A DNA stretch of 56,086 nt from IMG/VR virus record IMGVR_UViG_3300030330_003336, positions 1 to 56,086 of that record; one strand, given 5' to 3'. How positions within the stretch are numbered: position 1 is the stretch's first letter; each line of letters begins with the position of its first letter. Origin of the DNA: a virus (Duplodnaviria; Caudoviricetes). Of the stretch, positions 1 through 56,086 are shown one piece after another. A model generated the notes under the pieces. It saw only the letters and a list, made by a program, of their open reading frames with translations, was not told the origin of the DNA and made no database searches. The translations under genes were made by a program, and so were the position numbers.

Positions 1-108
1 AAAGCTATTGAAGCAGGTAAAGGTGATGCTGTAAAAGCTAAAATGCCTAATTACGACATACCAGAACATATGTTGAACGTATTAAATGATAATCTTAAAT
101 CTAAATAA
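1..108 (+). CDS. 3' end of a truncated CDS, possibly an ERF-like ssDNA annealing protein
   Basis: Frame 1 is open to TAA at 106-108 (KAIEAGKGDAVKAKMPNYDIPEHMLNVLNDNLKSK). It lies directly upstream of the SSB-like gene; the function is inferred from context only. Confidence 0.35.
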   Translation, partial: KAIEAGKGDAVKAKMPNYDIPEHMLNVLNDNLKSK

Positions 109-110
109 TT

Positions 111-683
111 ATGGATAATGTAATTGCATTTAACTTGGCTAATTGCCAGGTAAAGCCTACAAGAGTTGTAGAAAATAAAAAGTACTTCAATGAAGGTGCA
201 CATAGATGTCAAGTCTTGTCGCTATCAAATTCATCACAAAGAGCAAACTATATGGGCGCACCATATGTAGAGTTTGACGTTGTTAATGAACAAGGAGAGT
301 ATGGTAGAGCCAAGTTTTGGGCTGTGCGTGAATCTGATTCACCTAAATCAAAAGAGTGGAAAACCAATACACTACACGAGTTTCTAACAAACTGTGGTGT
401 AAAAGATTTTTCAGACGACATTGAGTCTATGAAACAAGCTGTAGGCAAATGGATAAACATTTGTTTTACATTTGAAGAGTACATGATTATGAAAGATGGA
501 CAGCCAGTAAAACGAAAAGCTGTACGCTATCGTTGGTCTAGTGCTGATGGTAAAAAGATTAAGTATGATCCAAAGTACAATAAACCTATTTCACCTAGAG
601 ATGAACAAGAGTTTATAGAAGCAAATACCATGAGTGGTGGTTCTGCCGTACCTGTTGAATCAGAAGACAATTTACCATTTTAA
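111..683 (+). CDS. Phage single-stranded DNA-binding protein (DUF669/OB-fold-like)
   Basis: 190 aa with the acidic C-terminal tail ESEDNLPF typical of SSBs; recombination gene neighbourhood. Confidence 0.6.
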   Translation: MDNVIAFNLANCQVKPTRVVENKKYFNEGAHRCQVLSLSNSSQRANYMGAPYVEFDVVNEQGEYGRAKFWAVRESDSPKSKEWKTNTLHEFLTNCGVKDFSDDIESMKQAVGKWINICFTFEEYMIMKDGQPVKRKAVRYRWSSADGKKIKYDPKYNKPISPRDEQEFIEANTMSGGSAVPVESEDNLPF

Positions 684-684
684 A

Positions 685-715
685 TAATTTTGTAGTTTTG
701 TAGTCAAACTACAAA
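685..715 (+). promoter_or_regulatory. Bacteroidota-type -7 element(s) within an imperfect hairpin
   Basis: TAATTTTG at 685-692 and TAGTTTTG at 693-700. Inverted repeat tttgtagttttg...caaactacaaa lies just before the ATG at 718. Confidence 0.4.
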
Positions 716-717
716 CT

Positions 718-1101
718 ATGATTTTCATCGCAGGTAATGTGCCTTCAAGTAAAAATTCAAAACGTTGGACTGGTAAAATGCTTATCAATTCTAAGACAGT
801 TATGAATTATATAAAGGCAACAAAATGTCAATACGAAGAGAATCGTTCCAAATTTATAGAGATGACGGCAGGGCTTGAATACCCTGTCGTTGTTTCTTTT
901 AAATTTATTAGAGGTTCTCGACATAAGTTTGATTATATAAACCCTGCACAAACCGTTCAAGATCTAATGGTCAAAAACGAATGGATTGAAGATGACAATG
1001 CTAATTTTATTATACCAAGATTTGAAGAGTTTACATACGACAAAGAAAATCCTGGTGTAGAAATACAAGTATATGGAAGAAAATGTAATACCATTAGTTG
1101 A
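718..1101 (+). CDS. RusA-like Holliday junction resolvase
   Basis: N-terminal GNVPSSKN, KFDYINPAQTVQDLMVKNEWIEDDN acidic motif, and C-terminal PGVEIQV, matching the RusA pattern. Confidence 0.7.
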   Translation: MIFIAGNVPSSKNSKRWTGKMLINSKTVMNYIKATKCQYEENRSKFIEMTAGLEYPVVVSFKFIRGSRHKFDYINPAQTVQDLMVKNEWIEDDNANFIIPRFEEFTYDKENPGVEIQVYGRKCNTIS

Positions 1102-1528
1102 ATTTTTAGATTCATACGTGGTAACAAACGACATAGATAAGAAAAAGTTTTTGTCACCAAATAGGTCTAGAGACATTGTAGACGCACGAATGATATTTTG
1201 TGCTGTAGCTAGGCAAGAAGGTGGTCATACATTAAAGCATATAGGTGAAACCTTAAATAGAGATCACGCAACAGCTTTACACGCTATTAAAAACTATAAA
1301 ATCTTATCTACAGTAGATAAAAAAGTAAAAGCAGACTATATGAAAGCTGTTACGCTTTACAGAACTCTATCTTACAAACCAAAATGGACAAGCATAGGAC
1401 TGATAGATACATTGTTTGAAAGCAATAAAAAGCTTAGAAATAAAATTTCTATCATGGATGGAAAAATTAAAGCTTACGAAGGAAAAATATTAACTTTGAA
1501 AACAGAACTAAACACTACAATTAATTAA
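1073..1528 (+). CDS. DnaA C-terminal (domain IV) helix-turn-helix protein with coiled-coil tail
   Basis: RSRDIVDARMIF...TLKHIGETLNRDHATALHAIK matches the DnaA domain IV signature; no AAA+ domain is present. Confidence 0.75.
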   Translation: MEENVIPLVEFLDSYVVTNDIDKKKFLSPNRSRDIVDARMIFCAVARQEGGHTLKHIGETLNRDHATALHAIKNYKILSTVDKKVKADYMKAVTLYRTLSYKPKWTSIGLIDTLFESNKKLRNKISIMDGKIKAYEGKILTLKTELNTTIN

Positions 1529-1530
1529 TT

Positions 1531-1863
1531 ATGGCAAAAACAGAAAGAAAATCAATTAACATTGATGGAAAAAATGTCAAGGTAAGTAATAAGATATACG
1601 GAGTTATACAAAATCTTACAGAAGCATTGAAACAACACGAGGTTGCATTACTTACATGGGTACACAAAGTATTTAATACAAAACGTGAACACACGGAAGA
1701 TGAAATACTAATACAACAGTATTGTATGCAGATACCAGATGCACCTGGAATACTACAACGAATGAGAAAAATAGATGAAGAAGCTGCCAAGGAAAGATCT
1801 AATGAAAGCGCAAATCCAGTCGGAGATGCAAAGGATAATGGATCTTCTGATACAGAAGAATAA
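1531..1863 (+). CDS. Hypothetical protein
   Basis: 110-aa ORF packed in the operon. Confidence 0.7.
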   Translation: MAKTERKSINIDGKNVKVSNKIYGVIQNLTEALKQHEVALLTWVHKVFNTKREHTEDEILIQQYCMQIPDAPGILQRMRKIDEEAAKERSNESANPVGDAKDNGSSDTEE

Positions 1864-2074
1864 CTCATACGGTAATTCTGCTACACAACCAGCAAAAATC
1901 TTTTCTAAAGGTGATGCAGTTGAAAGTATTAGCGCACGCATAGATGATAAATTAATGCGTATTGCTAATAGAGGTATTAACGAAAACACGTTGGACACTG
2001 TGGATGATTTAATAGGATATTTAGTTCTGTTGAAAATTGCATGGTCTGAAAGATATATACCAGATAGTAAATAA
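1802..2074 (+). CDS. DUF1599 / nucleotide-modification-associated all-alpha domain protein
   Basis: KNNSYGNS...RIDDKLMRI...DTVDDLIGYLVL motif. The start is uncertain (1775, 1802 or later). Confidence 0.65.
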   Translation: MKAQIQSEMQRIMDLLIQKNNSYGNSATQPAKIFSKGDAVESISARIDDKLMRIANRGINENTLDTVDDLIGYLVLLKIAWSERYIPDSK

Positions 2075-2075
2075 C

Positions 2076-2083
2076 TATCTTTG
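2076..2083 (+). promoter_or_regulatory. Bacteroidota -7 promoter element
   Basis: TATCTTTG (TAnnTTTG) immediately after the stop at 2074. Confidence 0.6.
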
Positions 2084-2087
2084 TATA

Positions 2088-2168
2088 ATTCTTCGGACGT
2101 TCTGTCCTAGTGTTTTTCATAGTTTTGTTTGGTGGTGGTTATCCTGGGTTTACCTGGGATACCACTAT
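2088..2168 (+). ncRNA. Candidate small RNA or structured leader
   Basis: After the promoter: hairpin GGAC-gttct-GTCC, a U-rich linker TGTTTTTCATAGTTTTGTTT, then a long stem GGTGGT(T)ATCCTGGG-ttta-CCTGGGATACCACT. Confidence 0.35.
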
Positions 2169-2176
2169 CTATTATT

Positions 2177-2509
2177 ATGGAAGAAGTAGAATATTGGCAA
2201 TTAGACAAAATAGAATTGATGCTTGAACTTTGTCCATATGACGAAGGTATGAAGCAAGAAATTATGAACAACCTGCCTGAAACAAAAGAGCAGGCTGATG
2301 AGCTTTTGAAGCAACTTTGGTTTGATCACATACCTCGTGATCCTAGAGATCAATTTAATAAAATGATGAGTATGAACACGTTAGTAAAACAAGATTATAA
2401 ATTTTCGTATATTTGTAATGACTGTGGTGATGATTTCATCACATCTAATAAAGAGACGTTATGCACACAATGCTTAAGTCCCAACATAAAAGAAACAAAT
2501 GAGAGCTAA
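2177..2509 (+). CDS. Hypothetical protein with C-terminal zinc ribbon
   Basis: ATG at 2177 (MEEVEYW...); CNDC...CTQC motif near the C-terminus. Confidence 0.65.
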   Translation: MEEVEYWQLDKIELMLELCPYDEGMKQEIMNNLPETKEQADELLKQLWFDHIPRDPRDQFNKMMSMNTLVKQDYKFSYICNDCGDDFITSNKETLCTQCLSPNIKETNES

Positions 2510-2699
2510 AGATCACAAAAATAAAGCTGCTGATCTATTGGCGACTCTATCTCATTGGATCAAAACAAGCAAATTCGATTATAATCCACAAGACCTAGAG
2601 GCCTTATTAGATGAGGTTAAAGATAGGTATACAGACTATATAGAGCTGAAAAAAAATCCAAGACATGAGTCGAAAATAGAACAGAAAAGCTATAAATAA
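2499..2699 (+). CDS. Hypothetical protein
   Basis: 66 aa; overlaps both neighbours (TAATG coupling at 2699). Confidence 0.65.
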   Translation: MRAKDHKNKAADLLATLSHWIKTSKFDYNPQDLEALLDEVKDRYTDYIELKKNPRHESKIEQKSYK

Positions 2700-3091
2700 T
2701 GAGCAAAAACACAATCGTTTTTGAGGGCGGCATTGACAACATACGCACATTAGCCGATAACTCTCTACGTGTCAGCCTTGGCACACCAGAACTCACAGCA
2801 GAAATCGTAGGTAATATGTATAGTATGCTGAAACAACCAGGTTATGTAGTAATATCTACAAAGCCAATATCACAACAACAAATAGATGCTGTAGAAGAAG
2901 CAACAGTTGACAGAGAGTTTGATACAAAAACTCCTTCACAAAGGTTGCGATCGGTGTTGTATATCCTATGGGAGCAAACACAACCGAAAGAAGTAGGTCC
3001 TGATGGTACCACAATATATGTAGACTTTGATTTGTTTTACAAACGAAAAATGAATGAACTTATAAAGTTTATAAAAGATAAGTTAGTATGA
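2699..3091 (+). CDS. Conserved-type phage hypothetical protein
   Basis: 130 aa; KTPSQRLRSVLYILWEQ...FDLFYKRKM pattern; translationally coupled. Confidence 0.7.
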   Translation: MSKNTIVFEGGIDNIRTLADNSLRVSLGTPELTAEIVGNMYSMLKQPGYVVISTKPISQQQIDAVEEATVDREFDTKTPSQRLRSVLYILWEQTQPKEVGPDGTTIYVDFDLFYKRKMNELIKFIKDKLV

Positions 3092-3192
3092 CATACAAAG
3101 GCAAACTTCTAAGATACAAAAGGTGGCTAGAACGCCAATTGAAAAAAGTTAATAAAAAATTACTATCTTTGCACGCCAAAAATAACAGGTGA
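3088..3192 (+). CDS. Small basic protein (34 aa), not in the ORF track
   Basis: ATGA overlap with the upstream stop; MTYKGKLLRYKRWLERQLKKVNKKLLSLHAKNNR. Confidence 0.45.
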   Translation: MTYKGKLLRYKRWLERQLKKVNKKLLSLHAKNNR

Positions 3193-3284
3193 TGAAAAAG
3201 TATAAAATGATTATTGAATACAGCTTTATGTATCTAGGTTTTTTATTTATAATTACATCTATAATTTACAACCTACTTAAATGA
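3192..3284 (+). CDS. Small membrane peptide (30 aa), not in the ORF track
   Basis: TGATG overlap; MKKYKMIIEYSFMYLGFLFIITSIIYNLLK has one hydrophobic helix; TATCTTTG at 3164-3171 lies upstream. Confidence 0.45.
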   Translation: MKKYKMIIEYSFMYLGFLFIITSIIYNLLK

Positions 3285-3302
3285 ACATAATAGTAATATG
3301 GC

Positions 3303-4601
3303 CTAGTTTATAGGTACATTGTAATTTAACTTAGCTTGAACGCCATTGTATTTGTTCCAAACAAAAGCACTGGCTTTCTTTATATTACCAACATATCCTT
3401 TCATGTCGTGCCATTCATCAGTGGCCGTCATGGAGGATAAGTTGCGTACTGTAAGCCCATTTAATTCTTCTACGGCTTGCATCTTATAAGACTTGTTAGT
3501 GTGATAGTGACCTCTATGAACCTCAACATGTCTTACCTCACTCCACACATTTCTATATCTTTGGGATACAATACCAGGTAGATCATTTAGTTTTGGTCCA
3601 TCTCCGTGATCATTTACAATCAAACATTTACCATAATGATATGCTTTCATCATTCTCATATCATTGTTTACTGTAACATTTCCATTGTTTTCATAAAACA
3701 TTTCTAATGCATCTCCAATATGCATCATAGATTCACGATCGTGATTACCAGGTATAACATCTATATGCACAGGTGCAATCTCAGATAACATCTCCACACA
3801 CTCTATTATCAACTTTCTTCCTGCTCTATATGTATCTATATGTTTATCTGTGTTGAATTGTGGTGTACCTTTTGTAGTGCTAGGCACTGGCCAATCACCA
3901 TCTGAATTTAGAAAATCATTTCCAACCACAAATAGTATTTGATTTATATAGAACCCTGAAGCTCTTTTCACAAGATGCTGTAACGCATCAATCATTCTTT
4001 GTCTTGCAATATCTATACTATAATCATCCCCATCTATTCCTATCTTTCCTATGTGTAAGTCACAAGCATTAATTTCTAATAAGTGTTCATCATCTTCTTG
4101 AAAAGAATTAGGGTATATGGCCGTTTTAGGTATAGAATCAAAAAGAGGAACTAAGTCTTCGACCAATTCCTCTCTTATCTTTTGTATATTCATTGTTGGA
4201 TCTATACGTTTTAACCATGCTTTTGTTCTAAACATTGTTATTGTTATTGGCTTTCTGTTAGCATCAAAGCCAGTGACCTCATATGTTCCTATATCGTATT
4301 TATCTACTTCCCAAGTATTTAAGTCAACATTACAAGCTTGTAATAAATCATCTAAACTTTTAACTCTTTTACTATCCTCACAAGTAATAATAGCACCACT
4401 TTTATTTTCTTCGAAAGTTGTTTTTTCTTTACTGCTGGGACTTGTAATCTTTTCTCTTAACCTTCTTGCTACACCCCTTACTTGTTCGTAATTGAATCCA
4501 AAAAGTTGTGCAGTATTAAAATAATCTTTGTTAAGTTTTTCTGGATTATTTATTAGGTATTCTTTTAGTTTTTGTGTACTCTGTTTATCATGTTTAGCCA
4601 T
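3303..4601 (-). CDS. Calcineurin-like metallophosphoesterase with N-terminal HTH-like region
   Basis: DLHIGK, GNDFLN, GNHD, HGD and GHYH motifs in the canonical order. Confidence 0.85.
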   Translation of the reverse strand: MAKHDKQSTQKLKEYLINNPEKLNKDYFNTAQLFGFNYEQVRGVARRLREKITSPSSKEKTTFEENKSGAIITCEDSKRVKSLDDLLQACNVDLNTWEVDKYDIGTYEVTGFDANRKPITITMFRTKAWLKRIDPTMNIQKIREELVEDLVPLFDSIPKTAIYPNSFQEDDEHLLEINACDLHIGKIGIDGDDYSIDIARQRMIDALQHLVKRASGFYINQILFVVGNDFLNSDGDWPVPSTTKGTPQFNTDKHIDTYRAGRKLIIECVEMLSEIAPVHIDVIPGNHDRESMMHIGDALEMFYENNGNVTVNNDMRMMKAYHYGKCLIVNDHGDGPKLNDLPGIVSQRYRNVWSEVRHVEVHRGHYHTNKSYKMQAVEELNGLTVRNLSSMTATDEWHDMKGYVGNIKKASAFVWNKYNGVQAKLNYNVPIN

Positions 4602-4612
4602 TGTTTTAGGTA

Positions 4613-4855
4613 TTATTCATCCTCATACCTAGGGCCGTACCCGTGTTGCGATTTGAGTTTGACGTTTACGGCTTTCAATTTATACTTTTTTGTGCCTTTA
4701 CTCAACTTCTTTAACGCGCGACTTACCAACATCTCATTGTTCATAACCTCTTCTTTTGTAAGACCTTTGACTAATACATCTTTAATTACATATTGATATC
4801 CATTCTTTTGTTCGAATGTCCAGTCAGACATCCATATAGGTACTTTTGCTTTCAT
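4613..4855 (-). CDS. Hypothetical protein
   Basis: 80-aa ORF in the packed operon. Confidence 0.7.
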   Translation of the reverse strand: MKAKVPIWMSDWTFEQKNGYQYVIKDVLVKGLTKEEVMNNEMLVSRALKKLSKGTKKYKLKAVNVKLKSQHGYGPRYEDE

Positions 4856-4857
4856 AG

Positions 4858-5448
4858 TTATTTTATTACGGCAATATCTAAACTGCCAGATGATGTAGTT
4901 TTAGTAACGTAAATATAAAAAGGATTTTGATCCGATTTAGTTATAGAACTTAATAACCCACCAACAACAGCACTTAATGTTGTTGAGGCTTTTGCTGCTA
5001 GCTCTTTTCTATTTACTAAAATAATAGTCTTGTCTGAATTTTTTATCTGATCATTTCTCTCAGCAATTGTTTTAGAAGATCTACTGTAACTATTTACGTT
5101 CAACATAGACAAACGCACACTAAAAATAACTGCGTCTGTTGTATGTGTATTACAAAATATAATATCTGAAAGTCTAGGTGATAATGATCCGTTAAAATGT
5201 ATCTGATATGGTACAGTATTTACTGTAGGTATATTTTTAAATACATCTACGCCACCTGTTTCTCTACTATTAAAAACATCTCTTTGTAATGCTTGTTGGC
5301 TTAAAGGTGATCGAGTAACAGTAGAAGGTGTAGCTGGAGCTGGAGCTGACACTGTTGATGCTCCCAGGTCTGGTTTTGTCGTAACTCTTTCAGGAGCTAC
5401 TGATTTTTCATATTTATCTTTATATGCGGTTAACCTTTCTTTACTCAT
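4858..5448 (-). CDS. Hypothetical, probable structural beta-sandwich protein
   Basis: Pro/Ser/Thr-rich linker followed by a beta-rich domain (IIFCNTHTTDAVIFSV). Confidence 0.55.
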   Translation of the reverse strand: MSKERLTAYKDKYEKSVAPERVTTKPDLGASTVSAPAPATPSTVTRSPLSQQALQRDVFNSRETGGVDVFKNIPTVNTVPYQIHFNGSLSPRLSDIIFCNTHTTDAVIFSVRLSMLNVNSYSRSSKTIAERNDQIKNSDKTIILVNRKELAAKASTTLSAVVGGLLSSITKSDQNPFYIYVTKTTSSGSLDIAVIK

Positions 5449-5911
5449 CGTAATCTTGGTAAGTAATTGTTACTTCTTCTCCATTTGCTATCGCTGACGC
5501 AATACGAGGATAAATCCTTTTATACGCGTTAACACTTTTACCAATGAATCCATCAGGTAATAGTTGGTTGTTTTCTTGTGAGTCACCCACAAGCAAGCAC
5601 CCAGCAGTATGTTCGTCAGTGTTTCCAGTGTGAATAAGTATATACTCAAAATTAGGAACATCGGTAACATGCAACATACCGCGATGTAAACCAGGATATT
5701 TTTTAGTATAGCGTTCATGAAATCCTCCTTCTTTTCTTAGTTCTATTTTGTACGTACCAGCAGGTACACGAGTTTCACCTCTTACTTTAAGTGCTCGTCT
5801 TTCGTCTTCAAGAGTATAACATAAAAACTTTTTACCTACCCCTGTATGTTCAAAAAGCAGACCATGTGTAGAGTCTGCTTCTGAACTAAATCTCAAAACT
5901 ATGAGTTTCAT
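5441..5911 (-). CDS. DUF5675 family protein, putative L,D-transpeptidase-like endolysin
   Basis: CYTLED...RVPAGTYKI...ILIHTGNT...TAGCLLVG, with the His/Cys dyad pattern. Confidence 0.75.
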   Translation of the reverse strand: MKLIVLRFSSEADSTHGLLFEHTGVGKKFLCYTLEDERRALKVRGETRVPAGTYKIELRKEGGFHERYTKKYPGLHRGMLHVTDVPNFEYILIHTGNTDEHTAGCLLVGDSQENNQLLPDGFIGKSVNAYKRIYPRIASAIANGEEVTITYQDYDE

Positions 5912-5912
5912 A

Positions 5913-6329
5913 TTAGTTGTCTAATGCGTCACAAATCAAATATTGTACTTTTTGATCAGCTGTAGATGCAGTTACTTTTATACTACTTCCTGAAGAATCA
6001 CCATTTAATTCCATAGGTGCAAAGAAAAACTCACCTGGTTTCAAGTCAGCACACTCTAATGCACTTGACTCTGATTCACTAGCCTCTACTTCTACTGCAT
6101 AATCTGTATCAACATTTTTAATAAATGCAAATACTCTATCATCATTAACATCTGCCAAAGCTAATTCGCTACCGCCTGTCTGCGCTAAGTGTTCTCCTGT
6201 ATACAAACACTGTGATGTAGTATTTGAAGAACTTGTAAATGAAGGGCTGTAAGTAAATACGGTTACTCCTTCTGAGTCTACTAAAGAAAAGCTACCTGAA
6301 ACCGATACTGTCGTTGTTTGTGTTGCCAT
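5913..6329 (-). CDS. Small virion beta-sandwich protein, paralog of 6341-6724 and 40593-41081
   Basis: Likely start MATQTTTV at 6329; FIKNVDTDYAVEV...LKPGEFFF. Confidence 0.6.
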   Translation of the reverse strand: MATQTTTVSVSGSFSLVDSEGVTVFTYSPSFTSSSNTTSQCLYTGEHLAQTGGSELALADVNDDRVFAFIKNVDTDYAVEVEASESESSALECADLKPGEFFFAPMELNGDSSGSSIKVTASTADQKVQYLICDALDN

Positions 6330-6340
6330 ATTATTATTTT

Positions 6341-6724
6341 TTAAGCTGCAGAATCTATTTCTACTGCGAAGTATTCTACTGTTACTGTTGCTGTATCTGC
6401 TCGACCATGGACTACTCCATTGTCTCTTAATATTGTAAAACAAAATTCACCTGGTTCTAAGATTGCAATAGTGTTATCTGCATCAGACACCATAGAAACA
6501 GTTACAAAATTTGTGTCATCTAAATTTCTAACATATACAACTTTACCAAAATCAGGAGCAGCCATTATATCTACCCCACCTGTTGTAATATTTTTTCTAC
6601 CAGTTTCAACCTGGTCTATACCAGTTAAATTCAATGAAAATGCACCAGACTGTGACTGGCTGTAACCACTTGCAGATGAAGCAGTCACATTTAGACTTGC
6701 ATTGAATGTATAATTTTTTGCCAT
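6341..6724 (-). CDS. Small virion beta-sandwich protein
   Basis: VYVRNLDDTNFVTV...LEPGEFCF...ADTATVTVEYF. Confidence 0.6.
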   Translation of the reverse strand: MAKNYTFNASLNVTASSASGYSQSQSGAFSLNLTGIDQVETGRKNITTGGVDIMAAPDFGKVVYVRNLDDTNFVTVSMVSDADNTIAILEPGEFCFTILRDNGVVHGRADTATVTVEYFAVEIDSAA

Positions 6725-6744
6725 TTTGTTTTTTTATTAGATTA

Positions 6745-6752
6745 CAAAGATA
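6745..6752 (-). promoter_or_regulatory. Bacteroidota -7 promoter element
   Basis: TATCTTTG on the minus strand, about 20 nt upstream of the ATG at 6724. Confidence 0.6.
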
Positions 6753-6761
6753 AGATTTTTT

Positions 6762-7031
6762 TTAATAAGATGTAAAATCATCAGGTATTTCAGAGTTTGC
6801 AACTGCACTCTCATTAAAGTTTACATCAATATTAGATCCATTACCTCCTGCAGAGGACAAAGGATTTACACCACTAACGGCAGCAGCATGATGAGTTCCA
6901 CCCATATATCCAATAACACCACCTATTGTGTGTTGATGGTAACCTTCTTGATCATTGTTTGCTGCCCAAGCTAACGCTTCGCCTATTGTCGTGTAAACTG
7001 GTATTCCGTCTATGTTTCCTAGTATTGCCAT
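6762..7031 (-). CDS. Hypothetical His-motif protein
   Basis: GYHQH...YMGGTHH; coupled to the upstream gene. Confidence 0.65.
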   Translation of the reverse strand: MAILGNIDGIPVYTTIGEALAWAANNDQEGYHQHTIGGVIGYMGGTHHAAAVSGVNPLSSAGGNGSNIDVNFNESAVANSEIPDDFTSY

Positions 7032-7279
7032 TATTTATTTAATATATCGTGTAACATTTGACATTTTTCATATTGCTCTTCAGTAATATAATACTCTATC
7101 ATTTTTTCCAAAACATCTTTAAATTTTGTTTTATCTTCTAAAGCATTGGGTGCAACTGCACAGTATACTACATCATCATCTGACGATAGTAAATTATCAA
7201 AAGTCATCTTGCCAGTCACAATGTAAAATGCATTGTTCATAGCTTCTGCTAATAATTGTTGATCATGAATGTTGCTCAT
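7031..7279 (-). CDS. Hypothetical protein with UVR (UvrB/C)-like C-terminal motif
   Basis: MIEYYITEEQYEKCQMLHDIL. Confidence 0.55.
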   Translation of the reverse strand: MSNIHDQQLLAEAMNNAFYIVTGKMTFDNLLSSDDDVVYCAVAPNALEDKTKFKDVLEKMIEYYITEEQYEKCQMLHDILNK

Positions 7280-7577
7280 TTAATCTTGACATACGAGCTC
7301 CGCAGCAACACATATTTTTGTCTGCTAGCTTCCCTCTATAATTACCACCATGTTTATATCTACTCACCCTACCCTTTTCCCTTTTTTCTTTAGCTGCTCT
7401 CGCTTTATCACTTTTACTTAGCTGACTCCAAGTTTTAGGTGTGTCCTTACTAATTCTTTTAGTAGGACGAAAAGTATTTTCACCTTTGCTGTAATCTTTA
7501 TTACCACGAGGTGTGCGCCAGTCTTCTTTAAACCAACGCTTTAATCTTAATCCAGCTGCTGTTTTACGTACTGCCAT
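7263..7577 (-). CDS. Small basic protein (DUF5872-like)
   Basis: LKRWFKEDW...FRPTKRISKDTPKTWSQL; K/R-rich; YKHGG motif. Confidence 0.6.
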   Translation of the reverse strand: MAVRKTAAGLRLKRWFKEDWRTPRGNKDYSKGENTFRPTKRISKDTPKTWSQLSKSDKARAAKEKREKGRVSRYKHGGNYRGKLADKNMCCCGARMSRLNEQHS

Positions 7578-7762
7578 TAATCAAGTTGTCTTAACATAAT
7601 ACCACCTTTGTGGTATTTCATACCTTTAGCGGCTTTTTTACTTTTATTTCCCCAATTAGCAGCACCTACTTTACGACACTTAGCCATTGCACCACTTCTG
7701 TATGCAGATGTTTTAGGTCCGTATCTTGCTACTACTTTATGATAACATGCATCTTTTGCCAT
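7577..7762 (-). CDS. Small basic protein
   Basis: DACYHKV...SAYRSGAMAKCRKVG; ends YHKGGIMLRQLD. Confidence 0.7.
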   Translation of the reverse strand: MAKDACYHKVVARYGPKTSAYRSGAMAKCRKVGAANWGNKSKKAAKGMKYHKGGIMLRQLD

Positions 7763-7932
7763 TATTTTTTCTTTTTAACAGTTCTGTGACGTTTTTGTAC
7801 ATCAAAGCTTGCAGATAAACTACCACCTGGATGTGGTTTAAATTTACCTTTATGCTTCATCAACTTATAAGTATTGTTTCCTTTTTTCATCCAATGAAAT
7901 CCAGCAGGAGCTTTTACAGTTTTTTTTGCCAT
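7762..7932 (-). CDS. Small basic protein (56 aa), not in the ORF track
   Basis: MAKKTVKAPAGFHWMKKGNNTYKLMKHKGKFKPHPGGSLSASFDVQKRHRTVKKKK; fills the gap exactly, with TAATG coupling. Confidence 0.7.
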   Translation of the reverse strand: MAKKTVKAPAGFHWMKKGNNTYKLMKHKGKFKPHPGGSLSASFDVQKRHRTVKKKK

Positions 7933-7933
7933 A

Positions 7934-8251
7934 TTAATTTAATTGTCGTAATGGCACTCTACATCCTGATTGACAGTTCCATTTACGTAATGATTTATTA
8001 ATTCTTGAGTTTGGATCTCTTGCTGTCTTAGCAGAAGTTAATCTTTTTTTCATACCACTCATTCTTGCACAAAAAGATTTTCTACGTTTTGCAGCTTTCG
8101 AACCTTTCTTTAACTTAGACGGCTTAGTTGTTACAGCAGTCTTTAACTTACTGCCAGGATTAGCCCTTCTGTAAGAGGCTACACCTTTTCTGTTAAGACC
8201 GCCCGAAGGATTCTTACCAGCTTTTCTTTGCCATGCGGGAGATTTAGCCAT
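7934..8251 (-). CDS. Small basic protein (DUF6321-like)
   Basis: Likely start MAKSPAWQRK at 8251; RRKSFCARMSGMK...SRINKSLRKWNC; ends PLRQLN. Confidence 0.7.
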   Translation of the reverse strand: MAKSPAWQRKAGKNPSGGLNRKGVASYRRANPGSKLKTAVTTKPSKLKKGSKAAKRRKSFCARMSGMKKRLTSAKTARDPNSRINKSLRKWNCQSGCRVPLRQLN

Positions 8252-8666
8252 CTTTGTTGTCATTATTCTTTTTACTGCTCCCACCAAAAAAGAAATCTAT
8301 TATTGTATTTACTTTAGCACTCATTGCTCCAAAAATTGTAGATATAAAACTAATTTCAAACTCACCCATATTTATACCACCACCTACAAAATGCTGAAAC
8401 ATTACAAAGCTTATACCAAAATAAGCTACAGTAAACAATGTTGCTAATACTTTTTGTATAATAGCATCATCTTTGTACATATCTCTTGCAGACTTACGAT
8501 CTTCTACTTCTTTAGCAAAAGCTTCTTTTTCTGCGTCAAGCAATACTTTGCGTAACTGTAGTTTTGCTTCGTCTCTTTCCTTATCAGTTGTAATAACTTT
8601 ATCTAAGATGCCTTCAGCATTATCTACTACTTTACCTAGTATACCTCCTAAAAGATTATTAATCAT
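8244..8666 (-). CDS. Holin-like protein (3TM/GTA-holin type)
   Basis: Amphipathic N-terminus, LDKVITTDKER coiled coil, two hydrophobic helices, FFFGGS and a basic tail. Confidence 0.65.
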   Translation of the reverse strand: MINNLLGGILGKVVDNAEGILDKVITTDKERDEAKLQLRKVLLDAEKEAFAKEVEDRKSARDMYKDDAIIQKVLATLFTVAYFGISFVMFQHFVGGGINMGEFEISFISTIFGAMSAKVNTIIDFFFGGSSKKNNDNKDG

Positions 8667-10656
8667 TGATTACTATTTTTATTGTAAGATGTATATTATT
8701 GTATCTTATTATTGCATTATAGATACCTGCATCAACTTGTAAAGATACGAAATTTACAGCTTTATGTTCAGATATTTTTTTACCAAGCATATTATATATT
8801 TCTATATCCACGTTATTTGTAAAATATATATTGCCCTTACTTGGATTTGGATATACTGACAATACAGTATTTCTAATATTTTGCACATCTGTTGGCCCAG
8901 ACCAACCATCAATACAATATTGATATAAGTAGTCACATGTATTATCCCATTCCACATTACAACAAAACTCATCTATATCAATTACCCATTCAAAACATTC
9001 ATTAGGAATATAATATATATCACCAACGTTACACCCAGCAGAAAAATAACACGTACTGTCTTCCACGTTAGCTGCCGAATTGTAATTAACAGCGGTCGGA
9101 TCAGTGCAACCATACAAAGGATAAATACAGCTACCATTATCAGTATTTGCAGCCATGTCATAATTAAGTGCTGTAGTGTCTGTACATCCATATAAATAAG
9201 GTATGCAACTGCCGTTATCTGTATTGCAGGTGTCGCAGTAATTAAACATTGTTGGATCTGTACAACCAAATATAACAGGCACACAAGATCCATCGTCACT
9301 ATTCGCTAGTGAATTATAGTTGAAGGCCGTACCATCAGTACAGCCCCAGACAACGGGTATGCATGAGCCATCGTCTGTATTTGCTAATGAATCGTAATTA
9401 AATGCTGTTATATCTGTACAACCATAAACAAATGGTATACAAGATCCATCATCAACATTTGCATTTACATTATAATTGTATGATGTACTATCCATACATC
9501 CTTCAACAACAGCAATACAAGAGTTAGGTATTTCAACATTTGCTATTGGATTATAATTTAAAGCAGTAGAATCCATACAACCATATACAATTATTGTAGC
9601 ACAGCTACCATCATCGTAATCATAAGATGCATTATACTCTAAATAAAGTGGGTTAGTACAACCTGGATTATAATAACAACTACCATCATCTGTATTTACT
9701 GTATCATTGTAATTTACTGCTAAAGTATCTATACACCCATATGTTCTTTCAATACAGGTATTACCACAATACGGCTGACCTATAATAGGAAAGAATGGTG
9801 GTATAGGATTTACAAAACCTCCTTCTATATCTATAGCTACATAGTCTTCAGAGTATAAGCTATATCCACATTGAACTGCAGTAAAATCTGATTGTTGTGT
9901 AATTTCAAATACTGCTCTAACAGGATAACCTGCTAATAAATTTATAAAAATTGTTGTATCAAAACCATCTGTCAACGTATATGTTCCAACATCTTGATAA
10001 TTAAATGGTGGTATCATGTTAGTTGCTTGCGAAAGTTTGAGTGTAGAACCAGCCCAGCCATTTCCTGCTAGGTCAGTTAATTCAAGCTCATGCAGACAGC
10101 TATCTATAGCTATATCTGTATTTGCTGAATCTATATAATTATATGCTAATGAATCTGTGCATCCATATATTTTTGGTGTAAAACACATGCCTGTATCTAG
10201 TGTAGCTGTTAAATCAAATTCTACATAACTACTATCCATACATCCAAATATTGGTGGAGGTGGTGGACAACCTGATGTATATATAGTATCATACATTTGA
10301 TTTCCAAAGTCAGCCATAGGTAACTCCCAAATAGTATCACCACATTGTTCTATGTATACAGATCCATCATTACCACCCCATAAACTACCAGCAATACCAT
10401 CACCATAAGTGTCATTTATAACAAAATAAAAACTATCAATAGGTGCACAAGCTGAAGCGTATTGTGGTTCATAATCTATAATATTTGTATATGGCCCACC
10501 TTGCATTAGTGTATCACCAAAGAAAGTCATTATATACCAAGAAGTTTCTTCTGGATATTGATCAGGATTTATTGTAACATTTAAACTCCACGTACCTAGA
10601 GGACATTGTGCAAAAGCAATATTAAATAAAAATAAAAATGTAATTAATTTTTTCAT
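8659..10656 (-). CDS. Secreted Cys-repeat protein with T9SS type A C-terminal sorting domain
   Basis: Signal peptide ending AFA-Q; 11 GC[TM]D..A.NY...AN.DDGSC-type repeats; C-terminus SVYPNPSKG...IYNMLGKKI...AGIYNAII...KIVIND. Confidence 0.85.
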   Translation of the reverse strand: MKKLITFLFLFNIAFAQCPLGTWSLNVTINPDQYPEETSWYIMTFFGDTLMQGGPYTNIIDYEPQYASACAPIDSFYFVINDTYGDGIAGSLWGGNDGSVYIEQCGDTIWELPMADFGNQMYDTIYTSGCPPPPPIFGCMDSSYVEFDLTATLDTGMCFTPKIYGCTDSLAYNYIDSANTDIAIDSCLHELELTDLAGNGWAGSTLKLSQATNMIPPFNYQDVGTYTLTDGFDTTIFINLLAGYPVRAVFEITQQSDFTAVQCGYSLYSEDYVAIDIEGGFVNPIPPFFPIIGQPYCGNTCIERTYGCIDTLAVNYNDTVNTDDGSCYYNPGCTNPLYLEYNASYDYDDGSCATIIVYGCMDSTALNYNPIANVEIPNSCIAVVEGCMDSTSYNYNVNANVDDGSCIPFVYGCTDITAFNYDSLANTDDGSCIPVVWGCTDGTAFNYNSLANSDDGSCVPVIFGCTDPTMFNYCDTCNTDNGSCIPYLYGCTDTTALNYDMAANTDNGSCIYPLYGCTDPTAVNYNSAANVEDSTCYFSAGCNVGDIYYIPNECFEWVIDIDEFCCNVEWDNTCDYLYQYCIDGWSGPTDVQNIRNTVLSVYPNPSKGNIYFTNNVDIEIYNMLGKKISEHKAVNFVSLQVDAGIYNAIIRYNNIHLTIKIVIND
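9049..9744 (-). repeat. Nine tandem ~26-aa Cys-bracketed repeats (GCTD type)
   Basis: For example VYGCTDITAFNYDSLANTDDGSC and VWGCTDGTAFNYNSLANSDDGSC; two more copies lie nearer the N-terminus. Confidence 0.9.
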
Positions 10657-10988
10657 TAAAATTTACTTATTATAAGTTCATCGATATAACCCTGTATTTC
10701 TTTTCTTGTTGCCTGCATTGTAAAACTTAAATCAGCTTGAAATCTTTTTACCTCTTCGCCATCATCAAATATAACTATCGTTGGTACAATAGCTATTTGA
10801 TACTTACTTTGATTGTCATTATTTTCAATAAAAAGAGACTGCTTATCGCAATCTCCTAACTTATCAAACCATTCAACATTATTTTGTTTGTTCCAATCTG
10901 CGTTAAAGTGTATCGCTGTTATCTGAGCTGAGCACGTAGTACAAACCACAAAGAACAAAAAAACCAAATATAATATCAACTGCTTCAT
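10656..10988 (-). CDS. Exported thioredoxin-fold protein lacking CxxC
   Basis: Signal peptide ending CSA-Q; HFNADWN replaces the WCxxC position; YQIAIVPTIVIFDDGEEVKRF matches the Trx cis-Pro strand. Confidence 0.7.
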   Translation of the reverse strand: MKQLILYLVFLFFVVCTTCSAQITAIHFNADWNKQNNVEWFDKLGDCDKQSLFIENNDNQSKYQIAIVPTIVIFDDGEEVKRFQADLSFTMQATRKEIQGYIDELIISKF

Positions 10989-10992
10989 TCAT

Positions 10993-11265
10993 TTATTGCA
11001 TTCTGTCAATCTTATCTTCTATACGAATCATTCTTTCTTCAAGTTTTTTAACGTCATCACGAGTTTCCATAATAGTGTTTCGTATGTTTTCGTCTTTCAT
11101 ATTAAACTCCATTCTTGATACATCAGGTTTAGGCAAATCTTTTGCCTCACTAATATCAGCCTGCAATGTAAACCACATTCCAACAAGGGTAAAAATAAGC
11201 GCTGCTATTCCAGCTAACGTTTTTATACTTATTTTAAAACTCGTGTCTTCGTTAAGCTCTTTCAT
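10993..11265 (-). CDS. Single-TM membrane protein with coiled-coil C-terminus
   Basis: TM segment LAGIAALIFTLVGMWFTL; VKKLEERMIRIEDKIDRM. Confidence 0.7.
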   Translation of the reverse strand: MKELNEDTSFKISIKTLAGIAALIFTLVGMWFTLQADISEAKDLPKPDVSRMEFNMKDENIRNTIMETRDDVKKLEERMIRIEDKIDRMQ

Positions 11266-11351
11266 TATTTTTTACATTTTTTTTTACAATGTCCAAAACA
11301 AACTTTACCAAAAGTTACTTTATGTATTAATTCACAAATAAATTTTTTCAT
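11265..11351 (-). CDS. 28-aa Cys/Lys-rich peptide, not in the ORF track
   Basis: MKKFICELIHKVTFGKVCFGHCKKKCKK; fills the gap exactly, TAATG-coupled to the next gene. Confidence 0.55.
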   Translation of the reverse strand: MKKFICELIHKVTFGKVCFGHCKKKCKK

Positions 11352-11352
11352 C

Positions 11353-12378
11353 TTAAAATATTATATAATTAATTCCTAATTTAAAATCGTACCACTCTCT
11401 ATTCCAATACTTGTGATATTTTCCTTCTACAAAAGTACCTAAATGTTTGTTAATTTTCAAACCAAAAATTAAACCACCTGAATAATCATACCATTGCTCA
11501 CCATCATTAAAGTTGTGATATGAGTATTCACCTCCGTTATTATAGTGATATGGTATTAAATTACCCCAGGTATGTAACCAGACATTTTTATTATACGTAT
11601 AATAATCAAAACCCAAAACAATGGAATGCACCCATTGATTTTCTAACTGATCTCTTTTCTTTTGCACATAATCAGATAGGACTTGTGGTATTACGACTTC
11701 TTCCCATACATCTGAGCTTGTTGCAACTATACTTCCTTGTGGATCAATATATTGATTATCATATACATCTATACTATACCCTTCTTGAATTGCTAAATAT
11801 GTATAATGTAAATTACCATTTGACAACAACCACTCTTCAAGCGGATTGTATCCATAGGGCTCTGCTAATCTTGTAACACCACCTATATTAAATGATAGTT
11901 TTTTATTTCCTCTTATTCTAAATCTTTGTGTAGCTTCATAGTATTCTACGTCAGCAAAGCCATCTTTCATGTACTCTATTTTTGTCATCCACAATGGTTT
12001 AACATAACGTAAGAAATGATTTTGATCTATATATTCTATACCCTCTTGTCTTCTATAGTCTACTTCAAATAAAAATTCAAAAGGAGCTAATCCAATTGTA
12101 GCTGCATCACTATATGTAGTTTCAGTTCCATCTTTAAATGGACTATTACCTTCATATTGAAACCTTTTTATTTTTCTTATACCAGCAGTTAATGAATAAT
12201 CGTATGGTGTTTCCTCTATTCCTGTAGTAAGTTGATCTTGTATATTGTATATAGTACGATCAGACAATGAAGTACCACCATTAGCTGCTATATAAAATGT
12301 AGAAAATTTAAATAATGTTTTTATTTGTGCTTGTGACACAAATGACATAAACATTAATATAACCAATATTCTAATCAT
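11353..12378 (-). CDS. Putative outer-membrane beta-barrel protein
   Basis: Signal peptide ending SQA-Q; Tyr/Trp/Phe-rich alternating strands; C-terminal YDFKLGINYIIF resembles a BAM beta-signal. Confidence 0.7.
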   Translation of the reverse strand: MIRILVILMFMSFVSQAQIKTLFKFSTFYIAANGGTSLSDRTIYNIQDQLTTGIEETPYDYSLTAGIRKIKRFQYEGNSPFKDGTETTYSDAATIGLAPFEFLFEVDYRRQEGIEYIDQNHFLRYVKPLWMTKIEYMKDGFADVEYYEATQRFRIRGNKKLSFNIGGVTRLAEPYGYNPLEEWLLSNGNLHYTYLAIQEGYSIDVYDNQYIDPQGSIVATSSDVWEEVVIPQVLSDYVQKKRDQLENQWVHSIVLGFDYYTYNKNVWLHTWGNLIPYHYNNGGEYSYHNFNDGEQWYDYSGGLIFGLKINKHLGTFVEGKYHKYWNREWYDFKLGINYIIF

Positions 12379-13600
12379 GTCTTAAAGCTGGATATGTATT
12401 ATCATAATATTCTTGCAACAAAGCCACTTCTGCTGTAGATAATGCTCTATCGTATAGTGAAACTACAGCAACTTCTCCTTGAAAATCACTAGCATTAGTA
12501 GAAAATGCCCCCATAAAATCTACTTCTAAACGAGCATTAGCATCCACTGTACCATCATTTGGATAACCATCAATGAGTGCTCCACTACTACTAGTTAATT
12601 TTTCTCCAACTAAATTAGCAGCATCATAAACATAAAGTTTTTGTTTATTATCTGTAGAGTTTACTTCAGACACTACCACAATTAACTCATGTTTACCAAC
12701 TATAAGTGAAGATTCTGTAGCGCCGCCTTTGTCTGTTACTGGGCCTTTTGATCCAACTATATATGTACCTGTATCATTTAGCCTTACTTGTGCAAAAGCA
12801 TTTGATGATCCAGAAGAATTAAATCTAACTAGCACAGTATTTGCATTAATTTTAATTTGATTTATTCCACCAGATGATCCAGACACTATTGCATCTCCAC
12901 TTATTACGCCTAGCGGTTTTATTATCATAAGAAAAGTAAAATTTTGATCTGTAGTAACAACAGCAGAACTCATATCTAAACGATCATTATCCCCATCAAA
13001 TTTTATAACTCTTCTATGTAGAAGCCCTAAAGATGTAGAAGCAGTCCCTGCAGGTCTTGCTTGTGGATCTGTTGGTATAATGAGATGTCCACCAGCCGAA
13101 CCTTCGTTTTTGACTTGCAGCTCATCCGTAGACCAATTACTAAAATCTCTTAAACCTGTTCCTTCCCCAGCTGTTCCTAAAACAGGATTAACTATAAGCT
13201 GGTATTCGCCAGCAACAAGAACTATATCATCAAATGCATTATGAGCAGCTTGTGTTCCAGCTACATTTCTTGTAACATTAAGCAACTTACTTATATCAGT
13301 GCCTGAACTATCATATCCTGAAAAAGAAAAATATTCACTATTTATCAAAACTACACCTGCATCGGGGAAGCTATTAGTTGAAAAAAAATCACCTGACTTT
13401 AGTCTTATTTCATTAGCCGTAACAGCACCAGTGCTAGCTATAGGATCATTTATTCTTGCTCCTGTTGTTTTTGCAGGAAACTTAGCGTGATCAACTTTTG
13501 AAAAATCAAAATGTATAAGGGGTGCGCCTAAGTCATGCAAAGGATCAAATGACTTACGATGAGAAGGATTCTCAAGTCCCATATGTAAGCCCATATGCAT
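12371..13600 (-). CDS. Tail fibre / receptor-binding protein with LamG (ConA-like) domain
   Basis: Likely start MHMGLHMGL at 13600; IKFDGDNDRL...NFTFLMIIKP...FQGEVAVVSLYDRALSTAEV; N-terminal FPDAGVVLINSE...VTRNVAGT domain. Confidence 0.7.
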   Translation of the reverse strand: MHMGLHMGLENPSHRKSFDPLHDLGAPLIHFDFSKVDHAKFPAKTTGARINDPIASTGAVTANEIRLKSGDFFSTNSFPDAGVVLINSEYFSFSGYDSSGTDISKLLNVTRNVAGTQAAHNAFDDIVLVAGEYQLIVNPVLGTAGEGTGLRDFSNWSTDELQVKNEGSAGGHLIIPTDPQARPAGTASTSLGLLHRRVIKFDGDNDRLDMSSAVVTTDQNFTFLMIIKPLGVISGDAIVSGSSGGINQIKINANTVLVRFNSSGSSNAFAQVRLNDTGTYIVGSKGPVTDKGGATESSLIVGKHELIVVVSEVNSTDNKQKLYVYDAANLVGEKLTSSSGALIDGYPNDGTVDANARLEVDFMGAFSTNASDFQGEVAVVSLYDRALSTAEVALLQEYYDNTYPALRHD

Positions 13601-13604
13601 AAGT

Positions 13605-13985
13605 CTATGATGCTTGGGTGTTAAGTCCTGGATGTGCACCTGAAGCAGGAGCTACATAAGCAATACATTTACCCGTATTTAACGTAACTGCTGTAAATCT
13701 ACCGTAAATAGTTACACCTGTTGGAAAGGTATCTGTTGTTGCTATAGTTTTTCCAAATGCTCCAGCAGCAGCTGTGTTAAGATAAGCTGAAAATTTTCCG
13801 TCTTCTGCATAGGGAGTAAGTGTTGTAAAAGTACATTCTGATAGCATTGTTATTGCTACAACATGATGCGGTACATCACCTGCTGTATCTAAATTTTGTA
13901 CTGACTCATCACTTGATGTTGCATCAAGATATGCGCTACCAAAGTAACCTGTCGCTATTGAGAATAAATCGTTATTGTTTGCCAT
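13605..13985 (-). CDS. Tail fibre-associated small protein, paralog of 14421-14807
   Basis: FPTGVTIYGRFTAVTLNTGKCIAY. Confidence 0.65.
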   Translation of the reverse strand: MANNNDLFSIATGYFGSAYLDATSSDESVQNLDTAGDVPHHVVAITMLSECTFTTLTPYAEDGKFSAYLNTAAAGAFGKTIATTDTFPTGVTIYGRFTAVTLNTGKCIAYVAPASGAHPGLNTQAS

Positions 13986-13996
13986 AATTATTTTTT

Positions 13997-14332
13997 TTAA
14001 ATTCCTACGTGTATAACATTTCTGCTTACATATATTTTGTTTGGCCCAGGATTACTAGTCGGAAGATTGGAAGCGTCAGTGTTTCCATCTAATATAGTTA
14101 CATCATCTTTATCATTATTTATAGATAAAACTAAAATAGTTAAAAATGCTCTTAGTTTTTCTGCAGTTACTTGTCTTGATTTTGTTTCAAACAACTCTTC
14201 TATCATATCGAGAAGTTCTGCTCTTGATCTTCTTTCATCAGTAGCCACTGTTATTTTAGTCAAAGATTGTTCTCTAACTAAAGTTTTGTATTCATTTCTG
14301 GTTGTTGCGTTTGTGTAATCTCCTTTTGCCAT
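13997..14332 (-). CDS. Hypothetical, probable short fibre protein
   Basis: Helical N-terminus (VTAEKLRAFL); C-terminal NLPTSNPGPNKIYV motif seen in fibre proteins. Confidence 0.55.
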   Translation of the reverse strand: MAKGDYTNATTRNEYKTLVREQSLTKITVATDERRSRAELLDMIEELFETKSRQVTAEKLRAFLTILVLSINNDKDDVTILDGNTDASNLPTSNPGPNKIYVSRNVIHVGI

Positions 14333-14334
14333 AA

Positions 14335-14421
14335 TTATTCTCCAAAGTCACCATTAAACTCTCCTGAAAAAGCTCCAGAAGGCTTAACTGTTTTTATTAC
14401 TATTCCTAATCCTAAACTCAT
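14335..14421 (-). CDS. 28-aa peptide, not in the ORF track
   Basis: MSLGLGIVIKTVKPSGAFSGEFNGDFGE; TAATG-coupled to 14421-14807. Confidence 0.55.
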   Translation of the reverse strand: MSLGLGIVIKTVKPSGAFSGEFNGDFGE

Positions 14422-14807
14422 TATCTACCAATATATGCTATAAATGCTCCTGTTTGACCATTAGCAATTTCTATACTTGTCCATCTACCATATATAGTTA
14501 CGCCAGCAGGAAAAAGATTATCATTATCTATAATAGCACCACCTGATCCTTCTGTCAATGTTTCATTACCTGCACCTAAATTATGAGCAGCTACATCTGT
14601 ACCCACAAACTCTATAGCTGGATTACTTGTATCAGCCGTTAACCCTCCTGCGTTTGTGCCTAATGTTTCTAATTTTGTATCAGCTATAAACGTAATAGCT
14701 ATAAACACTTTATTAGTTGGAGGTTTAATTGGCGTATCTGCTGTATCACAAAACACAGATCCTAATTGACCGTAGTTTTGTCTAAATAAGTCTTGAATGT
14801 TTGCCAT
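14421..14807 (-). CDS. Tail fibre-associated small protein
   Basis: FPAGVTIYGRWTSIEIANGQTGAFIAY. Confidence 0.65.
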   Translation of the reverse strand: MANIQDLFRQNYGQLGSVFCDTADTPIKPPTNKVFIAITFIADTKLETLGTNAGGLTADTSNPAIEFVGTDVAAHNLGAGNETLTEGSGGAIIDNDNLFPAGVTIYGRWTSIEIANGQTGAFIAYIGR

Positions 14808-14821
14808 TATATTATTTTTTA

Positions 14822-14829
14822 CAAATATA
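14822..14829 (-). promoter_or_regulatory. Bacteroidota -7 promoter element
   Basis: TATATTTG between the RNAP stop and the ATG at 14807. Confidence 0.65.
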
Positions 14830-14836
14830 GTTAATT

Positions 14837-17800
14837 TTATTGTCTAAATAAAGGCTCGGTTACTGCACTAAATGGTGTTAGCTTACGAGCTGTCTTTGGT
14901 GCTTTCAATGATCCACGATCACCATACTCACTTTTACGCTCAAACCTTTCTAGTGTAGCAAGCTCTTTACTAAACTGTAATGTATTTCTGTATGTGCTAA
15001 GAGATGCTGGCGGTATAGTATAGTTTACAAATCTGTTTACATCTGTAAATATCATAGCATCTGATGTAAGTTTTTGTATTCTTGGATTATAAAAATCATC
15101 ATCATCTGCAGCCATACCCATAAGTAATAACATAGCAGTCATACCCATACCTCTTAACAATGCATTAATAGCGTCTTTTCTATGCTCAGGTAATGCCTGG
15201 AACTCTGCTCGCATATCAGCTAACTTAGACTCGCCATTCATCATACGCATAACAAAATCATATCCTGCTCTATAAGAACCAATCTCTAACTCACCAAACC
15301 TATTGATGTCTTCTTCTTTAAGTCTGTTGTAAGCTAATGTGATAAACCAACGTTTGTACTGCTGTGCTGCAACACCTAAAGAATATACACTTAATAATCT
15401 TTGATCTATTTGTGTATAACCTTCACCATGTAGAGTAGATATTTTATTATTTATTTCCATAGCTCTACGTTCTTGTTGCTGTTCATTACCAGCTAACTGA
15501 CCATTCTTAAATTCTTCTTCAGTCATTTCACCTAAAAATGCAGCACCTTGTATATAATTTTCTGATAGTTCCATAGGTAAAAATGCCCATTGTTCTATTT
15601 TACTAAATGAATCTCTATCACCAACTACATCGCTAAACGTTAATTCTATAACACGATATTTTTTAAGTATATCAATACCTTTCCATCCATCTTTTGCAAG
15701 TGATGTCCAATATCTTTTTTCACCAAGTATAAACTTTTTACCACCTTTAGATCTAAGCTCTTGATATTTACCTGCAAGTATATTACCTACACCAACACCA
15801 ATATTTAAACCAAGATGAATAAGAGCTGTCCATCTAGTCATAAACTGTATAACTTTATCTGCTCGTTCTCCAAATACTGTAGTCTGTCTTTGGTTTCTTA
15901 AGAAATTTTCTCTCCATACACGTTGAACATACTCTGCTGTATTTTCATTACCCATATCCCTATTTACTGCAATCACACCATCAATCAACATTGCCATATC
16001 ATTAAAACCTCTAAAGTTGCCGTCAACAGATCCATGTACAAATGTCATTGATCTAACATACTGTTTAAGATTATTAGCTAAATTAAAACTTGTAAGCTCT
16101 TTTGCTCTAGTTGTTCTTCTAGCATTAAACCTTGAGAATAATCCACCTTCCATCAATGTATCCATTTCTAAATCGCTTGCCATAATTGGATCGCCACTTT
16201 CATGATATCCACTTTCTAAAGCTTTTTCAGCTTTCTTTTTTAGTTTGTTCAGTTCTCTTATCTTTCTACCTTTTACTATCAAACTACCATCTTCAAGTGA
16301 ATATAAATTTTTCCAATACCCAAATGAATGTAAAGCCTTTTGTCCATCTTTATCTACACCATATACTTGCACCCCATCTATATTAGATGTACTTCCTAAG
16401 AAGTTAGCATACAGTCCCATAAGTCCACGCGCAGATAAAGCTTCTAAATTACCCATTTGATAATGTGGTATATACAACTCTAAACCTTTACGCTTAATTA
16501 ATCTTTGATACCTTTTTGTTATATCTGTATACTTATTGTAAAAGTTTATTTCTTCACGACTAGGATTAGTAGCCATAAACTCTTGTTTAGATTTAAGACT
16601 TATACCGTCAACTGTTTCATTTATCATATTAAAATACAGTTCATTAAATCTAGCTCGTTTATTAAATATAGTTTTTAGTGTAAGTTTTTTACTATTTCTT
16701 AAAGCTGTCTCTACAACATTAATTTCTTGTACTATCGACTTTATTTCTTTTGCATACTTTCTGTACTCTTCTTGTATTTGGTTTAGCATAAACTGCACTT
16801 CTGGTCGTTTAGATGTCATGTTATTTGATCCGAACCATTTTCTAATAGTGCCTATATCTTCATTACCTTGATACTTATATTTACCTTTGCTCTTTCTTTG
16901 CAGCTCTTTTATTTGTTTTGCCATAGCTTTTTTACCTATAGCTAAATGTAGTTTATGCAATAATCTAGCATTAGCAACTTCATCATGTTTTTTCTGCACA
17001 TCTTGTGCAAGCTGATACAATGCATCTAAGCTCAAAGTTTCTATGCCTTGCACTTCTAACTCTTGTTCTTGTTGAGCTAAACTTCTGTACGACTCAAGAT
17101 ACTTATCATATCTATCATTAAAATATTTTTTAATATTAGCATCAGTTTCTTTTTGTATCATTGAATAATCATAACCCAAAAAGTTAAAGAACTCTTGTTT
17201 ATTCAAAAGCTTGTTTGTTTCAGATAGGTGATCCATGTAAAATAATCTAGCTTTTTTAAACTTGGTAGTTCCATCTGGTTCTCTTTGTGTTTTACCTTGT
17301 AACTCCTTTTTCTTTTGTTCAGTAACACGTGATCTTGTTTGATTTTTAAATATATCTAAGTGATTAGATATTAACTCGTTAGACATTTCTTCGACAGCTT
17401 TAGATTCAGTTGAAGATTCTTTGTCTTGTTCTGATTCAAAAAAGTTGTCTAATAAATCAAATTTATTTTTTAAATATTGTTTATCAAACAATGGCGTCAA
17501 TGAATTACGCTCAAAACCTAATTTGTTTTTTAAGAAATCATATTGCAATAATGCATCTTTAATATTGTCAGGCAACAGTAAAAACTCATTACGAGCTATC
17601 TGTATCTCTTCTTCGTTGCTAAACGCGTTTATTTGTTTTTTGTTTATTTCTATTTGATTTTTGTAAAAATCTGATTTTGGATCGTTACTTAATAATAAAT
17701 ACTTTTTGACAAAGTTATCTGCTGTTAAATCTGCTCTATTAGCATAATCTTCTATTGTAGCATACACTTCAGTTAGTGATTTATTATTATTAAGAACTGG

Positions 17801-20800
17801 TAACGCTTCAGATATTTTCATCAAGTAATAATCTTCAATAAGCTTTCTGTGTTCTCTTCTTTCAAAATCTAAAGTAATCTTTCTTTCATTCTCTATATAC
17901 GCAATTACATCACGCGCTTCTTTTGTGTACATGAACGATGTAGACTTTTGTCTGTCTACTTGTTTTTGTAATAACTCTATAGCATGTTTGATCAAAGGAT
18001 CAGATCTAAAGTTACCCATTGTATTTGGCTCAAGTAAACTAGATTCTCTTGCATCTCCATTAATTGTATCTATTAATCTTTTTGCATCGTGTCCATGTTT
18101 AGGCATCGACTTATGCACAGATAGAGATTTGCCTATTGTAAATATCTCATCTGATACTTTTTCTAGTTTGTGCATAAAGCCAATAACACGATACTGCATG
18201 TCTTTGCTATTGCTTTTAAGTCTTGTAATATCTAAATCTATTTCAGCACTACTATACTTTTTAAGTATTGCTTTAGCTTTTGCATCATTTACTCCACCTA
18301 TTTGTTTAATAGCTTCAATAGCAGCAATACCTTTAGTAACTGTCATAACTGATTGATCACCTCTTTTCTCAGCATATACTTTTACAGCTGGGTGATTCAT
18401 AATAACAGATATATCTTTTATGTCTACGCCTAGTCTTGCTAACAATGTAAACTGATTTACAGTATTTGGATTTAAACCCATGTTATTAGCGTACTGATGT
18501 TTTGCATTATCTAATACAATATTGAGCAATAAGGCTACTGCAAATGCGTTACCAGCTGCATTGTTTTCTGTTGTCTCATCTACTAGCCCATTAAGATTTT
18601 CATATGTTTTACTTAAACCTTTTATATTAAGTGTAAAGTTAAACCCTACACCGTAACCTGCCATAACGTTCAACACACGCTGTAAAGATGCAACAGTTCC
18701 AATCATATTTTGTGCTGGCACATTATCATTAAAGTACTGCTTATCACCTATAGGGAGTAGCTGTGATTCTCTTTCTTCTTTCTTGCCATAAAATTGTTCA
18801 ACAGATCTTAAAGATTCTTCTGCTACCTCTTTTATTTCTATTGGTGTAGTTAGTTCTCTGTACCTTTGACTATCTACCTCAATATCTGCAATAAGATTTA
18901 TGTTCAACTCTAATAATCTATTTGCATCAGCTTGCCAAGGCTTTAATACATTTGTTACAGGAACAGCTTTACGTCTTCTAGTTCCTGGTATAATTACTGT
19001 TTCATCTATATTACCTTTGTGCTCATAGTTCAAAAATAATGAGTCACCATCCATATCAGATCCTATAACTTCTGAAACTTTTGATGGTACAGATATAATA
19101 GATCGTGCACCTTCTGTGCCTTCTGCATGAAATCCTTTTACAACTAAAGCTACTGTAGATTGTTTACCGTGTGCAGGTACACGTGTAGCTAATATTACAT
19201 CACCAACTTTAACTCCATCTTGCTTAGCTGTTGCAGGTATGATAGCTTCAGATACTACTAGGTCTCTACCTTCTTCGATATATCTGTTAAGTATATTCTT
19301 ATATCTTCCCTCTGATGCTTTCTCTGCTAACTCAGACATCTTTTGATATGCATTTAGATTCATGCCTATACTTGATACCTGATAAGCTATAGTACCCCTA
19401 AACATAGCTTTTGTTCCAAACTTTACAAGTCTTGATGCAGCTAGTTGTTGCATTAAGTTGTGCATTTGTGGAAGTAATGCAGGTGCATACTGCGCTAATG
19501 ATGTATTAAGATTTCCAAAAAACTCTTCACCAATCAATTGTCTTAAGAAATCTACATCTCTTTGTCTTTCTTCTGCAGTTGATTTGTCTTTGTATATAAC
19601 AGTGCCTCGTTTAGTTTCTTCATAGCCCTGCATTGCTTTAGCTGCCAATTCATGCATCTCTCTTACGATTGCTGTTTCTTCAGCAGTAAGATTAGAATGA
19701 TGGTGCCCAAACAATTGTGATGGCATATGGAAAGCATGTCTTTCTTTATCAAGCTCTACTTGTACACCAAATCCTTCGCCAGATATACCACTCCAGTTAC
19801 CTTCTTCTACTGCATTGTATATATTGTCCTGTTGTTCGCTTATCTCGTCTACAGACATATTATCTATATCGTAAATATACTTATCACCTGGTGCATATAA
19901 CTTAAGAGCGCTTTTGAATGTAGCAATAGGCGCAAAGTCGTGATCTTGTTGACTATTACCAAACTTTTGTTCAGCTATTACCTGTTTACGTTTTCTCAAA
20001 ACATCTGCTATCTTTTTGATCGTAGGATTATTTTTTTCCATTTCAGGAGTTATCTCAACTATCTTAAACTTTGCAAATGTTCTTTTACCTTGTAGGTTTT
20101 TATTTATATTGTCTACCTCTACATAGTCATACACGTGTTTAAACACATGACCTACTTTACGCATAGCACCAAACTTGTTTCTTATCTTTTGACCATCGCC
20201 AGGTAATACATATGCTTCTGCATCTGTTGCCTTGTGTGTTCCTGTTGTTCCTTGGTACTGTCCATTTTCATCTTCAAATAAATCTTGCAGACCTACAAAC
20301 TCTATAGGAACATTACGATCATGCGGTGTGTGTCTTTTAATTGCACCTTCAGCACGTTTGATATAATCTATTTCACTTTGTGACTCTTCGTGTCTACCAA
20401 TAAGCAATTGTTGAGCCATAGCCTTATTTACAGTATAATTAAGTAAAAACTCTTGCAGCTTTTTATTAGTAAGCTTTTCGCCTTTTTTACCTATTAAAGT
20501 ATTAAGCTCTATTTGTTTTGGATCTTTAAGTATCTCAGCTTTTAATTTTGCTGCTGCTTTCTGTAAACCAACAATCTTATATGTATTACCTTCTTTCTTT
20601 ATATCAAAAGGAAATACTTTCTTTCCATCTTTATATGTTAACTTATGTAAACCTGCCTCATAAGCCATTCTTGCTAATTCATTCTTTTCTTTGGCTGTTC
20701 TTGCAAGTCTTGACTTAACATAGTATCTACGTTTAGCTGCACCAAATACAGCTATGGCTTGATCGTAGTATGCGGCTTCTTTATTGTTTTTGTTTTGATC

Positions 20801-23800
20801 AAGATTATATAAGTAGTCATTTAGGTCAGCTAACATAAGTTCCTGACTATCCATTTTAACATACTTACGATTTCTTCTTCTATCTATTCCAAAGCTTTCA
20901 TCTTTAGCTACAACTACACCAGACAGCATACTTATACCTAACTCTTTACCTTGGTACATAATTTTTACAAATGGATTTACAAACTTACCATCCTTTATGT
21001 ATCCAAGACCTGCAGCACTCATAAGTCTGACGAATGCAGATTTGTTTTCTCTAGCTAACCTTGCATAATTTTCATTTTTATTATGCAGACTGTTTTCTTT
21101 GTTAATAATCATAGTTGGATTTTCAGCTACATCATTAACCATAGTTATATAGTTCTTTGATCTTGACTGAATCATTAACTCTGATAGTAGTGTTCTAAAT
21201 CCATTTTGTATTTGTAACACATCGCCTCTACCTTTATTATCTACAAAGTCTTTTATGTTTGATTGTACAAGGTCTGCTATAGTAGTATATCGTTTACCCT
21301 TATAGTTAAAGCTTCTAGATGTTTCTGAAAACAATTCTCCATTGATATATTGATAGTATGAGCTATCTGTATATATTGCGTTAAAAGCTTCTGCAATGTT
21401 TCCAGCTCTTAATAAATCTATAACGCCAAACTTTTCTTGATTTGTTTTTTCTCCTGTTGCAAACCATAGTCTGTTAGCGTGTTGATCTAATCTAGCCAAC
21501 CAACGCTTTTCATCCATGCTTAACGACTCTTCACTAAACCATGTGTTTACACCATCAGGACCTTTTCTAAATGATACTTGTTTCATTGTTTCGACTTTCT
21601 TATTTGCAAAGTCGATTGACATATCTAACAATAGTGCATCTACTAAAGATTCTCTACCAAACTGATCTTGTAAGTATTTAACAAACCTTTGTACATCTAT
21701 ATTGTCGCTATTAATTACTTGATCTACAAACGCAAATGGATTGTTACGCTTTACTCTCTGTCCTATAGCAAATAGTTCTGCGAGTAACTCTGACTTGTTA
21801 ACTGGATTCTTAGGCGTTCTTTTACTTTCTATAATAGAGTAGCCCTCTATAACTGTAGAAGTTGTACCAGATAAAGGTTTTTCATCTCTATCATACAATT
21901 GTCCTGAATCATTATCTTCCTGTATTGTTTCTTCGTTTTCTTGATACTCGCCTATCAAATCGCCAGGCTGTAGATCTTTACCCTCTGGCGACAACTTTTC
22001 ATTTAACGCTGCGGTTAACTTATCCAATACTTTTCTATATGCAGCATAATCAACTTTATCTACTAATGATTGTATTTTTCTTCTAATAAAGTCGTGTTGT
22101 ATTTCACCTACACCAAATGGTGGCTTTTGTTTTGTAACACTATACTTTAAGCCATTCATTTTGTATATTTCCTTCAAAGCCTCTTGCACAGCTGCCTCGC
22201 CTTTCAATCCTTTTGCTGCTACTTTTTGTGTTACAATTTGTGTCATACCACGCATAGATACAGCCTCTAATCCAAATATCTTTTGTTGTGGTTTTTCACT
22301 ATATGAGTTTTTCTTGAACTGATTATTAGCATTAAGAGTGTTAAAGTTCTTGCTAATATAATCCATCATCTCATCAAGATTCATATCAGCAATCTCAGGT
22401 ATTGCAGTTTTAATAGACTCTTCAGCTTCTTTTCTATTTCTACCTAACCTACTAACAGTATTGTATATTCTGGTAAATACACTTTCTGTTTCTTGTGCTA
22501 ACTTAGCATCTTTAACAACATTTAGTATCCCACCATTTCTGTTGTAATCTTCATTTGCAAATGCAAAAGCTTCTTCTAATAAACCATATTGAACTTGATC
22601 GCTCATACGTTTTACTTTTCCAGTTTGTGCTAATGCAGTTAAAAGTTCTCTTACAGATTCATTATATTGTTTTTCATTGCCTTCTTCTCTTGATGTTCTA
22701 ATAGTTTCTACTAAACTAGTTAGTGAAGTTTCTAAATCCATTCTACCATTCAAAGCTTCATAAACAATACTACCACCTGTTACAAATTTATTGCCTTTTC
22801 GGTAACGTACGAGTTCTGGATAATTGATTTCTATTTGTGGTAGATAACCTTGTTTAATAAGAAGTTTATTTAGTCGTTTTTGTATTGCTGTACCAGCTAT
22901 TGCTTGATAGTATGGATGTGATAACTCATGTATCAAGTCAGTCTGCATTGCTGCGTCTTTATTTACAAGAATTGTACTACCAAAGAATACAGCTTTAGCT
23001 GGTGCTCCAAACCCTTCTAATAATTTTTTATATGTGAATCGTACATCAACTCCAGGAAACTGTGAGCTTAATGCATCACGTAAATATTTTTGAACTGCTT
23101 CTTCCACTGGATCAACAGTAATTTGATGTATATCATTACTGTCGTTGTTGTCTGTTTTCTTATACTTTGTATCTGGATCGATTTGATCATCAAGACCTTT
23201 TATTACATCGTCTTGTTGTTCTTCTTCGTTTGCGCTTTCTACAAATTCTTCAATTTGTTTATCTACGGTTTTTTTACTTTTTTTTTTAGGTTTCTTAACC
23301 TCTTCCGTTGTTGCTTTCTGCGCTTCTTCTTTACGAGCAGTTTCTATATTTTCTTCAGATTCTGCTGCACCAAATATATCTTGGTTTTCTTCAATAAACT
23401 GTTCATCAGATTCTGTAAGCTCTTGTTCATTTTTTATTTTTTCAATAATTCCTCGAGCTCTTCTTTGTTTTACTTTATCAGTTAAGTTGTTAACTCTTTC
23501 TGTAAAAACTCCAATAAGTTTAGAACCACTTTCTTTTATTGTAGTAAATATATTTTTAAATACAGTACCAATAGATTCTTTCTGCTCTCCTGTAAGTCTA
23601 TTAGTTACCATTGTTGTTATTTGGTCTATAAACTTTTTAGAAGCTCCTTTAAGGTCGGTCTTTTTAATTTTATTTACAATTTCTTGTGCTTTCTTTTTAG
23701 CCTCTTCTTTTGTAAACCCTTTTTCTTTAGCTTTTTCCTTAGCTTCTTTTATTTTGTCTTCAAGAGCTTTTGCTGTTTTAGGGTGATTTTTTTTTAAATA

Positions 23801-26071
23801 TTTGTTTACATAGTTAGATCCAGCGTCTTTTTGTTTTTTGAAAAAAGCTACAGCTTTCTTAGCTGGCTCACTTTGTATAATTTCTTGACCTTTTTCTTTT
23901 ACAATACCTGCAGCTTCTTTAGCTGCGCCTACTACACCCTTTTCTTTTACTGTGTCTCTTACAGCTTTAGCTCCTTTTGCAATAGCACCAGGCACTCCTG
24001 CAATAGCTTGTCCTGCACGTTTAAGTAATCCTGCTGGCGTTTTAGCTTGTGCTTCATCAATACCTTCTGTTGTAAATTGTTCAAACTGTTCTTGCGTTAA
24101 CCCTTTAGATGATCGTTTTACACGAGAACCATCTTTAGTCATTTTACCTTTACGAACTGTTGCTATTTGTTCTACTAAGTTTTCTAGTCCTGCTATCTCT
24201 TCATTAGCTGTTTGTTCAAACCCTGCGTAGTTAGCTTCTATATTATCTATAGCTTGTTGTAAGTTTTCTTTATTCTTAATTGTTTTTTTCTTAGATTCTA
24301 TTGCAGCATCAGCTTTTTCTCTTTCCTGTTGTTTAGATCTTTCAATAGCAGCTATCTTTACTCTTTGTCTAAATATCTGATTTTTACCTTCGTAGCTCAA
24401 TGTATTATCTTGATGTGAAGATTCAAATAGTTCAGCATAATCTTTAAAAGTATCTTTGATTTCATCTGCAGTTTCTTGGCTCATTTGTTTTTCAGCCACC
24501 ATACGATCAAGTCTTTCGTCAGCTCTTTCAGTATTACCATTATCATTAATGATCATACCAGCTATAATTCCAGCCCTGTTTTGTTCTGCTAAATAAAAGT
24601 CTGCTTCTTGTGTTTCAAGCTGATCGTTAAATGTAGTTCTAAATTTTTCTAACTGATATTCTCTTTCAGCTATAGCGTCTACATATCCACCTCGAGCACC
24701 CATGGTTAAACCAAGTGCAAATGAACTAACTCTTGTTTCCATCATTTCAGGACTACGGAAAAACTCCATAAATCCAGGGTAACCTTCACCTACATCATAA
24801 TTCGATAAATCAGGTCTTTCTTCATAAATAGCTTTACGCTTAATCCATTCCTGATATACTTCTTGGTATTGCTCTGTAAAACCTTCTATACTACCAGAAG
24901 CTCCTGCTTGTAGAAATGGTGCAATCTTTTGTCCAAAGGTTGTACTTCCTTTTGGTATTGCTTTAATACCTGCAGTTAATCTACCTAGTCCACCAAAAGT
25001 CAAACCAAACTGCAACATGTCTATACCTATCCATTTCATGTTATCAGTATAAACTTCTCTTGCTGCTGCTGACGCTTCTTCTGGTGTCAAACCATCTGCT
25101 AAAGCTTGTGTAAGTGTTTCTCCTGCCACAAATGCACCTTCTGCTAAGTTACCACCAATACCACCACCAACAGCTGACACAATAGCTCCAGGTGCTTTTT
25201 TGAATGCTGCTGTTTCGTCTAAAAATTTGTCTCCAATTTTTGCCTTTGGATTATATATTTGTGCTTTTTTTAAATTACTTTTAGTTACTGTTTTTGTAGA
25301 AGCTTTAAATAAATTTGATCCGCCTTTTGCGTATTTAATTACTTTATTACTATTTAATAAAAACCTTGTACTAGCTGCAGCTGATCCAATACCAGGTACA
25401 AAAAACGACATAGAATATGGCACAAGTCTTGCTACTTTAGTTGTCCAAAATGTTGGATCTGTCATTGAAGACCAAGTAATTTCTTCTAACTCGGGCGGAA
25501 TATATACATCATTTTTCATTTGTATTTGCTGCCCTTTGCGTTTTAGATAAGATGCTACTGTTGTATTAATACCTGCATCTGGATCCCATGGTGTAACTGT
25601 TGATCCAATAAAATCAATAGTTTGTCCTGTTCCTTCAACAAGATCACCCCATCCTGCAGCTATACTTCTACCAAACTTAGATTGTTTTGTTCCTCCAGCC
25701 AAAGCTAATCCTCCTGCTACACCAGCTGCTATACCCATAGGTCCACCTACAGATCCAATAATTCCACCAGCAACAGGTGCTGCTATATCACCCAATGTAA
25801 TATCTGGAGACAATACAGCATCTGGATCTTGTACTTGTTGTAATGGGTTTTGTCCATACATTTGTCTTTGCAAAACAGCACCTGATTCACCCATCATTTG
25901 TTGACCTGCTAAGTTAGATATAGCTTGATCATACTGTTGTTGATTTTGTGCATTAGCTTGAAATACAGAACCAAACCCACCTGATGTCATTCCAGCATCA
26001 TATTCCTTTGCTGCATCAGCAGGTTTTTGATTAGCTGCTAAATTTTTTGTAAAGTCGTAAAAGCTACCCAT
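14837..26071 (-). CDS. Giant virion RNA polymerase polyprotein (crAss-like two-barrel RNAP with zincin domain)
   Basis: 3744 aa; ATRVPAHGKQS followed by GSDMDGDSLF (19043-19063); TDAEAY and FKHVY upstream; HELSH zincin motif (22916-22930); located after the ejection genes. Confidence 0.85.
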   Translation of the reverse strand: MGSFYDFTKNLAANQKPADAAKEYDAGMTSGGFGSVFQANAQNQQQYDQAISNLAGQQMMGESGAVLQRQMYGQNPLQQVQDPDAVLSPDITLGDIAAPVAGGIIGSVGGPMGIAAGVAGGLALAGGTKQSKFGRSIAAGWGDLVEGTGQTIDFIGSTVTPWDPDAGINTTVASYLKRKGQQIQMKNDVYIPPELEEITWSSMTDPTFWTTKVARLVPYSMSFFVPGIGSAAASTRFLLNSNKVIKYAKGGSNLFKASTKTVTKSNLKKAQIYNPKAKIGDKFLDETAAFKKAPGAIVSAVGGGIGGNLAEGAFVAGETLTQALADGLTPEEASAAAREVYTDNMKWIGIDMLQFGLTFGGLGRLTAGIKAIPKGSTTFGQKIAPFLQAGASGSIEGFTEQYQEVYQEWIKRKAIYEERPDLSNYDVGEGYPGFMEFFRSPEMMETRVSSFALGLTMGARGGYVDAIAEREYQLEKFRTTFNDQLETQEADFYLAEQNRAGIIAGMIINDNGNTERADERLDRMVAEKQMSQETADEIKDTFKDYAELFESSHQDNTLSYEGKNQIFRQRVKIAAIERSKQQEREKADAAIESKKKTIKNKENLQQAIDNIEANYAGFEQTANEEIAGLENLVEQIATVRKGKMTKDGSRVKRSSKGLTQEQFEQFTTEGIDEAQAKTPAGLLKRAGQAIAGVPGAIAKGAKAVRDTVKEKGVVGAAKEAAGIVKEKGQEIIQSEPAKKAVAFFKKQKDAGSNYVNKYLKKNHPKTAKALEDKIKEAKEKAKEKGFTKEEAKKKAQEIVNKIKKTDLKGASKKFIDQITTMVTNRLTGEQKESIGTVFKNIFTTIKESGSKLIGVFTERVNNLTDKVKQRRARGIIEKIKNEQELTESDEQFIEENQDIFGAAESEENIETARKEEAQKATTEEVKKPKKKSKKTVDKQIEEFVESANEEEQQDDVIKGLDDQIDPDTKYKKTDNNDSNDIHQITVDPVEEAVQKYLRDALSSQFPGVDVRFTYKKLLEGFGAPAKAVFFGSTILVNKDAAMQTDLIHELSHPYYQAIAGTAIQKRLNKLLIKQGYLPQIEINYPELVRYRKGNKFVTGGSIVYEALNGRMDLETSLTSLVETIRTSREEGNEKQYNESVRELLTALAQTGKVKRMSDQVQYGLLEEAFAFANEDYNRNGGILNVVKDAKLAQETESVFTRIYNTVSRLGRNRKEAEESIKTAIPEIADMNLDEMMDYISKNFNTLNANNQFKKNSYSEKPQQKIFGLEAVSMRGMTQIVTQKVAAKGLKGEAAVQEALKEIYKMNGLKYSVTKQKPPFGVGEIQHDFIRRKIQSLVDKVDYAAYRKVLDKLTAALNEKLSPEGKDLQPGDLIGEYQENEETIQEDNDSGQLYDRDEKPLSGTTSTVIEGYSIIESKRTPKNPVNKSELLAELFAIGQRVKRNNPFAFVDQVINSDNIDVQRFVKYLQDQFGRESLVDALLLDMSIDFANKKVETMKQVSFRKGPDGVNTWFSEESLSMDEKRWLARLDQHANRLWFATGEKTNQEKFGVIDLLRAGNIAEAFNAIYTDSSYYQYINGELFSETSRSFNYKGKRYTTIADLVQSNIKDFVDNKGRGDVLQIQNGFRTLLSELMIQSRSKNYITMVNDVAENPTMIINKENSLHNKNENYARLARENKSAFVRLMSAAGLGYIKDGKFVNPFVKIMYQGKELGISMLSGVVVAKDESFGIDRRRNRKYVKMDSQELMLADLNDYLYNLDQNKNNKEAAYYDQAIAVFGAAKRRYYVKSRLARTAKEKNELARMAYEAGLHKLTYKDGKKVFPFDIKKEGNTYKIVGLQKAAAKLKAEILKDPKQIELNTLIGKKGEKLTNKKLQEFLLNYTVNKAMAQQLLIGRHEESQSEIDYIKRAEGAIKRHTPHDRNVPIEFVGLQDLFEDENGQYQGTTGTHKATDAEAYVLPGDGQKIRNKFGAMRKVGHVFKHVYDYVEVDNINKNLQGKRTFAKFKIVEITPEMEKNNPTIKKIADVLRKRKQVIAEQKFGNSQQDHDFAPIATFKSALKLYAPGDKYIYDIDNMSVDEISEQQDNIYNAVEEGNWSGISGEGFGVQVELDKERHAFHMPSQLFGHHHSNLTAEETAIVREMHELAAKAMQGYEETKRGTVIYKDKSTAEERQRDVDFLRQLIGEEFFGNLNTSLAQYAPALLPQMHNLMQQLAASRLVKFGTKAMFRGTIAYQVSSIGMNLNAYQKMSELAEKASEGRYKNILNRYIEEGRDLVVSEAIIPATAKQDGVKVGDVILATRVPAHGKQSTVALVVKGFHAEGTEGARSIISVPSKVSEVIGSDMDGDSLFLNYEHKGNIDETVIIPGTRRRKAVPVTNVLKPWQADANRLLELNINLIADIEVDSQRYRELTTPIEIKEVAEESLRSVEQFYGKKEERESQLLPIGDKQYFNDNVPAQNMIGTVASLQRVLNVMAGYGVGFNFTLNIKGLSKTYENLNGLVDETTENNAAGNAFAVALLLNIVLDNAKHQYANNMGLNPNTVNQFTLLARLGVDIKDISVIMNHPAVKVYAEKRGDQSVMTVTKGIAAIEAIKQIGGVNDAKAKAILKKYSSAEIDLDITRLKSNSKDMQYRVIGFMHKLEKVSDEIFTIGKSLSVHKSMPKHGHDAKRLIDTINGDARESSLLEPNTMGNFRSDPLIKHAIELLQKQVDRQKSTSFMYTKEARDVIAYIENERKITLDFERREHRKLIEDYYLMKISEALPVLNNNKSLTEVYATIEDYANRADLTADNFVKKYLLLSNDPKSDFYKNQIEINKKQINAFSNEEEIQIARNEFLLLPDNIKDALLQYDFLKNKLGFERNSLTPLFDKQYLKNKFDLLDNFFESEQDKESSTESKAVEEMSNELISNHLDIFKNQTRSRVTEQKKKELQGKTQREPDGTTKFKKARLFYMDHLSETNKLLNKQEFFNFLGYDYSMIQKETDANIKKYFNDRYDKYLESYRSLAQQEQELEVQGIETLSLDALYQLAQDVQKKHDEVANARLLHKLHLAIGKKAMAKQIKELQRKSKGKYKYQGNEDIGTIRKWFGSNNMTSKRPEVQFMLNQIQEEYRKYAKEIKSIVQEINVVETALRNSKKLTLKTIFNKRARFNELYFNMINETVDGISLKSKQEFMATNPSREEINFYNKYTDITKRYQRLIKRKGLELYIPHYQMGNLEALSARGLMGLYANFLGSTSNIDGVQVYGVDKDGQKALHSFGYWKNLYSLEDGSLIVKGRKIRELNKLKKKAEKALESGYHESGDPIMASDLEMDTLMEGGLFSRFNARRTTRAKELTSFNLANNLKQYVRSMTFVHGSVDGNFRGFNDMAMLIDGVIAVNRDMGNENTAEYVQRVWRENFLRNQRQTTVFGERADKVIQFMTRWTALIHLGLNIGVGVGNILAGKYQELRSKGGKKFILGEKRYWTSLAKDGWKGIDILKKYRVIELTFSDVVGDRDSFSKIEQWAFLPMELSENYIQGAAFLGEMTEEEFKNGQLAGNEQQQERRAMEINNKISTLHGEGYTQIDQRLLSVYSLGVAAQQYKRWFITLAYNRLKEEDINRFGELEIGSYRAGYDFVMRMMNGESKLADMRAEFQALPEHRKDAINALLRGMGMTAMLLLMGMAADDDDFYNPRIQKLTSDAMIFTDVNRFVNYTIPPASLSTYRNTLQFSKELATLERFERKSEYGDRGSLKAPKTARKLTPFSAVTEPLFRQ

Positions 26072-27975
26072 TAGTAATTAAAGTATTTAGTCCAAAGTCT
26101 AGATCGTGATTTTAATTCATCAACATCTTTCTTTGGTGATGTTTTTTCTTTATATCTGTAATATAAATCTAAATTACCAGATTTAAGTATATCATATAAC
26201 TCTGGATCACTTTCTTGTAACACACTAAGATTACTTATTGCACCCATCATTAATTCATGTGTATCAGCAGTATCGCTCATTTGCGCTTGTTTACCTGCAC
26301 CATCTAATAATTCAGTCATAACTATTGGTAACATTTTGTAATCAATACCTGCATTCAACATACTCATTGTAACTGGAGCTGCATAAGTATCAGCTATCAT
26401 ATCAATACCAGCAAAATTATTGTTTGAATATACGGATGCTAATTGATTTTGAGCTTTATTCTTAAGAGCTATTTGTTTTTCTTTTTTCTTTTTGTCTTTA
26501 GCAAAGTTAGCAATATTTGTTCTAGTTTCAGACAATGATTTATTAATATTTTCATCTGCATCTAGTCCTGCTATATTTACATAATTCATATCTAACTCTT
26601 TATAATATACATCATCTTGGAACATATCATCTTCTTCCATTTGTATAATATAAGCTGGTTGGAATTGTATATCATCTAATGCAGCTAATTTTTCGTTTAT
26701 ACTCTTAGCCCTATTAGTAGGATCTAAATCAGCTTCCCCTTCTGTCATAAGTATTTCTTGTTTTCTACCAAACTTATCTATACCTACAGCTTTTTGACCT
26801 ACAAATATTCCTTTGATCTCCATGTCATCTAAATTCTTTTCTAGAGATAATGGACCAAGCTCATCTTCATATATCATACTGCCTCTGAAGTTATACAAAC
26901 CAACACCATCACCAAAGTCTTCAACAATAAACTTACCATCTTCAAATTGTATTCTATCACCAAATACTTGACGCAATACTTTTTCTTGCATGTCTGGATT
27001 TGTAAATATTTCACCACTTGTCTGTGCAACAACACTGTTTTTAACAATAGGTCTAGATCCTGCGTCATAGCCGACTAACATATCATAATATTGTCCAGCA
27101 CCAGATGCTTCAAATAATTGTGCGTATGAATTGTTTCTTAATTGAGCTCCTGTAGCTCGTGGTGCCATTTCTAGTCCTTTAACTAATTCTGTGCCAAGAG
27201 TTGTTTTAATTGCTTTCTCTCCAAAGTCAGCTTGTTGTATACCAGAAATACCCATACGTTTTTTAAGATATGGTATAAGTGATTCTGGATTGTTTTGTGC
27301 ATAAGTAATAAGCTCATTTGCATTTGGCTGATCAGCTACCATGTAAGAATAGTCTGCTAATAGTGTTGGTAGGTTTTCATACAAGTATGCTTCAATACCA
27401 ACATTTTCTTCAACAGTCATATTTTCTAAAAACTTAGTGTCTATCTCTCCATCAAGCTGACCTCTATAAGTAATTACATCTGTTTCACCTGCTTGAAATC
27501 TTGCTAAATTATCTCTATCTCTTAATGATAGTAAATGTCCTTTTCCGTCATTTTGTACTTGTATAATTTTTGCTAGATTTTCTTTGTTTTGTGCTACCTG
27601 ATAAACAAAATCATTATTGTTTAGTTTGTATTGATACTCAGCTATTAATCTATCTATACCAAATTGTTTTGCTCTTTCGTAGGAACCATATTGACGCAAC
27701 ATATCATTAATAGGTTGTAAATAATCATTAGATATATTTTTAATACGTTCTCTATCCTTGTCTCTTGCGTGTTGTCCAGTAAGTAATTGATTTGCAGTTT
27801 CATACGACTTATCTATCATTTGCTGCATTGCTAAACGATTCTGAGTCTCTACCTGCTGTTCTTGCTGTTGCATCTGTAAGATGCCTTGCATGTATTGCAT
27901 TTCTTGTCTACGTCTTTCCTTTTTATTAGACGAGCCAAAAAAACCACTTAATGCGTTATATCCAAATGCGTCCAT
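26071..27975 (-). CDS. Putative ejection/internal virion protein
   Basis: MDAFGYNALSGFFG followed by a Q-rich coiled coil; located between the tail and RNAP genes. Confidence 0.6.
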   Translation of the reverse strand: MDAFGYNALSGFFGSSNKKERRRQEMQYMQGILQMQQQEQQVETQNRLAMQQMIDKSYETANQLLTGQHARDKDRERIKNISNDYLQPINDMLRQYGSYERAKQFGIDRLIAEYQYKLNNNDFVYQVAQNKENLAKIIQVQNDGKGHLLSLRDRDNLARFQAGETDVITYRGQLDGEIDTKFLENMTVEENVGIEAYLYENLPTLLADYSYMVADQPNANELITYAQNNPESLIPYLKKRMGISGIQQADFGEKAIKTTLGTELVKGLEMAPRATGAQLRNNSYAQLFEASGAGQYYDMLVGYDAGSRPIVKNSVVAQTSGEIFTNPDMQEKVLRQVFGDRIQFEDGKFIVEDFGDGVGLYNFRGSMIYEDELGPLSLEKNLDDMEIKGIFVGQKAVGIDKFGRKQEILMTEGEADLDPTNRAKSINEKLAALDDIQFQPAYIIQMEEDDMFQDDVYYKELDMNYVNIAGLDADENINKSLSETRTNIANFAKDKKKKEKQIALKNKAQNQLASVYSNNNFAGIDMIADTYAAPVTMSMLNAGIDYKMLPIVMTELLDGAGKQAQMSDTADTHELMMGAISNLSVLQESDPELYDILKSGNLDLYYRYKEKTSPKKDVDELKSRSRLWTKYFNY

Positions 27976-27977
27976 AA

Positions 27978-30554
27978 TTAATCTTCTATTTGTCCAGTCT
28001 CTGTACCTGATCCTGGAAAGTTAAGTCCTACAAGTGGGTTGTTTGTATTTTGATTTATCTGATTTTGCAATTTATTATAAAACATGTTTTCATATATAGA
28101 CGACTGATCATTTAAGTTGTCAGTAATCTGTTGGAATGCCAACTGTGCAAAATTAGAAGCCCCCTGTTTGTTTCTAATCTGTTCTTGTAAATCATCTGAT
28201 CTTTCTTGTGCAGCCTTTCTATAATTATAATCCTCGTGGAATTGTAGTGCTTGACCATATTGCGCAAGATTAGATCTTTGTATTTCTGCGTCTGTTGCAG
28301 CAAAGTCAAGTAACGCAGATGCTCTTTGTGAATCTAATAAACCCGAACTAGCCAAAAATTTAGCTCTGTCACCAGCTGTACCACGCACTGCATTTTCAAT
28401 ACCTCTTTTGTATGCTGAGTCAATGTCTTTTCTGTGTTTTTCTGCTTCAGCTGGACTAAAACCCATTTTTGATAATTGCTGTACTTGATGTAAATGTTGT
28501 TTAAACATATTAGATACACCAGGCAATTCAAGAGGTTTTATTTCTTTCATTGCGTCATGGTAAGCTTGTCTACCTAAAGCTGCTGAAACTAAAGTTCCAG
28601 GACCACCTAATGCGTCTGTAATCTTTTTTACAAGCCCTAAACCTTTTGCAAGCTTATCTCCTACATCACCTAAAGAATCCCAAAAACCTTTTTTATTTTT
28701 ATCAGGATCTGAAGAAACTTCATTGTTACTATTATTTTGTTCATTAACAACATTTGCTTTTTCTGTCGCTTTAGTTACAAGATATGCATCTCTTTCTTCT
28801 TCACTATCAAAAGCAGTAATTCCATTTTCATCTTTTTCTATAACTATACCATATCTATCAAGATAGTATTTTTCATATGCATCATCACTTAATGTTGTTT
28901 CATCAAAACCGTCTTCCTCCCAATATTTAAGAGTAATGTTACTTTTTTCTACTTTGTCAGTTTTAACAACATTTGGATTTTTTTCTTCAAAGTTTTTGTA
29001 CTGATCAAGTATTAGTTGTACCTGTTCATCTGAAAATTTGCCAGGTAAAGGCAACCCTTCAACACCTTTTTCTTTAAGATAGTTATACTTTGTGTCAGCA
29101 TCAATTAATTTATCAAAGTGTAATACAAGGTTTCCATAGTCTACAGGTGCATAAACATCAACCAAACCACCAAAAGAAGATTCATCACCTCTTATGATTT
29201 CTTCTATACTCTTTCCCGATATACGCTCTATTGCATTTCTTTGTTCTTCTGTATAACTATTTTTGAATAGCTCTAAATATCCTTCTTGTATAGTTTTTGA
29301 AGTAACATTAAAATTAGCATCTTCTGCCTTTTTTAAAGCTTCTGTCAAACCTAAAGAATATGCTTGTGATTGATTAAATAAACCTCCTTCAATTACTGAT
29401 GCGCTTGTTTCAAGATAATCTTCTAAAAAACTATCTGTAAAATCTTCTAAAGGAATATTGTGAAATGGCGAATCAGGATCGGTTACTCTTAATACATCTT
29501 TTAAAAATATTTCTGCAGAACTACTAGATCCTGTTTTTGAAGCTATCTGACTAGACAGCTGTGATAGCATTTTATTTTTTAATGCCTGGTATTTAAAAGT
29601 TTTAGTATCTATGTCTTGACCAAATCTATTTTGAAAAAACAAATCTAATTTTTCACTCATAGATGAAGCTATTGCATTTCTTACATCATCATTAGAAAAA
29701 CTAGATTTTATAAAATCCTCTCTTTCTTCATCGGTGTATAAACTAAAATCTTTTTTGAGTCCTTTTTCTTTTGCAAATTTTCTTACAACATCACCAAAAA
29801 CATTCCTAAGTATTTGATTAGTAGCATCTTCTGTTAAAACACCATTTTCGTAACCATCATTAACTTGACTTTCATTATTAAAAAAATTATACTCAAAAGA
29901 AAGCGGCTTGTCTTTTGTAGCCTCACTAATTTGTTGTTCTCTTGTAGGATTACCTTGACTAAGGTTTTTTGAATCAATAACTATTTGTCTATTCTTGTAT
30001 TGATATTCAGATATGCTATCTCTTCTTGCTTGATACGCATCACTATTCGGATCATTATATCCAGCATATCTTTCAAATTTTGAAAAGCCGTTTGTTAATT
30101 CATCTGTACTTGTCGATGATGCTATACCTTGTAGTATTTTGCTGTCATTACCATCAAACTGTAATGCGAAAGTTAATTGTAGTTGTATAGCTTGTTGTAC
30201 TTCTTGTATTGTAGGTTGTTCTAAACCTAAAAATAAATTATTTAATCTATCAGAAGTAAAACCATTATCGGTCATGTATTTAAGAAGAGCTGTTTCTCTT
30301 TCTTTGTGATGTTGAAATAATCCTGAAGATGAATGACCTGTATCAGCATCATTAGGATTATAAGCAAATGGATTAAGGCTAGATTCTTTATTTATGTTTC
30401 CTAGTAATGCAGCAATAAAATCATCAGAAAAATCAGATGACTTTATATTAAAATCAGGATTGTCTTTAAAAGTTCGCATTAAAATTTGCACAATCATATC
30501 TTCATATGAAGAATATTGTGTTTGCGAAAAATCTATTTCTAATCTTTTAGCCAT
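27978..30554 (-). CDS. Putative ejection protein with N-terminal phage tail lysozyme-like domain
   Basis: AALLGNINKESSLNP...SGLFQH...RETAL...QLTF...FERYAG; C-terminal coiled coil. Confidence 0.7.
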   Translation of the reverse strand: MAKRLEIDFSQTQYSSYEDMIVQILMRTFKDNPDFNIKSSDFSDDFIAALLGNINKESSLNPFAYNPNDADTGHSSSGLFQHHKERETALLKYMTDNGFTSDRLNNLFLGLEQPTIQEVQQAIQLQLTFALQFDGNDSKILQGIASSTSTDELTNGFSKFERYAGYNDPNSDAYQARRDSISEYQYKNRQIVIDSKNLSQGNPTREQQISEATKDKPLSFEYNFFNNESQVNDGYENGVLTEDATNQILRNVFGDVVRKFAKEKGLKKDFSLYTDEEREDFIKSSFSNDDVRNAIASSMSEKLDLFFQNRFGQDIDTKTFKYQALKNKMLSQLSSQIASKTGSSSSAEIFLKDVLRVTDPDSPFHNIPLEDFTDSFLEDYLETSASVIEGGLFNQSQAYSLGLTEALKKAEDANFNVTSKTIQEGYLELFKNSYTEEQRNAIERISGKSIEEIIRGDESSFGGLVDVYAPVDYGNLVLHFDKLIDADTKYNYLKEKGVEGLPLPGKFSDEQVQLILDQYKNFEEKNPNVVKTDKVEKSNITLKYWEEDGFDETTLSDDAYEKYYLDRYGIVIEKDENGITAFDSEEERDAYLVTKATEKANVVNEQNNSNNEVSSDPDKNKKGFWDSLGDVGDKLAKGLGLVKKITDALGGPGTLVSAALGRQAYHDAMKEIKPLELPGVSNMFKQHLHQVQQLSKMGFSPAEAEKHRKDIDSAYKRGIENAVRGTAGDRAKFLASSGLLDSQRASALLDFAATDAEIQRSNLAQYGQALQFHEDYNYRKAAQERSDDLQEQIRNKQGASNFAQLAFQQITDNLNDQSSIYENMFYNKLQNQINQNTNNPLVGLNFPGSGTETGQIED

Positions 30555-31753
30555 TAGCCCATATTATTTTTTTTCCATTTACTATGATTTTTATTTATCA
30601 TAGCTATAACTTCTTCTTTAGTCATATCTTTACGATATTGCGACTTTATATGATCATATATTCCTGCTCCTGGTTTTGCTGTTTGGCCAGTAGGTTTACC
30701 TTTTTTATCCATAACAGTTCCGTCTTGTGCAACAGGTAGTGGATTGTCTTTATGACTAGCTTTTCCAGGTGTTACATTTTTTGAGTTTTCTGCTTGTTCT
30801 CTAAATATTTCAACAGCTTCATCTTCATCACCACGAGCCATAGCGTCACGCATTTCACCTTCTCTATTGTTAACTAACTCACCACCAGTAAACTCTGCTT
30901 TTGGCATTTCGCCACCTTCTGCTGCTGTTTCACCTTGTTGTATTTCTTGCTGCACTTCTGCTTGAGCTTGCGATTCAACATCTTGCATTGTGTCGTCTTC
31001 TCCAAATATTTCTTGATGTGCTCCTGGATCAAGTTGCTGTAAAAGATTAGACATTATGTTTTTACCTTGTTCTAAATTAGCAAATCCATTTTCTCCAACT
31101 GGTCCATCAAAAAAAGTATTTTTAAAAAATTGATTTTTATCTCCAAGGTTTTCTCTAATATAATTAGACATAGCTCCTTTATAGTCATTCTTAACTATAG
31201 AATCAAAAAAATCTTCGTTAGTATTACCAGTACGAATATAATCTTGTATTACAAATTGACTTTTTATTGGTAGTTTATCGAATGTATTTACACCATATTT
31301 ATTGTCAATAAACTGTTCAGCTTTTTGTTCTGATTGACTAACAATACTACCTAACATTTCTTGCATACCTTCATTTGATACAATACCAAAATCAGCTTTT
31401 GCTTTTTTTGCTTTTGTTAAATCAGAATACTCACCTACTAGAACACCTAATCCTGCTTTTACTTGATATTTACCATTTTCTAACGGATGTATAAAAGCTT
31501 CAAAAGAATCATTAACTTGACTATAGCCTTTTAGTTCTGGATTCTCTACACCTATAATAGTGTTAACATAATTAGGATATGCTTGTATTTTAAGTGCTTT
31601 ATTTATAAACGCCATACCATCTCCATCTTGAAGATTATTTTCAGAAATAAAATTTTCTATGTCGTCCATTTCATTAGCTTCGTCAAAGTGACCACCATTA
31701 TCGTACTCATCTTTTTCTGCTAACATTAATATTCTTTCTAAATTCTTATCCAT
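30554..31753 (-). CDS. Putative internal virion/cargo protein
   Basis: Acidic; YDNGG, AAEGG and EFTGGE motifs, plus GKASHKDNPL. Confidence 0.55.
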   Translation of the reverse strand: MDKNLERILMLAEKDEYDNGGHFDEANEMDDIENFISENNLQDGDGMAFINKALKIQAYPNYVNTIIGVENPELKGYSQVNDSFEAFIHPLENGKYQVKAGLGVLVGEYSDLTKAKKAKADFGIVSNEGMQEMLGSIVSQSEQKAEQFIDNKYGVNTFDKLPIKSQFVIQDYIRTGNTNEDFFDSIVKNDYKGAMSNYIRENLGDKNQFFKNTFFDGPVGENGFANLEQGKNIMSNLLQQLDPGAHQEIFGEDDTMQDVESQAQAEVQQEIQQGETAAEGGEMPKAEFTGGELVNNREGEMRDAMARGDEDEAVEIFREQAENSKNVTPGKASHKDNPLPVAQDGTVMDKKGKPTGQTAKPGAGIYDHIKSQYRKDMTKEEVIAMINKNHSKWKKNNMG

Positions 31754-33579
31754 TATCCTTGTTGTAATTGATTTTGATCATAGAATCCAGCTAATCCACT
31801 TCCTGCTCTTTGTGCAAATCCTGCTGATCCCCCACTAATATTTGGGGCGCTAGCTACCATACGAGGTACAAATCCTGGTCCTACTCCAGATGTTGCTCCT
31901 ATACCCATAGCAGAAGGTATCAAAGAAGATCTCATTTGTGGCATTTCAGGTAATGGATCAAAACGCATCTCTGGTTCTTCTTGACCTTTTCCTGTTAATG
32001 TGTCAATGCCGCCTTTTATTAATTTTGTTGCAGTTCCAAGTGTTGCGTCAATAACAGGAAAAGCAACTTTGCCAACTGCTTCCATTCCTTTTGTAGCAAC
32101 TTTTCCTGCAAACTTAACAGCGTCCATAGCAAAGTCTACCCCAGTATCTACTACTTTTTTAATAGTGCTTCCTACTGCAGATACTACTGGTTTTGCTGTA
32201 GCATCAAGAACTGTTTTAGCAGTGCTTACTACTGGTTTTAGAGCTTTGCTAGTAATTTTAGCTACAGGTTTTACTGCTGCAGTTGCAACTTTAGAAGTTG
32301 TTTTTAATGCTGTTTTACCAACTTTTCCTGTAGTCTTAATTGCTTTATCAGCTACCTTAGTTGCAGTTTTTAATCCTGTTTTAACAGGTTTTGTAGCAGC
32401 TTTCAATCCTTTAGAAACAACTTTCATAGGTTTTTTAATTACCTTACTAACAGTCTTTCTTATTTTTCTAAACAAGCCTCTTTTTCCTTTTTTTCTACGT
32501 CTTTTCCTACGTTTTCTTAAACGTCTACGAAGACCACCAAGTAAAAACAATTCTTTTTCTTGATCTTCATCACTTAAAAAATCAAATACATCTTCACCTC
32601 TAGGTACTTCGTCATATATTCCACCATCATCAAATACACCGCCTTCAGAATAGTTACCCATACCATAAGTGTTTCCATAAGCAGCTGCTCTTTGATAATA
32701 TTGTTGTGTTTGAAATTGATTAGCTGCAGCTTGTCTGTTACGCTCAATACCCTCAAGGTACATTTCTCGTATTTCAGCTTTTCTATCCGCTACTGCCTGT
32801 TCGTATTCTCTTTGAGCTTTTTGTCTTGCTCTTTTTCTTGCTTTATCTCTTTTTCTTTTACCTCCAAATAATGATAAACCTATACCTATCAACGCACCTA
32901 TTGGTCCAGCTGCCATTCCTAGTTTTGCACTCAATGCTGTACCAGCTGCTGTTGCACCTAATTTTGCTCCTATAAATGCTCCCGCACCCGCGCCAGATAT
33001 ACCAGCTCCTAACATTTCACCACCTGTAAATGTTGTTGGATCATCATCATCAAAAGCGCTTCTAACCAATCTACCTACCAAATATGTAGGAATAGCAGTT
33101 TGTGCTGTACCAGCTTTTAATCCTTGTAGGTAATTATTAGCAGCTGCTCCAAATTTAGTAGGAACTGTTGTCATTGTACTTGCACCCTCTATTGCAACGC
33201 CGCCAGATCCTGGTACAGTTTTAAATCTTATATCATGTAATAAATTACTTATCTTACCACCTGGGCCTAATGCTTTAGGAAATAAACCTGTTTTACCAAA
33301 CAAACCTTTACCAAGCTGTGCAACAGCAGGAACTACCCCTAATAGTTGTTGTGCATTTATTTTTTGTTTTTGGTCAAATGCTGGCTCTATGTATGGTACT
33401 TCAGGAAACATAGCCTGTGCAGCCGTATATGCAGTATAGTTACCCATAGCGCTAGGGTTATACGCATATTGTGGTTGCATATTTTGATACAAGTTTTGTG
33501 CTTGTGTGTTAAAGTTTCCATACGGGCTAAACAGATGACCGTATTGGTTTTGTAATGTTGTTACGTCTGTTAATGCCAT
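31753..33579 (-). CDS. Putative membrane-active cargo/ejection protein
   Basis: Gly/Ala-rich hydrophobic helices, coiled coil, YSEGG/FDDGG, an Arg/Lys run and a long K/T/A/V amphipathic helix; directly follows the tail stabilisation gene. Confidence 0.6.
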   Translation of the reverse strand: MALTDVTTLQNQYGHLFSPYGNFNTQAQNLYQNMQPQYAYNPSAMGNYTAYTAAQAMFPEVPYIEPAFDQKQKINAQQLLGVVPAVAQLGKGLFGKTGLFPKALGPGGKISNLLHDIRFKTVPGSGGVAIEGASTMTTVPTKFGAAANNYLQGLKAGTAQTAIPTYLVGRLVRSAFDDDDPTTFTGGEMLGAGISGAGAGAFIGAKLGATAAGTALSAKLGMAAGPIGALIGIGLSLFGGKRKRDKARKRARQKAQREYEQAVADRKAEIREMYLEGIERNRQAAANQFQTQQYYQRAAAYGNTYGMGNYSEGGVFDDGGIYDEVPRGEDVFDFLSDEDQEKELFLLGGLRRRLRKRRKRRRKKGKRGLFRKIRKTVSKVIKKPMKVVSKGLKAATKPVKTGLKTATKVADKAIKTTGKVGKTALKTTSKVATAAVKPVAKITSKALKPVVSTAKTVLDATAKPVVSAVGSTIKKVVDTGVDFAMDAVKFAGKVATKGMEAVGKVAFPVIDATLGTATKLIKGGIDTLTGKGQEEPEMRFDPLPEMPQMRSSLIPSAMGIGATSGVGPGFVPRMVASAPNISGGSAGFAQRAGSGLAGFYDQNQLQQG

Positions 33580-36500
33580 TAGTTGAAAGATTTACGGTAT
33601 TTAGCCATAATTGCAAAGATATTAAATTTTTCTTGAGTTCTGGCTGTTAGTTTTACTCTTAGATACGTCCCAGTTAACCTTGGATTTTTATCTACACTAT
33701 ATAAATTTCTAAGTGGTGCTCTAAGAACTCCTTCTCTATATTTATGAAGCCTGTCATTAAAAGACATATTAGTTTGATAGTATGGATTAGAAGATGTTGA
33801 TACATTCATTAAACCTATGTCACTAAAATCAGTAACAAATTCTATTTTTTCAATATATCTACCAATATCTTGTGATGCTATATTACTATTATTTGTAGCT
33901 TTATTTCTATCTACGTTATTGTTATCTGTTCCATAATAAACATTGTTGATGTCACCAACAGTCATTACAGAAGCAAAATTATCAAACTTTTTATTATCTC
34001 CTGGGGCTTCATTAATTACTTTTTCTAAATAAGCTGCGTCTATTACTGGCACACGACTATCTGTTGGAGATACTATTGTTATTGCGTCTCCTAAAGTATA
34101 AGAATCAGTAGAAGTTATATTTATTGTGGACGCATCTAATAGTCCATCAACTGAATCTATAGTTGCAACAACATTACCTAAAGAATCTTCTATGTCATAT
34201 GTGCCTGATGCATAATTTGTTCCAGGATCAATTACATTTATTGACGTAATAATACCATTGCCATCAATTGCAGATATTTCTAATTGCCCAACAAAACCTG
34301 ATATATTTTGATAATCAATAACTGCAACACTTGCGTTATTTTTTGGATGTATTTGTACATCATCAAAAAATGTAAGCTTAGGAGTAAAAATATCATCCCA
34401 TTTATATAACTGCAAAGGTCCTTCTGCAAGCTCATATACACCTCTTATATATTTTGATGGATTAAAATAATAATTTTCATTGCGCCCATAAACTCCACTA
34501 CATCCTGATCCTGCTGTAACAAAAGTTGGATTACCAGTAGGATTAGAATCAAATAAACCTGCTTGATAAACTCCACCTGTACTAAGAGTAATAAATGGTG
34601 ATCTTGCTTTTGGTGTTATCAAAGATCCTTGATGCTCTATCCATTGCTGTGGATATACAGAATATTTACTTACTACAGCATTAAGATCTTCACTTATACC
34701 AATTGTAGTAGAATAAAAAGATCTTTCTGCAAAACCTCCATTTCCTGTACCTTCTGGATATTGTGCATTTATAGATCCTATATCTGATAAATTTAATACA
34801 TTTCTACCTACAGTTTGATAACTTATAGTTCCATTGCTTGGATCTATACGTTTTCTATTAAGTACATATCTTCCTTCTGGATATTTTTCTCTATCGTATT
34901 TATCTATTCTAAGTCTATCAGAAAAAGTGTAATACACAGTGTTATTTTGATAATCAAAACCTCCATGTATACCAATAAAATATAAAGGCATATCGCCAAG
35001 ATTTACTCTTGGTGCTTTTAAATATTTTTCTCTTGTTGTTAATCTTCCGTATTCTATTGCTTTTTTGAATAAATCTCTACACCCTATTTCATCTGATAAA
35101 ACAGTAAACTGTTTAGCTGTATCAAACTTTAAAAGTTTAGCATATCTAGAATCAAAATAATAAAGACCTGATTCACTTACTACAACACTATGCATGTGTT
35201 GAGTTCCATATTTAACAGATATGTATTGATGTGATTCTATTGTATCCCCTGATCCTGTAAATAATGTTTGTCCACCAGCAGCATCTGATAAAAATGTTCG
35301 TGGATTTACAAGTAATTGTCCAAATGCATTTTCTTGAACAAAATATATTTCATTATTAAAATTAACTAATCTATTGATACCACCATGTATTGCTTCTACA
35401 TCATAAAAATTAAATATAGGAAATACTCTAAATGCATCACTTTCTTCACCTGCTAGTTTTGTTTTTGAATACGCTACCTCATATGGTAAGTCAGTATACT
35501 CACAATCTTTTCTTTTAACACTTAAATAACTTTTAGTATTGTTTTCCTGTGAATAAACGGGATTATAAAACCAATCATTAGAAAATGGTGGTGCTGTTTG
35601 ATCAAAGCCTTCTATGTGATTATTTGCTCCTAAATGATAACCACTTCTCATTTCTGTATTTACAAAAGATTCGCAAGGAAAAACAATCCATTTTGAATAA
35701 CTTTTTTCTGGATATGGTGATGTCGTCATTTGATGTGAATACATTCCTACAAAAGTATCACCACCAAAAACTGTAGTATGATGATGACCATTTAAATCAC
35801 CATGCCCTTCTCTTAGCTGATGTTTATTTCCAGCTGCAATCCATCTTGTTTTTTCTAATGCATCAATACTATTACCTCCATATTGGTTATCATTAGTTCT
35901 GTAAATATTAGCATAGTAATAAAAAGGTATTTTAGTACCTCTATGTAAACAGTCTGTGCTATTTGCTGATATATATCTTTTAGCATCTTTTGTAGCTAAA
36001 TAATCTTGATTTTCAATAATAAAATCAATGTCTTTACCACATAATTTGTCATATCCACCTTCATAATGACTTTGTATTAATATTGCTCTTGTACCCATTT
36101 GCAGAGTACTTATTGTATCATAACTAACATCACTTGCATCTAAATCTTCATGTATTTTTGCATATGAAAGATAGTTGCCCCAACTATGAGATCCATAGTG
36201 CCCAATAAATCCTAAAGTAAAGTTAGAAAATCCTGAGTTCCATACATAATGTAGTCCACTATGTTGAAGTGTAATAGAATCAAAAAAACCTTTAGAAACT
36301 ATTTCACCATCTACAATTTCTTTTGCTCTTAATATTTTTCTACTATACCAAGGAGCAAATGGTACTACATTTTTTGTTTGATTTAAGTCAGTATTTGTCA
36401 TACTTACTAAACTAGATGGGCTAAAAGCAGATACATAAGGATCAGCCATATCAAAAAAAGTAGATGTTGCTGGTTGATGAACATATTGATAATTACCACT

Positions 36501-39500
36501 TACACTAGCTTGTCCAGACGGACCGTATAAATAAGCATGTCTAGAATTAGCACTGTTATTAGAATTATGACCACAATACATAGGAAAATATGGATCAAAA
36601 ACGTAACATTTTCCAACCAATACACCAGACTCATCATTTCTAGTAGTTTTTTTAGTAGAAAAATATAAAGGGTAATCAGATGCTTGTGTAGCATAAGCAG
36701 AGCTTTGATTGTATGTAGTTTGTCCATGGCCCATACTTTCTGCATTACTCGTAGTGTGTTTTTGTAACACATCATTGTCATATCTTCTTTGATCATACAA
36801 TTTCATTACAGAAACTATTTGTACATCATCTTCTGCTCTTGATAAATATGGTCTAATTCCAAATGTGCTATCAGGAGAATACATTAAATGAACATTTCCC
36901 ATTGTATGAACGTGTTGCCCGAATATATCTGTATCTTGTATAGCATATCTACCATTACTGTAAATTCCAAAATATGAAGATCCAGACATAAAGTTAGCAG
37001 ATGTACTTGCATCACTTTCATTTAAATATAAAGGTTTATTGTCAGTTGTATTAAATCCAACGCATCTATGAGAAGTTTCGCTTAAACCCAAATAACCTTT
37101 TAATACTTGATCGTATATTTGATCTACATTTTCATCTACTATATATTCTGTATCATTTGCTTGAACATTAGCTGCGCCCTTTCCATAACCATCATATCTA
37201 CTTACTTCATTAATCAATCCTGACTGAACTATTGTTCTGTCAGTTTCTGTTCTTTCTGCACGAACAACCTGAAAACCAGATATTTTTTTTAATACATGAG
37301 AAGGTATTTTAAAAGTAAAATCTAAAGCTAAATCAAAAGTTAGGTGTTGTCCCTCTCTATCTTTTGGTACAAAACGTGTAGTTTTAGCATTACCTGATTG
37401 TATTTGACTACCTGAATCAGAATCGTCTGTCCCTGCTATACATGATGTTTTATCGTATATAGTTCCACATGCGGGAACAGAAGCACTGCCATTTGCTGAT
37501 ATTCTATAGTCTTGAACATCTGGGTTTTCTTTGAATCTTGTTGCACTTGAACTAAAATCTCTTCCTATACCTGCAATTGTGCCATCATTATCAGGTCCAA
37601 AATTTATATCTAATTCCCAAGCTTTATCATAATGTTGAGGCATTTGTATGTCTCCAATCCACAATACATTTCCTGGATCACCATTTAAATCATAAACTAA
37701 TACACCAAATCTGTATGTTTCACCTCTTTGATAACCTCTTTTACTGCCAGATGCCATTGGATCTTTATTAGAACCTATATTTAATGTTGCTACATATTCT
37801 GTTGTTGTATTATCTTCTGATGACTCATAATCAGGCGAGCCGCCTGGTTTCCATACGTTATCAGTTTGAAAACTGTCATTTTTTATACTTGTAGAAATAA
37901 ATGGTGAAGAACCGTTATTTATACCACCCCTATTATCTATAGTATCCGAAACTTTAGGAACTTGTCTAAAACTAACTAAACATCCTCCAAGTCCATTACT
38001 ATTATTTGATTCATCCGTATCACCATAATATCCATAACTTTCCGCACCTAAAACTCTTCTTGATCCTACAGCACCATCATCATTATTCCACTGATCATTT
38101 CCCCATTTAATATCATATCCTCCACGCAAATATCTATGAGCTTGATGGTGATTTGTTCCTAATTTATTTAATTTAATATAATTAGCACCACCCGATATTT
38201 CTATAACCGTAGACTCGTCTAATGTTTGTTGACTAAATTCACTACTAGGAGCATAATATTCTTTTACATTTGAATCGTTTGTAGTTAAAGATCCAGCTAC
38301 AGATGTATCTCCATGTGAGTCTAAATCAAACCTACGAACTTTAACATTCCATTCTTTTTCAGATATGTAATTTCTTTTTTGTCGTAAGTTAGCAGCAAAT
38401 AATACATTATCTTTTATTGCTATATCTTTACAAATATCCCAGGTGTTAGATGGTATGAGTATTTTTTCTAGTCCATCTTGAATTACTTCAGTAAGTGTAG
38501 TGTGTTTAAAATTAACTATACCGTTAGATGGAATTGATTTTTTTGTAACTTCAGTTACTTGAGGTGGCACATTTAAATTATTATAAAATAGAGCATATAT
38601 TTGTACTTCATCAAAATCTGTATCTAAATCATCTATTTGTAATTCAAAACCATCAGACGATATTGCCCCTGGCTCTCCACCTGAATATGTTTGATAACTA
38701 GTACTATCAGTGTTTGATATATGATATAAATTACTTTGTGGTGATATTCCTGTTTCTGCTCCTGCATCTGTTAAGTATTTATAGCAATATTGATATACAC
38801 CAACAGGTAAACTTCCAGATATTACATTTTTTAATACAATCTGTGAATGATCGCATTTAGGAGTAATATCTAATTCATCTGGATTTAAATTTTCTAAATT
38901 TTTACCTCTTATATTAAGAGTTCTTAGTGGATTTTTGTTATCTGTCCAATATACTCTTGATATACAATCATTTTCTGTTATACCTTCTACCCTACATTTG
39001 ATGTTGGGATCCATGTTTATATTAGGAAACTCATTTCCTAAATGATTATAACAAACTCTTAATTCTGTAGTTTTAATTACCTCTCCATCAGAATTAAAAT
39101 CTAATAGAAAAAATATAGTTCTAAAGTCATCTATAAAATTTGATCCACCGTTTTCATTATAACCAATATATCCACATACAATAAGAAACAATTGATTTTT
39201 AAATGAAAAATGACCTACAATATTAGCTGCACCTTTTAAACCACCAGGTGTTACAGTAGTACCATCATAACTTCCAACTCCATAAGGGCCTATAACATTA
39301 CCACTTGCATCTGTTCTTGGTGTAAAATAGTTATATTGAAATGGCGTAGTAACAGGATTTCCATTATATAAATAGTCAGACTTACCAAATATTTCTGTAT
39401 CTGTTAAATCTATTAACTTTCTATTACCGTTTATATTTTCTACTGTAAAAGTTGATCCATCGACATTAATTATCTTAATGTTCATAGCATCACGATATGT

Positions 39501-39578
39501 GCCGTCCAATTGTAACCTTGGATCAGAATCGGTAACTAAACCTTTATTAAATCCTTTTACTTGACTTTTCTGCCCCAT
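33579..39578 (-). CDS. Tail stabilisation protein (P22 gp10-like, crAss Tstab)
   Basis: 1999 aa; N-terminal FNKGLVTDSDP...YRDAMNI; VYWTDNKNPLR; GYQRGETYRFGV; C-terminal RLTGTYLRVKL; crAss synteny. Confidence 0.8.
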   Translation of the reverse strand: MGQKSQVKGFNKGLVTDSDPRLQLDGTYRDAMNIKIINVDGSTFTVENINGNRKLIDLTDTEIFGKSDYLYNGNPVTTPFQYNYFTPRTDASGNVIGPYGVGSYDGTTVTPGGLKGAANIVGHFSFKNQLFLIVCGYIGYNENGGSNFIDDFRTIFFLLDFNSDGEVIKTTELRVCYNHLGNEFPNINMDPNIKCRVEGITENDCISRVYWTDNKNPLRTLNIRGKNLENLNPDELDITPKCDHSQIVLKNVISGSLPVGVYQYCYKYLTDAGAETGISPQSNLYHISNTDSTSYQTYSGGEPGAISSDGFELQIDDLDTDFDEVQIYALFYNNLNVPPQVTEVTKKSIPSNGIVNFKHTTLTEVIQDGLEKILIPSNTWDICKDIAIKDNVLFAANLRQKRNYISEKEWNVKVRRFDLDSHGDTSVAGSLTTNDSNVKEYYAPSSEFSQQTLDESTVIEISGGANYIKLNKLGTNHHQAHRYLRGGYDIKWGNDQWNNDDGAVGSRRVLGAESYGYYGDTDESNNSNGLGGCLVSFRQVPKVSDTIDNRGGINNGSSPFISTSIKNDSFQTDNVWKPGGSPDYESSEDNTTTEYVATLNIGSNKDPMASGSKRGYQRGETYRFGVLVYDLNGDPGNVLWIGDIQMPQHYDKAWELDINFGPDNDGTIAGIGRDFSSSATRFKENPDVQDYRISANGSASVPACGTIYDKTSCIAGTDDSDSGSQIQSGNAKTTRFVPKDREGQHLTFDLALDFTFKIPSHVLKKISGFQVVRAERTETDRTIVQSGLINEVSRYDGYGKGAANVQANDTEYIVDENVDQIYDQVLKGYLGLSETSHRCVGFNTTDNKPLYLNESDASTSANFMSGSSYFGIYSNGRYAIQDTDIFGQHVHTMGNVHLMYSPDSTFGIRPYLSRAEDDVQIVSVMKLYDQRRYDNDVLQKHTTSNAESMGHGQTTYNQSSAYATQASDYPLYFSTKKTTRNDESGVLVGKCYVFDPYFPMYCGHNSNNSANSRHAYLYGPSGQASVSGNYQYVHQPATSTFFDMADPYVSAFSPSSLVSMTNTDLNQTKNVVPFAPWYSRKILRAKEIVDGEIVSKGFFDSITLQHSGLHYVWNSGFSNFTLGFIGHYGSHSWGNYLSYAKIHEDLDASDVSYDTISTLQMGTRAILIQSHYEGGYDKLCGKDIDFIIENQDYLATKDAKRYISANSTDCLHRGTKIPFYYYANIYRTNDNQYGGNSIDALEKTRWIAAGNKHQLREGHGDLNGHHHTTVFGGDTFVGMYSHQMTTSPYPEKSYSKWIVFPCESFVNTEMRSGYHLGANNHIEGFDQTAPPFSNDWFYNPVYSQENNTKSYLSVKRKDCEYTDLPYEVAYSKTKLAGEESDAFRVFPIFNFYDVEAIHGGINRLVNFNNEIYFVQENAFGQLLVNPRTFLSDAAGGQTLFTGSGDTIESHQYISVKYGTQHMHSVVVSESGLYYFDSRYAKLLKFDTAKQFTVLSDEIGCRDLFKKAIEYGRLTTREKYLKAPRVNLGDMPLYFIGIHGGFDYQNNTVYYTFSDRLRIDKYDREKYPEGRYVLNRKRIDPSNGTISYQTVGRNVLNLSDIGSINAQYPEGTGNGGFAERSFYSTTIGISEDLNAVVSKYSVYPQQWIEHQGSLITPKARSPFITLSTGGVYQAGLFDSNPTGNPTFVTAGSGCSGVYGRNENYYFNPSKYIRGVYELAEGPLQLYKWDDIFTPKLTFFDDVQIHPKNNASVAVIDYQNISGFVGQLEISAIDGNGIITSINVIDPGTNYASGTYDIEDSLGNVVATIDSVDGLLDASTINITSTDSYTLGDAITIVSPTDSRVPVIDAAYLEKVINEAPGDNKKFDNFASVMTVGDINNVYYGTDNNNVDRNKATNNSNIASQDIGRYIEKIEFVTDFSDIGLMNVSTSSNPYYQTNMSFNDRLHKYREGVLRAPLRNLYSVDKNPRLTGTYLRVKLTARTQEKFNIFAIMAKYRKSFN

Positions 39579-40591
39579 TAGTAAGTATTTAATCCATCGT
39601 ATCGTGGAGGGTTATATGAAGTAATTGGTATTTTAGCATTCCATAGTTTACCAATCTTAAGTAACTCTACAGAACTTGGCATATTATCATCACCTCTTAC
39701 TTTAGCACAAAGATGATACCATCTTCTTTCTAAATCTTTTATTATATATTGTGGTGCATTACCAGAGTAATAATCTATAGATTTATGTTTCCACATAATA
39801 TAAAAAGCCACGGCTTCCTCGTGCCCTTGCCTTACTGTTGGATATCCATTCTCGTCCGTGTGCGCGCGCAGGTATGATATTACAACATCATCTGTATATT
39901 TTCTAGAAAAATTTATTCTGTTGCCTTCCACATAATATCTGTCTTGCTGATCACTTATCTTACTTCTAAACTGTGAACTAGATGGTTCTATAATATCATC
40001 ACCTACTCTTACATTTAACAACTTAACCAAATCATTAGGTAGTGTAACTTGTTTATTTTGTATTCTATGTTTAGCTCCTGTAAATCTTTGTGTTATATCA
40101 GGTTTTCCAGAAACATCTAACTCTATAAAAATTGGATTAGCTTGAAATCCTGCGCTTATAGAAAGTTCTAAGATATTTGTTCCAGCCGTATATGACGCAT
40201 TAATACCTAATGCATTTTTTAAATACGATCCATCTATTACTGTTACTGCATTAGCAAGGGTTGCATCTAAATCAGCACCTATAGATATTTCATTCACTGC
40301 TGTTGTTGTTCCTACATAATTAGAACTTGACAAATCCCTAAATCTAAATTTAGTTCCGTTTATTGATATAAACTGTTTGCTTAAAGAATTATCAGTAAAT
40401 TTTATTTTAGCAATTTGTGAAACAGTTTCTGTAGAGTAAGTTCGTTCAGCTCTTTCAAATGTATCTCTACTACCAATATATTGCTCTGCCTCAAATACCC
40501 ATTCAGCCCAAGAGTCTACATGTTTATTGTATTCTCTTAATCCAAGGTTTCTAGAAACATTATTAAATACTCTAAATGCGGATACTCTCAT
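39578..40591 (-). CDS. Tail tubular / ring protein (crAss Ttub-like)
   Basis: WVFEAEQYIG...LPNDLVKL...YYVEGNRINF...DENGYP...EAVAFYI; directly upstream of Tstab. Confidence 0.7.
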   Translation of the reverse strand: MRVSAFRVFNNVSRNLGLREYNKHVDSWAEWVFEAEQYIGSRDTFERAERTYSTETVSQIAKIKFTDNSLSKQFISINGTKFRFRDLSSSNYVGTTTAVNEISIGADLDATLANAVTVIDGSYLKNALGINASYTAGTNILELSISAGFQANPIFIELDVSGKPDITQRFTGAKHRIQNKQVTLPNDLVKLLNVRVGDDIIEPSSSQFRSKISDQQDRYYVEGNRINFSRKYTDDVVISYLRAHTDENGYPTVRQGHEEAVAFYIMWKHKSIDYYSGNAPQYIIKDLERRWYHLCAKVRGDDNMPSSVELLKIGKLWNAKIPITSYNPPRYDGLNTY

Positions 40592-40592
40592 A

Positions 40593-41081
40593 TTATGCTG
40601 TTGTTGCTATTAATACCTCTACTTGTACATTTGCTGAATCTGCTCTTAAAAATATTTCATCTATAGCTCCACCTCTTGCAGTAACTGCTGTGCCACCTGC
40701 ATTTGCTTCAATATCTGTAGATGTTAAAATAAAACTTGCATCTGGATCTACAGTTATACCCGCAACATCACCACCTGTATCTTCTAAAATAACTCCTACT
40801 GCATTTGTATCATCAAGATTAGTTATTCTAATATATTCTACAGCAGATCTTTTAAAAGCTCCAGGAGCCCCAGCTTCACTACCATTATCTACTAAATCAA
40901 CAACCTTTACTTGATTTGTATTTGGTAAATTTAAAACACGAACATCAATATTGTCTATACTTGCAAAAGTTTTAGTTATTGTTTGTGCATGCGATCTGTT
41001 GTCTGCAGAATTATTGTGTGTTACAGTTAATGCTTCTGTAATTGTTACTGTTAATGTGCCACCTGTTAATCTAGTTGCCAT
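40593..41081 (-). CDS. Small virion beta-sandwich protein
   Basis: YIRITNLDDTNAVGV...ADSANVQVEV, similar to 6341-6724. Confidence 0.6.
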   Translation of the reverse strand: MATRLTGGTLTVTITEALTVTHNNSADNRSHAQTITKTFASIDNIDVRVLNLPNTNQVKVVDLVDNGSEAGAPGAFKRSAVEYIRITNLDDTNAVGVILEDTGGDVAGITVDPDASFILTSTDIEANAGGTAVTARGGAIDEIFLRADSANVQVEVLIATTA

Positions 41082-41082
41082 T

Positions 41083-41547
41083 TTATGTAGTTTTTAATTT
41101 TTTAATTTTTTCTTTAAATATGCCTAATGGCATAATCTTACATTTACTATATTTCTTTGGTCGCTTCCAAACAACCTTATAATAATAATCATCTAATATA
41201 GGCACTTTGTATTTAACAAGCTCTCCTTTATTGTTTGACTCATTAATGTCTACACGATAATGAAAAGCTCTTTTATGTTGTTTCTTGTCTAAATACAAGT
41301 AACCCATATCTCCTGGCAAATGTATTAGTTCGTTTTTTTGCACTAAATCTCTTGCCAATATTTCAAAAAACTTTTTGATTACAGAATAATATGTTTTGTA
41401 ATCAAGTTGTTTTTCCCTAAACTTTTTTTGCCCCTTTAACCACTCTCCCTTTATTGTAACAGCTTTTTTTATATTGTTGTATATATCTCTAGCTGTTTCA
41501 TATTTATCCCTGTGTTTGCGGCTGAATAATTTTTGTTGTGTCTGCAT
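41083..41547 (-). CDS. IHF/HU-like DNA-binding protein (crAss structural-module type)
   Basis: Basic; YYSVIKKFFEILARDLV...IHLPGDMGYLYL HU-like pattern; expected synteny. Confidence 0.6.
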   Translation of the reverse strand: MQTQQKLFSRKHRDKYETARDIYNNIKKAVTIKGEWLKGQKKFREKQLDYKTYYSVIKKFFEILARDLVQKNELIHLPGDMGYLYLDKKQHKRAFHYRVDINESNNKGELVKYKVPILDDYYYKVVWKRPKKYSKCKIMPLGIFKEKIKKLKTT

Positions 41548-42409
41548 TATCAGTTATTGAATCATTCAGTGATGTAAGTGAAGCTTGCATTTCTGCCGAT
41601 AGTATTCTTCTATTTAACTCACTAATCATTTCTTGTGGCAAAGGATATTCTAAGTCATCACTTGTCCAACTATTATTTTCAGTTGGATTTTTTAATAAAG
41701 CAAAAACAATAAAAGCATAAGACTTAGGATCTGCATTATATCCTCCTACAGTTGCCCTATCTACAGATTTTAAATTATCCACTGTAAGAGTAATTTTATT
41801 TGCCTCATTATTTAAAACGTGTGCCGTAGGAGTATTATTTGTAAATCTATTGTGTTTTTTATGATAATATTCATCTCTTGTTACAACAGATATATCAATT
41901 CCACCACGTCTACCTGCATAATCATCATCATTTATAGCAACAGCTCTTACAGTGCCTAATCCATGTTTAGAGTTATTTGTTACTAATTGTGGTATTCTTA
42001 ATCTTATAATACCATAATCAAGTGGTTCTTCGAAAAAATATGAATGTGTAAGTTCTAACGCATCAGTGTCTTGTGTCTCAGCTACACTACTATCAAACTT
42101 ACTTATACCAGCAGCATTTGCTGTTCTTCCAGAAAAAGGTATTATATATGATTGGCTAACCGTATGAGTGTCATGATAGTCTTTCCAAGCAGTGCGTGTT
42201 TCTACATCATCATCCTGTGTAATACTTAATTTTTGATAACAATCAATTGGAACCCCTCTACCATCAGCAATCATTTCACCCAAAATTTGAGCTCTATAAT
42301 AATGTATCCAAAACTTTATCTGTTGTGTGGATACATTTTGTTCAGAGTTAGTATTACCGCCATAAGCGATGTTTTTAATATTATATGCTAATTCATTTAA
42401 AGTTGCCAT
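41504..42409 (-). CDS. Conserved crAss-like structural (ring/adaptor) protein
   Basis: MATLNELAYNI...QIKFWIHYYRAQ...LEYPLPQEMI; synteny. Confidence 0.65.
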   Translation of the reverse strand: MATLNELAYNIKNIAYGGNTNSEQNVSTQQIKFWIHYYRAQILGEMIADGRGVPIDCYQKLSITQDDDVETRTAWKDYHDTHTVSQSYIIPFSGRTANAAGISKFDSSVAETQDTDALELTHSYFFEEPLDYGIIRLRIPQLVTNNSKHGLGTVRAVAINDDDYAGRRGGIDISVVTRDEYYHKKHNRFTNNTPTAHVLNNEANKITLTVDNLKSVDRATVGGYNADPKSYAFIVFALLKNPTENNSWTSDDLEYPLPQEMISELNRRILSAEMQASLTSLNDSITDNADTTKIIQPQTQG

Positions 42410-42417
42410 ACCACTTA

Positions 42418-42425
42418 CAAAAATA
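42418..42425 (-). promoter_or_regulatory. Bacteroidota -7 promoter element
   Basis: TATTTTTG, 8 nt upstream of the ATG at 42409. Confidence 0.55.
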
Positions 42426-42442
42426 CTTTAATTTATTCGTAT

Positions 42443-42484
42443 AAACAACAATAGGCCCTTAGCTGTAAAGCATGCAGACCTATC
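42443..42484 (-). terminator. Possible intrinsic terminator
   Basis: ATAGGTC...GGCCTAT stem followed by TGTTGTTT on the minus strand; the loop is large. Confidence 0.35.
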
Positions 42485-42507
42485 ATTGCGCAGGGAGCAA
42501 AAAGCTC

Positions 42508-43176
42508 TTATATTGATTTGCTCTGCTCTGTCTCAACCGATTGCGATTGGATATTCATACTTTCTATGTTTACAACCATTTTTCTTACAGCTAAATCTAA
42601 TATCTCTCGTTGATATATTTCTTTAACCCTATTGTTATCGTCATCATTAAAAACGTCATCTCTATCTCTAAATATAAGCTGTACTGCTTGTGATTCACCT
42701 GTTGCTCTTGTAGGTCTAAAATAAACTTTTGCAACATTGTTCATTCCTTGTCTAACATAACAATACGGGTTTATATCGGAAGGTTTTTTAAAAGGATCAG
42801 ATGTATGCTCGTGATCCCAAAAATCTTTTGTACCTATAATTTTGTGATTGTTTCTTGCATGTGGCACTCCATCATCGTCAAGCAAAAATGTTCTAAAATG
42901 AATTAGATGAATATAATCTTTATGCAAATCCATTCCAAAACCATTCCAAACAGTTTCTTCATCTGTGTTATCACTTGATCCTATTTGTTCTGTGTGTACA
43001 AAAAACATTAACGCATCACGAGATATTTGTTCTTGATCGTAAAACTCATAGTGATGATTTATAAAAGCCATAATAGCTTGATCTAAGAATTTATTTTTTT
43101 CATCATCTGTAAAATAAGGCTGGTCAGCTTTATCTAACAGAAGATCAATCATATCATATGCCTCTTGTAAATTCAC
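42508..43176 (-). CDS. Conserved crAss-like structural (ring/adaptor) protein
   Basis: GTG start; LLDKADQPYFTDDEKNKFLDQA...DPFKKP...EILDLAV; synteny. Confidence 0.65.
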   Translation of the reverse strand: MNLQEAYDMIDLLLDKADQPYFTDDEKNKFLDQAIMAFINHHYEFYDQEQISRDALMFFVHTEQIGSSDNTDEETVWNGFGMDLHKDYIHLIHFRTFLLDDDGVPHARNNHKIIGTKDFWDHEHTSDPFKKPSDINPYCYVRQGMNNVAKVYFRPTRATGESQAVQLIFRDRDDVFNDDDNNRVKEIYQREILDLAVRKMVVNIESMNIQSQSVETEQSKSI

Positions 43177-43892
43177 TACTTAACTCCAGTTTCTTTTTTA
43201 ATGTCCTCAATAACATCATCCGAAAGTTCTTCTAGTACTACTTCTTGTTTTGTTTTAGGTAGATTACCTCTTAGTTGATTTTTAAGTAATGCATAAATAT
43301 CAGAGTTATCTTTCAACCACATTACTGCTTGATCTTCTGATAATCCAATATTTGAGGAACCATACTTGTATGTACCATTTACAAATGTAAATACTTTCTT
43401 TTCTAAACATTCTTTGATAAATACTTTATATGGTGCATCTGCATCATTTAAATATTCCAAAAACTTAACTGGATTATCGCTAGCATAAGAAATAATCTTT
43501 GCTTTACGAATGTTGTCATCCCAGTCACCAGATAATCCTATAAGTCTACATAGACTTTCAATTTCTTTTTTAGATAATCCTGCTGCTGCAGTAACTGAGT
43601 CAGCTTTTGCCAACGCTTCTTCTGCTAATCTGTTTTCATTAGCTGATATATCCTCTATTGTGAATTTACCACCCATCATTGGATGATCTTTTAAAAACTC
43701 ATAGATTCTTCTATCGTCTTCATCATTGATATCAAGAGGCACAACTGCTTGATGCATTTCCCATCCACTAACTACTAATCCATTTGGATCAATAAGTTCA
43801 ATTAGTTTACCTTTTCTGTTTTTGTAATTCCCAAACTTAGCATAGTTAAACTTGCCTGGGTTACCTGCTTTAATTAATACTACGTGTTTCAT
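43176..43892 (-). CDS. Conserved crAss-like capsid-module protein
   Basis: LDINDEDDRRIYEFLKDHP...NPVKFL...GTYKYG...AVMWL; downstream of MCP. Confidence 0.6.
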   Translation of the reverse strand: MKHVVLIKAGNPGKFNYAKFGNYKNRKGKLIELIDPNGLVVSGWEMHQAVVPLDINDEDDRRIYEFLKDHPMMGGKFTIEDISANENRLAEEALAKADSVTAAAGLSKKEIESLCRLIGLSGDWDDNIRKAKIISYASDNPVKFLEYLNDADAPYKVFIKECLEKKVFTFVNGTYKYGSSNIGLSEDQAVMWLKDNSDIYALLKNQLRGNLPKTKQEVVLEELSDDVIEDIKKETGVK

Positions 43893-43919
43893 TTTAAATA
43901 GTTTTAGTTAATTACTCCC

Positions 43920-44123
43920 TTATTTTTGATTTGTTGGATCACCTTGTTTAGTTCTTACAACTTGATTTTTACCAGTTATCCAAGTTTTATTAGCCGATTT
44001 ATTTAGCCATTTAAGACCACCGCTTCCTTTTACGCTAATATGGAAAGCTCTTTCTTTTACTTGTTTTGGTTCGTTTGTAATATCTACAACCTTACCATCT
44101 CTTACTGCATATACTGTCTTCAT
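43920..44123 (-). CDS. Small hypothetical protein
   Basis: Likely start MKTVYAVRDG at 44123, just after a promoter element. Confidence 0.55.
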   Translation of the reverse strand: MKTVYAVRDGKVVDITNEPKQVKERAFHISVKGSGGLKWLNKSANKTWITGKNQVVRTKQGDPTNQK

Positions 44124-44127
44124 ATTG

Positions 44128-44135
44128 CAAATATA
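44128..44135 (-). promoter_or_regulatory. Bacteroidota -7 promoter element
   Basis: TATATTTG-CAAT-ATG. Confidence 0.6.
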
Positions 44136-44165
44136 AGAATAATGGAGGGGACAAGCCCCTCCGTT
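44136..44165 (-). terminator. Intrinsic terminator after the capsid operon
   Basis: GGAGGGG-cttgt-CCCCTCC stem followed by ATTATTCTT. Confidence 0.65.
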
Positions 44166-44179
44166 ACTCAAATTGTTAA

Positions 44180-44698
44180 TTACGATGTAGTAATAGCTCC
44201 ACTAATAGAGGAACCACCACCCATTATAACATAAAGTCCGCCAACAAAAACTAGCTCAACAAAATCACCTTTTTCTGCACTAGTACCGAAAAGAATGTTA
44301 GAGACTTCTGTACCAGCAGTACCAGCACCTACATCACCACCAGCATCCTTTAAAGGACCAGCAATAATAGCAGATCCAGCAGCAATAGTAATTATTTCAG
44401 CTGGAGTATCTTCTGTGTTCACAAATCTAAACCACATTCCTTCTTCTGCTTGAGCAGCGGTTGGTAATGTAATTGTATACGCTGCCGCAGAAGAATCACT
44501 CAAAAGAAAAATCTTTCCTGAATCTTCAGCAGTTAACGTTTTTGCAGCATTCGCTGTTTCTACAATATATGCTTGACGCATTTTTGGTACGTGTACTGAT
44601 TCAGTACCAGCAGCCTCAGCTGTGCCGTCAAATTTTGTAGGTAATAAGAATCCACCGATAGCAGTTCTTAACTTGTTAAAATCAAATTTCAAAGCCAT
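44180..44698 (-). CDS. Capsid decoration / head fibre-like protein
   Basis: AKTLTAEDSGKIFLL...TITLPTAA...GMWFRF...GDFVEL pattern; located in the MCP operon. Confidence 0.6.
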   Translation of the reverse strand: MALKFDFNKLRTAIGGFLLPTKFDGTAEAAGTESVHVPKMRQAYIVETANAAKTLTAEDSGKIFLLSDSSAAAYTITLPTAAQAEEGMWFRFVNTEDTPAEIITIAAGSAIIAGPLKDAGGDVGAGTAGTEVSNILFGTSAEKGDFVELVFVGGLYVIMGGGSSISGAITTS

Positions 44699-44727
44699 TT
44701 CTATTTATTTTAAATATTAATAATTAA

Positions 44728-44811
44728 GGTATTGCCGTTTAAGCTTCTCTTCCGTCAATACCAGTTAAGTGATTATTGAGGGGTTACTCTGTACTTCACC
44801 CCTCCCTAATC
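44728..44811 (-). promoter_or_regulatory. Two-hairpin structured intergenic element
   Basis: GATTA-GG-GAGGGGT...ACCCCTC-AA-TAATC and GGTATTG...CAATACC. Confidence 0.45.
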
Positions 44812-44821
44812 GTTAGTTATA

Positions 44822-45148
44822 TTAAGTTGCAGGAGATATGTCCGATATTGAATCACCAGGAATAAAATCCTTATCAATAGGTCCAAATATCATATTATTA
44901 CTTATAGAACCAGCTATATGTAATAATTTATCTGCAATTTTTTGTGAATCACCACTTGAGCATGTAATTACAATTGAATCATTCTGAGCATCACCATTTC
45001 CAGTTTCGCCTTTCTCTAATAAAATTGTAACAGTTGTCGCACCAGTTTGAACATAATTAATATCACTAACAGCAACATAGTAAAATGTACCCGCTACATT
45101 AGCAGAACTATTTACATCTTGAAATTTTAAAAATTTTTCTTTTGCCAT
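44822..45148 (-). CDS. Accessory capsid protein, paralog of 45170-45475
   Basis: FLKFQDV...FYYVAVSDINYV...CSSGDSQKIADKL. Confidence 0.6.
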   Translation of the reverse strand: MAKEKFLKFQDVNSSANVAGTFYYVAVSDINYVQTGATTVTILLEKGETGNGDAQNDSIVITCSSGDSQKIADKLLHIAGSISNNMIFGPIDKDFIPGDSISDISPAT

Positions 45149-45169
45149 AATAGTATATATTAATTGTTA

Positions 45170-45475
45170 TTAAACTGCCGCAGCATCAATATCAGTAATT
45201 CCCGATAAGAAATCTACGTCTACAAACATAATATCTCCTTTAGAGATACTCATCGCTCTTTGAATTAGCATATCAGCTAATTTTTCAGAGTCGCCTGAAG
45301 CACATGTTAATCTAATCGTATCATCAGAATTGCCATCAGCACCAGCACCATCTACATGAAACAAAACAGTAGTTGCTGTAGTAGACACATATTTGATGTT
45401 ACTAATAGCTACATAAAAAAATACATTAGCTTGATTAGCTGATCCGTCTACAGATTGAAATTTTATAAATGCCAT
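45170..45475 (-). CDS. Accessory capsid protein
   Basis: FIKFQSV...FFYVAISNIKYV...CASGDSEKLADML; immediately after MCP. Confidence 0.6.
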   Translation of the reverse strand: MAFIKFQSVDGSANQANVFFYVAISNIKYVSTTATTVLFHVDGAGADGNSDDTIRLTCASGDSEKLADMLIQRAMSISKGDIMFVDVDFLSGITDIDAAAV

Positions 45476-45492
45476 AATAAAATAGTTTTATG

Positions 45493-47049
45493 TTATGACG
45501 CAGATAATATTCCACATGATAACGGGTTACGAACTATGATTCCTGACTCAGACATAACGTGACACTCAAACTTGTCGTCAGCGTTAGCAGCCATCATCGA
45601 CTTTTGATCATGCGGGTTGATCATACCAGCTACGTACTTTTTGATAAAAGAACGGTTAGTACCCTCAGCACCTTTAGTAATCAATTCAATATTAGATACA
45701 CCAGAAGTCTTACCGAAATCTAGGAATACCATTTTAGCAGATTCTTTCAATCTGTTATCACCGAATGCGTTAGTACCTGAAGCAGTGCTGTGTAAGTTTG
45801 CATCATCGAATACAGGACAGTAAGCCATTGTAAGCTTGTTCCCTAATGCTTCGTAAGATACAAAATTAGCACCTAAAGATACATCTCCACTAACACCATT
45901 CATAGAACCACCAGTGAATGATCCAGAAGGAGCAATCAATAGGTCTTTCATAGCTTTGTGAAATGCTAAACGTCCTTCAGTACCTGTAAATACAACGTAT
46001 TCGTTACCTTCAGCGTTTGTTGCATTTAACGAAAGTTTCGCTAAGAACTCAGTAATAATATCTTCTGTTAAAGCACCTAGTGTATAAGACGCCTGGTTAG
46101 AAGAATCAATCTGCGCTAATAAACCATCACCTGTTACGATGCTGTTACTTTGAGTACCAGAACTTCCTAAAGATGAAGTTGAATAAGCGCCTGGTCTTGC
46201 TACTTCAGTGTTAGTAACTGATCTACGACCATACCATCTTTGAAGCTCTTGCTGATACATGAACTCATCCATCATCATTTGCTCTTTAGTAAAGTACCAT
46301 AGACGGTGACCATTGTTTTCAATCCAAGTAACATCAGTAAGATCTTTACCTGTAACTGAACACTTCTTACGCATTGTAGTTAAGAAGTTAGTATAAGTAT
46401 CTGGGTATACGTAGTTTTCACCTACATCAGCTCCATTAGAACCGTTAGGGAAAGCTGAACCAATAGAAGCAACAATTGCCTCATCAGTAATATCAGCTGT
46501 TTGTAAACCAGCTACTACAGATGTTCCATCATGAGCACCAACCATTTCGAATTTTACAATGTGATCAGTTGCTGCACCAGATGCAGAAGTGTTTGCAATT
46601 GGATCTTCCAATACTAAAGCTGTAGCTCCAGACTGGAAACGAACCATATCAAACTTGTTTAAGAAGTCGCCAGTTCTATTGTTAGAAGCTGTAGCGCCTT
46701 CGATAATTAAATAGAATACATCTCCATTTGCGTCAGCGTCATCAATTGTATTACCAACCGTAGTGGTAACAGAAGCTGCTGCTGTAAATGTAGTTCCATT
46801 AGTTGAGAAAAAGCCTACGTTGAAAGAAGGAGCGTTATAACGTCCCATTACTTTCCACTCGAAAGAATTATCTCCTAATACTTTCTCAGCTGCATGACGG
46901 CCTGTCTTTTCTAATAGAAAAGTTGCCGAATAACGAGGATACTGTTGAATCAACGTTTTAGCAATCTCTGGGTATTGCATAAGCGCTGTGTTCAAAGCAT
47001 TCTCAGGTGATGTTCCAGAACCATAGGTTCCTTTATAAACTCTTGCCAT
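45493..47049 (-). CDS. Major capsid protein (HK97 fold, crAss-like)
   Basis: 518 aa; NSFEWKVMG, NFLTTMRK, TGDGLLAQI, VFTGTEG, SESGIIVRNP; C-ending codon bias suggests high expression; synteny. Confidence 0.85.
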   Translation of the reverse strand: MARVYKGTYGSGTSPENALNTALMQYPEIAKTLIQQYPRYSATFLLEKTGRHAAEKVLGDNSFEWKVMGRYNAPSFNVGFFSTNGTTFTAAASVTTTVGNTIDDADANGDVFYLIIEGATASNNRTGDFLNKFDMVRFQSGATALVLEDPIANTSASGAATDHIVKFEMVGAHDGTSVVAGLQTADITDEAIVASIGSAFPNGSNGADVGENYVYPDTYTNFLTTMRKKCSVTGKDLTDVTWIENNGHRLWYFTKEQMMMDEFMYQQELQRWYGRRSVTNTEVARPGAYSTSSLGSSGTQSNSIVTGDGLLAQIDSSNQASYTLGALTEDIITEFLAKLSLNATNAEGNEYVVFTGTEGRLAFHKAMKDLLIAPSGSFTGGSMNGVSGDVSLGANFVSYEALGNKLTMAYCPVFDDANLHSTASGTNAFGDNRLKESAKMVFLDFGKTSGVSNIELITKGAEGTNRSFIKKYVAGMINPHDQKSMMAANADDKFECHVMSESGIIVRNPLSCGILSAS

Positions 47050-47137
47050 TTTAAATTACTTTTAAAAATTATTAAACACTTATTATTAACCAGAGTATTT
47101 TACGTAACTTTCGGGCATCGCCCTATTGTATTGCAAG

Positions 47138-48196
47138 TTACTCTCTTATAAATGCAGCAGGATCAAAACCACCTTTTTTAACATTGGTTCTAGGTCTTGT
47201 CTTGCCGCTTAAACTTGGTGAGGTAATTTCATTTAATATTTTAGCCTTACCATCTTCCAAGCCTTGCGAACGAAGGATCTTAGCAAACTTGTCTTTAAAT
47301 AACATAAACATAGCAACCTCCGAAGCATTGTCGTGAGATTTCCAAATGTCCTCAGCCATTTTTCCTGACGTAATATAATTGTAAGCATCCTTTGCTTGCG
47401 CTCTTGTTACAGCTCCACCCATAAAAGATTTCATTTCTTTTAGAGTGCCCTGTAATTCTTTTTTATTTCTTGCTACTTTTTCTTTATTAGAAAGCTCTTC
47501 TTGTTGCTTTTCTTTATAGAACTTTGTTTTTTCTTGTTCTATTGCATTGTTAAGCTGTCTACGGATTCTGTAAGCTTCACGCTTCATTACACCAGAATCT
47601 TCCATCTTATCAAGAGCTTCTTCTATTTCAAAGTCTTCCATTCCGTCAACCTTCATCTCAGCTGCTATCAACTCTCTGTCACCATATCCTAAATACTCAT
47701 TTAGTTTATTTATAGTGTCATTATTTGGTTGCTCAATGAATGGTGAATTTAAAGCTTGTATTATATCTTCTTTTGTTGCTCCTTTTATGCCTAACTCATT
47801 AGCAAATGCTTGCCAATCTAATTCTCCAGCTTCTTCAAGATTCGAACTTTCTTCTGCAGGCTGGGTTTCAGTAACCGCTTCTGGCTCTGTGTCCCAGTCT
47901 TCGTCAACTTCTTCAACTGTTTCTTCTTGTTGAGGTTCGTCAACTTCAATATTGTCCCAAGCAAATCCTTCTTCGCTAGTAGGCTCTTCAGTAGATTCTT
48001 CAATCTCGTCTGCTTTGTCTGCTGCTTCTTCATTGTATTTGCCTTGAAATTGTTCCATCATCTGATCACTAGCAAAAGCTAATGGATCAAATTTTTTTTC
48101 TTCTGTTTCTTCTACTGGCGTTTCAACAGTAGGTTCCTGTGTTGTAGTTTCTACAGTCTCTGCTGCTTCAACTAAGTTTGTTTCTTTTTCTGACAT
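47138..48196 (-). CDS. Acidic scaffold-like protein between portal and MCP
   Basis: Very E/D-rich N-half, coiled coil, FDPLAF/FDPAAF motifs at the two ends. Confidence 0.65.
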   Translation of the reverse strand: MSEKETNLVEAAETVETTTQEPTVETPVEETEEKKFDPLAFASDQMMEQFQGKYNEEAADKADEIEESTEEPTSEEGFAWDNIEVDEPQQEETVEEVDEDWDTEPEAVTETQPAEESSNLEEAGELDWQAFANELGIKGATKEDIIQALNSPFIEQPNNDTINKLNEYLGYGDRELIAAEMKVDGMEDFEIEEALDKMEDSGVMKREAYRIRRQLNNAIEQEKTKFYKEKQQEELSNKEKVARNKKELQGTLKEMKSFMGGAVTRAQAKDAYNYITSGKMAEDIWKSHDNASEVAMFMLFKDKFAKILRSQGLEDGKAKILNEITSPSLSGKTRPRTNVKKGGFDPAAFIRE

Positions 48197-48222
48197 ATTA
48201 ATATAATTTGTTCCCTAATCTG

Positions 48223-48230
48223 CAAATATA
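48223..48230 (-). promoter_or_regulatory. Bacteroidota -7 promoter element for the scaffold/capsid operon
   Basis: TATATTTG immediately after the portal stop. Confidence 0.65.
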
Positions 48231-50552
48231 CTAAGAATTTTTAATTGTTTCTTGTATTTGTTGTTTTCGTTCTGGCGTTATACTACCTTCTTGAGCTTCT
48301 TTTGCTGCTTGACTATCCATATTCTCAGCTTTTTCATCTCTACGGTCTTGTTGATCTAACGCTTTTTGTAAATACATTTGCTTGTTTTTAACAGTGTGTG
48401 CAACATCAGCTATTTCGCGTGCATCGTCTGATTTCATGTCTGCAATCTTAAGATCTGTTTCAGCTTGTATTTGTGCAACTTGTATTTTGCCTTCGTTTTT
48501 CAACTGCTCAAGCTGTACATCCTGTTCATGTTCTGCAGCAGCAGCTTCTTGTTGTGCTTGCATCATAGCCTGTTGCTGTTCTGCCTCTGCTTGTTGCGAA
48601 GCTTTCATTTCATCAAGAGCTCTTTCAAGTATATGTTCAGCTTCTGTCATTGTATCAGCTTTCAATACTTTAATAATATCAAGTAACTCTACCTGACCAC
48701 TTTGTAGTGCAGATTGTGCTATTTGTTGTATTACTTGTTTTACAGATTCGTCTTTACCGCTATCTCCAATAAATATACCATAGTCTTGCAAAGCGATATC
48801 AGGCATAACATCTAGAAACTTATACGCACCATCACCAAGTACAATGCTAGCTTTTTTGCCACCAGCCCAACATACTTTCATAAGATTTGTTACCCTTTCG
48901 AATACACGTTTTTTAACCATAGCGTGCGAATAAAACCAACTTTCTGTAATTGTAGCAGATTGCACAACGCTTCTTTGAACATTACCTACATATTCATACT
49001 GTCCTACTGCACCTTCACGTTGAGGTGATACACCAGATATTTGTCCAGCAGTTTGTTCCAGCATCATTTTAAGATTAATGAGTTGCTGTACAGAATTAGA
49101 CAAGGTAAAGTCTATTTGTTGAAATTGATTGAATGATTGTACTTGACCACCCTCATCTTTTGAATTTATAGGAATTATACCATCAGTTTTTAAATGATAG
49201 AGTACTGTCTGTATATCCATTCCAATATTAGTAGGTAGCTGAGATACATCATAAACTACTGCTTTACCACCTGAACGTGCAAGTGCAAGTTCTATTTGAT
49301 ACATTACAACATTGTAAAGCATCTGTATATTTTTAAGTAAAGATACCATAGATACACTACGGCCTGTTGTATTGTTTCTTACAACACCAACATAAGATAA
49401 TGGTGTAGATCCTACGTCATCAACTGATCGTACTTGGTTTGGTCTACGTCTTGCTCGTACAAGTATTTTACCACCAATCTTCGTAGCTTCCCAAATATCA
49501 TCTACATATTTGGTTCGTATCTGTTCGTTTCTTCTTGCTTTATAATCTTCAGCCACTTGTTTCATAAATGGCCTTTCTGGATCGTGTTTATTTTCTGATA
49601 TTTTAAACTTCAATGCTTTTATAGATTTCCATTCTACTGACACTACGCGTATTTTCATTTCGTGTCCATCTTCATAATCTAACCAATCAAACGGATCGTT
49701 ATAAGAAGATAGGTCATCATATGATCCAATTTGATACATAGCAGACAACTCTTGTAATTGTTTTTCGTCTAGCTCATCTCTAAACTCATCAAGTATTTCG
49801 TTGTAGTTCAACCATCTTTCTTCTCCAACCCATTGTGATGAATCAAGATAATCAGTTGTACCACCCATATCATACACTACCGATCTTGGATCTACACGTC
49901 TAAGATAAGGGTTGTTATCTCGCACCTCTACTCTATAAAATTCTTTACCTGTAATAAGCAAATCTCTAAATCCTTCTTTAAATATATCACGATAGTTATA
50001 TCTACTAATCAAATACTCTAAACCATCTTGCGCTGTTTCTTCTACCATTTCACGGTAGTTATATTTCATATATACCTCTATATCATCAGGAAGCTCCATG
50101 TCTGTTGGTTGCGGTATAGCAAACCCAACCTTTTTTTCAAAATCTTTTTGTATTTCACCAACAAGCTCTTTCATCATTAGTGTTACCTTCACATCTTGTT
50201 TACGTATTACAGCCTCTTTATTAACTGTATTTACTTTAACATCAAGAGGTCTTCTAAGATCTTCACCAACTAATAGATCTATCTTTGGAGATATAATAGG
50301 ATAATTAACAAGTCTTGCTGGATACGCCATTCCATATTGTTCTGTAATGTATTTAAAGTCATTCAGTTCAATGTGTCCATTGTATATATTAAAATTTTGT
50401 ATGTCATGCATTCTAGAGTTTTTATATGGGGACTCTGAATAAGACATATATCCAACTACAGCATTAACCCACTGATCACACCATTCGTCAGTTTTATCTT
50501 TTTCTTTTACAAAATGTTGTGGAAATGATGAGTACTTTTTGTTATAATCCAT
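48231..50552 (-). CDS. Portal protein
   Basis: 773 aa; NYPIISPKIDLLVGE, FRDLLITGKEFY, IWEATKIG, ISGVSPQREG; Q-rich coiled-coil barrel; follows TerL. Confidence 0.85.
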   Translation of the reverse strand: MDYNKKYSSFPQHFVKEKDKTDEWCDQWVNAVVGYMSYSESPYKNSRMHDIQNFNIYNGHIELNDFKYITEQYGMAYPARLVNYPIISPKIDLLVGEDLRRPLDVKVNTVNKEAVIRKQDVKVTLMMKELVGEIQKDFEKKVGFAIPQPTDMELPDDIEVYMKYNYREMVEETAQDGLEYLISRYNYRDIFKEGFRDLLITGKEFYRVEVRDNNPYLRRVDPRSVVYDMGGTTDYLDSSQWVGEERWLNYNEILDEFRDELDEKQLQELSAMYQIGSYDDLSSYNDPFDWLDYEDGHEMKIRVVSVEWKSIKALKFKISENKHDPERPFMKQVAEDYKARRNEQIRTKYVDDIWEATKIGGKILVRARRRPNQVRSVDDVGSTPLSYVGVVRNNTTGRSVSMVSLLKNIQMLYNVVMYQIELALARSGGKAVVYDVSQLPTNIGMDIQTVLYHLKTDGIIPINSKDEGGQVQSFNQFQQIDFTLSNSVQQLINLKMMLEQTAGQISGVSPQREGAVGQYEYVGNVQRSVVQSATITESWFYSHAMVKKRVFERVTNLMKVCWAGGKKASIVLGDGAYKFLDVMPDIALQDYGIFIGDSGKDESVKQVIQQIAQSALQSGQVELLDIIKVLKADTMTEAEHILERALDEMKASQQAEAEQQQAMMQAQQEAAAAEHEQDVQLEQLKNEGKIQVAQIQAETDLKIADMKSDDAREIADVAHTVKNKQMYLQKALDQQDRRDEKAENMDSQAAKEAQEGSITPERKQQIQETIKNS

Positions 50553-50554
50553 TA

Positions 50555-52372
50555 TTAATCTTTTTGTGGTATTCCGTTTCTATCTAATTTATAGTAAGTA
50601 AAACCCCAGTCGTCATTTATCTCTTCTTTAACACTTGCTTGAACTCTATAGTTGTCTACATTGTGTATTAAACATAAACCAAATGCTATTGCACGGTCTG
50701 TATTTTTTGTCCCATAAACTGATAGTTCTTCGATTAAATCTAAGAACCATATATCTTCAACGCTCTCTCTAATGTAGTCATCAATAAGATCCTCCATTAG
50801 TGCTTTTACCTGCTTATTCATGTGCACACCATATCTGTTTCTTGTTTTAGTACCAGGGTTGTGTGCAGACTCTGGTTTTTCTTTTAAATACTTTAATGCG
50901 TTCATTCTCTTAAAATAATCTAGTATACCAATCTTTGTATATTCGACTAACATTTTAGCATTATAGTATATTGCTAATTTTAAACATCCATCCCAAAAAT
51001 CTTCTTTCTTTTCAGGTCTATCCGTATACTCTGCTACCACTAAATCATGTGCATTATCGGTATCCAAAAATCTTCTGTATATAATAGCAGAACCCAAAGA
51101 GTCTGAAGCTCCAGCTTGATCTTGATCATAAGAGTCAATACCACCAATATCTAAATGATTGTATTCTTCTTGTGGATGATGTAATATCTTATAAGGTCCT
51201 TCTGGATGTGGTCTCCAACGTACAACAAACTTTTCCTCTTTATCAAACTCCCAATCTAAAAACCCTTGTTGTATTTGACTTCTGTAGTCTTTACTACCAA
51301 GTATTCTAGATCTTTGTGCATTTAATAAAGAGTTATCAAATCTTGCAGTTTTTGTATTTAAAAATGCTTCTTGTATAGTTAATGGATAGTTTTGTATATG
51401 TAAGTTGTAAGCTTCTCTATCTCCAGATGCAGCAATGTTTTCTCTTTCTTCTATCAACTCATCTTTTGCTTCTTGTACATATTCAGCTCCTGTTTTAACA
51501 TCAAAGAAACCATAGTAAGCTCTTGATGCAGGAATAAACATAGGTACAAGATTGTATGCGTCAGATTCATAATACATATCCATAAAATCCTTAGAGGCTT
51601 TCGTAATGTCACCACCAGTACCTCCAACAATAGGAACTCCAAACTGTAAGTTCCCATCCATAAAGCAGGCCTTAGAAGACATATACGCGTTCTTTAAATG
51701 CTTGAACTCACCAGCTTCTTCAAATATCATTAGTGATACACGCTCACCCTTAAATACTTCTGGGTTGTCCATTGTTCTGCATATAATCGTAGATTGATAA
51801 CCTCCTATCTCCCACTTACCGTCTTTGTTCTTTTGTTTATATCCAGATCGTAGTATACCATCTGTATCTCTTAGAACAGAGTGTTTAAAGTTGGAGTGTA
51901 GTCCATTCAAACCTTTTTTAGTTTTATCAAAGAACGCATCTGCTGTAGCTTGCAGACCAGCTGCTATACCTACATCATTAAATGGAAAGAATGTATACTC
52001 GTGTGCAATCATTCCAGAGTTCATATAACTAAAGCCCTTATCACGAGCTTTAATCACAATCATTCCTGTTCCATTTTTTTTACATTGTTCAAACGTATCA
52101 AAATACTCATGATCCATTTGACGATACCAAGGACTAATTAAAGTTTTACGAGATCCAGTTGTACCATCGTTTCCTAGTATCTTATAATAATTCAAGTAAA
52201 AATAATATTTACCTGAAATTTTTTTCATTCCTTTGGGTTTAAATCCGTTGATACATCTATCAAGTTCTTGTTCCCAATATTCTTGGTAGGCTACAGAGTC
52301 AGGGCTAAGATCAGGATGACCATTGTTAGGAACAGGTCTATACCTTTGTGGATCTTTTTTTGCTCTAGCCAT
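50555..52372 (-). CDS. terL: Terminase large subunit
   Basis: Walker A KARDKGFS, Walker B LMIFEEAG, GGTGG coupling motif, nuclease motifs GGIDSY and NTDRAIA. Confidence 0.92.
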   Translation of the reverse strand: MARAKKDPQRYRPVPNNGHPDLSPDSVAYQEYWEQELDRCINGFKPKGMKKISGKYYFYLNYYKILGNDGTTGSRKTLISPWYRQMDHEYFDTFEQCKKNGTGMIVIKARDKGFSYMNSGMIAHEYTFFPFNDVGIAAGLQATADAFFDKTKKGLNGLHSNFKHSVLRDTDGILRSGYKQKNKDGKWEIGGYQSTIICRTMDNPEVFKGERVSLMIFEEAGEFKHLKNAYMSSKACFMDGNLQFGVPIVGGTGGDITKASKDFMDMYYESDAYNLVPMFIPASRAYYGFFDVKTGAEYVQEAKDELIEERENIAASGDREAYNLHIQNYPLTIQEAFLNTKTARFDNSLLNAQRSRILGSKDYRSQIQQGFLDWEFDKEEKFVVRWRPHPEGPYKILHHPQEEYNHLDIGGIDSYDQDQAGASDSLGSAIIYRRFLDTDNAHDLVVAEYTDRPEKKEDFWDGCLKLAIYYNAKMLVEYTKIGILDYFKRMNALKYLKEKPESAHNPGTKTRNRYGVHMNKQVKALMEDLIDDYIRESVEDIWFLDLIEELSVYGTKNTDRAIAFGLCLIHNVDNYRVQASVKEEINDDWGFTYYKLDRNGIPQKD

Positions 52373-52583
52373 ATTTTATTTTTCTTGTCCTACCAATTTT
52401 ATAAGGATCTTTATAATCCTCTTTTTGTTCTAAGTTAGAGTGGTATGCTTCATCTATATCAACACCGTGTATAGACTTAGCATACTCACTAACTTCTTTT
52501 GCCTTTCTCCAATTACCTTGTTTGTATAGTTTATTAAATCTATACTTAAGGTTTTGCAAATCGGGCTTTTTATCTTTAGACAT
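52365..52583 (-). CDS. Hypothetical protein
   Basis: 72 aa, coupled to both neighbours. Confidence 0.6.
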   Translation of the reverse strand: MSKDKKPDLQNLKYRFNKLYKQGNWRKAKEVSEYAKSIHGVDIDEAYHSNLEQKEDYKDPYKIGRTRKIKYG

Positions 52584-53269
52584 TAGTCTAGTTGACGATA
52601 GCTACCACCTGATTTAGGTTTTTTCATATGACCTCCACCTGGATATGTCATTTTACCGCCACCAGGCATCTTCATTTTACCACCGTGTCTGTATGTATCT
52701 TTTTTCATACCACCGTGTTTGTATGAATTTTTCATCATACCTCCGCCCATAAAATCTTTATCAGCAGCAGTCATTCTTCCGCCCATCATCATTTTTTGCT
52801 CGTAACGTCCACCAGCATCAAAACGACCTCTTAAGCCTTTCAAAGCGCCAAATACACCTCTTCTTGTTTTCTTTTTAAGTCTACTCATTGCACTTTTAGC
52901 TCTACGTGTTGCTGCTTTACCAGTGGCGCGAGCAGCACGAGCTTTTTTAGCAGCAGCACTTATACCTTTACCAGCCAAATTTCTTGTTCCACGCATTAAG
53001 CCTGCAACACCTCTACCTGGTCTTCTTAATGGTTTTTTAACCATTTTGCCTGCAGTACCTCTAACTGCACCTAAAACACCTCTGGTAAGTTTTTTTGCTA
53101 CAGATTTAGCACCACGAGCTGGTTTACGAGTTCTTCTTGCGGCTGCACTCACTGCACCTCTTAATGATTTTCTAGCAGCACCTGAACCTCTACGGGCAGC
53201 TCTTGCTAACTTAGTGGCTCCTAGGCCACGAGCGAGACGTCTCTTTCTACGTCTAAGTCTTCTAAACAT
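52583..53269 (-). CDS. Protamine/histone-like Arg/Lys-rich protein with xxxGG repeats
   Basis: The N-terminal ~150 aa are R/K/A/G-rich with no acidic residue; the tail has eight xxxGG motifs and ends SYRQLD. Confidence 0.7.
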   Translation of the reverse strand: MFRRLRRRKRRLARGLGATKLARAARRGSGAARKSLRGAVSAAARRTRKPARGAKSVAKKLTRGVLGAVRGTAGKMVKKPLRRPGRGVAGLMRGTRNLAGKGISAAAKKARAARATGKAATRRAKSAMSRLKKKTRRGVFGALKGLRGRFDAGGRYEQKMMMGGRMTAADKDFMGGGMMKNSYKHGGMKKDTYRHGGKMKMPGGGKMTYPGGGHMKKPKSGGSYRQLD

Positions 53270-53292
53270 GTCTAATTATTTTAAATTAAATA

Positions 53293-53448
53293 TTAACGAT
53301 GCTGGCGTAGGCGGCCACCAGCTTTCATTTTTTTCATTTTACCTCCGCCATACATTTTGCTGCCCCTTAGCATTTTAAAATCTTGTGCGTCTATACGCCC
53401 ATTATTATTTTTGTCTAATTTCTTTTGTTTACCCTTTAACTTTGCCAT
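53293..53448 (-). CDS. 51-aa basic protein with EF-hand-like loop, not in the ORF track
   Basis: MAKLKGKQKKLDKNNNGRIDAQDFKMLRGSKMYGGGKMKKMKAGGRLRQHR; TAATG-coupled. Confidence 0.7.
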   Translation of the reverse strand: MAKLKGKQKKLDKNNNGRIDAQDFKMLRGSKMYGGGKMKKMKAGGRLRQHR

Positions 53449-53984
53449 TACTTAATATTTTCAGTTATTTCTTTTTTATTTTCTAAAAACGACAACTTTT
53501 TGTCGCCTGCTATTTTTTGCCTTTCTCCCCTTCTGTCAATTGCATCAACTAATGTTTGTCTTGTCTTGTATATTTTTTCAATACCAATCATTATTTTCTG
53601 CAATCCTTCAGCAGTCTCTTCGTTAATACTCATATTGTTCATATAAGTAGTGAATTGACTAATCTTTGTGTTAAAGGCTATAAGCTGTTCATCCAACGGA
53701 TCAAACTGTAATTGCTTATATTTATCCATCGCTGCAAGTATCTCTGGTCTTTTAGCACCGTACCATTCATACTTATTGTAAAGGTCTCTGCTTACAGCTT
53801 TCTTTCTCTCATCTTCAACAAAGTGTCTATAAGGACTATCGTAGTCACATACAAGTGCTACCCACTTCATTGCAGTAGAGCCAAGCTTGTCAGCTTTGAG
53901 GACCTTCATAAACTCTGGAACCCCCGTTACTCCATCATCATCTTTGAATATGTCCCCCTGTCTATTTAACTTAATTAAATACAT
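53448..53984 (-). CDS. Conserved-type helical protein upstream of terL (small terminase candidate)
   Basis: Likely start MYLIKL at 53984 after TATTTTTG; WVALVCDYDSPYR; helical C-half. The TerS role is inferred from position only. Confidence 0.5.
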   Translation of the reverse strand: MYLIKLNRQGDIFKDDDGVTGVPEFMKVLKADKLGSTAMKWVALVCDYDSPYRHFVEDERKKAVSRDLYNKYEWYGAKRPEILAAMDKYKQLQFDPLDEQLIAFNTKISQFTTYMNNMSINEETAEGLQKIMIGIEKIYKTRQTLVDAIDRRGERQKIAGDKKLSFLENKKEITENIK

Positions 53985-53992
53985 ACTCAATG

Positions 53993-54000
53993 CAAAAATA
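53993..54000 (-). promoter_or_regulatory. Bacteroidota -7 promoter element
   Basis: TATTTTTG, 8 nt upstream of the ATG at 53984. Confidence 0.55.
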
Positions 54001-54004
54001 GTAA

Positions 54005-54292
54005 TTATTTGCCACAATACTCTAAATGAAGCTCATATAACCAAACCCACGGTCTTCCGTTAGGTTGTATAATAGAATTTTCAGGACCTTCAATTACTAT
54101 ATGATTTGGATTTTTTACATAACTTATCTTGTCTTTTTTGACATAAAACTCCATCGCCTTACATTGATTTATAAGGTGACTTTCATTGTCAAACAAGTCT
54201 TCAAGTTTATTAAAATATTTTTTTAGTAGATATAGGTTGTCATCAAAAACCCAGATCTCCCCGTCTTCTGAATATAATTTGTCTAATAGCAT
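54005..54292 (-). CDS. Hypothetical protein
   Basis: 95-aa ORF directly after a promoter element. Confidence 0.6.
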   Translation of the reverse strand: MLLDKLYSEDGEIWVFDDNLYLLKKYFNKLEDLFDNESHLINQCKAMEFYVKKDKISYVKNPNHIVIEGPENSIIQPNGRPWVWLYELHLEYCGK

Positions 54293-54296
54293 AATA

Positions 54297-54304
54297 CAAA
54301 TATA
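54297..54304 (-). promoter_or_regulatory. Bacteroidota -7 promoter element
   Basis: TATATTTG-TATT-ATG. Confidence 0.6.
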
Positions 54305-54327
54305 AAAAAAAGAGGCCGCAAGGCCTC
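54304..54327 (-). terminator. Intrinsic terminator
   Basis: GAGGCC-ttgc-GGCCTC followed by T8 on the minus strand. Confidence 0.8.
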
Positions 54328-54359
54328 GAATTTTTTCAATACTAAAATCAAAGATTTTA

Positions 54360-54815
54360 TTATCTCATTAATAGTCTGTTAGCGAAAGCTAATCGGTTCT
54401 GGCCCATGTCTTGTAGTGGTTGCATAGGCTGTCCAAACATATTCATATAAGGATTCATGTATGTTTGTTGCATCATATATGGATTTACTGCAGGCATATT
54501 AAAAGCTGCATTCATAGGAGGATTCATTTGTGGTTGTACAAAACCTCCAGAAACCTGTGGCTCTCTTGCAGCCATACTTACAGGTCTAGGTCTAGGTCTT
54601 GTAACAGGTCTGTTAGGATCTCTAACTTCTCCTTCTTCTTCTTCCTCACCAACTCTACCATCTACCCTTGATGGCATTGTGTTTTCCATTTGAGAAAAAT
54701 AGTCTCTGCCCGATAATTCATTAAATCGCTGCATAGGTCGTGACATTTGTGCCACTGGCGTTCCATAAGGATTGCCTTTTTGTAATTGACTTTCGTAAAA
54801 ATTTTGTCTTGCCAT
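54360..54815 (-). CDS. Low-complexity Met/Gln/Pro/Asn-rich protein
   Basis: 151 aa; NPYM repeats, poly-E and RPRPRP. Confidence 0.6.
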   Translation of the reverse strand: MARQNFYESQLQKGNPYGTPVAQMSRPMQRFNELSGRDYFSQMENTMPSRVDGRVGEEEEEGEVRDPNRPVTRPRPRPVSMAAREPQVSGGFVQPQMNPPMNAAFNMPAVNPYMMQQTYMNPYMNMFGQPMQPLQDMGQNRLAFANRLLMR

Positions 54816-54827
54816 TTTATTATTTTA

Positions 54828-55448
54828 TTATCCTTTTCTATAAGGTATGAATATTTTAACTTTACTTCCTTCTCCTTCTCTCGATCCGTATTTTTCTGCT
54901 ACATTGTGTCTAAGGTAATTGTAGGTACCTGCATCATTTGCTTTTTCTGGATCAAAGTAATTATAATTAAATTGATCAGTAATTAAATAACCCCCCTCTA
55001 CTTCTTTCACGCTTGCTTGACCTAATAACGTTTTCATTCTATCATAGGGATTAGTAAGCTTTGTCATTATACTTGATTTACCAACATGTGTAGCACCCTG
55101 TGTATTGTAATCATTATAACCAATCTTATTAGATAGATTTCTGTCTGTGATAATATTATACAAAGCATCTATATCATCTTTATTTAAACTCTTTTCAGTA
55201 ATACCACCTTCACCACCCAATATATCCATAACAAACTGTGATGCATTTACGGGTACACCACGTTGCCCAGCAAAATCTCTTAATATACCGCTTACACCAC
55301 GAAACTTAACATCTTCCTGTGTTTGTGCTATAACATTATTAAGTCCTTCTATAGTTTCCTTAATAGTATACTCGTGCCACTTCTTTGTTTCCTCTGCTTC
55401 TGCAGCACCACTAGCATTAGGGTTATTTACATACGGATTCTTTGACAT
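54828..55448 (-). CDS. Hypothetical phage protein, first gene of the late strand
   Basis: 206 aa; KTLLGQA...YLITDQFNY motif. Confidence 0.65.
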   Translation of the reverse strand: MSKNPYVNNPNASGAAEAEETKKWHEYTIKETIEGLNNVIAQTQEDVKFRGVSGILRDFAGQRGVPVNASQFVMDILGGEGGITEKSLNKDDIDALYNIITDRNLSNKIGYNDYNTQGATHVGKSSIMTKLTNPYDRMKTLLGQASVKEVEGGYLITDQFNYNYFDPEKANDAGTYNYLRHNVAEKYGSREGEGSKVKIFIPYRKG

Positions 55449-55452
55449 AATG

Positions 55453-55460
55453 CAAATATA
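55453..55460 (-). promoter_or_regulatory. Bacteroidota -7 promoter element
   Basis: TATATTTG-CATT-ATG at the head of the minus-strand region. Confidence 0.65.
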
Positions 55461-55638
55461 CTATAAAAAAATTATTTTTTGTTGTGAGGGAGGTATGCTT
55501 TATGTTAAGTAGCCCCTACCATGTCACAAACTTTTACACACCCGTGTAACTTGTATTGGACTATCGTAGCATTTTTGCGTAATACCTGCGCGCATCTATG
55601 CTGCTTAACTATTATAGCAGGTTAATACCCATATTACA

Positions 55639-55902
55639 ATGAGTTTATTTAAATCAATTACAGAATTAGCTAAAGCAACAGTACAATTAGCTAAAGAAGA
55701 CAAGCAATTTCGTAAAGATGTATTGCTAAGTCCAGTGCATATACCAATTGCCTGTCATAAAATCTTCTTTGACAAGCTAGATGAAGCTACTGGATCACTA
55801 AAAGCTTGTAAAAATGTCGCTTACAAAGTAGTAGACATACACGCTCACAACGAGCTAAAAGCTAAATATGACGAGATTATTAAAGCTGAAGTTGTTCAAT
55901 AG
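55639..55902 (+). CDS. Hypothetical protein (divergent, possibly early gene)
   Basis: 87-aa ATG ORF beyond the strand switch. Confidence 0.6.
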   Translation: MSLFKSITELAKATVQLAKEDKQFRKDVLLSPVHIPIACHKIFFDKLDEATGSLKACKNVAYKVVDIHAHNELKAKYDEIIKAEVVQ

Positions 55903-56045
55903 ACTGATTATCAGTTACTTAAGCGGAAACACCTTGAAATAGTGCGCTATAGTGTTTATCTTATTTATTTAAGTAACTAAATATGCTGGACTTTAAGTCA
56001 GGTTGGTTTGTTATTGTTTGATTAATAATAGTAACATTCCAATTT

Positions 56046-56071
56046 GGCCTCAAAGTTCGGCCTTTTTTTTT
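56046..56071 (+). terminator. Intrinsic terminator
   Basis: GGCC-tcaaagttc-GGCC followed by a T9 run. Confidence 0.55.
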
Positions 56072-56086
56072 ACAAAGTCAAGTCAT

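Follow-up and report, generated by a model that had tools for sequence, protein, structure and literature searches.

A five-gene phage cassette predicted to target the envelope of its Bacteroidota host

At the tail end of its late, co-oriented gene array, an uncultured marine Bacteroidota phage has five genes that make up a module found only in phages and directed at the host envelope. What would a phage do with a set of products whose destinations, predicted from sequences and models, are the inner membrane, the periplasm, the outer membrane and the cell surface? The window analysed here is the entire 56,086-bp record, which may be incomplete, since complete relatives measure 64.7-68.4 kb. 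The tight packing of the five genes that a sequence-only reading had reported is confirmed: all five open reading frames are present on the minus strand at 8659-12378, between a LamG-like and a holin-like gene, and the junctions from the former to the latter are -8, +1, -1, +4, -1 and -8 nt.

Predicted products of the cassette and its neighbors

Three of the products have predicted Bacteroidota-style cleavable Sec signals that end before Gln (...FVSQA/QIK in the barrel protein, ...TTCSA/QIT in the thioredoxin-fold protein and ...NIAFA/QCP in the cargo), as had been read from the letters alone, and the pattern is kept in most homologues. By a heuristic of our own, a hydrophobic N-terminal stretch followed by small-x-small/Q occurs in 145 of the 169 distinct homologues of the barrel, 133 of the 162 of the thioredoxin-fold protein and 60 of the 79 of the cargo, and in none of the 155 homologues of the transmembrane protein. 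Among 57 window genes (a greedy set), four encode a hydrophobic segment beginning within the first five residues, and three of these four belong to the cassette.

The 341-aa barrel341 (11353..12378, minus strand) models as an exported outer-membrane beta-barrel with a BAM-type C-terminus. Between a predicted signal peptide (...SQA/Q) and the terminal LGINYIIF, the AF2 model (pLDDT 71.8, pTM 0.65) has long antiparallel strands, and among the Foldseek matches in the PDB listed down to an E-value of 1e-4 all are outer-membrane barrels, with NanC (6.5e-7) followed by PorB, FadL, FapF, Tsx, OmpG and NalP. Both the barrel and its BAM-like beta-signal had been proposed earlier and find support here, with a C-terminal Phe in 142 of 169 homologues. 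The family comprises 288 clusters among 1.84 billion representatives. None of 33 members matched a Pfam family, and barrel341 itself matched neither the T9SS barrel families (PorP/SprF, PorV) nor any other Pfam or NCBIfam family.

TM90 (90 aa; 10993..11265, minus strand) has one N-terminal transmembrane segment, the hydrophobic stretch 12-30, followed by ∼55 charged, heptad-like residues, and we infer a type II-like inner-membrane protein with its N-terminus in and its C-terminus out. It matches only PHROGs 1009, 12220, 1863 and 736, all of unknown function, and no spanin-annotated PHROG family was matched.

Trx110 (110 aa; 10656..10988, minus strand; signal peptide ...CSA/Q) is a predicted periplasmic thioredoxin fold whose redox site has been lost. 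The single sequence stays below the Pfam and NCBIfam cut-offs; a profile of 18 homologues matches thioredoxin 2vim_A (E 2.7e-6). The fold suggested earlier is thus upheld by the profile match, but the CxxC site is absent: the WCGPC stretch of 2vim_A is an insertion relative to the family, in which V68-P69-T70 are invariant.

T9SS665 (665 aa; 8659..10656, minus strand) is a predicted Sec-exported T9SS type A cargo with two beta-sandwich domains, about ten Cys-framed repeats of ∼26 aa (a 78-nt tandem period in the DNA) and a C-terminal sorting domain at 601-664. The sorting domain named by the sequence-only reading is borne out by TIGR04183 (30.4 bits, cut-off 23) and by fold, whereas Pfam PF18962 falls just below its cut-off (25.4 bits against 27). 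The AF2 model is confident at 21-130, 185-295 and 605-663 and of low confidence in the repeats; in the PDB it is matched best by the substrate CTD of a T9SS translocon complex (8glk_D, TMt 0.77, rmsd 2.0), and the fold comparison also returns the RgpB and mirolase CTDs. The protein contains 37 Cys, against none in the large virion proteins. Homologues vary from 411 to 1059 aa and from 31 to 79% identity.

Between the genes for barrel341 and TM90 lies cys28 (11265..11351, minus strand), an open reading frame for a 28-aa peptide with four Cys and a net charge of +8. It is an optional member of the cassette, present in 8 of 32, 10 of 118 (barrel-seeded) and 23 of 79 (Trx-seeded) loci.

The flanking genes had been labeled tail fiber and holin. 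The former encodes a 422-aa LamG-like protein devoid of Cys (12371..13639, minus strand), whose gene overlaps that of barrel341 by 8 nt from the upstream side and whose match to Laminin_G_3 is only weak (E 3.1e-5, 24.6 bits, under the cut-off of 27.6). In loci L002-L004 and L009-L011 a homologue with 50-59% identity precedes the barrel gene; in the other loci, homologues are missing or very diverged. The holin-like protein (140 aa; 8244..8666, minus strand), whose gene overlaps the downstream end of the cargo gene by 8 nt, likewise gives weak matches (GTA_holin_3TM, E 0.018, below cut-off; phrog_3427 'holin', E 6e-4). Its label is nonetheless supported, because homologues sit directly after M15 endolysin genes in relatives (L082, L100, L104 and L106). 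A candidate endolysin of 156 aa (5441..5911, minus strand; DUF5675, Pfam PF18925, 95.1 bits, cut-off 26.7) is encoded 2.3 kb further downstream, beyond the holin-like gene; in L122, L126 and L146 the cargo gene is immediately followed by a homologue of it. A preprint groups a DUF5675 lysin candidate structurally with C82 peptidases (10.64898/2026.04.11.717860).

Co-occurrence, dispensability and lysis-gene contacts

The genes for barrel, TM90 and Trx110 form a trio that recurs in many phage contigs from the ocean, across more than one lineage, often right beside endolysin and holin genes. Of 118 barrel-seeded viral loci, 101 have all three genes; in 100 of these 101, TM90 and Trx110 are direct neighbors. 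Among 79 Trx-seeded loci, at least 12 of them from contigs already in the barrel-seeded set, TM90 is present in 79, the barrel in 73 and a T9SS665 homologue in 66. The expected co-occurrence of all five genes therefore holds for four of them across many phage contigs, and not for the optional cys28. All five contigs with a barrel but no nearby TM90-Trx110 pair carry the pair elsewhere; conversely, of five contigs with the pair alone, three encode a barrel elsewhere and the other two are fragments (58% and 73% complete). The barrel gene and its Cys-rich neighbor can lie several kilobases from the pair, beyond the 6-kb flanks.

A candidate lysin is found in 77 of the 101 trio loci (38 DUF5675, 31 M15 and 8 YkuD-like); in 34 of them its gene abuts a member of the trio (≤60 bp). 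Gene orders include TM90-Trx-M15-holin (L082, L100, L104 and L106) and TM90-Trx-barrel-M15-small ORF-holin (L117), and in 28 of 65 remote loci the pair is directly upstream of a lysin. That relatives have the cassette immediately beside endolysin and holin genes is the strongest contextual clue, and the sequence-only reading had missed it. The cargo gene keeps company with the barrel gene as well: in L131, L140 and L142 its stop overlaps the start of the barrel gene. In the remote group, a Cys-rich exported protein directly follows the barrel in 62 of 79 loci; it is unrelated to T9SS665, has an LDL-receptor-A-like motif, and reaches a TIGR04183 match in none of the seven small proteins compared.

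The cassette family is phage-only and conserved: mean column identity in alignment A1 is 66%, and the top three of the 30 nearest ESM Atlas clusters are 100% viral. It had no match in GenBank phages or isolate genomes, and the idea that the cassette might also reside in host chromosomes was not borne out, as a species-representative genome collection yielded only four loci, each of them on a MAG contig of 7-120 kb. Within the clade, the cassette is accessory rather than core, because a complete close relative (G013; 67,431 bp with terminal repeats, CheckV 100%; portal 74% identical, holin homologue 83% identical in a genome search and 82% by blastp) lacks it entirely, including the barrel and Trx110. 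Its slot encodes nothing but a 247-aa protein and a Cys-rich one of 86 aa, and in G014, another relative, the slot is filled by small, unrelated ORFs for membrane and coiled-coil proteins; the set is therefore dispensable or replaceable. Relatives that miss one trio gene miss all. The proposed multi-compartment module keeps its sequence and model evidence for four compartments, but it is not a core set.

Comparison with known phage and envelope systems

Phage-encoded outer-membrane proteins are known, among them the prophage morons Lom and Bor of lambda and the T5 lipoprotein Llp; Pfam PF24653 (Phage_OMP, cyanophage type) is another. Barrel341 resembles them as a phage product predicted to insert in the host outer membrane, but it has no sequence relation to them (Pfam match in 0 of 33 members) and belongs to a conserved trio, whereas they stand alone. 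Thioredoxin folds that are redox-inactive include the PDI b/b' domains and F-plasmid TraF. By analogy, Trx110 would be a fold without CxxC that presumably binds partners in an oxidizing compartment, its homology to these proteins being limited to the general thioredoxin profile match. The disruptin gp28 of phage phiKT is a small cationic peptide; cys28 is likened to it as small, strongly cationic (+8 over 28 aa) and beside lysis-linked genes, but is half its length, has four Cys and occurs in a minority of loci.

The survey of two-component spanins (lambda Rz/Rz1 type) by Kongari et al. 2018 (PMC6139136) lists phiKT among spanin-less phages. Spanins and the cassette alike have products at the inner membrane, periplasm and outer membrane (predicted for the cassette), one component with an N-terminal membrane anchor and a helical tail, genes that often abut those for endolysin or holin, and a mosaic distribution across phage lineages in which they are paired with different lysin types. 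Unlike spanins, the cassette has no lipoprotein o-spanin, its outer-membrane part being the 341-aa beta-barrel; it adds a third, soluble Trx-fold component; and TM90 has a tail of only ∼55 residues and no sequence match to spanin-annotated families.

The claim that crAss-like phages offer no described equivalent was too strong for the cargo. A phage T9SS type A cargo ('Cryophage') was published by Bellas et al. 2020 (PMC7468147), and ORFs with T9SS sorting domains on crAss-like contigs by de Jonge et al. 2019 (PMC6949934). As described in the relevant passages of these papers, such cargos share with T9SS665 a Sec signal, a type A sorting domain and variability between related phages; they are endoglucanase, GH39, PA14 or BACON-repeat proteins, whereas T9SS665 is a Cys-repeat protein. 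The same passages mention no companion barrel, TM or Trx genes, whereas T9SS665 is embedded in a conserved envelope set. The barrel-TM90-Trx110 trio was not encountered in the literature searched.

Lysis, surface display or virion assembly

Could the products simply be virion or assembly components, with hydrophobic N-termini that are not export signals? The genes do share a strand with the structural genes that precede them, and the next gene upstream is a fiber-type LamG-like one. However, cleavage-type signals before Gln are kept across homologues, the barrel model and its matches are outer-membrane proteins, and the cargo combines a T9SS sorting domain with a Cys content foreign to the Cys-free virion proteins, so that we regard this explanation as very improbable. 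It is possible, if doubtful, that the set displays cargo or remodels the surface, the barrel anchoring, exporting or folding the adjacent Cys-rich exported protein, with Trx110 perhaps serving as a chaperone, redox-dead like PDI b', for a client rich in disulfides. The infected cell would then bear a phage adhesin or mask, which could serve superinfection exclusion, keep progeny from sticking to debris or mediate attachment to particles. In keeping with this, the barrel adjoins a Cys-rich signal-peptide protein in both groups, whether T9SS665 homologue or unrelated LDL-receptor-A-like protein; the cargo is variable in length and identity, as surface proteins are, and Cys-rich where large virion proteins are not; its T9SS tail is verified by HMM and fold; and the cassette is accessory within its clade, like morons. 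Yet the trio is conserved while the cargo family changes completely, all seven small Cys-rich proteins of the remote group lack a TIGR04183 match, and the barrel belongs to none of the PorP/SprF, PorV or other Pfam and NCBIfam families. Moreover, a type A cargo should need no barrel of its own, no PADLOC model matched, and a late-operon position gives little time for exclusion.

A division into two units sharing one slot, in which barrel and Cys-rich cargo act at the surface while TM90 and Trx110 regulate or assist lysis, for instance as an antiholin-like timer or as the i-spanin-like counterpart of some host component, seems unlikely to us. The constancy of the pair (direct neighbors in 100 of 101 loci, both present in all 79 Trx-seeded loci), its place directly upstream of a lysin in 28 of 65 remote loci and the several kilobases that part it from the barrel and its Cys-rich neighbor in some contigs all fit such a division. 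Nonetheless, all three genes co-occur on a contig whenever the record is near complete, relatives without one lack all, and the holin-like protein, as read from its sequence, offers a periplasmic regulator no sizeable periplasmic domain.

We tentatively favor a putative role of the trio in lysis, at the outer membrane, and take the T9SS protein for a separate, variable cargo; a display role is nearly as likely. The tight operon, the co-occurrence of the trio, the contacts with lysis genes, a conserved and phage-only distribution, and the lack of a canonical spanin (in a six-frame regex scan of the window, the sole lipobox ORF was antisense inside a structural gene) speak for it. Against it stand the absence of the cassette from the complete relative G013; a lysin gene that abuts the trio in no more than 34 of 101 loci and here lies 2.3 kb away; a barrel that is a closer companion of the Cys-rich exported protein than of lysis genes and is several kilobases from the TM90-Trx110 pair in some contigs; the ∼55-residue extracytoplasmic part of TM90, short for crossing the periplasm; and the lack of a spanin family match for any cassette member. 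To our knowledge, a beta-barrel that disrupts the outer membrane has no precedent.

On the favored reading, the trio would act on the outer membrane at the end of infection. The holin would open the inner membrane and the endolysin would cut the wall, after which an assembly anchored in both membranes may help to open or weaken the outer membrane, the barrel doing so by pulling the two membranes together, by forming a pore or by acting on lipids. The T9SS protein would be a separate, fast-evolving surface or secreted cargo and cys28 an optional cationic, Cys-containing extra, while the trio would do in these marine phages the job that spanins do in others.

Organization of the cassette and export of its products

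The five minus-strand genes that the sequence-only reading had grouped as an envelope cassette (8659–12378) are all present as open reading frames. They encode a predicted 341-aa outer-membrane barrel protein (11353–12378), a 28-aa peptide (cys28, 11265–11351), a 90-aa membrane protein (TM90, 10993–11265), a 110-aa thioredoxin-like protein (Trx110, 10656–10988) and a 665-aa putative cargo (T9SS665, 8659–10656). A LamG-like 422-aa gene (12371–13639) lies upstream and a holin-like 140-aa gene (8244–8666) downstream. From the LamG-like to the holin-like gene, successive junctions measure −8, +1, −1, +4, −1 and −8 nt, which leaves no space for internal promoters and suggests that the cassette and its flanks form one translationally coupled array. 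A sigma-70 promoter scan, which is not built for Bacteroidota promoters, returned 40 matches versus 48.4 expected and hence no enrichment, and all terminator-like matches are intragenic.

The N-termini of the 341-, 110- and 665-aa products resemble Sec signal peptides that end before Gln, as had been proposed; that of T9SS665 is MKKLITFLFLFNIAFA followed by QCP. By a heuristic of our own, signal-type N-termini that place Q at +1 occur in 145/169 barrel, 133/162 Trx110 and 60/79 cargo distinct homologues, and the signal pattern is found in none of 155 TM90 homologues, which retain an uncleaved anchor. A hydrophobic segment that starts no later than residue five is encoded by only four of 57 genes in a greedy gene set, and the cassette contains three of the four. 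Signal peptides of this Q-rule type are known in Porphyromonas phages, according to a portion of one report (PMC10367356).

Cysteine content provides a second view of export. T9SS665 contains 37 Cys, whereas none occur in the large products of the structural region: a giant 3744-aa ORF (14837–26071, minus strand) and the next four large ORFs of 634, 858, 399 and 608 aa (26071–33579, minus strand). One of these Cys-free products is a weak match to tail tape measure proteins. The difference fits export of the cargo to an oxidizing compartment.

The AF2 model of the 341-aa protein, made with 23 homologues (pLDDT 71.8, pTM 0.65), shows long strands in antiparallel arrangement, with an alpha/beta insertion near residues 175–245. 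Foldseek returned 127 PDB matches at E ≤0.001, and among the matches listed to E 1e-4 all are outer-membrane barrels, including NanC, PorB, FadL, FapF, Tsx, OmpG and NalP, with moderate TM-scores (TMq 0.2–0.39). Model and structural matches agree with the barrel that the sequence-only reading had called. The protein terminates in ...GINYIIF, and a terminal Phe is present in 142/169 homologues. Judged by predicted fold, signal peptide and aromatic-ending beta-signal, it is probably an outer-membrane beta-barrel protein and BAM substrate. Neither Pfam nor NCBIfam (E up to 1) offers a family for it, the PDB has no matching sequence at E up to 10, and the OMP families (PorP/SprF, PorV/FadL, OMP_b-brl, Phage_OMP and others) match 0/33 members of its family. 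In the ESM Atlas, the clusters nearest to the barrel and to cargo residues 17–300 share no Pfam family and are viral where taxa are recorded, and they gave no clue to function.

Lipobox-like signals were found by regular expression in 28/169 barrel homologues, for example in the N-termini at loci L016, L019, L020, L022 and L031 (..LTSCA.PK.CCSQ), and part of the barrel family may be lipidated. A Ser-His-Asp lipase-type site composed of the near-invariant S252, H269 and D298 was considered and dropped, because the hairpin register sets S252 and H269 far apart.

A Trx110 profile built from 18 homologues matches 89 PDB sequences at E up to 1 (best 2vim_A, E 2.7e-6), and nearly all of the 60 matches listed are thioredoxins, which points to a thioredoxin fold; the single sequence falls under the Pfam and NCBIfam cut-offs. 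Members of this family carry FNAxWN in place of the WCGPC stretch of the solved thioredoxin, and that stretch aligns as an insertion relative to the family. The CxxC redox site is absent and the mature part is devoid of conserved Cys; the cis-Pro motif VPT is invariant. In TM90, one membrane segment at the N-terminus is followed by a charged tail of ∼55 residues. Its predicted topology and coiled coil would correspond to an i-spanin-type architecture with a tail of only that length. Neither TM90 nor 24 members of its family match a spanin family, the only matches being to PHROGs of unknown function. The cys28 peptide carries a net charge of +8 and four Cys; its assignment as a micro-lipoprotein was rejected because just two hydrophobic residues precede Cys6.

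The claimed T9SS type A C-terminal domain (CTD) is recovered at residues 601–664 of T9SS665, where TIGR04183 gives 30.4 bits (cut-off 23); Pfam PF18962 scores 25.4 bits, slightly below its cut-off of 27. Cargo homologues at L024, L012 and L021 score 33.7–45.9 bits against TIGR04183. The modelled CTD (pLDDT about 75) matches 8glk_D, a substrate CTD in the T9SS translocon (TMt 0.77, rmsd 2.0), and also the CTDs of RgpB and mirolase. On the basis of HMM, CTD fold and N-terminal Sec signal, T9SS665 is predicted to be a T9SS type A cargo. Phage cargo of this type is already in print, as parts of two papers record (PMC7468147; PMC6949934). Beyond the CTD, T9SS665 contains two beta-sandwiches, modelled with confidence but of unknown kind, together with some ten Cys-framed repeats, each about 26 aa long. 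Meaningful Foldseek matches to the whole model come from the CTD only; those relating the N-terminal beta-sandwiches to C2-like or galectin-like domains are weak and were distrusted (whole-model pLDDT 49.9).

Co-occurrence and distribution

The sequence-only reading also named co-occurrence of the five genes as a check, and this holds in part. Searches seeded with three barrel proteins (the window protein and the remote homologues P0010 and P0017) yielded 118 loci, 115 of which carry a full barrel ORF and 101 the full trio of barrel, TM90 and Trx110. TM90 adjoins Trx110 in 100 of the 101 trio loci. The full trio is missing from 17 loci. In about ten of them the sequence breaks off no more than 1.6 kb from the barrel; six have 3–6 kb per side and no TM90–Trx110 pair. 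Five of these six were searched over the whole contig, and every one carries an adjacent pair further off. Seeding with Trx110 produced 79 new loci, at least 12 of which share contigs with the barrel-seeded set; TM90 is present in 79/79, the barrel in 73/79, a T9SS665 homologue in 66/79 and cys28 in 23/79. For five of the six Trx110 loci that lack a barrel (all except L193), the barrel is found elsewhere on the contig in three, and the other two are fragments that are 58% and 73% complete. Whole-contig co-occurrence thus makes the trio a genome-level unit, with the cargo frequent in the group of closer homologues and the Cys peptide optional.

Three barrel loci without a nearby TM90–Trx110 pair carry an ORF of 119–138 aa flanked by the genes for a Cys-rich protein and for a small membrane protein with two segments (L049 7802–8215, L074 7676–8035, L079 7808–8224). 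By eye, its putative product looks thermonuclease-type.

The barrel is represented by 288 clusters in a HMMER search of 1.84 billion representatives and by 3766 clusters at 90% identity in a profile search. None of the 120 clusters listed from the latter has a functional name or Pfam domain; their sources are metagenome archives, including Tara, and their longest contigs reach about 125 kb. More distant barrels likewise occur on short or phage-sized contigs, including a Tara record labelled <0.22 µm, and one lies on a 206-kb contig. At least 525 Trx-type relatives are found on viral contigs. Species-representative genomes contain just four barrel loci, all on MAG contigs of 7–120 kb that are binned to unrelated phyla. 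GenBank phages gave no match to the window barrel, P0010, P0045 (another remote barrel), TM90 or Trx110 by tblastn, and hence no cultured phage with the set, nor any match to 8200–13700 by blastn. We conclude that this is a genuine module, restricted to phages, exported and conserved, and that it occupies the place of late accessory and lysis genes.

The cassette slot and its lysis-gene neighbours

The record derives from a tailed phage, with PHROGs matches for terminase (50555–52372), portal (48231–50552) and major head protein (45493–47049), and nearly all of its genes are on the minus strand. The short plus-strand block includes a gene (1073–1528) whose 151-aa product carries a DnaA C-terminal helix-turn-helix domain, scored at 47.9 bits. 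The portal is 26–32% identical to portals of crAss-like phages and also matches Flavobacterium and Cellulophaga phages, for a total of 128 records that all fall below 60% identity. Complete relatives found through the portal span 64.7–68.4 kb, so the 56,086-bp record may lack several kb.

Half of the 14 portal relatives carry the barrel and six carry Trx110. Four are at least 90% complete, and three of these have both genes. The fourth, G013, which is complete with terminal repeats and shares 74% identity in the portal, 83% (genome search) or 82% (blastp) in the holin homologue and 74% in the DUF5675 homologue, has neither. In its slot before the holin are an acidic 86-aa protein with 11 Cys (L283 5732–5992, minus strand) and a 247-aa protein. 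The corresponding slot of G014, another relative without the cassette, holds five small or mid-sized ORFs, including a coiled-coil protein with an N-terminal anchor for which no relation to TM90 could be detected. The cassette is therefore not core, and the contents of these two slots mark the position between the fibre-like genes and the holin as a swap site. A cassette-less relative also encodes an acidic 70-aa protein with 8 Cys directly upstream of the holin (L285 6987–7199, minus strand), and this protein and the 86-aa protein both end in ...C..CGS.

In 62 of 79 remote barrel loci, a Cys-rich exported protein comes directly after the barrel. This protein is unrelated to T9SS665, and 7/7 examples fall below the reach of TIGR04183. 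The ORF at this position (loci L037–L116, for example L082 6707–7402) encodes a signal peptide, an LDL-receptor-A-like Cys motif and a variable acidic beta-strand repeat, and its short tail resembles the end of a T9SS CTD with no TIGR04183 match.

Lysis genes are frequent neighbours. Some remote loci (L082, L100, L104 and L106) carry overlapping genes in the order barrel, Cys-rich exported protein, small membrane protein, TM90, Trx110, M15 peptidase and holin-like gene, and in L117 the order is TM90, Trx110, barrel, M15, a small ORF and a holin-like gene. Of the 101 trio loci, 77 contain a candidate lysin, and in 34 it abuts a gene of the trio. The loci of closer homologues often have a DUF5675 gene overlapping the cargo gene's end (L122, L126, L146), and many relatives place it immediately behind the cargo gene or close to the holin. 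The DUF5675 protein of the window (5441–5911, minus strand; 95 bits) carries an H...TAGC motif and is likely the endolysin of this phage. A DUF5675 lysin candidate is grouped by structure with C82 peptidases in part of a 2026 preprint (10.64898/2026.04.11.717860). The holin-like gene overlaps the cargo gene; its product matches phrog_3427 (E 6e-4) and, below cut-off, Pfam GTA_holin_3TM (E 0.018), and its homologues overlap the 3′ ends of M15 lysin genes. Immediately downstream of it, successive genes encode small, strongly basic proteins rich in K/R (104, 61, 56 and 117 aa; 7263–8287, minus strand). They are kept in relatives, in some of which they are fused into larger ORFs, as in L074 (840 aa) and L079 (220 and 309 aa).

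Possible roles of the trio

Spanins and disruptin are the known kinds of phage outer-membrane breaching. In a two-component spanin, the gene of the lipobox-bearing o-spanin lies within, overlaps or adjoins that of the i-spanin. A six-frame regular-expression scan found no lipobox ORF in or near the cassette and no plausible lipoprotein ORF in the window, its sole match being antisense (41819–41959). Phages without an identifiable spanin include those of Bacteroides and Croceibacter, as listed in part of one survey (PMC6139136), and annotated spanins are mostly absent from the cultured marine flavophages described in a section of another report (PMC8776804). We tentatively suggest, at less than even odds, that the trio may carry out an outer-membrane step of lysis, being spanin-like in role and not in family. 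Two observations cut against a simple lysis reading: the most faithful neighbour of the barrel is a Cys-rich exported protein, and the cassette is not core.

Only slightly less probable is that the set instead displays cargo or remodels the host surface, although PADLOC defence and exclusion models gave 0 families for each of seven proteins at E up to 0.1. That the barrel and the TM90–Trx110 pair are two independent units appears improbable: the pair does stand apart from the barrel in some loci, and the two share contigs as a genome-level unit. We give almost no credence to the products being virion parts; the genes follow fibre-like genes, and three of the products carry signal-type N-termini. 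Some other role takes the remaining probability.

In its fuller form, the lysis proposal is that the barrel, a membrane coiled-coil protein and a redox-dead thioredoxin would constitute a third phage outer-membrane-breaching machinery, built around a BAM-inserted barrel. This machinery would provide the last lysis step for many ‘spanin-less’ marine Bacteroidota phages, with a variable Cys-rich cargo released or displayed in the same act. We regard this larger scheme as doubtful. No description of a barrel/TM/Trx set was found in published full text, and supplementary gene tables might mention such ORFs.

A large share of the carbon from algal blooms is processed by marine Bacteroidota, and much of the mortality of these bacteria is due to phages. 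This phage-only gene set abounds in ocean viral DNA, shows strong conservation and is frequently found right beside lysis genes. Should it be a lysis device, it would represent a new mechanism and offer a handle on host range, because host Sec, BAM and T9SS would be needed. If it is a display device, lytic phages would re-dress the host surface via a secretion system restricted to Bacteroidota.
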